Shown here one piece after another: positions 1 through 64,000 of a stretch of DNA of 64,000 nucleotides. Source of the DNA: Marsupella aquatica (Eukaryota; Plantae; Marchantiophyta); NCBI GenBank assembly GCA_973895155.1, contig OZ316897.1, positions 20,339,224-20,403,223 on the forward strand, written 5' to 3'. Position 1 is the first letter of the stretch. Each line of letters begins with the position of its first letter. A program made the position numbers and the translations under genes. Under the pieces are notes generated by a model. It made no database searches. It saw only the letters and a list, made by a program, of their open reading frames with translations, and was not told the DNA's origin.

Positions 1-2612
1 CCGTGAGTTCTCGTCCTTATGTAGAGAACTTGTCATCTCTCTAGTGATGCATAGGGCTGCTCAAATGATCGGAAGTTCTCGGCAATACTGCATGTGTAGA
101 GAGAGCATACAAATTATTTATCCTATCCCATTGATGGTTTCTAAGTTCAAGTTCTGGTGATAAATGAGACGATATTCAACCTCTTGAGGGCCATGGGGAT
201 GGGCAGAGATGTGTTGGCGGCCTGATGCGGCTGTGTTCTTGCCAAAAGTGCGGCCATTCCAAAGGATGCAATGGTTCAGGAAGAGGATCCGAAAGACGAG
301 AACTCATGACCTAAACTTCGGATTGCCAAACGCTCTTGGCCAGAATTACGAACGAAATCGATAGGACTTGATGATTCAACTTACAACAACTCTTGATCTT
401 CCTGTCGAACCGCTTGAATCCCTGGGCATGCAGGTTGTTTAAGTAGTGTCATTCAAAATGATGCCATAATCGGTACAATGGAACGAAATGCATCAAATTT
501 TCTCGACCAACTCTTGAGATGCCTCGCCGGATAAGTAAACGATTATGTTGCTTCACAATCTCTGAAGATCATCCCTCTTTTGCATGCCGCTCCTACTTCG
601 CCAAATATGGATCAGACGTACCGACAAAAGTGTTTGGCAGTGCCCCTGGCAGCCCGGGCTGTCAGCTGTGTTAGCCGCCTGGCGCCGACAGTTCCTGGAA
701 CTCAAGATAGATGCTTCATTATGTCGTTTTTACAAGAACCATTATTCGGTGGAAAGTCTAGGAGGGCATCTCAGGCACGAGGCATCATGTTGGGATTTTC
801 TCTTTCACAATGTTCTGCGTCCGGGGTGGGATTGTCGGCCGACTGTCTGCCCCAATAGGTGCATTATGTGCCCATTCCGGATACCAAGGAAAATCCTTAA
901 GAACAATTAGTAACTGAGCTCACGTCTTTTCTCTCGCTCTATACAATCACCCGGATTGCAAAAGCGGTGTTCACGAGCACCATCATTAAACAGTTTGGTG
1001 TACACTGAGAAATTCGAGTTGGCATCTAAGAATAGGTAAGAACAGGAGGCGGATGCAAAGAGGCTTGAGAGAGGGTTGAATGTGGCCTCGATCAATCGGT
1101 CAAGCCACATGAGATCGCCAGTTTGCCGTGGAGAATGTCTCAGTCAGCACTGCTCAGACTGTACTACTTTAATTTGCATGTTTGCTTTCACAAAGTCATC
1201 AGAGATCGTTCACAAAATTGCCCCTTAATGTAGCTGGCCTGGACAGCATGTACCTAGCGAAGACATGGATCATACTCTGCTTTTGTTCACAGTGGCTTGA
1301 AATGCAGACGAGTCGCTCGATCCCAACAGAAGACCAATTCTCTTCTGGAAGCAGAACTTCTCGCCTTCGACAGCACCTCATCTCACCTCTCACAATGTCT
1401 CCAGAGCAATATCCAAAGCCAGCGTTTACTTCCGTGTCCATCCGTCCGCTCCGAGGTCCGGTTCGGCTAGTGCAGTCGAGCTTCCTTGATCGCCTCAATC
1501 TTGATGAGACCAGAGCATTTCTTCGGAAACTTCTTGGCCACCGATATTCTAATTAAGTTACGGACTGTTTGAAATTAAGTTCGATGGGCCCCAATAGTCA
1601 GGCTCCCCCTCATCTCTGGAGTTCTTCTGCCTAGACAAGCTTCTCATCTTTCCTCCTGACAATCTCTGTCGATTACAGTGGGAATACATCCGAACTCCAC
1701 TGGATTGATTCGTGAAAAAGACGATGGCGTCCCTCCCCTTCCATCCTCTCCACACTGTCACTAAATGTTACTGTACTTCCTTGAATGAGGGATTTCCCAA
1801 GCGTGCTATCTTGACTGGTGGTGGTCCAGAATTCGCCCGTTCTGGAGCCCATCTTATTTCATTCATGCACGCCAACTGACTTGACTATGGGACTGACGAG
1901 ATCACATATTAGATCATGACTTGGGTGAGTAGAAATTCGAGAGACCAGCAAGTCACGAAAAGCACTGGAAGCTGCATTCTTCATATAACATGTCCAAGCT
2001 TGAAAGCTTTAGTGATATTTTATCATATTGTAGAAGCGAACAGATATGCATCTAATCAGGTTTATCCCATCGATCCCAGAGAGAAATACGTGAAGAAATT
2101 ACCTCAATCACGTAGTTTCAATAAGGTGAGAGCATTCAACTATCCGATCTAGGTGGAGAATGCATGTCAATTAAGAGCTGCTCTGTATCTTGACCGTCTC
2201 CCACAGCAATTAAATCTAGCCGAAGACATGCACATGCACGCTCTTGTGAATTGCTATGCCCCCACTGAACTGGACATGCATGTACCTGAGCTGCTTGCCC
2301 TGTTTTCCGGCAATCTCTATTTCTCTCGAAATGCATGATCTTCGTCCAGACTGGTCAGCACAATTCTCATTACAGTAGTAATTTTGTCACATACTACTTT
2401 TCTCCAAATTTTCTCCAAACTGAGGACACTTCTTCACATGGCTGTGAATGGCTTTCACTCGATCGGTCACAACGAGTCCTCAAAGTTTTCCCTATAGACT
2501 ATGATTACAAGTTTCTGAGAAGGCTTGAATCGTTGTCAAGCATTCGCAACAACATTCACGTCCTCAAAGTTTTCCCCACTTTTGCATGGACAAACCAAAA
2601 CAGCTGGGCAGG
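1..2612 (-). pseudogene. Possible decayed Roc-COR region downstream of the LRR ORF
   Basis: An alternative frame at 2556-2612 reads PAQLFWFVHAKVGKTLRT*, resembling a Roc G1/P-loop. Weaker fragments lie further down (NIGGQE ~1530, LRHSPRQTGDLMWL ~1120, PACPGIQAV ~425). There are many stops. Confidence 0.3.
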
Positions 2613-3787
2613 CGAGTACTACTCGTCGTCTTGACCTTCAACAGTGCGGTCTCCTTTCGGATTTCATCCTTCTGCCCATCCGCTGCGCGCCAATTGCGGT
2701 ACCTGAAACGATCTGCAGAGTCTCGAAGAAAGACATTGGGCCAGTCCAAATACGTGACCTCCACCGTGAGAGATTTGTTCCTTTGGTAGGCAGCCACAAA
2801 TGCTCTCGCACTAGTTAACGTCAAGTGAGTAGGCCCAAGACGAAGAACACGAAGGTTGGGGAGGTAGCGGTCTGCTTCCAGGAGCTTAGCAAGCTCCACC
2901 AAGACCTTATCCGACATGGTGTTGCGATCCAGATCAAGGATCTCCAAATACGCCATCCGGATCGATTTGAATGCTTTGATAAGTGCGAGAGCTCCGTCGT
3001 CTTCAATTCTATTCCCTGAAAGATTCAGCTCGACCAACGACGAGAAGAAGGATGAGTCTGCTATCGCTCTAACTCCCTTCGTCCCGATTCTCGACACAAA
3101 TTCGCTGCCCTGGAGATGGAGCCGCCTCAACCCCAGCACACCGCCCGCTTTGATCCCACTCATCAGCAGCCTCACTCCCTCATCTCCACGCACGACCCTG
3201 TACAAGCTCAGGTGCTCCAACACTGGCGTGTGCCCTGATGCCAAAGCTCGTGCCAGAGCCTCCAAAGACTCTCCTACCGCTGGACCTTCCCAAAACATGT
3301 CATCCTCTATCCTAAACGGGCCGATTGCCAGCCGTTTCAAAGATGTGAGACGACCAGATTCCAAAGCATGGGCTATGGCAGTCACACCCCTATCCTCGAT
3401 TGGGTTGCCCCACAAATCCAACGTCTGCAAGAATGGGACCTTCCCGGATCTCAGAGCTCTTCCCAGGGCCTTGGTACCCTTCACCCCCACCTCACCCTGC
3501 AAGTCGTTGTAATCATGGGACAAATCAATTACTCTCAAATTCGGAAGGTCTCCCGTCCATATTATCTGTGCTATCGTTTCCAGGTCGAAGCTGAAGCCCT
3601 TGAATTCTCCTTTGTGCCGATCAATCTCGGTGGTCGACTGCAATTGATCACGAATCTGAGGACTCTCTTTCAACACTTCCGATAGAACCTTCTCGTCCAG
3701 TAGCTCGGTGAGAATCCTCCCTTGTGCTTTCAGTTGATCCCACTCGCGAATGAACCGAGTGACGTCCGAGGTTGCCGTGAGATGCAT
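2564..3787 (-). CDS. Ribonuclease-inhibitor-type (RI-like) leucine-rich repeat protein, 407 aa; probably the truncated N-terminus of a TORNADO1/Roco-like gene
   Basis: Repeated RI-like LRR units (LQTLDLWGNPIEDRGVTAIAHAL, LVELNLSGNRIEDDGALALIKAF, LEILDLDRNTMSDKVLVELAKLL). The ORF ends abruptly next to an out-of-frame P-loop-like remnant. Confidence 0.7.
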   Translation of the reverse strand: MHLTATSDVTRFIREWDQLKAQGRILTELLDEKVLSEVLKESPQIRDQLQSTTEIDRHKGEFKGFSFDLETIAQIIWTGDLPNLRVIDLSHDYNDLQGEVGVKGTKALGRALRSGKVPFLQTLDLWGNPIEDRGVTAIAHALESGRLTSLKRLAIGPFRIEDDMFWEGPAVGESLEALARALASGHTPVLEHLSLYRVVRGDEGVRLLMSGIKAGGVLGLRRLHLQGSEFVSRIGTKGVRAIADSSFFSSLVELNLSGNRIEDDGALALIKAFKSIRMAYLEILDLDRNTMSDKVLVELAKLLEADRYLPNLRVLRLGPTHLTLTSARAFVAAYQRNKSLTVEVTYLDWPNVFLRDSADRFRYRNWRAADGQKDEIRKETALLKVKTTSSTRLPSCFGLSMQKWGKL

Positions 3788-6700
3788 CTTCGTATCCTGT
3801 CACTAGCTGCTTCCAACCTGATTGATATAGATCAGACGGTGGGTTGAAGACATTGAGCACCGCGTTACAAACACTCAGCGAGATTCCAGCTCGACCTGGG
3901 AACACCTGTGGTTCGTACGTAAATGACACGAAATGGTGACTAGTAACTACAGAGGAAATTAAATGAGCAGTGTTCACGTGATGAGAAGTACACAAACGCC
4001 ATGGTTGGAATTCCCAGAACGGCTCGTGAGAAACGAGCCAAGTACAGGATTTGATAATGAAGACGTAGCTGCGCGCTGAGCTGAGCTGGTCAAAGTGTAC
4101 GTGTTCTCGAAATTTAAACGTTAGAGCCGACCAGAAATGAAAGTATCGAAGAAAAACTTAGTCATAGAGGTATTAATCACAAATCTGGTACAGCGGAGTT
4201 TGTGGACGCTTGGGGATGGTCTTGGGATTTTGGAGAAAATAAGGTTCAACTACTACTTGCGCAACGAGTCTGGCCGGACAGAGCTAATGGATGTGTACCA
4301 GAGATGGCGATCGACTGATTCGGATTTTGTCTGGCCACTGACTACATTCAGACCTCCCGTGATGATGAATGGGTTTGCTTGTTCACTGTTGTGAGCCAAG
4401 GGGTACCGCGTTGAAGAATGAATGGTAGAGCGTCTGGTCGAAAGACGCGCAAAAGATCTAATTATTGGTACCTCAGGAAGCACATGTCTACAGTTCTGTT
4501 CCTTGCTCGCAGCTCTCCGTTCGAAAGAGAAATGAAGTGTCTGGAGATTGCATTGCAGAAGTGCGCTGCAGTATGATCAAGAGATGAACTCCAACGTTGG
4601 AGCTAGTGCACCGATGAAACTTCCAGCTCAGACATTAAGACACAACAAATTCAGGACCGGAATCTAAAATCCATCCAGCCGGGGCATGGGACCGACCAGA
4701 GAGGAAATATGTCAAAGACTAACTTCCAAGACCTGTAGCAGAAACATGCAGGTTAGGAGCTAACATAAGGAGACTCGCCAGAAAGTGATTCACCGAAGCG
4801 AACGGTATGCATGTAGCGCAAGTTGACATTCTTGTTCAAGGTCAAATCAATGCGCAGTTGACGGAGGCCCCCTAGGGTCGGTGATCATGTTTCCTCTCGA
4901 CGCGCGCAGAAGTTAGTCAGCCAGCCGGCAAGGGCCCGCCCTCAAATCCTCAAATGTGCAGAATGATCAAGCGCAATGGACTGGACCTCCGGAAGCGAAA
5001 ACAGTGTGGGACAAGATGCTATCACGAATTCCACTGTACTCAACTACCTCGCGTCAGATCTGGTACCTATTTTCCATCGAATGTACGAGATGAACATGTG
5101 CAAATCCCTCGCCCAGGTTCTTCTTATCAGGACTGTATTCAAGGGACTTGAGGGACATATGTAGAGAAGAAGTATGTCATGTTGTCATAATACCGGAAAC
5201 GTAGGGAACTGAGAAAAATGAGATAAACAATTCCGTCATCTATTCTCGACTCCTCAACCTTCTTAGATTCAAAAACCCATTCCAATCGATTCCATTCCAT
5301 TGCGCCGGCAATACATCATATTCAATTTTAAGTGAACACCGTAGTTTCTTGAAGCAAACTTTTCTTGAAGCAAACTTGTTCATTAGAGTAGACCATAGTG
5401 ACAAATTGATGGCAGGGTACTTCCTCAATACGATTGTCCATTGTGAAACGCATGTACAATACCACACAATGACGTCCGTGCGAGGCTCCAGGTGCAGCGC
5501 ACTGATGACGAGGCGAGGGTACCACCTTGTGCGGTTCATGAGACTGTACATGAACATGTTTCCTCAGTTTCCAGTTCTTGTGGCCTTGAAATCAGTGAAT
5601 GTCTGTGCAGCAAATACTCAAACATACAGTGGTTGGGGCCCAGGAAGCCCCAAGAATGAGGAATCCTCGCTCGGCATGGCGAATCGTGCCATGGAAGGAA
5701 GAGAGTGGTACAACAATGCTATAATTTTACATATGATGGGAATACTTACAGTACTAATGTAGCCGAACAGTGATGAGTGCCATTTTTACGCAGATTTTCC
5801 CATTTCTACGCAAGAACTTTGCTCGCAATACACGAATTTCAGAGGCTAAAAGAGATCTGGAGGATCAAGAATTAATCACGATCAGGGCTCACGATGGAGC
5901 TGCTTACCCAATTCGAATTGTGTTGTCTCGAAATCTCTCAGATAGAGATATGATTCACGGTACAGGACTCCAAACCGACACATTGAAGGTACTTTGATTT
6001 CGTTTTTCACGTAATGTGGATGTGGAGTACAGTACTCAACGCCATAATTTACTTTTGTTTGAGTTGAATGGATTGTTTGAGAAGTCCAAATATTTATGTT
6101 TGAGAAGTCCTAATTGCAATGAGTAAGCTATATCATTGATCCTCATGATACGGTGTAGGGTTACTCATCTTCTCGGGTTATGCTTGGTAACTCCCCAGGG
6201 TGGTCAGTCCGAGGGGGTTATAGCTGACAAGGGGATGTATTATAGAGCTTACACTCTGCTAGCAAATATTAAAATAAAAAATGTTTGAATGGAAGGAGTC
6301 ACGGCAGTGATTTGCACCAGTAACACAGAGATTTAAATCAGAGACTTGCCCACCAGGCTAGTGAGGGGGTTATGGCCTATAACCTTGGAGAACAACAAAG
6401 GAAGATTCACAAGGAGCATTTAGGATAAGTAGATGGAAGGTGAACATAAGAAGGGGGCTTGATCAGCTTTTCAACATTGCCATTTCTAGTACAGTGCTGC
6501 AAGAGGACTTGTCTTGACTTTGAATAGGGGTGGTCCAAAGGTGACATTTAGAGACCAACCTATTGTGACACCTGTGAGATGGAGCTTGTCCTCATAAAAA
6601 ATGCCGCAATGGCAAATTGTCAATTTGTCCTTAAATTAGTAAACTGGTATCTCTTCAATTTTTACTGGAGCAATCCAAAAGCCCCAGAGCCAGGAGTCGA

Positions 6701-7958
6701 GCCCCAAAACTTAAGGGACAAAGAACAAGCATAAGATTATTTAAAGTGGACATAATTTACAAAAAATGGGCCAAACAAAGTACAATGAAGGAAAGCAAAA
6801 AGAGGTCCAAAGGGAACAAAGGGCAAACACTAAAGAAGAGGCAAAAACCCTGAAAAGCCAGAAAGAGGGAAAAAACTTGAGTAGGCAGTGTGATCGGCTA
6901 ATGGTCCACATCTAATGCAAAAGTATCATGAGCTAAGGATATTCATCTATTATAGTAACTAAGACTGAAAGTGGGACAGGCATTTTCTCTAGGTGGACAA
7001 GCTTTTGTGGAGACACAGTACTAGTAACCACAGCTAGAGAGATGTACAATAGATCACTCAAGCTTGGCACGTTGGAATGTCACTGAAATTTGTTGACAAA
7101 AGTGGGTGGTCAAAACAGATATTAGATGGAACCCACCCGTCCCTGAATGTCTCCAGCTGCCTTTCAAAGAAGCTCATCAAAGTGATGATGGAGTACGTCT
7201 AAGCATATCAATTGCCAGGGCGGTGATGCTATGTGATGAAGTCAATGCAACATATTTTGCCTTTTTCATCGTTATTGTTCTCTGTGCCACTAAATCTCAG
7301 ATGTTTCTCTCAGATGAACATGAGAAGTGATAGACTTGACTAATAACTGACAATATTTTGCTCCTGTTTGTGATCTTTGGAGTTAGGAACTAGACAGTCA
7401 AAATATTCTGTAATTGATTGGCGAAGTTATAAGTTACAACAATTCATACACAACCATTTAACTTAGTTCTCACATTTTGGGGTCCTAAGATGTGAGGTTA
7501 CATCTCTCCACTCATACCACCAGAACTTCACCCCAAGATACACCAAGAGTCAGAGCAATCTCAATCCTCTATGACAGCTCTCGCCAATCTGTCCTCCAAC
7601 ATTATCTACATACTGTACTTCAGTCGTCTATGGCAGCTTATGAGACCCCACTCCTCAGCAACATATATATATAAGTGATACTTCATTCCTCGGTAGCAGC
7701 GCATGAAACCTTACAACGTACATGACCCCCATATTCCATGTGTCCTTGGCCAAGATCCTCCACAACAATAAAGTTGCTGAGACATGAGGAGCCAACCCCC
7801 ACTCTGTCACTCCTTTTGGGATCATTATAGAGCCCTCTTTGTTCCTTGGAGCAAGACATCATGGAATGGCACCTTAAGTAGACAAGTAGGTGGTCTATGA
7901 GAACCCATGGAACTTCACATACTAGACAATTGTGGGTGCCTACTAGTAACAGAAAGAA

Positions 7959-10900
7959 TTACCACCCATACTTTTGGTAGTCGTTTTGACTGTCACAAGT
8001 GTGTTCTTCTAGTGAAGGAACTTGTGTTGACCCCCACAAATCATTGGGGTCAGGGACCCAAAGTGGAGGCTGGAGTGCCTCTTTAGCCCTCCGCTTAGCA
8101 ATCACAGCATCCAATTTTCTCTCAAAGTCCACAATACCCTGCTTTGCTTCTGAGGCAGCAGCAGCATTCTCGGGGGCAACGGATGGTGTTACAATGTTCC
8201 ATAGTTCCTCGTGCGGCACCCACCCTGGCCTGTTCCTCAGATGCTTCAATAGTCCTCTCTTCACTGAGTCCAGATTCTTCAAATATCTGTCCAATGATCC
8301 AATCCACCCCCATAAGTGCAAAACTTGGATTCAAGCAAAATTGCATTATTTAGATTCAATACTTTTCTGTAGTAGTTGACTGTGGTCACTAAGGTAGGCC
8401 TTGCACATCTACTCTGACTATAATTCTATGACCACATGCCTAGACTGGGACACTCATAATTGTAGGAACATTATGAAAGAGGTATCTTAGATAATCAGCC
8501 ACAAATAATCCTAGGAAAGTTTTCAGGTAAGCTTTTATCATCTAGAGGGTTTCTAAGGAACTTCATGAATACTTTAGGCTATTTTAACGCCTTTATCCCC
8601 TACTTTCCACACTATACTTGTTGAGAATGAGATGTGTTGCTATATAAAGCTGGCATAATTCAACTTAAAATTCACAAATCTTTTAAAGGATCTATCAATT
8701 TTTGGACTAATATATGAAGTTATGTGAAGTCAGCTGCCACTAGTGGTGGTTCATGAAAGTCATCTTTAATTTGGCATCTACTTGATCAATGAAATCCTTG
8801 CTCATCCCAGATGTTTCCATCAGAGTACAATTTGTTGGAAATGTAGCTAGCTAAGGCTTCTCTACTTTGGGGTTTAGGGTACATTCAGTCAATTGAAATG
8901 AAACCTCTACCCAGGTTGTCAGGAATTAGACTGACAGTCATGGAATCATATAAAGTGCAGAACACCTTGTAACCACATTTATACTTTGGATATAATCACA
9001 TCATATGTAACTACAAGTCAGCCAATGTTATGAAACTTGGGGAGTTCATAACATGGGCGTTAGGTACTTATCGCATGAACACAATAAGAAAAATGACAAC
9101 GGGGGTGAGCACACCCCCCGCGCCGCCCCCTCCTCTTACTTCATTGGACACTCTGGTAGAGTTCAGTGTTGTGATCAACAGTGATGACACATTTAAATAA
9201 TAAAACATTCAAATCAAACCTTCTTGAAAACCTAGAATAACACATGCAAATGATACAAGATTAACACGTACTCTTATATTAAGCAAATTATTATTTTTGC
9301 CTCAACCTATCCTTATTTCTTTAAATCCGGCCATTATCTACTTTATAACCCTTCCAGTGCTATTGTTCTTTAGAGTTGGCCAATGAATAAAACATGCTCT
9401 ATTTGTTTTTCCACAAGTCTTTGGAAGTATTCCACCACCTATTTAAATGGGCCTATATTAATTGCACGTGATGTGTCACTTATGCAGAAGTGACTCCCTC
9501 TCCCTGAGAGCAATAGGAGACGGAATGCTTACTTAGGACAAAGAAAATTCCTTGTTGAATTCAGTAAACTATGAGAAATTGAACAATGATTTCATCAAAT
9601 GAATTAGAAGTGTGAGGAAAGGTTTACAATTTTGTGCTTGAAGTTTTCCTAAGAGGTTGAGTGGAAAACAAACTTACTGGTCCAATTTGTACAAGTTTGT
9701 GTACTCTGGATGGAAAACATTTGGGTCCTTGTTGATACCAATGGGGATGAGATGGCCCCTTTTCCCAATTTGTTGTGGGTCAAATTGTGGCATATCTCTA
9801 GCTCGTGGGGGCTCATCATGAATGGTAGTCATCCCAACTAACTTCATTACTGTTTTCTCAGCTTTGATCCAAAGTTCCCTTTGTTCCTTTTCATGTCTGG
9901 CCAGGTCACGGAATGATTGTCGCCTTTTCTCTACTTCATCAACTCTTTTCAAGATTTTGTCAACATGTTCCTTTTGCTCCATCCTCTTCCGCCATGCATC
10001 TGTGCTTGCAATTGCCTCAACATGGTGTGCCAAAGCTTTTCTGCAACCTCTCGAATCAAATAACTACTCAAAATGTGAGAAATGGCATATGAAGCCAATG
10101 TCAAAAGATAACATGTTTTTAATGTTTAAGTTGCTTTTGCAAACATTCTTCACAAGAAACTAAAGAAAAAGCTTGAAAATGTTGTTGAATGCAATTAATT
10201 GGACAAAAAGTTGTTAGGTGTAAAAACTTAGAGAATAGTTATAGACATACCTCATGTTCAATCACATCAATTACTAAATATTCCATTAGGCAAATAAAAT
10301 GTGTAGGTCACCAGCTGTCTATGCTAACAAACATCCTGGAACAAGAGAACTGAAAGTAACTTTTCTTATATATCCCATCTTCAATTGACTACCTGCCTGG
10401 TTCATAGTGCATTTTGTAATAATCGTGGTCATCAGGCCGAGCCCCACGATAGGTTTTATTGAAGTCCCGTCGATGGCCACCACGGTGCCAAATCTTTCGA
10501 AAGCTCTCGTACCATCTCTTGGGAGTCCTTTGCTCATCCAAAACACGGACTGCATAGATGCCTGAAATCATCTCTATCGCCTGACCATGTCGGCCATCTC
10601 CGGGTGGTACAGGCCCACAGATCCACTCGGGCTGGATGCTTCCCACCATGGTGATGGTCTTAACGAATAATCTGGAGGCTGGTCTTTTTAGATTTCCACA
10701 CAAAAATAAAGATGAGGTAGGGGTGATCTCATAATGCAACAATTGATTTTGAGAGTGTTAAAAGTGGGTACTTAGTAGGTAAGATTCAACTTTCTAATGT
10801 TACCCTTGGTTTGAAGATTCTCCTTTAATTTGGAATAAGTTGGTCTGCATTTGCACAATTGTTTTGGGGTCATATCCCTACATTCTCCCATGAGGCAAGC

Positions 10901-11959
10901 AGAGTAGGAGACCTATTGTAACCCAAGCTTATAGCTTTCAATTTTTTCATAGTTTAGGACTAGGCATTTTAAACTTTGATTTGAATTGGAGAGTGCATGT
11001 CAGTGACAAATGCTTCGAGAGGCTGAAACTCATAAGGGGTTTATAAAGGAATTTCCAATGCCGCCGGTAGAATGATCACCAACGTTTTTATGAAGGAACT
11101 TGTAAACTGCTGCAATACTCTGTCTTGATAGTTTGTTATGGTTCAAACTAGATGGAGAAAATGAGGAAACTACTTTGCTTTTGTGAACCATCTCATTCAA
11201 TATAGTTGCTTTTGGTGGCTGGAATTTCAAGTATCAATTGATTGCTCTTGAGATATTGAACAAGCTTGAGACAACAACTGATTTCAAACCATTGTTTTAA
11301 TTACTGTATGCTACATTTGTGAGCTTGATGTCTTTTAAGATATCTTATAGATGATGTGATACAAATGACTAGATTAATACTTACTTTGATGTCGCTCTAT
11401 GACTGCTACTGATCAAACCTAGGTTTTAAAAATTTTAAACCTTTGCTGAAAGGTTTTTTGAAAGGGATTGGAAGCAGCTTCATGAAGAGACACTACTTCC
11501 CTCAAACCCACTCCTTTATAACAAACACTATGTCAGACCCAGCTACATACTGCACTTCTCCAGAGCAGTATGTAAGTTCATAGAGCTTGCTTAGCAGTCC
11601 AGGCCCTTTCCCTAACCAGCCTAATTATACATTGTGAGGCTGCCTTGACTGCCCTTCATGGACTACATCCACCCACAACCATATTATAATCAGGTTCCAC
11701 TCTCCCTAGAAAATGCTGAGAGGATTATTTGCAGTTTAATAGAGACCATTGCTCTATGCTTTGTTACCCATTCTGCATTTTGGCACATGGCCCATCTGGT
11801 ATGGTGGGCAATTTCCAGAATTCTTTCTGCCATAAGATTTTGAGTTGGACTGTCTAGTTCTTTTTCCTTTTGCCAATGTCTCTCACAGTGTATTAAAGCA
11901 CACGGGTGTTTGTCCACTGTAGTATTTTGGATTCTCTGAGCATCTGACTTATTTGCCAT
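7959..11959 (-). CDS. Multi-exon gene of unknown function with a charged, partly coiled-coil product. Supported exons: ~10690-10393, 10040-9678, 8286-7959. The 5' exon 11959-11768 is tentative.
   Basis: Protein-like minus-strand ORFs join at phase-consistent GT-AG junctions (EPGR|KALAHH and KLDQ|YLKNLD, both phase 2). No family recognised. Confidence 0.55.
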
Positions 11960-13132
11960 GGTTAAGACAAGAATTCACAAGGAAATTGCCTCTATCATTG
12001 CTATTGGAGAGAGTTTTCTTCATTTGTGTCTTGGCCTCTATTGTCACACTCGATTTGCACTATCCAACTCGGAGTTGGGGGGGGGGGGGGGGGTTGTCCA
12101 GAGTGTAGAGGCCAATGCATCTCGGTCAAATGTGACCCCTTAATTTAGCTTTAAATAAAGTTGTATGACACCAATCTAGTGGTGGGATGTACCATTTTTT
12201 AAATTATAATAGATTTTCCTTCCACTCAGTTTTTTCAAAGTCTTTTCTCAAACTGATTAATAAAACCCAAATACTTTGTTGCTCCTGATGGGTCACTTCC
12301 ATGGAAGTGTATTGCCCAAGCTACCCTATCATCTATCTCCACATCAATTTGCACTTGGGGTTAGGATATGAGATAATCCTTTGGGAGATCCTCTCACTAT
12401 TGCACACTCAAGTGCGCAGTTGGATGACACTCACATGATTGATCAGGTTATTTTAGTAATTCCTAGCCACCCATCGAGCACGATTGGTGCTCCTATATTT
12501 ACAGATTCACTCCGTGAAAAACCATCCGTACAACCTTTCAAGTTTACCCTCAAATTTAGACCCCTAAACCCTGTTGGGGTTCGCTGGCTGGGGTGAAAAG
12601 AATGAACTTAGATCTTCAAGTTAGGATTGCTGCCCGCTCAAGCTTTGCTAACAGGCCTAGAAACATGTCGCTTCGTTGTTTTGAATTGTTGGCTGGCCCA
12701 TGCTTTTGTGATGCCCCATCTCCTCCTGCTGCTGCTTCCACTGATTCCCTGCCATTGGAGCTCTGCTGAGAGCTCACTCGTTCACAACCACCTCCTGTTT
12801 CACCACCCTGCCCTATGTCCCCATCCCAACCACCTGATTTGCTGCGTCCAAGCCCAGGCAGTCTGCTCACCCACCCATCCAGTTTTGTGCATGCTGTGTC
12901 CTCAGCTCGTTGAGCTCTGGTTGCCGGCCAATCAGGTTCAGATCTCAATATTAAATCAATAATGCTTGTATGTACGTGTAACTTACAAATGCTTGGCACG
13001 GTTACAGGACCTCCTTCTAGCTAGATCTAAGACAAAGAATTACATGGCTACGGAAAATAGCTCTTAGCCTGAGTTAGATTTGATACATAATTGGCACTTC
13101 ACTGGAAGAATGAACGAGAGTTACAGAAATAC

Positions 13133-14812
13133 TCAAACATTGTTATCTACGAGCTTATAGTGAACATCACAATTGTTCTTTGGAGGTTGAATGAGCTCCA
13201 GTTCTTCGGTAGCTGATGTCTCGTCATACGAAACCCCAGGGTCGCTGGTTCTTACCTTGGGTTCCAACAACACTCTTTGAATATACAGCTCTGATGCTCC
13301 AAGGAAGAGGATGGGAGCAGTTACAGCTGACGCCTCCATCGCCACAGGATATGATAGTCCCAAGGCCACAAACAAGCCTGGAAATAATCTCAAAGACAAT
13401 ATGGCATATCTGCCAATACCAAAGTTCAACACCCGTTAGAATTCAAAAGATTTGAGTGTTCAACAAACGATCGAAATCTGCGGTACAAATCAACACTTCA
13501 ACACTCCACCAAACAATCAAATCTGCGGTACAGATCCTTCAGGAAAGTAAGGCGGGGACCTGATAAGGATGAACTGGAAACGAAGGTATTCACTCACCCT
13601 GTGGCAGCACCTCGAATCATGTACTGCTGATGGACTTGAAACTTCCTCTTCCTGGCCATCGTCACGGCAATGAAGAGAAAGTAGAGCATGACCACGCCTT
13701 GTAAAGTGAAGACAACCTGCGCCACGGGCCCAAACTCTGTGTTCGGGACAAGAAAGAAGGCCCCTGTGAAAGCGCTCACAACTCCCGCAGCCACGAAGAC
13801 ATAGCCGAGCACTCTGTGGATTGTGGGGAATTTCTTCCTGAACGATGGGCTGAATTGAAAGAGCCCCGTGCTGATGTAAAGTTCAGCTGCAACTGAATGA
13901 ATCTGAATGAACAAAATAACACTCATAAGCACCGGGTTTCATTGACAAGTACTCCTTGAATCACTGCTGATTTGCCATTAACTTGGGCAATGAATGTAAA
14001 GGAAACGAACTAGGCTACAGTGCTGAAGGCTGTCAAGCGCAAGGCTTAGTACTGACAATTTCTTTGATCTAGTAGAAGAAAACTGGACAACGAATCTCAA
14101 TGAAGAAACCGAATCATTCAACTGCGGCATTTGCATTCATTGACGTCCTTACACATCGGGCCTCGTCACACATGTATATATTTGTTGGACAGTCTCCGGA
14201 AATAAGAGAAATGCAGTGACTAGGCATGAGGAAAAATGCTCTAACAGAAACCAACTGTGCACTCCTATTGTTTAGTAGAGAGGACTGAGGACGTCACTGG
14301 AATAGCTTCCGGGTAATGGCTGCATGGATTCTGGTTTTATAGGACCTCATGACACAGCGGATTGAAGGGAAAAACCGATCAGTAGGAACGGCTGCTTAAT
14401 GTAGACGTCCATTAGAAAATTGGAATAGTGTCAGGAATGATTGAAAGACTTGTAACAACAGTAAAATCACCGTCATTACAAAATTAGGAAAATTTTGGTT
14501 CTCCAATGTGGTCATACACTCAGAAATTAGCCGAAGATCTAACAGTCTACCGCTTCCTAATCGAATCCAGCCGCTCGTCATACCCATCCTTTATGCCAGC
14601 TCGATTTACAATCTTACCTGCCATGCTCGGAGATTATGCAGAATATTGAGTCCTGCAATATCATGCTTCCCTTGAACCCAGGTCAGGGTTATCATTTTGT
14701 AAACCTCAAAATCCCCTTTCACGAACACGGCAGCATACAATGAAAAAGGAACAGACATAGCCAAAATTAGCCACCAGCCCGCTGCCCCCCAGGACGACGG
14801 TTTCGACCCCAT
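13133..14812 (-). CDS. DUF2306-like predicted membrane protein; 3 exons (14812-14618, 13902-13598, 13409-13133), 258 aa
   Basis: Canonical in-phase GT-AG introns. Several hydrophobic helices plus the motifs IHS..., FQF...RKKFPTIHRVLGYVF and HQQYMIR typical of DUF2306 proteins. Confidence 0.78.
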
Positions 14813-14824
14813 TGTTCACCGCCT

Positions 14825-14942
14825 ACTGAAATGCTATTACCCACCCAGCCAACTGTAGCTCATCCGTCTCTCAAGCTCGATTCACTGAAATGCTATTACC
14901 CACCCAGCCAACTGTAGCTCATCCGTCTCTCAAGCTCGATTC
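14825..14942. repeat. Perfect 59-bp tandem duplication immediately upstream of the DUF2306-like start codon
   Basis: actgaaatgctattacccacccagccaactgtagctcatccgtctctcaagctcgattc occurs at 14825 and again at 14884. Confidence 0.95.
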
Positions 14943-15995
14943 AGCCCACGACAATTGAGTGAAATGTTACCAGGCAAAGAGGCCCTAGCCCACCCACGAC
15001 CATCGAGTGAAATGTGTCAAGGCGAAGAATTAGAAGCCCAGGACAAACTCATACGCACTCGGAAGACTGTCAGCAAAATTCGTTCAATGCTTCAAGGCCA
15101 GAAATCGTTCTGGCCATATAAACCTTCACAGTTCACACCCAATACTAAAGTGTCCGCGTCTTACAGAAAAGACACAGACTTTTCTCTCTCTGCTTCAAGG
15201 CCACAGTTCGTTCTGCGCATGTACCTCAAAAGATATTTTTGATGCAACAGTAACACGAAACAGAGAGAAGCTTCGTTTTGCCAATAATATAAGCCTTGAA
15301 TCTCAGCTCTACTACTACTGTAGTACTCTACAGCCGGCTCCCTCTAACTGCAAATTCCTTGAGGGCAAAACTGATTTAGTGCAAGGCATCATGTTCTTCG
15401 CTTTTGTTTCACACTGAGTCTGCACTTTATTTGCACCATTTCTAAGCACCAATGGGCCTGGAATCATTTCGCTAAACAACAGCTCAATAAAAGCGCAAAA
15501 CCCTCCATAATTGCATTGTGTACTCTACGCACAATCCCATCAATTGCATCTACTAATAAGTGAGTACCTTCTCTTAGAGTAAAAATGCACTTATGGAGTT
15601 GGACACTGAATTTAGGGCAGAGAGGTACACTTTGTGTAACAAGTCATGAGACTGCTCTTTTGCAGAGGCGCCACTGATCGATGACTGCAAATATTGGGGG
15701 GTTGCACTTATCAAGGAATGCAAAAACTGGTTTAGTGCACACCGACCCATCTTCCCAAGAGTGTGCACTTAAAGAGAGTTAACTAGTTACTCATAACAAT
15801 ACACACAGTTTGCTCTCTTATTTCTCTTCATAAGTAGGTGGAAAATTTATGTCTAAGAGTGTTAATCGAGACTTTCTTGTATAAGGAACAATAAAAAAGC
15901 AGCATTAATAAGGTGTACTGTGGTAACCGTAAAGTGCCGACAAGCATGAGGTGTACTGTGCAAAGTGTTGGGTGCCCACACGAATAACTTGTAGT

Positions 15996-16390
15996 TTGCT
16001 ACCTCACAAGTGCCCACCAGTTGAGCTGATTTTCCATACCACCATAGACCCAATTATTATTTTATATATATCATTGAGTGTTGTTCTTGCTAGGTATCTG
16101 GCTGCTATTTTTCGATAGTAACTAAGTGCTGAGTGTCCACAGGAATAAGGTGCAGTGTGCTACCTGACAAGTGCCCTCAGATTGAACAGATTTTCCTTAC
16201 CACCATAAACCCAATTGTCATTTCATATCATTGAGTGTTGTTCCATCTACATATCAGTCAATACTTTTTATGCGAAATGTCAAGTGCCCATAGGAATAAG
16301 GTCTAGTGTGCTACATGACAAGTGCCTAGAGGTTGAATGGATTTCCATAGCACCATAAACCCATTTAATTTATATCATTGAGTGTTGGAC
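15996..16390. repeat. Three degenerate copies of a ~150-160-bp repeat
   Basis: tgctac..gacaagtgcc....ttga....gattt.c.ta.caccata.accca....tatcattgagtgttg recurs at about 15997, 16159 and 16309. Confidence 0.8.
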
Positions 16391-18181
16391 ATTCTATGTA
16401 TGTATCTGCTACTTTTTCGTATGAAACGTGTGATACAACAATGCGCATGATTGTGTCGTCATGTATTGTGGAGCTCTTCTGGGTCCCTCTTGGTCTTTGT
16501 GCGTATTTAATTTACCTGGTATTATATTGATTGACACTAACATAGTAGGGTGTGTCAAAGATGCTCCTGGCAACTGAACTACCAACTTTCCTGAGTAGGT
16601 CCAGAAGGAATATGGGCAAATTCTTATGGATCACTACCCCGCAAGAGTTGTCACAAGATGTTCCTGCAGCCCACAAGAGTTTTGAGGACAGAAGTTTGAG
16701 TCAATGCAAACACTTTGCAACAAATTAACCAGGGTTTGCCCAAGACGAGGAAAAAGTTTGATTCCCTCCGGACTTTCCTACCTGATAGAAAGCACGCACG
16801 ATGGCTTTATGACAAGCAATATGTGCTACCCATTGACACCCTCTAGTCAATCCACCTCTTGCCTCAAGGGCGGGTCCAGGCCACCAAACAGCTGGGGTTG
16901 AGGATGGCTTTACAAGACATGGGGGCTCTTGTGTGCCTTTGTCACAATAGCAAAGTGGAGGGCCACTTCTTGTTCTAAAGATAAAGTTGAGACCAGAAGT
17001 ATTTTGGAATGAGATTCAATAAATGCAACTCCCTTGAATGAATGAGGCAAAGTTTGGAACGTCTTGGGCCACCTTTGGAGGTGATCTTAATTTCTAGAGC
17101 ATATAGGCGTTGTCTTGGGCCCATTGTTTGCTATACAGGATCCATTTAGACATGATACCCAAATGGACCGTCCTTATTCTTGTAAAGTCCTAGACTCTAT
17201 GTAAACTAATGGAATATGCGTGATCAGGCCCTCTCTCTCTTTAATTCCATCTCCCCATAAAGATTTCCCTTGTCACCAATAAGAATTAGAGAAAATAACA
17301 AAATTGTTCAAAATGGATTTAGAATACCCTTTTGCTGAGGGCCCAAGGTTGTAAAGCCAACTGCAACTTTTTTTTCACTCATATATGATCCAGATTTAAT
17401 CTTAGAGGGAAGAAAGGAAGCAATTGTCCCCAAGACTTGTAAAGCTGGGTTGACAAGCATGTCTGTCAGTGCGGTTATTCAACTCTTTATTAATAGGGCA
17501 ATCTATGTCAAATCTGTGATTGCCAAAAAACCATGGGTATGAATAAAACCTCAGTAAGCACTTGCTGGCACTCTTCTCCACTTAGGATTGAGAGTACAAG
17601 GAACACCTAAATAGCCTGTAAATCCAACGCTGTCCAATGACATGAAACTTAGGGCTCCGATGAAAGGGCAGTGCATGTAGACAATCCTGAAAAACAAAGC
17701 CCTTTACATAACTGGTGGTGGCCACTAAGTGAGCAAGACATTCCCCTGACTGAGTGAGGCAGTCCTGACAACACTAATCTAGGACTTCAAAGGGCAAGGC
17801 ACGGAAACTTTCCGGCCTTTCACCCTCCCAACGTTTGATATTCAAATAAGACTACCACAAGCAGGTATTACATTTCATGCAGCCTCAATTTCTTGCATTA
17901 ATAGTTCCCTGTACACTATGCATTAATAGTTCCCTGTAAACTGGCTCCTTGGTGCTTTCAACACTTATTAGAGGGTAGGATCAAGTTGCTACAGCAGATC
18001 CTGATTTTTGCTAAAGTTTCACATTCTGAAGGACCACTTTCTGAAAGGCACATGCAAGACAGCCCTAAAGCAAATGTCATCTCATGTAAGGTGTTTTTCA
18101 ATGAGACTTTTTTTTCAATCAATGACATCTCAATAGCATGTCAAACCAAACCTGTCAAGTGATTTGTAACAAAGGGCTTTG

Positions 18182-18530
18182 TGTTGAGCATAGACGACAA
18201 TTACAACGACAAGCCCATGAACCATCCAACGCACAAGAGTCGACACAGAGAGATACTTGGTTCACCTCCACATGAGTCTACGTCCACGGGAACACACAAG
18301 AGCTTTACTGCACTCTAGGCCGACCGGCCATACCAAACATCCACAACACAAGCTCTCCCTATCTCTCAACTAACTCCGTAAGAATGAGCCTAAGTTCCCA
18401 CTCTCCAAGCAAACACCACTTGGTTATAGAGTGTGTACAACATGACTAACCTAACCGGCCAAGTCTGTGACTAAAGTTAGTCTTAACTCTGGTACAGTCG
18501 TAACTCTAGACCTAAGAGTAAATCCTAACA
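18182..18530 (-). mobile_element. Solo LTR (349 bp) of the same Copia family as the elements at 39-53 kb
   Basis: TGTTGAGCATAGACG...AAGAGTAAATCCTAACA matches both ends of the LTR at 46998-47508. It is flanked by the 5-bp TSD CTTTG (18177-18181 and 18531-18535). Confidence 0.92.
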
Positions 18531-20389
18531 CTTTGATGAAATCTAAGCAAATGTCACTTCACATAAACAAAGCGTCATTTCAAGGAAAAGAAAAAGCTAG
18601 CCTCATCTGACCATCATCCAGCCTTCTGTAGAAAGGAATTTGGGGGACCTTCTATACATACCAAGCTGCCAACATACAAAGAAGGCCAAACCAGGAGACA
18701 AGATCCCAATGGTGGAAGACCAAATAAAGGGGGGAAAGAGAAATAGAGAGAAACCCCAAAAAGACCAAAGAGGCCCCACAAACCCAGGAGTCACATCCAA
18801 CCCCAAAGGGCAAAATGCTCACAAAGGATAAGAGAAGACCTAAACCCTACTCACACGAGAATTGAAAAGCCTAGTAAAGCTATGGAGTATTAAGATAAAA
18901 CCAAAACCCTCCTCCTCTCCAGAAGATTGAAAAGCCTAGTAAAGTTATGGAGTAAACCCCATAGGAGGGTCACCTTCTCCTCTCCATTTATGATTAATAG
19001 TCTTTTTTTCTTCTAACAAATGACACCTCAATAGCAGGTGAAACCAAACCTTTCCAGTGACCCGAAACGAAGGGCTCTTATGAAATCTAATGCAGATGAC
19101 ATTTTATATAAAGCGTCGTTTCGAGGGAAAGAAAAAGCTCGAAACGAAGGGCCCCGATGAAATCTAAAGCAGATGGCATTTTATGTAAAGCTTCACCTGC
19201 TAGGGGATCGCAGTTGCAACCTCGGTGGATTGCTATGGCTTGGAGAACTCCATGATTGTAATAAGGAAAGGGCTTTTGAGCCAGTCAGGGATTTACCCTA
19301 CACTGCTGTTTATTCTTGCCAGAGCGAAGCAAAGGAGAAGGGACAGGGAGTGGAGCAGAAGCTAGCAGCGATGGTTTGATGGTCTGTGCATTCGAGATGT
19401 GCTTCCAGCGACTAGATCGATAATTTATGTTCGTGGATGAGTCTTTCTCTTGCTGTTATGTTCCTGTCCCTGTGTGGCGGAGCTGTAAGCGAATGAGGAA
19501 CGCGAAGAAGCTTCTTCAGTTACATTAGTCACCCCTTTCTGACCTGGCTGTTCAAATCAGTGGACGGGAGCTGCAGTCCCACTGTACATACTTGACATCT
19601 TGGTGGTCCCATTCCAGAACCGAGGGCGGCGGTGAATCGAGCCGTGAATCTGAAAGAAATCTGCTAGGGGTCGGTTAAGATTGAGCTTCGTGTTGTCTGC
19701 TCGAAGTCTAATGCTGTGGACGTCGTTCTTCAGGTACGCCAAATCGAACTTGCTCATCTAAGTGTGCAGGGTTCCTCTCGATCCTGGGATTAGATCTGCA
19801 GTCTTCCCATCGATAAACTTCTTGTGTTTTCTAATAGTCCACCATCTTGGAGTTCAGTCTACGTACAAAGCACTTTGTGTACCTTTGAGTGGTGTATCGC
19901 ACTTTTTGTATCATGTTCAGTAACTACGATGGGAAAACTAGTAGTCCTTAGCTTGGTCATCGGCTTGCGTGATCCGGGCTGCTTCTAATGGATCTTGGTG
20001 CAACGATGATACAAGTACGGTGCTGCGTCTCGGTTTGCAGCCGAGCATGCTTCTTTGGTGCCTCAATGTCAGTGAGTGCTACGGCATACAGGACTGGACA
20101 TTTCGAGAGAGCTTGTAGGGCTTGATGATCCGGACATTGAGACACTACGTCTGGGATCAAGTGCAGGCACTTGTTTGTTATGCATACCTCATGAAAGCAC
20201 AGCCTTGGTGCTTGTGAAGAATGTGTCCCAAGCACGTTCATATTTGGTCTCGAGAATACGGTTTAATTTGGTAGAAGATGGTAACTTGTTACCGGTTTGC
20301 CGACCATAACTGGATCTGTTGGAAAAACCGCAGGTTTAATCGATAAAGCCATATCCAGTTTAGTTCCTGTGGAAGATCGCGCAGGCAAA

Positions 20390-23300
20390 ATGTTGCATTG
20401 GTTTGTTTCTCGTTGCTGCTCATCTAAGTCTCCAGAAGCATCTGAATCGAAGACACGGAAATTCAATGCGCGTCAGGTATTGTCCAGTCCAGACCACGAG
20501 GACGCCCCTGCGAGAGATAGTGTGTTGAGTTCTATGTATCCGCATGGCTTGAATTTGACTTTCCGACAAAGAACAATCTGGATGATAAGATGCTATACGA
20601 AACTATGATTACATCCACAACCGGCTCACATTAAGTTCAGCCCAACTGAATGGTCATTGTGTCCTAGATTGGTAAAAGATTAACTTCCCGTTATTTGGTT
20701 GTGTTCCTTACTGCTTCAGCTGAACACATCCTTATACGAATTGTATAGCCCACCGAGCACACCAAGCATGGAAATCGTATTTTTCCATGGCTTTCAACAT
20801 GGGAACTACGATGAGGCACACCTTTTGACCTGGAGATGTGGAGATGGGTCTTCCATCTGGGCACAAACCTGGTTGGCGAAAGAGTTTTGTGATGCACGCA
20901 TTTTGACTGTCGCTTACAATGCTAGAGTGATGAAAAGTGGCGACAGTGAAAACTTTGATATGTATAATATGGGTGAAAACTTGATATCAGATCTGCTGGA
21001 TGCGAACATAGGGCAGGAGTCTTGTTGCCCAGTCATTTTGGTAGGCCACAGCTTTGGCGGCTTAGTGATTAAGGAAGTCTGCGTGTACGCAGCATCCGAG
21101 ATAGGCTTATTGGGGAGAAACTCCGACAGAAATGACAAGCTCAAATCGTTTTTAGAAAATGTTAAGGGGATGTTTTTTTATTCAACACCCCATCACGGGA
21201 TCGCAAACAACATAGCTGAACATTTTGTGGAGAAAGGTCCTTTACAGGCATACGTGAACATGCTTAGTAAGGTTGCAGAAAGACTTAATCACGATTTTGA
21301 CAAACTCTGCGGACAACGCGGCCAATATAAGAAGTGGGACATCGCAGGAGTTGGAGAAAGCCTTCCAACCGAACTGGTACGTTTTGAAACCCCCTTGGAA
21401 GGCTAATACATGGGCAGTCTTCGGAGAAAAGGTTGCAATTTTAGTGGAGTCCAACAGGGATAGGAGCCACTGACAATGGGAAATGAGATTATAATGCACA
21501 CTATCTTGGACCTCAAGCTTTGAATTTTGTGCATGTGGATACTTCTTAAACTTCCGGCCTTGATCTATGGAGCCAGTTGATCCCTGAAATTATTCTGCAA
21601 ACTTTATTGTGCACGCAAGCTCAGTATTATTTTCATTTCGGTGACACGAATGCTGTGAGTGACAGCTTCCAACAATTGAATTTGAGTTTTGCAAAAAAAC
21701 AATGGCAACATCTAGATGTTGAGTTTGCTTCTAAATGATGTTTTCTTGTTTGTTGGAATATCAATCAATTTCCCCGGGCCAGGCATAGAATTGTTGCTGC
21801 GGTTAGTCCACACAGCAAGCACTTCTGTGAGAATGATGCAAGGACTTAATAAGAAGTCTCCTAGAGAGTTTTCTACTTTAATGAATGGTAACATTGTTTC
21901 TGTGGTTATCTTGCGTGCAGGGTGGATTTCATGCTCTAGTCGTTGTAAAAGAAGCATCGTCAAGATTTGGTTCTGATTTCAACCTCGTGGACGGAGCAGA
22001 CCATATCTCAGTTTGTAGACCCATTAATGAAACATCTAGAAGTTTCTACGCCCTGAAGAACTTTCTTGGTCGTATCTCCAGTCATTCAAAGGTGGAGTAC
22101 ATTGAACTTCTGGTGAATTTCTGCTATGATCGTTTTTGCTAGACGTGCTCTTAATCTTTATCAGTTGTTGTCTACAATTTTTGGGTTGAACTTCTGGTGA
22201 TTTTCCACTATGACTCGTCGTTCTTGCTGTGCTCTTAATGTTAATTTAATTTGCCATCTACTAGTATTCAACGACTTCACTAGTGATGATGGGTATCTTG
22301 TCCACAGCCCCTGATTCATGCTCCGTTCTGTTAAAATGAGGTTAATGTCTGCGTCGACTGCCATCAACGCTAGAAAAGACAATGATGTCCATTAGCTGAT
22401 GAAAATTTGTCCCTTCTCAAGAGCACTAGGGTAATCATTATTGTTAAAAGTGAATGTTCTTGCTCAGAAGTTTTAATCTGTATTTTTTCCAGAAAAGCAG
22501 TCAACTACCTAGGTCTACTTCTTATTCTTTACAGTCTGGACAGATTATCTCAAACTTCAAATCGTGTTCCGCTTGTTCAAATCAAAGTCAAAGTTACGTC
22601 TATTGTAATCCTAGCATCGTATATTGCACAAGCCTCGTTTTCGGAAAGTCTTCCAGGCTTATAGAGACCTTCTGGTAGTACGTAAGTAGGAGACATTCAA
22701 TTGCATACAAATCTGGTAAGTGTTATTGCATGCGCCACATGAATTGACATAATCATATCTGAGTTGGCGTATCGTATCGATCATTCCAGGCAATGGTGTA
22801 TGGGCTCCCACATTACCCTACGGCTCTGGACAGGCGTGTTTTCAAGGTTCAACAGCAGTTAATAACTACTCCAGTTCTAGGAATTGTGGGTATGGGTGGC
22901 ATCGGGAAAACCACTATTGCTAAGGAGCTATTCAACAATATCTCTCCACAATATGAATACACATGTTTTGTGGAAAATGTCAAAGGCATGAAGGTGCACG
23001 AATTGAAGGACTGGGTACTCAACCAGTTTCTTCGGAAAGGAAATAGGGTGGACCTCAATTCGTTGCAATGGTCTCATCTTCAGAAGAAGAAGTCTCTGAT
23101 CGCGATGGACGATATTGACTCGGAAACTCAAGTCAAAATTCTGCCTAGAATGGCTGAGTTTGGCATTGGCAGTCGACTGATCTTTACCACTCGTGATAAG
23201 GGCGTTTTGAATATTTTTCCAAATTGTGCCATATATGACGTTGAATTGCTCAAGTCTAACGAGGCAAAGAAGCTCTTTTGCCATCATGCATTTCAGCAAG

Positions 23301-26300
23301 AAGGAATTCCGGAGGATCTTACCAAAGTGAATCGTCACTTGGAAGAAAGCGTGAAGGAAGTGGTTGACAAATGCGCCGGCTTACCATTGACGCTCGAAGT
23401 ACTGGGGTGCTATCTTCGGGACCACAAGACTAATGCTACGCTCTGGAAGGAGACAGTAGGCAAGCTGCGTAGAGCTGAATCTGTTGGTGGCCGTGATAAG
23501 GACAGAGTGTGGAGTTCACTGAGACTGAGCTATGATGCTCTATCCCTCGAAGAGCAAGGAATGTTCATCGAGGCTGGTACTTGTTTTTTTGAGGAGCCGG
23601 TAGAGACAGCCGTTGCTGCTTGGAGCACTGCTTTTGGAGATTCAGAATCCGGGTGGGCCAACTTGCTGAGGACGTCCATGGTGAAGGAAGTCGACAAAAC
23701 AAAATGGTCTGACACCTGGAAGAAGGAGATCACGTACAAGGAAGTGTGGGTGCACGAACACCTGCGTGATTTGGCCCGTCTTCTCTCCAATGGGCCAGTG
23801 GATGATCTCAATGGAAGAGCGGTAAGTACTGAACCAGAGACTTTGAGACCAAAATAAGTGTCGGTTATGTTTTAGTATGCAGTTTGATGAAATAAGTGCC
23901 GAGAGTTTGTAGAGTTTCTTGGAAGCGATAGATTCCCAATATATGTTTCTGAAAGATTTAAATTCCCAATTTAAGTCATGATTGTAATGCTATATGTGTT
24001 TTTGAATGAAGAGTCTAATATTTAATTCGATGCTTTGAGTACTGAACCTTTTTGGGACTAGAACGGTAATCTAACTTGTACTTTTTTGAACAGGTACAGA
24101 CAACTCGTCTGCAATTCTCGGATTTTATGTTTAAAAACCCCTCTCAAATGCCAAAGTTTCAGGAACTGAAGTATTTGCAGGTGTGGGATTTACCCGAAGG
24201 GTCCATCAACACCTTATCAACGAAGCTTTGCTTATTAAAATGCACTCCTCTTTCCAGCGGCGTCCTCCCTAACAGTGTGGAGGACATGACAAAACTAGCT
24301 GTCTTACAGCTTGAAGGTTGGACGATCACGGCGGAAAGTCTTAAGGCATTGGGGCAGCTCAGCAACCTGCGCATTTTATCGCTCTCTGATATATCCGGCC
24401 ATTCCCATTTGCCGGACAATTTTGGTCATCTGTACAAACTGAAACGGTTGGAACTGACTAACGTCAGCTGGACAGCACTGTGGCCTTCTTTCGGCAACCT
24501 AGCGGACCTCAAACATTTGCTCTTACGGCAGATGCCAGAACTTGTGGAGCTGCCGGAGGCTTTTGGGAATCTCTCTTCCCTGGCATCATTAGTCATTCGT
24601 GATTGTGGCAGGCTTGCAAGTTTGCCCGAATCGTTTGGGAGTCTCTCTTCCCTGGCATCATTAGTCATTCGTGGTTGCGAGGGGCTTGCAAGTCTCCCCG
24701 AATCGTTTGGGAGTCTCTCTTCCCTGGCATCATTAGTCATTCGTGATTGTGGGCGGCTTGCAAGGTTGCCCGAATCGTTTGGGAGTCTCTCTTCCCTGGC
24801 ATCATTAGAAATTCGTTATTGTGGCAGGCTTGCAAGTTTGCCCGAATCTTTTGGGAGTCTCTCTTCCCTGGCATCATTAGTCATTCGTTATTGTGGCAGG
24901 CTTGCAAGTTTGGCCGAATCGTTTGGGAGTCTCTCTTCCCTGGCATCATTAGTCATTCGTTATTGTGGCAGGCTTGCAAGTTTGCCCGAATCTTTTGGGA
25001 GTCTCTCTTCCCTGGCATCATTAGTCATTCATGGTTGCGAGGGGCTTGCAAGCATCCCCGAATCTTTTGGGAATCTCTCTTCCCTGGCAACATTAGACAT
25101 TCTTAAATGTGACGGGCTTGCAAGTCTGCTCGAATCCTTCGGGCACCTCTCCTCGCTGAAAGAGTTGCGCATCGCGGATTGCCGGAGGCTGAGCTGTCAA
25201 GAGCCTACAGAAGTGAGACAATTCGGACTGCATGAGAACTTATGTTCCCTCACATCTCTATCTCTAAAAGCGTGTGTCAGTCTAGAGAGGCTGCCTGCCA
25301 GTTTTGAGAGTCTTTTGTCCTTGCAAGAACTTAACCTGTTTAATTGTCCGCAACTAAAGACGCTGCCGGAAAGTATTGGCCAATCCAGGGCTCTGACAAG
25401 CTTGAAGATAGAAGGGGCAGAGAACCTGGAGGGCCTACCTGAAAGCTTTGGGAATTTATTTGCCCTCACATATTTGCATCTCGATGGCTGTGAGCGTCTT
25501 GGAAGGTTGCCGGCGAGTTTCGGGAATCTCTCGGCCTTGGAAAACTTAGAACTACTAAACTGCTCCAACTTACAGAGGTTACCTGCCAATTTCGGCCAAC
25601 TCAGGGCTCTTGAACAATTGACCATACGAGCGGCCTGGGAGCTGGAGGCGCTATCCGATGAATTTGGGAATTTAGTCTCGCTGGTGTCGCTGAATCTGTC
25701 TAACTGTCCAAGTCTTGTGAGACTGCCCGAGAGTTTTGGTCGTCTCTCTGCCCTGCAAGAACTGAAGTTGGGCGGCTGCAGCAAATTGGCAAGATTGCCA
25801 GATAATTTCGGCCAACTCTCGGCTCTGAAGACGTTAAGGATAAACGCGGCTGACGAGCTTGAGGAGCTACCGGACAGTTTGGGGAACTTATCTTCACTGG
25901 AAGATTTGCATATACTTGCGGGTAGGTTGCAACGAGTCCCGGTGAGCATAGGGCGGCTTCAAGCGCTGAAGGAACTGACTGTTCGGGCGAATATGCTGGA
26001 GAGTTTACCGGAAGAACTTGGTAACCTTGGGTCTCTAGAAATCCTTCGGGTGTGTAATTGTGGAAATGTAGAGACCCTTCCGGACAGTTTAGGGCGCATG
26101 TCATCCCTGAGACTCGTGATACTTCAGAAATGCACCTTGATGAGTGTACCCGATAGGTTGGGAAGGAACTTCTGGCCTCATGGAGACAGAAGCACTGAGA
26201 CGAGAAGAGCGGCAGCACCGGAGCATTCCTGCCAAATAGCACCGACGGAGGCATTCGGGCTAAATGTTGATATGTGTCATTTCCTTTCTGACTCGGTACT

Positions 26301-26400
26301 GCAAGAATTGGGCTGGATTCAGTCCGATGAAAAGTATTTTGGTCGTGAAGGTGAATCGCTTTTTGGAAAGTGGTACCGGCGAAAATGCCATTGTGAATGA
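20390..26400 (+). CDS. alpha/beta-hydrolase-NB-ARC-LRR (HNL) immune receptor, copy 1, intact. Exons 20390-20476, 20720-21376, 21921-22091, 22790-23821, 24094-26400; about 1417 aa.
   Basis: Hydrolase motifs FFHG, GHSFGG and DHISVCRP. NB-ARC motifs: P-loop GMGGIGKTT, Walker B LIAMDD, GSRLIFTTRD, GLPL and VHEHLRD. Followed by 24-aa plant NLR LRRs. All introns are phase 0 GT-AG and conserved with copy 2. Confidence 0.9.
24562..25137 (+). repeat. Eight in-frame 72-bp tandem repeats (24-aa LRRs), seven of them nearly identical
   Basis: The unit FGSLSSLASLVIRxCxxLASLPES repeats with an exact 72-nt period. Confidence 0.95.
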
Positions 26401-29400
26401 GCACGCGGTGGACACTTGGTTTGGGAAGTTGAGACCTGCCCTGGTGAGGAGAGACTCAGCTGAATTAAAGTTACCATCATGATTACCGAGCAAAGCCAGG
26501 CTCTACATGTACAAAATAGTCTCTTAATGGGGAGGGAGAAAGAAACAAGGGGTGACCAGGTGCGTGTCTGCCTGGTTCAAAAGCCCATGCCTAGCACAGT
26601 GCACCAGACTTTGGGACAGGGTAGAGGCCATGCCCAACCGCCCACATGGGATGTGTCAAGTTTCAAACCTGGGTGTCCAAGGTTCGAACCACTTGGTCTA
26701 CCAGCTAGACAAGCAAGGTTGTTGCAAAGTGACGCAGTAAAGTAGACGAGTAGAGTAGGTTGTTCTTGCCCAGCTACAAATGTTCCAGCTACAAATGTTT
26801 GTTGGTGAAGAGAACCATATTTACAAGAGGAGATGAGATCCATGCATGTCAAAGCTAAAATAGTGGATCGAGTTAATGGAGAGTTTTCTGAATATGATAG
26901 AATGACTTGTTTGGTAAAGGAATTAAACAACTACAGTAAAATGTTTGGTTCTGTTCAATAATTCAAATTGTTTTCTCTGCTCACCTCTAGCTATGACATC
27001 ATCCAAAACAAATAGCAGCAATTCTTTACATCAAACTACAACCAATTAGGGCCCCTTTTTTCACCTGGCCTGTGTCAAGACTAATAACCTGAACGAACTT
27101 GAAAATGTACGTCTTGAGACTGTAAATTTATTGCAATTTGATGAAGGGCCACGTTTCTTTCTAGTGGCTGAAAGTTGGCAACCCATGGCATTTATCAGAA
27201 AGCGTGCAATTGGGCTAATCAGGACCAAGAGAAGTCTATCAATGGTTTATGGATCATATACTTTAGTGGTCCCAGATTCCAGTGTAGCCACAAACAGATG
27301 TTTTTAGTTCTTTGAGCTAAAATTTATGTTCAATACAAATTATATGAAAAAAAACAAAAACAAAGGAAAAAAATCTCAATGAGAATGCACCTTAATTGAG
27401 GACCCTCAGAATAAGTGCTTTGCAAACTCCATGGCATCAAGTATGGCCATGTCAGCATTTCTGCCATAAACACAAACCACCATGTTTGCAGTGACAAACA
27501 AACACTACTGCTGGTGTTTGTCATGATGCCAGAAAAAATGGGTAGACCGGGAAACCATAAAAGTTGGGTAAATCTAAACTTGACATCCCAAGCAACAAAA
27601 GAGTGAGTGATAGCGAGTGATAAAAATTACCCAATAGAATCTAATTATTTTTACTTGTTGAATATGAAGATAATGTCATAAATAATTATTTAAATCTAAT
27701 ATATATATATCACTTTATCTGGCGTTCTATATTGTAACAGCCTTATTTTCGTCAGACATAACAAGTCTGTGGTGAGGTGCAGGGATCGGAGACAAGGCTC
27801 CCTTTCATGGCTTTTGATGTTGGAGATGCACTGAAGGTCCAAGGATATATATGAAAGGCAGTAAGGATTGAGAGAGCAGGCAGGAATTGTTAGGGAGGCT
27901 GATGGGACTTGAAGAGGAGGATTTGAATGCCCAACAAAGGATTTCCAGGCGACCATAGCATACCCAAATGATACGCAAAAGCTGCCATCGACTAGTGTTT
28001 ACAAGGTTAGCTCAGTTTTCTCCGACAATCCTATGTCAATGAAATTCAATGTACTGCTTACAATTTATGTGTTCAAGCACTCATAAGCGTACAATGTTTT
28101 TTTTGGTTTTGCTCTTGTTGTGCAAGGCGCTCACAGCAGACCCTATGCAGTCGTTCTGCAATGGAATCGAACATGTGTCAGGTCTTGGGTGTGACTCCCT
28201 GCTTTGGCTCTGGAGGTACTACGGTAGCTATTGCTGAATTGGTTGGAACCCTGATTTTTTCTCCCACTTTACCCATGGTGTCCACCAACTAATTAACTTC
28301 AAATGAGATCCCAGGATGAGATCATGACCATAAAAGTTACTGCTATGCATATATTTGACCAGATTTAGATGGAAGAGTGAGTTTAGCTAGTCCACCTTAC
28401 TACTAGATGAGTTTACTAAACTCTTGATTAGCCAGACCACCTGAAAATGTTATTTAAACCATTGCCATGGATTCTGCAATAGGGGATCATCTGATTTATG
28501 ATTAAAGCATTACAAGTGCACAATGACAAGAAGTACAATCAGATATATATCAAGTTACCTTATAGACAAGCCATTTCCTGCACTCAGATTGTATATATTT
28601 TTACTGTTCCTATTTAGGTTTCTCCTATGAAGACTTTCCTTTGTATTTTTGTCCATTTGATATTGGAGGTAAAAGACCCTTGTACATTTTTAATTTATTT
28701 TGTATCCTACATTTCAAGTAACCCCTTTCAATTATTTTTGGAAAGTTTTTGCCTTTCCCCCAATTTTCATTTATTTTCCAATTTGAATTTTGACACCAGT
28801 CAGAGGATCGGAGCAAACAACTCAACAAAACATTGGTCAAGCCCAGACGTGAACCCTGCACCTTTAGGTTCCCAATAGCCATCCACACCATTTGTGAAGC
28901 CCCGGGAAGACCCTGGTATTGTCTAGAAAAACGGCAGACTATAAGCCTAGACAAATGTCTAAGAATACTTCTAGGGAGTGCAATTGGTAGGTTGGGTACA
29001 TCTCGTATGAGCTAACTCTACATCTGGTACAGGAAGCTAGTGCAAGCCGTCCACAAGGTACCCGTAAGACAGAGTGAGTATGACACTTATGGATTAATAA
29101 GAGGAGCCAAGGAGAGTGTTTCTGTAGTTAATTCTTAAGGCATGCAACAAAGAAACAAGTGAACATTTCGGCCATTTTTAAGGGATTTGACCTCTTTTAA
29201 TTATTAATTTTTTCTGAAGGGGGTAGACAGCTTTTCCTGGGTTGGTACTTTTATTGGTTCACTAGGAGGTCATATAAGTGTTGCATTGACTCTGCAAGGA
29301 ATAAACTCTGTTGGACAGAAGTGTTGCCAAAACACAAACCACGACTCCCAAGGAAGAAGTCGATGGCGTGCACAATGTCCATCGGGCCGGAATGGGCGAC

Positions 29401-30698
29401 AACAAGTGAAAGGTGCCAAAACATAAACCCAAAGTTGATGGCACAAAGTTGATTGGGCTAAAGCAAGTGACAAAATGGTAAAATCTTGGTTTATGTTTTG
29501 AATTGGCAAACTTGGGCTGGAGCGGGCAGCAGCATTGGGGACTGGGACAGGCAGTGTATGGAGCCCCAGGAAAATGAGGGAGCATTAAGGCATTGTAGAT
29601 TAACATGCAATCATCCCCTACTACATTTTTTTATCCAATCTTGGAGATAATTTTAATTAAGTACTACTTAAGTGATCTTAAGTCTGAAATTGGATTACAT
29701 ATTGAGTGAGCATTACCTCTGTCATATAGAGAGTCTTACCGTGTAACATTGGATCATTGCACATTGAGTGACACAGAAAGTAATCCAGAAGAATATTGGA
29801 GAGGGACGATCTCTGGCTTTCCCTCAAGAGATAGTTCCAAAGGAGTCGAATGCTCGGAACACACCCATTTCAAATGCAAGAAGTTGGACGATGTTGAATT
29901 GAAATCCATTAACGTTAACATCTTTCACGTGTTCCTAGACATATGGATATTACAGTTCCAATGAAATCCGTCTTATTTCTTCACATTCAACTACTGTAGC
30001 TGCGGAGATTAAAAACTTTGGTGTGCGAAGATATAAACTAATCGAAGAAATCACGACAATAGCAAAGATTCCACAATACTACTTTCTACAGAAGTTCAGA
30101 CTAGCGGACAACTTTTCAATGAATGACGTCAGATGATGGATTAATTTATTATATCTAGACCACTGATCTTCCGCCTTCGGTCACCTGAAGACATCTGTCG
30201 TAGAAAACGTGGTCGAGAGGTGAAGGATTTTACACCTGGTCAGCTTTCTTCGAATAGGTCCGTAGACGCGACGCGAGCTTGTCTTCGGTCACTGAAGCGT
30301 TTGTTGTAGGGAAACTTGACGATAGCTCTTGGAAAACATCTCACACCGTGCTGGCCTTCTTCCTGCCTCGATAAGACAGCTCCACGGTCAGTGAGGCTTG
30401 CTGTTTGCATTTACATCGTTCTGCTGCAGTGCATATTTCGTGAGTCCCACGATCTCGGTGGATTGCTATGGCTTGCAGAAGTCCATGTAATGAACGGGCT
30501 TCTGAGCCAGTGAGGGTGTACGTCCTCCGCGTTAAACCGGTGTTTATTGTTGGCTGAGCGGAAAGAGGGATATGTTGCCGTAGTTGTTTCCATTTTGTAC
30601 TTCCTGGGAAAGATTGAGATCACGAGTCTTGGTGGTCAAAGAGGTACTTTCCCTCGCAAAGAGAAACATCAACTCTTCTCCAATCTCGAGCAAGCAGA

Positions 30699-33600
30699 AT
30701 GGAGCGTGGGTATCCAGGCTCCTCTTCTAAATCTCCACAAGCATCTTGGTCGAAGACCCTGAGATCAGATGCTCAAGAGGTAGTCCCCAGTCCAGACCAC
30801 GAGGATTCTTGCAGTGAGATTCATGTTGACTTCTATTGGTCCGGATGACATGTCTTTCAGATTCTGAACAATCTCGTTGATTAGATGTTGTTAGAAGTGA
30901 TGATTTAGGACTCGTCTCAGTCTCTCATCTTTGGAAATGATTCAATCTTATCCCAACTGATTTGGCATTCTGTACCATATTGTGCACAGAGAATTAACTT
31001 GCACCATTGTGGTTTGCGTTCTCAGGTGTCTCAATTGAATTCCTCTGTGTACGAATTGCATGGTCCGCTCGGCGAACCAAGCATGGACGTCTTATTTTTC
31101 CATGGATTCCAACACGGGGATTATAAAGATGCCCATTTGTCTACGTGGAATTGTGGAGACGGGTCCTCCATTTGGCCACAAACTTGGCTGGTGGAGAAGT
31201 TTCCTGATGCCCGCATTCTGTCTGTTTCCTACGATGCTAGTGTTATTAAGAGTTGTGAAGGTGGAACAATTGACATGCACCTCATAAGCGAGAACTTGAC
31301 ATCAGATCTGCTGACTGCAAACGTCGGACAAGAACCCCGCCCTGTCGTATTGGTTGGTCATAGTTTTGGAGGATTGGTCATAAAGGACATATGCGTGTAT
31401 GCATCAAGCACAACAGGCCGCTTGAAGCGGAACTCTCTGAAAAACTTTCAGCTAACTGCATTTTTGGAAAATGTAAAGGGGATCTTTTTCTATTCTACAC
31501 CGCATCAAGGAGTCGCCAGCTGCATAGCTGAACATTTTGTGGCTGAAGGTCCTTTATTGGAATATGTGAAAACTCTTAGTACTCCAAGAGCAAGAGTCAA
31601 TTTTTATTTTGACAATCTCTGCGGAAAAGATGGACAATACAAGATGTGGCAATTTGCAGGAGTCGGAGAAAGTTTTCCAACCAAATTGGTAAGAAGTACT
31701 TCCACTTTTACTTGATTCAAAGAATTGATATGAAAAAGTTATCCATTTACTAATTCTAGTGACAGTCTTCTACGGGAAAAAATCCTCTACATATTCTTTC
31801 AGCCAAAAGTATCCAGTTGGGCTACAATACGAACTTCTCTTCTCACTGTTTTTCCTAGCATACTCCTGCGTAGATTCTGTTGATTCATACGGCCCTGGAG
31901 TCGTTGGAGATGTAGAAATAAGCGAGATTGGTAAGCACATCATTTTCTAGTTTCTATATTTGGAGTTCGGGATACTTTTTGAAATTGAGGCCATCATCGG
32001 TGGAGTCAAATGATCCTCAAATGTCCTACTAAGTATTATCAAAATCTAAGGTTCACACATGCTCAGCATAATTCTCCATTTATAGTATGAATCGAATTAC
32101 GTAATGTACAGCAAGCTTTCAAAAGTGCAATCAACGATATCAATCATGATGGCACATTGACAGAAGTAGTGATATGGTATTTGTTGAAATGATATCTGAC
32201 ATTGACTTGTTCAGTCCTGCGTCGTCATTCATATCTCTTAAGCTTTTATTTACTGTTGGTTGGCACACGAAGCATGCAGAGGATGAGCCAAGGTCTCGAT
32301 GAGAGTCATAGGAACGAGATTTGTTTTGCTATATATGGTAACATTTCGTCTTTGCTGAACTTTTTTGCAGGGTAGTTTTAGTGATATAGTTGTTCAAGAA
32401 GGATCTGCAAGATATGGCACTAGTTTCAACATTGTGGAAAGAGCAGACCACATTTCTGTCTGTAGACCGATGGAAAAGACTTGTAGAAGTTTCTCTGCCC
32501 TGACAAATTTTCTTGAGGACCTTGGTGTTAATTCAAAGGTGGAGTACCTCGATCCCTGAAATGGATTGTATTTGCTCAGTTGGTTTTGGACAGCAAGTTA
32601 CTTACCGTTCTGTTAGTTTCTGTTTATCTCTGCATCGACTGCCATCAACATGAGAGAAAACAATGATGTCCATTGCCAGATGAAAACTTGTCCCTTCTCA
32701 AGAGCACGTGGGTAACCATTCTTTTAGAAAGTGAACGTTCATGCTCAGAAGGTTTTGATCTGTTTTCCAGAAAAAGCAGTCTACTGCTGTAGGGGTGTTT
32801 CTCATTCCATCCAGTCTGGACAGATTATTTCAATGTTCAAAGTGTGTTCCGCTTGGCAGATCAAAGTCAAAGTTGTCCTTTCCATCAAGGTTACGCCAAT
32901 TGTAATCCTTTTCATTGTATACTTCATAAGCCCTGTTGTTGGAAACTGTTGCTGTGGAGAACTTCTGATAGTACATATGTAGAAGAGATTTGATCAGACA
33001 CAATGTTTATAAGGTTTTCTGCATGCGCCAAATGGATTTTTCCCTCTCAGGCACTATTATAAAAGTCCCACTGTCAGACAGGAGTACTGTACACCACTTC
33101 AAAGTCCCTCGGCTTCGGAGTATTGATTATAATGTAGCTTGGACGCGTGCAGAAGAAAGGCTCTACTAGCACCACCAAAGAAGGAACAGGAAGAAAGTGT
33201 GTTTGACAACTCTCTGTCATTCCCGACAATTTTCTTAACTTCTTTTACATAATCATATATGACTGAACGCATTGTATCGATCATTCCAGGCAATGGTGTA
33301 TGGGCTCCCAGATTACCCTACTGCTTTGGAGAGGCGTGTTTTCGAGGTTCAACAGAAGTTAACAACTACTCCCGTTTTAGGAATTGTGGGTATGGGTGGC
33401 GTCGGGAAAACCACCATTCCTATGGAGCTATTTAACAACATCTCTCGACAATTTGAATACACATGTTTTGTGGACAATGCCAAACGCATGGCTCTGCACG
33501 AGTTGAAGGATTGGGTACTCAACCATTTTCTTCGGAATGCATCTAGGGTGGACCAGAATTCGTTGGAATGGTCTGATCTAAAGAAGAACAAAATTCTGAT

Positions 33601-36362
33601 CACGATGGATGATGTCGACTCGGAAAATCAAGTCAGAATTCTGCCTAGATTGGACGAGTTTGGGAGTGGCAGTCGACTGATCTTTACCAATCGGGATAAA
33701 GGTGTTTTGAATACTGTTTCAAATTGTGCCATCTACGAAGTTCAGTTCCTCAAGCCTGACGAGGCGAAGAAGCTCTTCTGCCAACATGCATTTCAGCAAG
33801 AAGGAATTCCGGACGATCTTACGGATGTGAATTGTCACTTGGAAGAAAACGTGAAGAAAGTGGTTGCGAAATGTGCCGGCTTACCATTGACGCTCGAAGT
33901 ACTGGGGTGCTATCTGAGGGATCACAAGACTAATGCTAGGGTCTGGAAGGAGACATTAGACCAGCTCGGAACAGCTCAATCGGTTGATGGACTTCGTATT
34001 GACAGACTCTGGAGTTCATTGAGACTGAGCTATGATGCTCTGTCGCCCAACGAGCAAGGAATGTTCATCGAATCTGGGACTTGTTTTTTTGAGATGCGGG
34101 TAGAGACCGCCCTTGCTGCTTGGAGCACTGCTTTTGGAAATTCAGACTCGAGGTGGGCCAACTTGCTGAGGACATCCATGGTGAAGGAAGTCGACAAGAC
34201 TGAATGGGATACCAAATGGCTGAAGAACATCAAATACAAGGAAGTATGGGTGCATGAACAGCTGCGTGATTTGGCCAAACAGCTCTCCAAGGGGGCCATC
34301 ATATCAATTTCTGGTGGAGAAAGTGATATAGCAGCGGATCTTCTCAATACAAATGCGGTAATTACTGAACCAGAAACTTTGACACAAAAACAACTGTCGG
34401 TTATGATGTAGTATGGAATTTGATGACAGAAATGCCAAGACTTTGTAGACTTTTCTTGGAAGCGGTAGACCCCCAAATCATGTCTCTCAGGGATTAAATT
34501 TGAAGTCATTACGGTCGTGCAATATCTGTTTTAAATGAAGACTCCAATAATGTAATTGATGCTTAAGTATTGAACCTTTTCGGTAAAAGAATGCTAATTT
34601 AAAATTACTCTCCAATGGATACTTTTCTGGCTTTACAGGGAAAGTCTCCATTGGAGAGGACCCGAGATAAAATGTGCTTTTGTCAACAGGTGCACCCAAC
34701 GCACCCAACGCTTCAGCTAAAACTACTGGATAAGTTCGAAAACCTCAAGTATTTGGAGCTGATTTATATTTTACCCAAAGGGTCCAGCAAACCTTATCAA
34801 GGAAGCTTTGCTTACTTGTATGCGCTGGTCCGATGAATGAGGGGCTCCAACTCCTCACTATCAGTCTGGAGAACATGAACAATCTTGCTTGCTTACGCCT
34901 CAACCGCTGGAGGATGCCGAAGAAAAGTCTTGAAGCATTGGGGCAGCTCAGCAACCTACGAATTTTGTCTGTCAGTGATATACGGGGGCCTTCCCTTCTG
35001 CCGGACAATTTTGGTCATCTGTACCAACTGAAACGGTTGGAGTTGGCTGATGTCGGGTTGACTGCACTGCCGCATTCGTTTGGCAACCTTTCGGCCCTCG
35101 AACATTTGCTCTTATCCGGGATGTCAGAACTTGTGGAGCTTCCCGAATCTTTTGGGAATCTCTGTTCCTTGGCAACGTTGGGCGTTTTTAAGTGTCGCAA
35201 ACTTCGACGTCTGCCCGAATATTTTGGGAATCTCTCTTCCCTTGCAATATTACTCATCAGAGATTGTCACCACCTTCGAAGTCTGCCCGAATCGTTCTGG
35301 CAACTCTCCTCGCTGACCGAGTTGCGCATCCAGGATTGCACGTACTTTAACACTCCAGAGCCTAGACAAGTTTTCGGGTCGGGTGACAACTTATCTTCCC
35401 TGAAGTCTCTGCGTCTAGAAGGGTGTTCATGGCTACGCAGGCTGCCTGCGAGTTTTGAGCTTGTTCCGTTGCTGGAAGAACTTGATCTGATTTACTGTCC
35501 AGTGTGGAATCTACCGGAAATAATTGGCCAAGTGAAGTCTCTGAGGAGATTGAGCATAGATCGTGCTCGGATCCTCTATGACCTACCTGACAACTTTGGG
35601 AATTTAGCTGCCCTCACATATTTGCGTCTCGAAGGCTGCTGCGGATTTAAAAGATTGCCGGCGAGTTTCGGGAATCTCTCGGCCTTGGAAGAATTAAAAT
35701 TAGCAAGTTGTAACCGATTACAAAGATTACCTGACACTTTCGGCCAGCTCTCGGCTCTAAAGAGGTTGTTTATAAGAGGGGCCGACGAACTTGAGGAGCT
35801 ACCAGACAGTTTTGGGAACCTCTCTTCACTGGAAACTTTGTCTATCGCGGCCAATAAGTTGCAAACGTTGCCGGTTAGCATAGGGCAGCTTCCAGCGCTG
35901 AAGAAACTAGATGTTCGGGCGAAAATGCTGAGTAGTTTACCAGAAGAGCTTGGTGACCTCTCGTCTCTAGAAATCCTTCGGATTGGAAACTGTTTGGATT
36001 TAGAGACCCTTCCGGGCAGATTAGGGTGCATTTCGTCCCTGAGAGCAGTGATACTTGACGACTGCAGCGAATTGAAGAGTCTACCAGATAGTTTGGGAAA
36101 GACCTTCTCGCCTCATGGAGACGGAAGTGCAGAGACGAGGAACCCAGTAGCCGGCCATCCCTCCCAAAAAGCATTGACGGGTGGATTATGGCTACATATT
36201 CAGAAGTGTCCATTCCTTGGTAAGTCAGTACTGCAAACATTGGGCTGGATTGAGGCCGATGAAAAGGATTTTGTTCGAGGAGGTCACGACAGTATATTTG
36301 TTGGGTGTTTCGGAAAGTGGTACGTGAGACAATTTCCCGGTGAGGACAGCAGACCCAACTGA
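30699..36362 (+). pseudogene. HNL immune receptor copy 2, frameshifted at the start of the LRR exon. Exons 30699-30779, 31026-31688, 32371-32538, 33290-34357, 34690-36362.
   Basis: Same domains and splice sites as copy 1. 'tcc agc aa- acc tta tca' versus copy 1 'tcc atc aac acc tta tca' is a 1-bp deletion at ~34790, giving a TGA at 34834-34836. The LRR frame 34833-36362 stays open. Confidence 0.85.
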
Positions 36363-36696
36363 ATTGAAGGTACCATCATGATTGAGGACCGAAGCGAGGT
36401 TCTAGACGGACAGAAAGGCCGTCTATCAATGCGCAGGGAGAGAACAGAGGGAGACCAGGTGCGTGTCTTCCTCGCACGAAAACCAACGCCTCTCCCCACG
36501 AGGACTGTCCACTGGTCTTTGCGGGAGGGGATCGCCATGCGCATGTGTGCATCTGGTCTGTTGTAAGTTTCAAACCTGGGTCTAGCAACGAGGCAAGCAA
36601 GCTTGTTGCAAAGTGATGGAGTACCACTTTTCAGATTCACAACAATCTTGAGCCCATCGTCCTGTGAACCCACTGTGCTCCCACAGGAATTGTCCC

Positions 36697-36699
<3 letters not shown>

Positions 36700-36727
<28 letters not shown>
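36700..36727. repeat. (GA)n microsatellite
   Basis: About 14 GA units. Confidence 0.95.
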
Positions 36728-37756
36728 GTGCGTCTTCCAGAAACGACTGGGAGCTATGGCCGTTCGAGTCAAAGGTTCACCTTCATTCCAATTCTGACAT
36801 GGCAATTTAGGTTCAAGATGCCAAAAATTTATGAAGCACAGTCAGGTCTCATGACTGGAACCACAGACTCTGAATGTGAAGCGGATCTTCCGGCCTTCAG
36901 CATCTTTTTTAGGCCTATTGTAATCAATTTACATTTGTGGATCAAGTTTCTTGACGCCATAGCAGAGTCTTAATCTAAAAAGAAATTCTTCACAATTCTA
37001 GCAGGGGAAACTTGTTGAAATGACTGGTTCTAGGCAACCCACAGAGGAGGAAGAATAGTTGCACAAAGAGTGAAAGGCTGAGAAGTCCCAAACAACTTCA
37101 AAAGGTGATTATGGGATTGAAACTTGGTTTTGTTGCAAGCTGATTAAGGGGGATTAAGGGGGATTAAGGATCCTTTCAGTGGCTAATATTTGGCAAGGGC
37201 ATCTATCAAAAACATGTGCAATGAGGGTGATCAGTATCAAGAGTATGCTATCAAGGATAATAACGTTTAGTTAAAATGTCAGTGAGGGGCGGGAGAGATT
37301 TGGTAAGAAGGTGGAAATACAGAGCATGAACTCCTTTTCAATAATGCAACAAGCAATAGATTAGGAGATTTCTAGACAATCCGTTAAGTAGGCAACTATT
37401 GTCTTGAAAGGAAGGAGTACATCTGAAAGCTCGTCTCTTGATGAGAGCCCAAACCAAATTCAGGTGCATAGTGGTCTCATGTAAGCTCTTTGTACAACAT
37501 GCCAGCCAAGTAGCAATACTTTGAATTCCATCTGACCTGAAAACTATGAGAAATGAGGGGTGTGAGCCAAGCAGTTGATCTTTGGGGTAAGGACAGGTAA
37601 ATGTTAGACATGGGTATAGATGGTGATATATTAAAAATGCATGGCCGAGAGCAAATGTACAATCCAGAAAGCAATGGGTCCGTCCCCAGAGTCGTGCACT
37701 ACAAGCATAGGACGTTTAAAAAAATTAGAATTGTGATGTGCATCTATGATTGGAGG

Positions 37757-37917
37757 TATTTGTTTGATGGGACCCCAATATGAAAAGTTTCACTTGATAG
37801 GACCCGTGAGTGATCCGGAGTGATCCAGACCATTGATTGACCTTGAATCAACGCACCTAAAACTTCAGGGGTCCTATCAAGTAAAATTTTTCATTTTGGG
37901 GTCCCATCAAGCAAATA
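37757..37917. repeat. Inverted repeat with ~53-bp arms and a ~55-bp spacer (MITE-like or hairpin)
   Basis: tatttgtttgatgggaccccaatatgaaaagtttcacttgataggacccgtga is the near reverse complement of tcaggggtcctatcaagtaaaatttttcattttggggtcccatcaagcaaata. Confidence 0.85.
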
Positions 37918-37927
37918 TCTTTTGCGA

Positions 37928-38035
37928 TTGTGGTACAAATGTTTAACTTTTGAAGGATACCTCTACTCTTTGTATCAAGGGTTGTGGTACAAGTGTTTAA
38001 CTCTTGAAGGATACCTCTACTCTTTGTATCAAGGG
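37928..38035. repeat. 54-bp tandem duplication
   Basis: ttgtggtacaa[a/g]tgtttaact[t/c]ttgaaggatacctctactctttgtatcaaggg occurs twice. Confidence 0.9.
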
Positions 38036-39342
38036 ATGTGTCACGGAGATATTTGCACAGTTCAGGCAAAGGGAGAACTGTACTCAACAGCCATGTGTCC
38101 AAAGAAAATATGGTGGATCCAGGTTACAAAAATTAGTTCGAGGACCCCCTGAGACAGATAAACTTGAATACATTCAACAAATTGGATCAATGAAAGAGCA
38201 CTCTTGCCCATCCCTTCATTCATAGTGGAAATGAGAGCTACGGGTACATATATCTGCAACTGTGGTTTAAGGGTTTCCCGGCCTGCAAGACATTTGCCTA
38301 CTCCATCTGTTAGTAGGAGGAATTGCCAAATAATGTACGTAGGATTTGTTTGTAACTTACAGGAGGAATATTTAATATTCCTACTAAATTCACCAAAAAC
38401 TGGCTTGGGTGAGAGGGCAAATTGTGAGATCTAAGAGAATAGGGGTAGCCATTAGCTTTGTCATGTTATCTCAAGTCATCAAGCCATTCCCTTTGTCATC
38501 TCAAGCCATCTAAAATGTATCATCTACAACTGCGATTACCACTTGGAAACCCAACAGTTTCTTTTTACTTTATCAAATATTTATTACAAAACTTTGGAAA
38601 CTCAACAGTTTGTTTTAACTTCACCAAATACATGTTACAAAACCTTGGAAGCCCAACAGTTTGTTTCTACTTCCTCTAGCCGTGTGTCTATTTGAAAATC
38701 TTTGGAAATTAAAAAAACTATCATTTAATGCAAAAAACTGATATATCAATTCTAGAACTTCCAAATGTTAATTTCTCTTTACCTCATTCTTTGTTTGTTT
38801 CAACTTTACTTTTCAGTTTTTTTTATCATTTTTACAGTTACCGGGATTGACAGTTTTTTATTGCCTTATCACAAACACGAACCATCAGGTTTTGTTCTTC
38901 TTTCACATATATCTAGATTTTCTTGTTTGTGACCATTCCTGCTGATGTGGCTCAACGTGGTGCCAGGGATTTTGGAAGGAACTTCCCATGGGGGTCCGTA
39001 ATTAGTCAGGTAACCCAAATTAGTCAATTATAATGTGCCCCCCTTCCATATGATGTCTCTCATATTCACCACATCATTGTGCCTTCAGCTAGGTCTACCC
39101 CATCCATGCCTCCTAGGCCAATCTGCCACTTGTCTTCGTGGGAGCATCTCTAGCCCAGGAAGGAGTCCATATTCCCAAGTGTGGTTATGGGAGTGAGAGG
39201 ATTGTGACGTGGTTTAACTACAAAACCACAGTAGACCCTAATTAAAAAGCATTAGGGTGAACCACGTATCTCTCTGTGTTGACTCTTGTGCGTTGGATGG
39301 TTCGTGGGCTTGCCGTTGTGATTGTCGTCTATGCTCAACAAT

Positions 39343-39354
39343 TGGTATCAGAGC
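39343..39354 (+). promoter_or_regulatory. Primer binding site (initiator tRNA-Met) of Copia A
   Basis: TGGTATCAGAGC 2 nt after the LTR end. Confidence 0.92.
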
Positions 39355-40876
39355 ATGCCTGGGAGGTGACGAGGTTTTTTCGTGACGGTTTTCCAGCGTT
39401 CATTGTTGGTGTTGCATTCGGGGTTTCGTCGCATGAAACTCGAATGTGTGTGGCTGAGCGAATAGGTTAGTGAGAGGGCTTTCTAACGATGGTTAGAACT
39501 CGCTGATCGGTATCCGTGGTGCGAAGGAATTGAAGTTTGCGTCGTTCAGGGTTTATTCATGTTCGACGGGATTTTGGGGGAGAGACCAGAGATTGTTTTT
39601 TCAACGGTGTGAGCTGTGCGGTGTGGGAGGCATTGCATGTTATAGCTCAAGTTGAAGGTTGAAGCGAGCTGGTCGTTTTGGTACCTGGTTTGCTGACATT
39701 TGTGGAGCGAGTGCGTCGTGACGAGTGAAAGTTGAGTTCTGGTTTTTGACAAGCTATGGTGCTTGTTTTTCCCTGAACCGGATTACTCATCGTGACGCTT
39801 GACTCGGAGGAATAAACGCGAAGTGCTTAGGCTCAACGGAGAGATCGTGGTGAGGCGATCATTTTGAGTCCGGGATTGGCCCTTGACGCAGAGAGAGTAA
39901 GACACGGCGAAGGTTTTCTCTTCTCTGGTGGAGCTCCAGATGTGCCGGTGCAATTTGGCAACATTTTCATGTCGGCGGTCATCACTTTTCTCATTGGAAA
40001 CCGAAGTGGAGGCAGCTGAGGTTTGTAACACAGCCTTTGTGTCATTTTTTGGCACATTTTAAGGTTAGTTTAGGGCTTTTTTTGCCCCCATACGGCCTGT
40101 ATACCTTCAAATCCTGACAAACCTACTTTGCCATATGCCCCGGCGCGCGCCCCGGCCTCCCACACCCCTTTAAGCGCAAAAATGTGCTTTTTCTGGTAAA
40201 AATACGGCCCAAAACGCCCTTATACGGCCCGAATATGCGAAAATGTGCACATTTTGACCCCTTTAAAAGCGTTTTTTCACGTTTTTTTGCACTTTACACG
40301 CGATTCTGGTCGCGAATATGCGCGCGTGGCCGCGAATATGTGCGCCTTTTCCAGGGGCTTTAAGACCCCTTTAAAGTGCTTTTTTCTGAATTTTGTTTTC
40401 TCTCCTCCTCCTCATTGGTTGTACCGCATCCCGGGCCCTATGACCCTCCATTTTAACCGCTTAGACAGGGGGAACGGCCCCCTATGAGACTTGTCGGACT
40501 GTGTGGGAATATTCCCAAAAAACAGAGAGCTGTTTTTCGGCCGTCCGACAAAGATTCCGTCCGCCGAACGGTAACTTTTTTGGTTCTTTTTTGGCGAGGT
40601 CATAGCCATTGAAGTTGAAAACGCGGCGCACCAATCACATCGCAATTCCGACGACGGGTTGTATTTGGTATTTTGGTTATTCCCTGAGGTGGTCAAAACG
40701 GGGGAGTTTCCCAAGGTTTTACCCACCTCGACCAAAATTTGAATAACTTTTCCGTCAAATTTTGATTTTGATTTCGGTTTTCAGTATTGGACTCCTAGCT
40801 TCGTGGGCTACGCGACGGTGTTGAGTTTCGAGTTTTTTGAGAAGTTGTGAAAAACAACATTTTTTGTGATTTTCTC

Positions 40877-43800
40877 ATGAGTGATTCGGAGGAGTTTTTC
40901 GAAGACGTGGAACTTGAAGCATGAGGATCACCGCGGTGGTTTGAGGAGTAGAGAGAGGAGCAGGAGGAAGAGCACGTGACACCGATACCATCACCGGTGC
41001 GGCGTGTGGTGGAGGAAGCAGTACTACTACCAGAGCTCACGGTAGTGCCAAAGAAGAAGATGGGCTTCAAGCTTGGGGGACCCAAGTATGAAGTGACAAA
41101 GTATGATGGGCGCTCTGACTACTTACTATGAGAGAAGCAGGTGAAGGGAGTGCTCTATGCGTCAGGGATGGGCCAACTGCTGAGCCCTCGTGAAGACGAT
41201 GTTGATGAGAAAAATGGGACCGCATGCATGAGCAGGGAGTGTGGTGTGTTACACTCTATCTCATGCCTCCCATCATCAAGCAGTTGGGTGCACATAAGGA
41301 TTGCATGTCCTTGTTTGCGGAATTGCAGAGCAAGTATCACCGCAAGGAGTTGTCGAACCAGCTCTACACTTCCTACAAACTGATGAGTTTCAGGATGAAG
41401 GAATCCGGTACGAAGTTGCAAGACCATGGAGATGCTTTCAACGACATGGTCGTTGACTTGGAAAACCTTGGGGAGACTTTGAATGATGAGACGAAGGCTC
41501 TGCAGCTTCTCAGTTCATTGCCTCCATCTTACCAGTCCCTATCACGAGTGTTGTTGCATCGTGATAGGGATACCATTTCATACAATGACGTGGTAAGTTC
41601 TCTGCTTAGTGATGATCTTCAGCAGAAGATGCACATTACGTCACAGCCTTCATCATCTGGTGCCGCCCTCAATGTTAATCGTGGGAGGAGTATGCAGCGA
41701 CCAACTAGGGACCGTAGAACCCAGTTTAGATCTAAATTCAGATCTAGGTCTAGGGGTAAATCCCCTCAGAGGAGGCAGGTGACATGTTGGAAGTGCAACC
41801 AAGTTGGACACTTCAAGCGAGACTGTAAGGAAAAGACAGCGGAAACGTCATCGGCAAATGTGGCTAGGGCTGATGGAGAAGCTGATTTACTCAATGAGTA
41901 TGTTTTATGAAGCCGGGGGTATGCCCTGTGCACGTCATCTAGGAGAGCAGATGATGTATGGATTCTTGATTGTGCTTGCTCTTTTCATATTTGTTACATT
42001 CGTGAGTTTTTTAGTTCTTACTCTGTTTTAAACGGTTCAGTTCTGATGGGAAATGATCACTCTTGTCAAATTGAGGGAATTGGGTCTTTGAAGATTCAAA
42101 TGTTTGATGGCGCTGTGCGCACAGTGTCTGAAGTCAGGTATGTACCTGGCATGCGTAAGAATCTGATTTCACTCGGTGTGTTGGATTCAAATGGTCATCA
42201 ATGGAGCGTTATTGATGGTGAACCTCAAGTCAGGTCGAGAGAGACAGTGATTTTGAAGGGGAGCAGACAGAAGAATTTGTATGTGTTATAGGGCAATACT
42301 GTATGTGGAGAGGCCAATGTAACCAAGTCTCACGAGGAGATGACTCAACTATGGCATTCACGGCTAGACCACATGAATGAGAAGGGTTTGGCTATCTTAC
42401 GGAAGAATAGACTCATTTCTGATTTGCAATCTTGTAAATTAGAGTTCTGTGAGCATTGCATTCTTGGAAAGCAGCATCGTCGTGCTTTTGGTGTTGGAAC
42501 TCATCATTCCAAAGCGGTTCTTGAGTACATACATAGTGACGTGTGGGGTCCATCCCCGACTCCCTCACACTCTGGAAAGTTATACTATGTATCATTTATT
42601 GACGATTACTCAAGATTTGTGTGGATTTATTTCATGACGCATAAGTCTGATGTCTTGTCCATTTTTAAGAAGTGGAAGGCCTAGGTGGAGAATCAGATTG
42701 GAAACACGATCAAGTGTTTGGATACAAGGGTGAAGAGTCTGAGGTCAGACAACGGTGGGGAGTACACTTCAGTGGAATTTGAAGAGTATTGTTCAGAACA
42801 GGGGATAACTCATCATCTCACCATAGTTTATACTCCGCAGCAGAATGGTGTCGTTGAGAGGCTCAATCAGACACTGTTGGAGCGGTTACAGAGTATGTTG
42901 AGCCAATCGGGTTTACCACAAGAATTTTGGGCAGAAGCTGTCAATACCGCAACTTATTTGGTAAATCTTTCTCCTTCTAGTGCTATAAATTTCAAAACGC
43001 CGTTTGAGATGCGCTATAAGCGGAAAGCAGACTATCATGGCTTGGTAGTTTTTGGAAGTGATGCATATACTCTCACACCGGAGCAGAATAGGACCAAGTT
43101 GGATCCTACCTCCAAGAAATGTGTTTTTCTTGGGTACCAAAGTGGTGTGAAAGCCTATAGGCTATGGGATCCTATTGCCTGTAAGCTCGTTGTCAGTAGG
43201 GATGTTTCCTTCAATGAATCCAGATTATTGAAGGAGGGGGAGAATACTCAAGTCTTCCGTACTGACAAAGGAAAATCTCATATCCCGGATCTCATTGAGG
43301 GGGAGATTGGTCATGAGGGGCATGACCGGAGAGAAGGAGTTGCTCCAATTATGGAGTTGGTTCCTGTGCCAAAGGAACCAGAGGAGTTTGTTGATGCTGA
43401 TGAGCAGCAAGTGGATGCTGCTGAGCTTCAAATTGTACCAGCACACACAGATCAACCGGAGTCATCGGCTAGAAGAGCATCTGGTTGCACTGTACGCGCT
43501 CCACCAAGGTATGGACAGTGGGTTGATTCATCTCAATTGCAAGAGGAGGACTTTGTTACTGATGATGAGGGTGACGCGTTGATTTTGGAAGAAGGGGAAC
43601 CTTCTTCATTTCATGAAGCAAGTGCTTCAAAGGAGAAGCAGGAGTGGGTTGTAGCAATGCACACGGAAATGCAGTCACTGAAGGACAACAAAACTTGGGA
43701 GCTTGTCAAGCTGCCTGAGGGACAGCAAGTGGTGGACAGCAAGTGGATATACAAGCTGAAGGATCAGTCCATAGGAGGTGGATCGAAGGTCTATAAGGCT

Positions 43801-44785
43801 AGGTTGGTAGCCAAGGGATTCACATAGGAAAAAGGTGTGGATTACAATGAGGTCTTCTCACCAGTTGCTAAGTACTCAACAATACGGCTAGTGTGTGCTT
43901 GTTGTTATGTTTGGTCTGTTGCTAGATCAGATGGATGTTGTCACAGCTTTCCTCTATGGCACCTTGGAAGAGGTGATCTTCATGAGACAGCCGCTAGGTT
44001 TTGTGAAGAAAGGGCAAGAGGATTTGGTTTGCAGATTGCTGAGATCCTTGTACGGGTTGAAGCAGTCACCAAGACAGTGGAATAAGCGGTTTGATGATTG
44101 GATCCGTACACAAGGCTTTCACAGGAGTGTGCTTGACCCGTGTGTGTATCTTAAACCGATGAAGAATGTTGTTTTTGGGTTCATTGTTTTAGTACTTTAT
44201 GTGGATGACATGCTTATTGCGGCCAAGGATAGGTTTGAGATTGTTAAGCTCAAGGCACTGCTTAGTGTAGAGTTTAAGATGAAGGACTTAGGGCCAGCTA
44301 AGAGAATTTTGGGTATGGAGATCACTAGGGACTTGAAGGCTAGTAAGCTATGGTTGACGCAGAGCAGTTATGCGAGGAAGGTAATTGCAAGGTTCAACAT
44401 GGGGGATAGCAAGCCAGTAAGTACCCCGTTGGCTCCACACTTCAAGTTGTCATCAGCTTTCTGTCCTACAGATGACACAGAGAAGGGGTTGATGTCAAAG
44501 GTTCTGTATGACAAGGCAGTGGGGAGTCTCATGTATTTGATGAATTGCACTAGACCTGATCTTGCCATGGCTATGGGCAAGGTGAGCAGGTACATGTCGA
44601 ATCCAGGGAAGGTACACTGGGAAGTAGTGAAGTGGATTATTCGATATTTGAAGGGTACCATGGATCATGGTCTATTGTTTGATGCACATGCTGATAATGC
44701 TAGATCATTGATGGGCTATGTAGATGCTGACTATGCACAGGATCTGGATCGGAGGAGGTCAACAACAGGTTATGTGTTCATACTT
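40877..44785 (+). pseudogene. Copia A gag-pol with multiple premature stops and frameshifts
   Basis: Zinc knuckle CWKCNQVGHFKRDC, WILDCACSFH, HSDVWG, RSDNGGEY, YVDDML. Stops at ~40922, 42289, 42682 and 43825 where copy B is open. Confidence 0.92.
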
Positions 44786-46997
44786 CACTAGAAGAAACCG
44801 AGCCTTGTTGAGACCAGAAATTGTGACTATTTTTAGTCCTTGTGACACCAATGTGACTTCCTCAACCGTGACCCTGGTTGAGACCGCACAAGTTATCTAA
44901 ATGGTGACTAAAATGTGGAAAGTCACTAATACTACTGTACATTGTGACATGGATGATCAATACCCAAACTATGACTAGGTGCTGACTAAAATAGAGCATA
45001 AAACCACACATCTAATGTGACTATACTGTGACTACCATCAGTCATCCCTCTCTTACTACCATGACCTCCGATGAACTGAGATTACTGGTGTTTGCGACTA
45101 AGTTGTGACTATGTGTAGTCATTTCAGAAGTATCAGTTTTAACATCTCCAAGTTGTCAACACATCCTTTGGATCTGGTGTTAGTAGTATTTATAACTAAG
45201 ATCGTTGAAGGAAACTACAGGGCCTAGTAATGAACATGACTTATAAGGCGATTGTTGAGGACTTATGGGTCTTGTGTTAGTATTTGTGGTATAATTGTGA
45301 GATGCACTCTTGTCTATGACTATTTTATTCTAGTCATAGTTTTCAAAGTATCGTGCATTCATGACAATTGCACGAGTATAATGAAACATAAGGTGCATTC
45401 AACACATTCAAAGACATGATACGGAATGAGTTGAACACATTTTCAAAATGAAGCATTCATTGCAACAGAATTTATCCAAATTATAGTTCACAATGATACA
45501 AAACTAATGCGATCAATTCATGATCTTGCAAAATGTCTGTGCATCTGCAATACATGTCACTTGCCTATCCAACGATTAATATGTGCAAACCGTACTTTTC
45601 TTCGCTCAAACCGTTGGTATCGTATTACGGGGTCGTGGAGGGACGCTATTTGGAGGATTTCCACACCTAAGGATGAGTATGTTTGATTCCGCTCCTGGAA
45701 GTGTACTTTTTTATCAAGTCTACCGACTGGTCTCTCCGTTTTTGATCAAGTCCAAGAGACTGGTCCTACCATCTACAACTCATGCCCACCGGGTGAGTGC
45801 TGTCACCACCCCCCTCTCATGGGCAAGCATACAAACGTTTACAATAAGGTTTGAACACTAGTGACAAGGGCAAATGTTTCCACAATGAAACTGACCACAT
45901 GCACTAGGGGAGGAAAACAAACAACACAAGCAACAACAAGTGACACACAAAATATTGGAACCTCAAGCCAAATCCATATCTCTTGGTGTTTCCCGTAACA
46001 CATGCAAGGGCAACCCGGCCTCCTGCCGTCTGCCCAACTCCTGCCTCCCGGGGACAAGTGCTACGTTCTCCACCTCACTACTCTGACTTGAATTTCTCCT
46101 AATCGGTGCGCTACAAAAGCTACTTAACAGCATCAAAGCACTACATTGAGTTCCCCCCTAACTACTTCGGGGCTCTCCCCCTAATACCGAAAAAACCACA
46201 CCAAAGCACCCCTCATGGGGTCACAACGATGGCGGCTACCCTAGCGGCACCGCTAAAACCCTGCACTAAGAAATCCCTAAACTAAAAAGGCATGCGGCAC
46301 ACACATGTTGCTAAAACCCTAAACCCTAAACAAGGGGCCGACGGTGCCTTCGACGGCGCCCCAACTGTACTCCGTGAACCCTGAAATTGCAAGGCACCCC
46401 ACAATGGCTGAAACTAGGTGCCCTATCAACTGTACTTTTGAGCTCACCCTTGGATAGCCCTTCTCCTCCTGATCCCGAATCACTCAGCCGCACTCGCAAC
46501 GGACATCGGACGCCTGAGTTATGGTTGTTTCCGTATCGCAAAAACATAATTTCGTCGGGCCATAACTTGCTCATCCTGGCTCCGTTTGAGGAGCGCCGCC
46601 TCTTGTTGGAATCAGCTCCGCGAGCTCTTTCCAACAAGCCCGTGAGTGACCCCTCACAAAAAAAGTTGGAAATCCAGAGGCTGTACAACCACATCCGTGC
46701 GACTATCTACTCCTCCTCTTCTTCACTCTCGGTGCCCTGGCTTGTGCCCCGTGAGTGGGCCTCCTCTTCATCACTCACGGGAGTGAGTGCCACCTCACTT
46801 TTCTTCTTCTTTACCGGGGTACCCTTCGTGCTGCCGCTCCCTTGCTTCCTCAAAGTGGCCAAGGCCTGCCACGCCTTGATGTACCCCTCACCAATGGTGT
46901 CCTTCCATAGGGTAGCCTCTTCTCCGGACCGCAACTCCAACGGTAGAACTTGCCCTGTGGCCATGGGAGTCCCGGGGTGACAGACCTGGGTGGCATC

Positions 46998-47508
46998 TGT
47001 TGAGCATAGACGACGATCGCAACGGCAAGCCCATGAACCATCCAACGCACAATAGTCGACACAAGAGATACGTGGTTCACCTCCTTGAGGCTACGTCCAC
47101 GGGAACACACAAGAGAGCTTTACTGAACTCTAAGCCCGTCGGCTATACCGAGTCTCCACAGTGTAAGCTCTCCCTATCTCTCAAGTGGCTCCATAACAAT
47201 GAGCCTTGGTTCTACCTCTCCAAGCACACATGCCTCTTATGATATAGTGTGCAACTTAGTTGTACCTAACCACATAGTTGTACCTAATCACGTAGTTGTA
47301 CCTAACCACATAGTTGTACCTAATCACGTAGTTGTACCTAACCACATAGTTGTACCTAATCACGTAGTTGTACCTAACCACATAGTTGTACCTAATCACG
47401 TAGTTGTACCTAACCACGTAGTTGTACCAACCCACGTTGTTGTACCAACCCACGTTGTTGTACCAACCACGTCATACCTAACCTAGACGTAAGAGTAAAT
47501 ACCCAACA
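46998..47508 (-). repeat. 3' LTR of Copia B
   Basis: Direct repeat of 52714-53224, preceded on the minus strand by the PPT AAGGGGAAGAT (47519-47509). Confidence 0.97.
47257..47472. repeat. 18-bp tandem array (~12 units) in the LTR U3; also at 52973-53188
   Basis: Alternating tagttgtacctaaccaca and tagttgtacctaatcacg units, then gttgtaccaacccacg variants. Confidence 0.95.
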
Positions 47509-47699
47509 ATCTTCCCCTTGACTCTGGTCTAGGGGAGAGTAATACTGCCAATGTATATGATCCCTCAGCGGGAAGTTCTGGACAGAAACCAAACCGGTTT
47601 CCCTCTCTAACTAGAGCAAACCAGAACTAAGCCGTAGCCTAATACATAGGAATGAGGAAGAGCATATATCAGTAATTACAATGAATGTTTAAGAAAACT

Positions 47700-50600
47700 C
47701 TACTTGTGATGCAATTGCAAAACCTGCAATACGTCACGGTGTCTAGAGAAACTCTCCAAAGGAATCATTTTGGTAAATGCGTCAGCCGGGTTGAGTTTAC
47801 CATCAATCTTGACTAGCTCAAACAAATTATCAGACACAGCCTGCCTGATAAAATGGTACCTGACGTCAATGTGCTTCACTCTGCTGTCCATCACCTGGTT
47901 CACAGCAAGGTGGAGCGCACTTTGACTATCACAATGGAGCTTCACATTCCCCTGTGGCAATCCCATTTCAGTGATAAGTCTATCCAACCAAATCGCTTCC
48001 TTTGCTGCTTCCGCAGCTGCAACATACTCCGCTTCTGTAGTAGACTGAGCAATACACTTCTGCAAAGTAGACCTCCAACTTATGCATCCACCGCCAAGTG
48101 TGAACACGTATCCTGTTGTTGATCTCCTTCGGTCCAAATCTTGTCCATAGTCAGAATCTACATAGCCAATCAATGATCTAGCATTCTTTGCATTCGCATC
48201 AAATAAAAGACCATGATCCACGGTACCCTTCAAGTACCTGATAATCCACTTCACTGCTTCCCAGTGTACCTTCCCTGGATTCGACATGTACCTGCTCACC
48301 TTGCCCATAGCCATGGCAAGATCAGGTCTAGTGCAAGTCATCAAATACATGAGACTCCCCACTGCCTTGTCATATGGAACCTTTGACATCAACCCCTTCT
48401 CTGTGTCATCCGTAGGACAGAACGCTGATGATAACTTGAAGTGTGGAGCCAACGGGGTACTTACTGGCTTGCTATTCTCCATGTTGAACCTTGCAATTAC
48501 CTTCCTCGCATAACTGCTCTGCGTCAACCATAGCTTGCCAGCCTCCAAGTCCCTAGTGATCTCCATACCCAAAATCCTCTTAGCTGGCCCTAAGTCCTTC
48601 ATCTTAAACTCTGCACTAAGCAGTGCCTTGAGCTTAACAATCTCAGACCTATCATTGGCTGCAATTAGCATGTCATCCACATAAAGTACTAAAATAATGA
48701 ACCCAAAGACAACATTCTTCACCGGTTTCAAATACACACAAGGGTCAAATACACTTCTGTGAAAACCTTGTGACCGAATCCAATCGTCAAACCGCTTGTT
48801 CCACTGTCTTGGTGACTGCTTCAACCCATACAAGGATTTTAGCAATCTGCAAACCAATTCCTCCTGTCCTCTCTTCACAAAATCTAGCGGTTGTCTCATG
48901 AAGATCACCTCTTCCAATGTGCCATAGAGGAAAGCTGTGACAACATCCATCTGATCTAGGAGCAGACCAAACATTACAACAAGTACACACAATAGTCGTA
49001 TTGTAGAGTACTTAGCAACTGGTGAGAAGACCTCATTGTAATCCACACCTTTCTCTTGTGTGAATCCCTTTGCTACCAATCTAGCCTTGTAGACCTTCGA
49101 TCCACCTCCTATGGAATTATCCTTCAGCTTGTAAATCCACTTGCTGTCCACCACTTGCTGACCCTTAGGCAGCTTAACAAGCTCCCAAGTTTTGTTGTCC
49201 TTTAGTGACTGCATCTCCGTTTGCATTGCTGCAGTCCACTTCTGCTTCTCTTTTGAAGCACTTGCCTCATGAAATGAAGAAGGTTCTCCTTCTTCCAAAA
49301 TTAACGCATCACCCTCATCATCAGCTGTAAAATCATCCTCTTGCAGTTGAGATGAATCAACCCACTGTCCATACCTTGATGGAGCGCGTACAGTGCGACC
49401 AGATGTTCTTCTAGCCGATGACTCCGGTTGATTTGCGTGTGCTGGTACAATTTGAAGCTCAACAGCATCCACTTGTTGCTCACCAGCATCAACAAACTCC
49501 TCTGGTTCCTCTGGCACAGGAACCAGCTCCATAATTGGAGCAACTCCTTCTCTCCGGTCATGCACCTCATAACCAATCTCCCCCTCAACGAGATCCGGGA
49601 TAGGAGATTTTCCTTTGTCAGTACGGGAGACCTGAGTATTCTCCCCCTCCTTCAATAATCTGGATTCATTGAAGGAAACATCCCTACTGACAACGAGCTT
49701 ACAGGCAATAGGATCCCATAGCCTATAGGCTTTCACACCACTCTGGTACCCAAGAAAAACACATTTCCTGGAGGTAGGATCCAACTTGGTCCTATTCTTC
49801 TTTGGTGTGAGAGCATATGCATCACTTCCAAAAATTACCAAGCCATGATAGTCTGCTTGCCGCTTATAGCGCATCTCAAACGACGTTTTGAAATTGATAG
49901 CACTAGAAGGAGAAAGATTTACCAAATAAGCTGCGGTATTGACAGCTTCTGCCCAAAATTCTTGTGGTAAACCTGATTGGCTCAACATACTCCGTGACCG
50001 CTCCAACAATGTCCGATTGAGCCTCTCAGCGACACCATTCTGCTGCAGAGTATAAACTGTGGTGAGATGGCGAGTTATCCCCTGTTCTGAACAGTACTCT
50101 TCAAATTCCATTGAAGTGTACTCCCCGCCGTTGTCTGACCTCAGACTCTTCACCCTTGTATCCAAACACTTGATCGTGTTTCCAGTCTGATTCTCCACCT
50201 GGGCCTTCCACTTCTTAAAAATGGACAAGACATCAGACTTATGCGTCATGAAATAAATCCACACAAATCTTGAGTAATCATCAATAAATGATACATAGTA
50301 CAACTTTCCAGAGTGTGAGGGAGTCGGGGATGGACCCCACACGTCACTATGTATGTACTCAAGAACCGCTTTGGAACGATGAGTTCCAACACCAAAAGCA
50401 CGACGATGCTGCTTTCCAAGAATGCAATGCTCACAAAACTCTAATTTACAAGATTGCAAATCAGAAATGAGTCCATTCTTCCGTAAGATAGCCAAACCCT
50501 TCTCACTCATGTGGCCTAGCTGTGAATGCCACAGTTGAGTCATCTCCTCGTGAGACTTGGTTACATTGGCCTCTCCACATACAGTATTGCCCTGTAACAC

Positions 50601-50972
50601 ATACAAATTCTTTTGTCTACTCCCCTTCAAAATCACTGTCTCTCCCGACCTGACTTGAAGTTCACCATCAATAACGCTCCATTGATGACCATTTGAATCC
50701 AACACACCGAGTGAAATCAGATTCTTACGCATGCCAGGTACATACCTGACTCCGGACACTGTGCGCACAGCGCCATCAAACATTTGAATCTTCACAGACC
50801 CAATTCCCTCAATTTGACAGGAGTGATCATTTCCCATCAGAACTGAACCGTTTGAAACAGAGTAAGAACTGAAAAACTCACGAATGTAACAAATATGAAA
50901 AGAGCAAGCACAATCAAGAATCCACACATCATCTGCTCTCCTAGATGATGTGCACAGGGCATACCCCCGGCT
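47700..50972 (-). CDS. Copia B pol (protease, GAG-pre-integrase, integrase, RT, RNase H), in frame with gag across a single TGA
   Basis: WILDCACSFH, WHSQLGH...CEHC, HSDVWG, SDNGGEY, YKARLVAKG, YVDDML, YVDSD, STTEAEY, HIDVRYH, NPADAFTK. Confidence 0.96.
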   Translation of the reverse strand, partial: SRGYALCTSSRRADDVWILDCACSFHICYIREFFSSYSVSNGSVLMGNDHSCQIEGIGSVKIQMFDGAVRTVSGVRYVPGMRKNLISLGVLDSNGHQWSVIDGELQVRSGETVILKGSRQKNLYVLQGNTVCGEANVTKSHEEMTQLWHSQLGHMSEKGLAILRKNGLISDLQSCKLEFCEHCILGKQHRRAFGVGTHRSKAVLEYIHSDVWGPSPTPSHSGKLYYVSFIDDYSRFVWIYFMTHKSDVLSIFKKWKAQVENQTGNTIKCLDTRVKSLRSDNGGEYTSMEFEEYCSEQGITRHLTTVYTLQQNGVAERLNRTLLERSRSMLSQSGLPQEFWAEAVNTAAYLVNLSPSSAINFKTSFEMRYKRQADYHGLVIFGSDAYALTPKKNRTKLDPTSRKCVFLGYQSGVKAYRLWDPIACKLVVSRDVSFNESRLLKEGENTQVSRTDKGKSPIPDLVEGEIGYEVHDRREGVAPIMELVPVPEEPEEFVDAGEQQVDAVELQIVPAHANQPESSARRTSGRTVRAPSRYGQWVDSSQLQEDDFTADDEGDALILEEGEPSSFHEASASKEKQKWTAAMQTEMQSLKDNKTWELVKLPKGQQVVDSKWIYKLKDNSIGGGSKVYKARLVAKGFTQEKGVDYNEVFSPVAKYSTIRLLCVLVVMFGLLLDQMDVVTAFLYGTLEEVIFMRQPLDFVKRGQEELVCRLLKSLYGLKQSPRQWNKRFDDWIRSQGFHRSVFDPCVYLKPVKNVVFGFIILVLYVDDMLIAANDRSEIVKLKALLSAEFKMKDLGPAKRILGMEITRDLEAGKLWLTQSSYARKVIARFNMENSKPVSTPLAPHFKLSSAFCPTDDTEKGLMSKVPYDKAVGSLMYLMTCTRPDLAMAMGKVSRYMSNPGKVHWEAVKWIIRYLKGTVDHGLLFDANAKNARSLIGYVDSDYGQDLDRRRSTTGYVFTLGGGCISWRSTLQKCIAQSTTEAEYVAAAEAAKEAIWLDRLITEMGLPQGNVKLHCDSQSALHLAVNQVMDSRVKHIDVRYHFIRQAVSDNLFELVKIDGKLNPADAFTKMIPLESFSRHRDVLQVLQLHHK

Positions 50973-52007
50973 TCATAAAACATACTCATCATTGAGTAAA
51001 TCAGCTTCTCCATCAGCCCTAGCCACATTTGCCGATGAAGTTTTCGCTGCCTTTCCCTTACAGTCTCGCTTGAAGTGTCCAACTTGGTTGCACTTCCAAC
51101 ATGTCACCTGCCTCCTCTGAGGGGATTTACCCTTGGACTTAGATCTGGATTTAGATCTAAACTGGGTTCTACGGTCCCCAGTTGGTTGCTGCATACTCCT
51201 CCCACGGTTAACATTGAGGGCAGCACCAGATGATGAAGGCTGTGACGTGATGTGCATCTTCTGCTGAAGATCATCACTAAGCAAAGAACTTACCACGTCA
51301 TTGTATGAAATGGTATCCCTATCACGATGCAACAACACTCGTGATAGGGACTGGTAAGATGGAGGCAATGAACTAAGAAGCTGCAGAGCCTTCGTCTCAT
51401 CATTCAAAGTCTCCCCAAGGTTTTCCAAGTCAACGACCATGTCGTTGAAAGCATCCACATGGTCTTGCAACTTCGTACCAGATTCCTTCATCCTGAAACT
51501 CATCAGTTTGTAGGAAGTGTAGAGCCGGTTCGACAACTCCTTGCGGTGATACTTGCTCTGCAATTCCGCAAACAAGGACATGCAATCCTTATGTGCACCT
51601 AACTGCTTGATGATGGGAGGCATGAGATAGAGTGTAACACACCACACTCCCTGCTCCTGCATGCGGTCCCATTGTTTCTCATCAACATCGTCTTCACGAG
51701 GGCTCAGCAGTTGGCCCATCCCTGACGCATAAAGCACTCCCTTCACCTGCTTCTCCCATAGCAAGTAGTCAGAGCGCCCATCATACTTTGTCACTTCATA
51801 CTTGGGTCCCCCAAGCTTGAAAGTCCCCATCTTCTTCTTTACCGTGAGCTCCGGTAGTAGTACTGCTTCCTCCACCACACGCCGCACCGGTGATGGTATC
51901 GGTGTCACGTGCTCTTCCTCCTGCTCCTCTCGCTGCCCCTGAAACCTCCGTGGTGATCCTCGTGCTTCAAGTTCCACGTCTTCGAAAAACTCCTCCGAAT
52001 CACTCAT
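50973..52007 (-). CDS. Copia B gag, 344 aa
   Basis: UBN2-type gag core (KYDGRSDYLLW, LLSSLPPSY) and CCHC knuckle CWKCNQVGHFKRDC. Confidence 0.95.
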   Translation of the reverse strand: MSDSEEFFEDVELEARGSPRRFQGQREEQEEEHVTPIPSPVRRVVEEAVLLPELTVKKKMGTFKLGGPKYEVTKYDGRSDYLLWEKQVKGVLYASGMGQLLSPREDDVDEKQWDRMQEQGVWCVTLYLMPPIIKQLGAHKDCMSLFAELQSKYHRKELSNRLYTSYKLMSFRMKESGTKLQDHVDAFNDMVVDLENLGETLNDETKALQLLSSLPPSYQSLSRVLLHRDRDTISYNDVVSSLLSDDLQQKMHITSQPSSSGAALNVNRGRSMQQPTGDRRTQFRSKSRSKSKGKSPQRRQVTCWKCNQVGHFKRDCKGKAAKTSSANVARADGEADLLNDEYVL

Positions 52008-52699
52008 ATGAGAAAGTCACAAAAAATGTTGTTTTTCACAACTTCTCAAAAAACTCGAAACTCAACACCGCCGCGTAGCCCACAAAGCTAGGAGTCCAAT
52101 ACTGAAAACCAAAATCAAAATCGAAATTTGACGGAAAAGTTATTCAAATTTCGGTCGAGGTGGGTAAAACCTTGGGAAACTCCCTCGTTTTGACCACCTC
52201 AGGGAATAACCGAAATACCAAGTACAACCCGTTGTCGGAATTGCGATGTGATTGGTGCGCTGCATTGCCAACTTCAATGGCTACGACCTCACTTGTCAAC
52301 AACGAATGTTGATCAATTGCACTTGGTGCCGTCACCAAGTCCAACAAGGTAATTGATTTTGCTTAGCCTTCCTCTTTGCATCAAAGAGCCAATCCCGGAC
52401 TCAAAAACAATCGTCTTGCCTCAATCTCTCCGTTGAGTCAAAACACTTGACGCTTCTCCCTCCGAGTCGATTGCCAACTTTCTTCACAAAATCCAGAACG
52501 ACGAAAACTTAGATCTCTCTGCACCACGAGCTCCGTTCAACGATTTCTTCACACCGTTAGAAAGCTCTTGCCCTGATCTATCCGTTGAGCCCATAAACTC
52601 CAAGTTCCATGCGATGGAACTCTGGAAAATCCACCAACACTCAACGCTGGAAAAACCGTCATGAAATCCCGTCACGAACACACGTCACCTCCCAAGCAT

Positions 52700-52711
52700 G
52701 CTCTGATACCA
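52700..52711 (-). promoter_or_regulatory. Primer binding site (tRNA-Met) of Copia B
   Basis: Minus-strand TGGTATCAGAGC 2 nt after the 5' LTR. Confidence 0.95.
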
Positions 52712-52713
52712 AT

Positions 52714-53224
52714 TGTTGAGCATAGACGACGATCGCAACGGCAAGCCCATGAACCATCCAACGCACAATAGTCGACACAAGAGATACGTGGTTCACCTCC
52801 TTGAGGCTACGTCCACGGGAACACACAAGAGAGCTTTACTGAACTCTAAGCCCGTCGGCTATACCGAGTCTCCACAGTGTAAGCTCTCCCTATCTCTCAA
52901 GTGGCTCCATAACAATGAGCCTTGGTTCTACCTCTCCAAGCACACATGCCTCTTATGATATAGTGTGCAACTTAGTTGTACCTAACCACATAGTTGTACC
53001 TAATCACGTAGTTGTACCTAACCACATAGTTGTACCTAATCACGTAGTTGTACCTAACCACATAGTTGTACCTAATCACGTAGTTGTACCTAACCACATA
53101 GTTGTACCTAATCACGTAGTTGTACCTAACCACGTAGTTGTACCAACCCACGTTGTTGTACCAACCCACGTTGTTGTACCAACCACGTCATACCTAACCT
53201 AGACGTAAGAGTAAATACCCAACA
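52714..53224 (-). repeat. 5' LTR of Copia B
   Basis: Direct repeat of 46998-47508. Confidence 0.97.
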
Positions 53225-55169
53225 GCATCCCCGTACTGACCTGAGCCTCCCGTAACGATTTCCGTACCTCCCAGAGCTTCTTCTCCAAGCCCTTGCTCTT
53301 CTCTTGACTCTTCTTGGCTCCATCCAACAAGGGCCCATACTTCCCACTAACCTCCTTCACCACCATCTCAATAGCCTGGGAGATCAAATCCGGGGAAAGT
53401 GTGGAGCTAGGTGTGCTGGGGCTCTTCCGTTTCCCCAGGCTCAAGGCCTCACTCCTCTTTGCTCGTGTCTCAAAGGCGGCCACCTGACTCCGTAGTGCTC
53501 CCACCTGGTTTCTCCACTCCACCACTTCTCCAGAATTCTGCTTCTCTTTGGCCAATGCTTGTCTCAACGCTCCCACCTCTTCTGCTTCCTTGGCCTTGGT
53601 GGACAAGGCTCCCTTCAAGTTGGAGATCTCTACGTGAGCTGCTTGGAGAAGCTTAACCTTCTCATGAATGGTCCCCTCCTTGGCCTTGATCACCTCCTTC
53701 AGAGACAGGGTACTCTGCTCTAACGTCTCTACTCTGGCTGAGGCGTGCTTGAGAGAATCTCTCAATGCGTGGATTAGCTTGAGTCCCTCATGGACTCCCT
53801 CTCTGAAATCCCGTAGCTCTGCCAGGTAAACATCCGGAATGTTGTAGACCAGGGGCTTTTTCGGATCTCCTACGAGTGATTCAAGCCACTCCAACATGTA
53901 GTCCTCATCCTGGTTTTCTTCTCCTCTATCTTCATCCCCACCAGCCGACGATGATTCCTCCGTGAGCTTCCCTATAACGGTAGTGGCAATACTCCGGATC
54001 TCCGTGGTGAGAGATGATCCCGTGTCTTCCTGTCCCGGGGAACCAATCAACCCTTGCCCTGGCCAATACAAATGACCCCATCAAATGTACAGCCCCACCT
54101 GGTTTCACACTCCCGGGATCAGCGGCCAACAGCTTCTTCAACCCGTAGTACCACCATCCGTACACATGGGCTGGGTGGTTCTTGATGTCCATAGCTACCA
54201 CGAAATGCTCTTCACTCACCACCCCGGATTGCACGTTGCCAAGGACCCGTTGATGAACCTTGGCCAGGAATCCCTTATACTCAACATCCTTGACAGCGGA
54301 AAGAGGGATGGCAGTGGTGGAGGTGGGATTAATCACCCAAGTGGCCACCATCTTCAACGTGAGTTCTCCCCTAATGTGCCGAGGTGTGAATGAGAATTTC
54401 TGATTCCCCAGAAATAGCAGCCTAGCCAACTCCACATGGGGCACTACACGTTTGAGACATTCAAAGTAGATTCCCTCCGTTCGTAACTCCATCCCAGCCT
54501 CATTGTCCCAGCTCTTCCCCGGAGGGATGGTAATCTCCACCTTCATGAATTCTGTAACCCCGGTGGCTTGGAAAATATTCCGACAATCCTCCATCACTTT
54601 GGCGGAGGTCTTGGGATAAATTCGACGAAAAATCCTCCTACCCACCGGTGTGGAACCTGCTGCCAATCCCGTGCTCATCGTAGCTTCTCTCTCTTCTCTC
54701 TCCCTTGCAATCAAAGTCTCCACGTAGTCACGGTAAGCAGCCTTGTATCTCCGAATGCGTGCCACACTAAACTCCGGTTGATCTAGCATTCATGCATCCT
54801 GAAATCAAATTCTCAATCACCAAATCCCGTCACCCGTAGCAATGTCAATTCCCTGGCCCGAAACAGCCCCCGTAGCCCGATTAATTTATTTCTCTCAATC
54901 CCCTCCGTCGTCACTCCATGTTGCTGTCGTTAATGCCCGGACAGTCCCCGCAATCCCCCATGACTGAGCCTTGAGAAGAATTGGAGAGAAAGCTCAAATA
55001 ATTGTAACATAAGGAGAAAGCTTTCGGCAATAAGGGAGAGAAACTCGAGTTTGCTTTCGGCAAGAGAAGGGTCGTGTGAAAAGGAGAAAAGAGGGGAGAG
55101 AAAAAAAACAACGAAAACCCCCCCGGGAGCAGCTTTTCGCCATGCGCCCCGGAGCCCTCCTTTGTCCCG

Positions 55170-55622
55170 ACTCGCGGGAGTCCCCCTTCCTCGCAGCTTG
55201 CGCCTCACGGCCCGCAGCTCGCGGACGCTTCCCCTTCCTCGCACGGCAGCTCGCAGCTCGCGGCTCGCGGCTCACTCGCGGACGCTTCCCCTTCCTCGCA
55301 CGGCAGCTCGCGGACCTCCTTAGGAGGGATTTATTTTTAAACCCCCCCATACTCCTCACTCGCGGCAGCTCGCAGCTCGCGGCTCGCGGCTCACTCGCGA
55401 ACGCTTCCCCTTCCTCGCACGGCAGCTCGTGGATCTCCTTAGGAGGGATTTGTTTTAAAACCCCCCCATACTCCTCACTCACGGCAGCTCGTAGCAGCTC
55501 CCGGCTCGCGGCTCACTCGCGGACGCTTCCCCTTCCTCACACGGCAGCTCGCAGCTCGCGCCTCGCACCTCGCACCTCGCGGAAGGATTTAATGGGGGTT
55601 TAATTAAACCCCCCATACTCCT
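55170..55622. repeat. GC-rich compound tandem repeats near the 5' end of the putative Gypsy LTR
   Basis: Recurring gcagctcgcggctcgcggctcactcgcggacgcttccccttcctcgcacgg and ...aaaccccccatactcctcactc units. Confidence 0.85.
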
Positions 55623-56015
55623 CCAGTCCTGCCTGAGTGTTGCTTTAGAAGGGGTGTTACCAAAAAATTAAAAATGCTTATTTCCCGGACTTCCTTACCT
55701 TCCCGGAAAGTCACAATTTTAAACCCCCCCAGGTTTTTGCCCCATAATTAACCCGAGTCTAGACAAAACTGTTGGGGTCTCCGACTATCCCGAGATGCTT
55801 TAAAAAAAACTTTATAGATTTAAAGAACATTAAAAAAAACTTGCATCTATGGGCTTATTTATTTATAGGTGTCTTGCTGGTGACACTAATGGTGATTTAC
55901 CGTGGCGGGACCCCGTCACATAGCTCCTCTCTTAATTGCAAAGCGTCCCCGCGAGCACCATACTCTTCCTCCATGTAGTATTTCTTTAGGCGTTCTTGAT
56001 TGATCCGTGTGTTGA

Positions 56016-57466
56016 GTAGTCAAAATGATGATTGCTCTAAGTATGAACGGGTTCAGCCTCCCAAGCCTCTGCAGCACATCATATGTGAGAACTCCTTCAT
56101 CCCATAGCTTCTTCAATTCTTCCACAAGGGGAGCCAGGTACACGTCTATGTTGGCAGACACAGTAGAGTCTGGCCCTGGTAGCAACAGAACTAGGAGAAC
56201 AAAAAATCTCTTTGTAGTCATCCAAGGAGGAAGGTTGTAATTCAAAATAGTTACAGGCCAGCATGAGAACTTATTGTTCTTGTCTCCAAATGGGTTTACC
56301 CCATCCAATGACAACCCAAGCCTCACATTCCTTGGCTCTGTTGCAAATTCTGGAAACATCTCATCTATGAGTTTCCACTGTCTTGAATCGGCAGCATGTC
56401 GTTGCAGCCCATCCGAGCTTTTTTTTGAAGCTGCCCAAGTCATCATCTTTGAGATAGCAAGGCTTCTAAACATCCGTTGAAGCCTAGGAATGAGTGGAAA
56501 ATGACGAAGTACCTTTGCTGGAACTAAAGACTTCCCTGCGTTTCAATACCTGTGCTTCCCACAGACAATGCATCTCAAGAGATCCTTATACTGATTTCTG
56601 AAGAGAATATGCCCATCAGGACAAGCATGGATGGAATCATAGTTCAATCCAAGATTAGATATGCATCTTTTAGCCTCATACATGCTTTTTGGCAAAAGAT
56701 TATCAGGCGGTAGCACAGTCAGTCGTAGGAAGGCCAACAACTCAGAAACAAAAATGTTGGGGACATTGTGGTTGCCGCAAATGTTCAGGAACATGATGAC
56801 AAATGCTAGTTTGGAACACTTGCTACCGGGATAAAGGGGGTGCCTGCATTCCTGAATTTGCACAGGAGAGCCAAACATCCAATCATGCCCAGGGGTTTCT
56901 TGCCCTATCTCAAACTCATCTAGAGGATTGTCAACTGGGGGCACACTTGCATCAGCATCAGTGTTGTCTTCATTGTCCAACCCATCATGAAATGCATCCA
57001 AGTTCTGAAAGATGTCTCGCACCATCTGTTCCACATGAATGCCTTCGTCACGTGGCTCTGCCCGACGAATGTCCTGTTGGTGGTCAGTGATCCCACATAG
57101 ACTAGCAACATCATTGTCCAAATCACCTGGCAGATCCACCTCCGACCGTCGCACAACATTGGCAGCCTCAAAATCTGCCCTCCACTCCTCATCAGACGTA
57201 TCTTCCTCCGCTGGATCATTCCAAACTCGATGTCGTGGATCTCACCCATTCACCACAATATGCCGCCAAACCTCACTGAGGACCCTGCTATGAGTCCCTT
57301 GGCAGATTTCACAAGGACATCTCATCCTACTGGCTCCTGCAAGTCTATTTCTTAATGTTTCACGCTGCCAAAGCTTATTGTCATGGCGTGCAACCCTTAT
57401 GGGATGATGTAAAGGCAATGGCTGTGCATTGCGTTGGGTCTGGGGAGGGTGGTGACCAGGGTGCAT
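56016..57466 (-). pseudogene. CACTA Tnp2/TnpD transposase (transposase-associated domain plus Transposase_21), two in-frame stops, 3'-truncated
   Basis: CPCEIC...VWRHIVVNG*, LYPGS, IHACPDGHILFR, VPAKVLRHFPLIPRLQRMF, RHAADSRQWK, PRNVRLGLSLDGVNPF, WPV...NYNLPPW, DVYLAPLVEELKKLW. TGA at 57242 and 56543. Confidence 0.93.
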
Positions 57467-57622
57467 TGTAACAGACTGCAAACTCTGCAGTGATGAACAG
57501 TGGGTGAAAAGGGTAACAAAGTAGCCTACTAATGGTCAAAAGAAGAAGTGCATTGTTGTCATGTGAATTGGTCATGTACCTGAGTTGAAGTTGTCAACAA
57601 TACAAACAGCAAAGGATGTTTG

Positions 57623-57739
57623 CCCAGCTCTGTAAACACCCCGTTCAGTACGTACTGTCTCCCCAGCTCTGGAAACACCCCGTTCAGTACGTACTGTCTC
57701 CCCAACTCTGTAAACACCCCGTTCAGTACGTACTGTCTC
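57623..57739. repeat. 39-bp x3 tandem repeat, each unit with the 12-bp palindrome CAGTACGTACTG
   Basis: cccagctctgtaaacaccccgttcagtacgtactgtctc occurs three times. Confidence 0.93.
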
Positions 57740-58010
57740 CGTAGGGGCCTTGCAACACTGTATGTAGACATGAGGACAAAGCCACATCCCTGGTTAAGGA
57801 AAAGCCAACACGACACACAACACAGAAGATAGAATTTGAACAGAATTTGAACAGCATCCAAAGCAAAGAGATGATTTAATTGTGGAATGACATGATGAGA
57901 GGACAATGAATGTTTTTATTACAGATGGAATTTGAAGGAAACAAGTTCATCACTCAACAAGTATTCATTGTCTAAATCACTAACACTGTCATGGCTCTTC
58001 ATCAGATAAA

Positions 58011-58920
58011 CTAATCACTGTATTCGCCAGTGTTAGAAGAGTATTCGTCCTCATCACTCGTGGTTTCCCACTCTGTGGTTGTGTCCCTGAGTACATCATT
58101 AACTAATGGTTCATCACCTCCATCCCAGCTCTTACGTCTTTTGTACTTAGGCTTCTGAGGCCACACCTCATTCAGATCAAAGGTTGCTTCATCAAGTACA
58201 TTGCCTCTATCTAGTGACTCCACTTGCACGTGAAACCACTTGCAGGCCCCTACTAACCATCATCCGAACTAAAGTCTTTCCAACCATACGACAAAGTCTG
58301 GAATAGGATAGGGTGACCACATGAGTGGTAGAATCTATGAGGCGTTCATGCACCTCACCCTGCCTGTGCAGAATTTTGTGCTTGAAACGTCTCAACCTTC
58401 CCGGTGGAATCCCAACATCCACAAACATGACCTTAACCCCCCTAAACATGACCCGCACATGGGGGTTTATGACAGGCATAGGATGCTCTAAGAGCTCTTG
58501 CCTAGTTCCCTGTGAAGCATCATCATATTGTGCTTTGAACTGCAAAATGTCTTTGGTGGCCCGTTTGTTCAACCATATATCATACTCTGTTGGGTCCTGA
58601 AGGGTGCTATATTCTAGACAGTCATACATCCAAGAGACATCAACAACCTTAAGACCATAGGACTCTCTGTAAAAGTTGATGGTGCTCCAAAACCACTTCT
58701 GCATCACATCACACCAATCATCAGCGATGACGTGTGTGGTGTCTCTACTGATTTGTTTCAACACTATCCCTCCATTCTCAACCAATTGTCTTTTCATGAA
58801 CTCCCATCTATTCGTGTCCTCCCCCCTAGTATGAGTGACAAAAATTGCTCTAACTCCAGCAAACGGTGTAGGAGGAAGGTCTGAGGCAAGCCTCTTCAGT
58901 GTCCTACTGGAGGTAGCCAT
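58011..58920 (-). pseudogene. Tandem BRCT-domain protein (plant DNA polymerase lambda-like BRCT) with a basic and acidic tail; frameshift at ~58225
   Basis: BRCT1: FAGVRAIFV...NGGIV...DTTHVIA...VVDVSWMYDCL...PTEY. BRCT2: FRGVKVMFVDVGI...RQGEV...STTHVV...QVVSR/ESLDRGNVLDEATFDL. Confidence 0.8.
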
Positions 58921-59234
58921 GTGCAATGCAGCCTTTTGACAGTGTGAAGGAAAAAGTGGACACCCCTGATATCACCTGCAGATCCATGAGAATGCCTAAA
59001 TATGCAATTCATACAAGGATTGCAACAGCAACAGAACAAACTTGGGTATCGCCACATTCACATTCACCATGACATCCATAAACATGCATGATATTCATGT
59101 ACATAGTGGGAATAACCATAATACAATAGGCAAGTTTGGAGTCCTGACTAGTTTAAAATGTGCAGGTATCCTGCCTAAGACAAAACTTGGCTAACCCCTA
59201 AAGTGAACGCATGGTAAATATAAACTCCACCACA

Positions 59235-59912
59235 TCAAAGCCAGGAGATATGATCATGGGCAGGTGTGCCAAGTACAGGGTCAATGGGATGCCTCGGGCA
59301 GTAAATCATCCACCGCTGCTGCCCGTGCGCAGTGTGCAGCCAGGGTTCTCTGTCTGGTGCAAAACCATGACGTTGACTCTCTCTTAAGCAACCCTCATGC
59401 CAGGTGGTGGGACATCTCAAGCATTGAATTGCCTTTGCCATATGAGGGTCTTTGTGATCTTGCTTGCATGCTGTACATGCATGCATGGGGCAAGACTCCA
59501 CATCAAGCGGCAAGCACTCATGACAATAAAAACAAACACAATATGGCTGAGGGCACTGTCTGATTGCTGGAGAGACCACGCCACACTTGAAACACTTGTG
59601 TATCTTATTCTTGCAATCTACACAAAACCAGGGTTCACCATCCTTGCCTGGTGCAATAACCACTGCAGGACACCTGCCTACAGTGTCACCAATTCTGTAG
59701 ACATAGTGAAAATGACGATGGCAAGACCCATCACACACGGCCAGATCTCCATGGAAATCACATATCGCACACAACTAGGGACTACACTGACCCTTCTCAA
59801 TGTCTGACCAGCGTTCAATCTTCAAGCTATGTGGCTCAATTGCCTCATTATGTTTCTGCTTTTTTTTTGTTTCAGTGGCATTTTTTACGGCTTTCCTCTT
59901 CTCCCTAGCCAT
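59235..59912 (-). pseudogene. EDM2-like multi-PHD-finger protein (~225 aa, basic NLS-like N-terminus) with one premature TAG at 59775-59777
   Basis: MAREKRK...KKKQK...SP*LCAICDFHGDLAVCDGSCHRHFH...WFCVDCKNKIHKCFKC...CPMHACTAC...CLRCPTTWHEGCL...IYCPRHPIDPVLGTPAHDHISW. Cys/His spacing and the C-terminal IYCxxHxID...TPxxDH motif match the EDM2 PHD module as recalled. Confidence 0.82.
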
Positions 59913-60329
59913 TACAAAGACTGAACATTAAACAGACAAATGTGCAAAGTTATTACTATTGCATATAGTGAACGACCCCCTTCAAATGGCAAAACAAATT
60001 ACACATGGGCAGTTCCCCTGAAGAAGCATCATTTGATAACATTGTCACCCGGACCACAACCAGTTTATTACCTCAAGTCTTGAGCCTCAATGTCCAATCC
60101 TCAGCCTGAATTCTGCCGTGTTTGTTCTGAAAACTTCTGTGATCAAATGATTTTTCAAGATTTTCAATAGCAAAGATATTTGCATCACACAAGAAAATTA
60201 GTTAGACAGTGTGAATGCAAATTTCAAAACACATAACAAAATTCAAACCACCATTTCAATTCAAACCAATTGGCCATGCATGTTACTACAGCAATAAACA
60301 AATAATTAGGCTCAACAGACAGGAGTTCA

Positions 60330-60417
60330 GAACTTGCCATTTGAGATTGACAATCTGAACTTCAGATTCAGACGAACTTGCCATTTGAGATTGACAATCT
60401 GAACTTCAGATTCAGAC
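60330..60417. repeat. 44-bp tandem duplication
   Basis: gaacttgccatttgagattgacaatctgaacttcagattcagac occurs twice. Confidence 0.9.
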
Positions 60418-63400
60418 AGGACTTCATCCAATTCAGGAGTTCAGACAGGAGTTCAGACAATCTGAAGAGGACTTTGGACTTCAATGAGGGACAGCCTGGC
60501 CAAATAGTTATCCTTGTGGCCTTCAGCTGCGTGTCTCAGGCTGAATTTCACTTTCCAGATTCGAGAGAGGCCTAGTTTTAGTAACTTTTGTCTGACTCAA
60601 CTAATTGGGAGCATTCGACCTATTTGCTAGCTTGTAGTTAGCTTTGACTCTCTGACTGTCAGCTTCATTGACGACCCTCTTGAGATATAAACAATTAGAA
60701 CAAACACAAGTTGTCAAGACATATTCCATCGGAGCCATTATTACCTATTATGTCTGAAAGGCAATGGCTTCTTCTATTCCTTGTTGTAGCCAATTCAAAT
60801 GTGTCATTCATTAGCAGACCTCTTTGGGAACCATAATAGTATGCAAAAAAAAAGTTAGCAACATTGTTGGCCTATCTTCACTCAGGATTCCAGGTTCAGG
60901 ATACTCACTCAGTTGAGCGCAGCTGGACAGAAGTCACCTACCTCCACAAAACCTTGTCTCTCAACCTCCAAGCAGGAGCTCACTTCAATACATGAGCTGA
61001 GCTAGATGTAAATTGCTCAGCTTCACGTTGCACCTCAGAGCAGGAGCTCGCTTCAGTACAACAAGTCCTAGACGGAACCTCTTGTATCGGCCCCACAACA
61101 ACAATGTTAATAAGGCTCCAAGTTGGACCTCACTTGGGCTAGCTCATGCGGACATCACAGCTAGAAGCCAGGAATTACTCAGACACTGAATACTTCAGAA
61201 TGGCCCATGGTGGTTGTCATACAATGCAACATTGAAAGTTAGAGGAAATATCCCATTCCGTATATTCAATTCACATTGGTTAGGGATCATACTGACCTCT
61301 TCTGGATGTATCAAACCTTTAGCATACCGAGTCAGCTCAGCGCAGCTGGACAAAAGTCACTCAGCCCCTTGTCCATAGCACGTTCTGAACCTCCCGCCTC
61401 ACCAAATCCAGCAAAGAGCAGTCGTCGTTGATGGCACAACACCTGTTCTCAGAAGGTCGCAACGACCGCAGCTGTCAGCAAGTTTCAGCTCTCAGTGACC
61501 GCAGATCAAACTCTACATTGTGGCTACGTGGAATTGGCAATGCAGACTAACCTCCAGTTGTAATGAAAGAACTCCCAATTCACAGTGAATCCTCACTGTG
61601 TAGTGCCAAGTTGCAACATGCCAAGCTTGTAGCGCAGACGTATTCAGTCGTAGACATATTTTTGAGTTTAGTTCAGCTTAGCAGGGCCTGGACTCACTCA
61701 ACTTGGATTGTCTTGCCTCTAGTACTCCTGCCAGCTCCACCTTGAAAACTCCAAGTCAAACTTGCCTTCACTCGATCAAAGGAAAAAAGGTGGCAATTTG
61801 CTGCAAACACAAGTCCGCATTATCACTCCCAGGTCTAGTGGACAATCAAAGATTACAGTCACAATGTTGAGTTACAAAGACAAATACATATACAACCTAT
61901 CGATGCACAGCTAGATAGCCAAAGAATTACATATACAACCTATGGATGCATAGCCTAGATAGCCAAACGAATTATTGATCCAATCCTAACACAGTTAGGG
62001 TCTATGCGGATGCAACTGTAGCATGGACAAAGGGTCTCTTCCTTCCACTTAATATAGTCAATTCTTGCAAATTTTGTGAAAGCCCACTTCTGCCGTGACA
62101 TGTTGTGAGAGTGAGAGAGGGGTTACGCTACAATCATATGTGGCACTAGTATAAGCCCCGACTTTATTCTGAAGACTTTAGTGAATAGACACATGATTGG
62201 AGCAAGAATGTGGGCGCAACACGTGATTACCTCATGCATGCATTGACTCAGCTTCGCATGATCGTAGCTCCCTCCTAGGTTGCAGGACCAGCTCTCGGTC
62301 CAGTTGTAAAGCAATAGCTTGTCTTGGCTCCTGGTTGCAAGTCGCAACCCAAGCTCTTGCTAGCAGCGCCCTGTCGCTGTTCAACGACAGTTCAGCTCAA
62401 GTAAGCACGCTTGATCTCTATCATTGAGATCAGTTCAGCTTAAATAACTTGCAGGAGTCAATAAGCAGGAGTCAGGGCCACTATCATTTTTAGACATCGC
62501 AACTCAAACAGCTCATCAGTGACCGCAACTCAAAGGCCGATGCCTCAGTGACTTTTGTAATTCATAAAAGCTTCTCTTCAATGACCACTTCTACGACGGG
62601 AGATATGAACACCGAAAACCCAGCTGAAATGGAAAAAAGGGGGGAACGGCACCAGATAGTCCTCGACCTCTTTGAGAGCGCTCGTGATGGCCACTCCCTA
62701 GGTGGAATCTGTCTGCTTTGATGTGAGAGCAGCACCGCAAATCGTAGCTGAAACCGCGGCCATCTTCAACAACAACAAATAGCGGCTGCAACGAAATGAG
62801 AACTCAGCAAATGTCGCAAATGTTGCCCTGCTCTGCTCTGCTCCGAATGTTGTTCTTGGTGACACACCAAAGCCTCGTCGCTTTGCTGATTCTCTTGCCT
62901 AAACCTCAGCCCAAGCAAGCACATTCGGTGGGCAATTTCTGTTGGAATGAGTGCCTCCCGCAGTGCAAACTCTTCACAGTGCCTTCCGTAGTGCCTATCG
63001 TCAATGCGACATAGAATTGCTCTTGTCCCCTTCCAATACATTATGTTTCGTCGATGCAGCACCCTAAACTCGCTCTTCTCGCGTCCTACTACTCACTTTG
63101 CAGTCGGGATTGCAATTTGTTGATGCAGCTTTTGCCTTAGTGACAAAGTGCCCCCTCTTTTCCCTTGCAAAGAATGCAGCATCGGCTCCTCGTCCGCGAA
63201 ACCAAAGGAATCCAAGGCAGAATGGCAATGCCGTGAAGGAACACATTAAACCCTAAAGCTGCTTTAATGTGCGCATATTTGTTTTCAACCGTCAGATCAT
63301 CCTTTCATTAAGTTTACAACCGTCAGATCCTTGCTTGATTAAGGTAAGCACTGTCACACGAGCTGTCACAAGTTCTTATGCTCATTCCATCAGCATAGTG

Positions 63401-64000
63401 TGTGGGGTGCCGTTATTGGGTATGTAACATGCATGGAGGGGAGTATATGAAGGTAAATTGTGACTATTCCCGGTTCATGGAACGATGTGTGGAGGGGGGT
63501 ACATGTTGGTTAATTTGTAGGGCATGGAAATAAGTAAAAATAACCTGCCCTTGCATATGTAACCACGGTAATACACATTAACGTCCCTTGCATATGTAAC
63601 CACGGCCAATAGTGAAGCCTTTTTGCGGTTGAATGGGGGCATGATGGCATGGTGTCTAAATTAATGGGTGCTTATGAGCAATTTTCTTGGCCTGGAATAA
63701 TCATGGAAAACTCACTAATGGTTAAAATGCATGACTTAACCATGTTTAAATAGAGTAATCTAATTATATAGGTATATCTACACTAACAATGTATTGGGTC
63801 GGATCCCATAGCTCAGGGTTTAGGTTGGTAGGTTCAAATATTGTGCTGTAAACCATAATGCTGTATTGTAGAGTCACTTGTTGAACTTCAACATAATTGC
63901 CTCAATTGAGTTGTACTTGCAACTTTCCAAATAGTTGAAAACATGACTCCCCTAAACTTCACCAAAAATCAGTCAACAAGGTGTGTGTAATTAGGTGATT

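Follow-up and report, generated by a model that had tools for sequence, protein, structure and literature searches.

Genes at the locus

Toward the end of the window, by which we mean the whole 64,000-nt stretch analyzed here, the minus strand carries a stand-alone EDM2-type PHD mini-gene (59235..59912), a tandem-BRCT gene (58011..58920), and a Tnp2 (TnpD-like) CACTA transposase gene (56017..57466). Read on that strand from the window end, the order is ∼4 kb without a recognized gene, then PHD, BRCT, and Tnp2. An earlier note on this DNA had described an intronless frame of ∼225 codons with one TAG, consisting only of a basic segment and a multi-PHD cassette, and we confirm that description. 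The frame (59912-59235) runs from ATG to TGA over 225 codons with a single TAG at codon 46 (59777-59775); its translation, MAREKRK...HDHISWL, has a Lys/Arg-rich leader (residues 1-20) followed by a cassette of 2.5 PHD fingers and an EDM2 tail motif. Only 1/20,000 base shuffles was as open as this frame, which rules out a chance ORF.

The tandem-BRCT gene begins with an ATG at 58920, is frameshifted near 58260, and occupies the gap between PHD and Tnp2. It matches the Pfam BRCT model (E 6e-11), its two repeats resemble each other (E 3e-4), and its atlas match is PTCB-BRCT (0.91). No homologue of the ORF at E ≤ 0.001 was found among 221 candidates of similar length; there is weak likeness to TopBP1 (E 4e-5) and, in the PDB, to Pol lambda (E 0.004), and a Pol-lambda origin may be kept as a weak lead. 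The single-sequence structural model of this protein was unusable (pLDDT 38).

The transposase matches PF13963 and PF02992 (E 2e-45), and tblastn with P0164-P0167 gives 48-68% identity. It contains two in-frame stops and is broken off at ∼56017, where loose ends in sequencing run X2 encode the usual Tnp2 continuation, as in P0164. Its likely ATG (57466) lies 1.77 kb downstream of the co-oriented PHD gene, much as the earlier note had placed it (∼1.8 kb); that note had missed the BRCT gene that fills the interval, the truncation of Tnp2, and the nested 10.5-kb repeat described below.

We compared four runs (X1-X4, from two studies), each sharing at least half of the stretch's words, among seven runs that contain the stretch; the other three have small shares of it, and no RNA run is listed among the seven. 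Base 59777 is G (codon CAG, not TAG) across the entire aligned depth, in all 19 contigs that cover it (5+5+6+3 per run). Contigs of X2, X3, and X4 have five extra bases across the BRCT frameshift, and 910+5 nt give 305 codons including the stop, i.e. a 304-codon frame that is intact in sister copies. Because contigs of other runs read CAG and carry the five extra BRCT bases, both the TAG and the frameshift are lesions of the window copy or its assembly.

An acceptor-like AG stands 8-55 nt before each of the three ATGs (59912, 58920, and 57466), and a shared leader for PHD, BRCT, and Tnp2, as in En/Spm, is possible; the signal is statistically weak, with such a site present within 60 nt of 75 of the 214 ATGs of the region. 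Pfam returned nothing convincing for 28 short frames of 45346-46706 and 60371-63304, and a TnpA-like gene was not located. A short tandem array of three 39-nt units occupies 57617-57740. The segment 60100-61300 looks non-coding, and in most if not all runs its summed depth exceeds that of the BRCT gene, which suggests a conserved part of a wider family or a further repeat.

Elsewhere in the window, two plus-strand immune-receptor genes with alpha/beta-hydrolase, NB-ARC, and LRR domains stand in tandem (20684-26400 and 30909-36362). Their matched blocks are 70-87% alike, and the upstream gene contains a run of near-identical 72-nt LRR units at 24407-25270. To judge from these two genes, a type with a liverwort distribution, and from the nearest named proteins, the DNA is likely that of a liverwort. 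A 411-aa minus-strand frame at 2564-3799 has RanGAP/NLRC-type LRR_6 repeats.

Element anatomy

An older Copia element (Copia A, 39256..44785, plus strand) is cut at 44785 by a CACTA terminus, CACTAGAAGAA (44786..45555, plus strand), that is preceded by CTT and begins at the exact point where Copia A ceases to match its relative. Inside this end lie 770 bases dense in short subterminal repeats, including TAGTCA 10 times against 0.57 expected. The missing 3′ part of Copia A is not present in 53300-64000. A second exact CACTAGAAGAA occurs on the minus strand at 8004-8014. We rejected another candidate terminus, CACTAATGG at 55884, which has no subterminal repeats and lies inside the nested repeat (judged by eye and by motif bins).

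That nested high-copy repeat (45556..56016, minus strand, boundaries approximate) is marked by a depth jump near 45600, reaches ∼170 × single-copy depth in X4, and separates Tnp2, BRCT, and PHD from the CACTA end by ∼10.5 kb. What look by eye like an LTR, a purine tract, and an integrase end make it the probable 3′ portion of an LTR retrotransposon that has additional ORFs. Its minus-strand ORFs include 54789-53932 and 54080-53199, one apparently split by a further insertion (compare 46378-46997, also minus); none has a convincing Pfam match. A tandem array of GC-rich units of 57-122 nt lies at 55196-55552. The insertion, a young Copia element (Copia B, 46998..53224, minus strand) with LTRs identical over 511 nt and a GCATC target duplication, is very recent; its LTRs contain an 18-nt tandem array, and its gag and pol frames are near-intact with one stop between them.

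A 14-bp stretch matching the subterminal motif at 44818 recurs on the plus strand at 63455..63468 (E 0.06), which hints weakly at a second end of the element close to the window edge or past it. The earlier placement of the PHD gene in sequence following a CACTA terminus thus stands in part: the terminus at 44786 is real, but the ∼10.5-kb nested repeat lies between it and Tnp2. Likewise, that PHD, BRCT, and Tnp2 belong to the element starting at 44786 is partly supported, because depth matches and one 14-bp motif recurs, while the opposite terminal repeat falls outside the window and a deletion and the nested repeat intervene. Because these break the element, the end at 44786 could instead be that of another copy.

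Copy number and base composition

As depth reference we used a presumed single-copy, zero-mismatch contig at 36737-37780 (∼1,080 nt), with a depth of 17 in X2 and 35.4 in X4; single-copy depth varies more than twofold in X1 and X3, and all ratios are to be read as rough classes, not copy numbers. On this scale near-identical PHD/BRCT contigs reach 3.1-3.5 × the reference depth in X2 and 4.0-4.7 × in X4, near-identical Tnp2 contigs 3.3 × and 4.6-6.4 ×, and the CACTA end 5.0 × and 5.7 ×. The PHD gene, transposase, and terminus therefore share a depth class of ∼3-6 × single-copy in both runs. Diverged relatives are more abundant: X4 has a PHD relative of 82% identity at ∼70 × and diverged Tnp2 at ∼93 × single-copy depth. 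X2 has diverged Tnp2 at ∼91 × and a summed PHD depth of ∼11-25 ×, with no PHD contig at Tnp2 depth. Diverged Tnp2 contigs (X2, X3) part from the window at 57500, short of the PHD gene. A 1659-nt contig spans BRCT and the 3′ half of the PHD gene; among the contigs examined, none connects the PHD gene with either Tnp2 or a terminus.

The CpG observed/expected ratio is 0.31 for PHD, 0.34 for BRCT, and 0.35 for Tnp2, compared to 0.72 and 0.83 for two host genes. This depletion, equal to that of the transposase, points to long methylation of the PHD and BRCT genes.

Domains and predicted reading of the PHD cassette

The mini-protein matches PF23004 (E 1e-5), PF23011, and PF22908, all NSD/EDM2-type PHD models, just under cut-offs. 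Its PDB matches are NSD2/NSD3 chains (E 2e-7), and the atlas match ranked first is an NSD-type PHD cluster of streptophytes (0.92). Marchantia Mp1g03210 (30% identity, E 2e-27) and a 1295-aa EDM2-type protein with RFD and PHD (29%, E 2e-24) align along the whole cassette, which bears out the earlier assignment to a stand-alone EDM2-type module. Likeness to NSD1/2/3 spans only profile positions ∼37-180 and does not include the EDM2 tail; we reject an NSD origin on account of this shorter match and missing tail. SET and PWWP domains are absent from the ORF and its relatives, and no protein kept from the best 150 of 267 profile matches has a SET motif. An AlphaFold model built on 41 sequences has a mean pLDDT of 86.5 and is confident from about residue 31 on. 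Structure search with the model retrieves PHD modules, the best being NSD tandem fingers (TM 0.6 on the target); the top PZP matches by Foldseek (TM ∼0.2) share the common finger type only.

Compared to the EDM2 family, the 2.5 atypical fingers and the tail motif TP-x-DH(I)-x-F/W are present and one ligand is altered: Cys replaces His in finger 2. The linker after this finger has 7 residues, not ∼27, and a 20-residue segment that follows finger 2 in EDM2-type proteins is deleted. The RFD/acidic N-terminus and the PGR and ELP domains of EDM2 are absent from the 225-aa protein. From these comparisons we take the protein to be an EDM2-derived module and not an EDM2 orthologue, because it consists of fingers only and the full EDM2 architecture is missing.

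Finger 1 keeps the G-x-L-x-x-C-D motif and has no Trp at the H3K4me3-cage position, a residue we take, by the usual PHD rules, to be typical of such cages. Because of this motif, the absent Trp, and profile matches to AIRE and CHD4 fingers, binding to an H3 tail is likely. The predicted product is a small nuclear histone-H3 reader. At 30% identity and with an altered zinc ligand, the histone specificity of EDM2 would not be simply transferable to it.

The mini-gene family and its phylogeny

A word search found three relatives among 25 candidates (81, 69, and 63% identity), and searching 1.84 billion representatives with a profile brought 267 matches, of which we used the best 150. The best seven of the 267 are only 109-245 aa; those next in rank are mostly EDM2-type proteins. 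Among the best 150, Cys and a 7-residue linker after finger 2 are found in 7 proteins, as compared to His in 119 (median linker 27), with 24 off pattern.

Search relatives, P0009, P0054, P0064, and three cluster members together make a short family of 16 proteins (109-304 aa, 19-92% identical). Across these, 26 Cys/His columns are kept at ≥70%, as compared to a median of 46% for other columns, and they persist in relatives down to ∼20-30% identity. A stop falls within five residues of the tail motif in 9 of the 11 motif-bearing members, and 8 of 16 have a MAR/MAK start-like motif. Some of the 16 may have been called incompletely on their short contigs (about 1-13 kb). Annotated proteomes are the source of none of the 16, nor was the mini-gene seen in the named liverwort proteomes matched among the best 150 of 267. 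The family is likely overlooked because it seems absent from annotated proteomes, probably through repeat masking. Metagenome scans for loci around PHD relatives gave 143 and 145 pattern matches, none confirmed.

The short relatives form one clade in three trees of chosen subsets (63, 37, and 26 rows; support 98, 100, and 100/100), from which P0009 was left out as too short. Clade members have in common the His-to-Cys swap, the loss of 20 residues, and a reading frame that ends directly behind the cassette. In the 26-row tree, from which the longest outgroups were dropped, the clade clusters on a long stem with five EDM2-like proteins of liverworts (94/100); the AU test does not reject a position among other long EDM2 proteins (p-AU 0.126). 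In trees with long non-plant rows the position of the clade is unsettled, and some group labels were inferred from protein length.

These comparisons lead us to regard the mini-gene as an old, remodelled, selected gene and not a recent EDM2 fragment. It is repeated (∼3-5 × the presumed single-copy depth). Its conserved start and stop, repetition, and CpG loss speak against an exon of a host EDM2 gene, a candidate we rejected. Nor does it look like a host fragment recently captured by a Pack-CACTA element and left to decay, given 30% identity to host-type genes, intact sister copies, and zinc ligands kept in the 16 relatives. Of the earlier proposal that a CACTA family captured the module, multiplicity, intact sisters, and gene-like conservation hold up; membership draws on depth and the 14-bp motif. 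Within the window and the contigs compared, none of the outcomes that the earlier note had named as refuting its proposal turned up.

Proposed role and alternatives

The frame, fold class, family, repetition, and position of the PHD gene are observations, and its role is a matter of interpretation. We consider it probable that the mini-gene is a selected accessory gene of the CACTA element; given that it is, we lean toward an adaptor function. Overall, an adaptor that links element proteins to nucleosomes is our best explanation, put forward tentatively. An ancestral element would have acquired its fingers from an EDM2-like gene of liverwort type; the other EDM2 domains would then have been dropped, finger 2 remodelled, and the gene kept under selection. 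Because it has no catalytic or sequence-specific DNA-binding part, the reader would have to work with a second protein, in the simplest case the transposase or some other product of the element; once bound there, it could influence which chromatin is targeted or give access to silenced ends of the element. Repair of the cuts may be the task of the BRCT protein encoded next to it. It is likely that the element brings along its own means of holding on to host chromatin. We can imagine, with less assurance, an ancient liverwort CACTA lineage in which an EDM2 reader and a tandem-BRCT repair adaptor would form a separate two-gene kit for reading host heterochromatin marks and steering or unlocking transposition, a histone-based counterpart of VANC in another superfamily. 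The insertion into Copia A, which the earlier note had thought to fit targeting of heterochromatin, carries little weight as one event in a very abundant target.

It seems rather unlikely that the gene is no working part of a CACTA element, being instead a host mini-gene family, the passively captured gene of another repeat, or a neighbour brought to Tnp2 by rearrangement. CACTA elements do capture host fragments upstream of their transposase (PMC8978399, PMC13317346), the window element is rearranged, and the depths of PHD and Tnp2 relatives are mismatched in X2. Capture would, however, have to involve a whole, intronless, conserved gene that is absent from the named liverwort proteomes among the best 150 matches, and neither the ∼70 × diverged PHD copy nor the transposon-like CpG loss fits a host gene.

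The other alternatives accept the gene as the element's own and give it a different task. As an anti-silencing decoy, the reader would cover H3K9me2 tails or compete with host EDM2-like proteins, weakening silencing of the element. A reader-only derivative of a silencing regulator would be a classic dominant competitor, EDM2 fingers bind H3K9me2 (PMC7472560), EDM2 affects silencing at over 2,000 TE loci (PMC7529245), and VANC sets a precedent for anti-silencing proteins encoded by DNA transposons (PMC13317346). VANC, though, uses element-specific DNA motifs, whereas the PHD protein, without an evident DNA-specific domain, would act genome-wide and so aid other elements; moreover, the element genes are as CpG-depleted as the transposase, pointing to long methylation. 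We judge a decoy unlikely. More improbable still is that the protein recruits ASI1/AIPP1-like proteins so that a long element transcript is read through its own heterochromatin. Arabidopsis EDM2 does act in this way (PMC7529245, PMC7472560), and the three co-oriented ORFs with their acceptor-like sites would suit such a transcript. Yet that acceptor signal is weak, the protein lacks RFD and the later domains of EDM2, and the segment after finger 2 is deleted in an already remodelled finger region, all of which weakens the earlier suggestion of EDM2-like transcript protection; we found no paper mapping the AIPP1 contact in the literature searched. The adaptor remains our preferred reading. A conserved free-standing reader of EDM2 descent would offer a defined, small, testable protein for how CACTA elements meet silenced chromatin, and would be a case of a host regulator of transposon chromatin turned to the transposon's own use.

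Comparison with known systems

By current description, CACTA elements carry a second, poorly understood ORF beside the transposase. In the main texts and passages searched, no CACTA element was reported to contain a BRCT gene or a PHD gene of EDM2 type; the fusion table of bioRxiv 10.1101/2021.11.30.470311 and repeat databases such as Repbase may list one. The main text of PMC8978399 makes no mention of PHD, term searches of PMC13547354 and PMC6839031 gave none in the text available, and a legend about Chlamydomonas elements in PMC9977147 includes PHD.

Arabidopsis EDM2, a protein with 2.5 atypical PHD fingers, binds chromatin marked by H3K9me2 and, together with AIPP1 and ASI1, promotes distal polyadenylation (PMC7529245, PMC7472560). 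The mini-protein has the same cassette and tail at ∼30% identity and is a tree neighbour of liverwort EDM2-like proteins such as Marchantia Mp1g03210 and Riccia sorocarpa KAL3685775.1. It differs in its size (∼225 aa, as compared to mostly 600-1600), in lacking RFD and the other EDM2 domains, in the remodelled ligand and linker of finger 2, and in being a single open frame in repeated DNA.

With En/Spm elements the window shares the CACTA terminus, subterminal repeats, a Tnp2 with transposase-associated domain, and extra coding DNA upstream (PMC8978399). Large En/Spm elements with 4-5 ORFs are also known from a red alga (PMC6431247). In contrast to En/Spm elements with such extra domains as Transposase_24 or Peptidase_C48, and to Pack-CACTA, the extras here are whole, conserved, and separate reader and BRCT genes. 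Captured readers of PHD or chromo type are frequent in transposons, and some of them direct insertion (bioRxiv 10.1101/2021.11.30.470311); most of these, including the MAGGY chromodomain, are fused to transposon proteins, whereas the reader in the window is free-standing and of EDM2 origin. VANC and KIU of VANDAL (Mutator-like) elements are comparable as separate accessory genes of plant DNA transposons, with an anti-silencing action on chromatin, and KIU includes a captured host domain (PMC13317346, PMC10398659). They belong to another superfamily, and we found no sequence relation to them; VANC recognizes DNA motifs, whereas the PHD protein is predicted to read histones.
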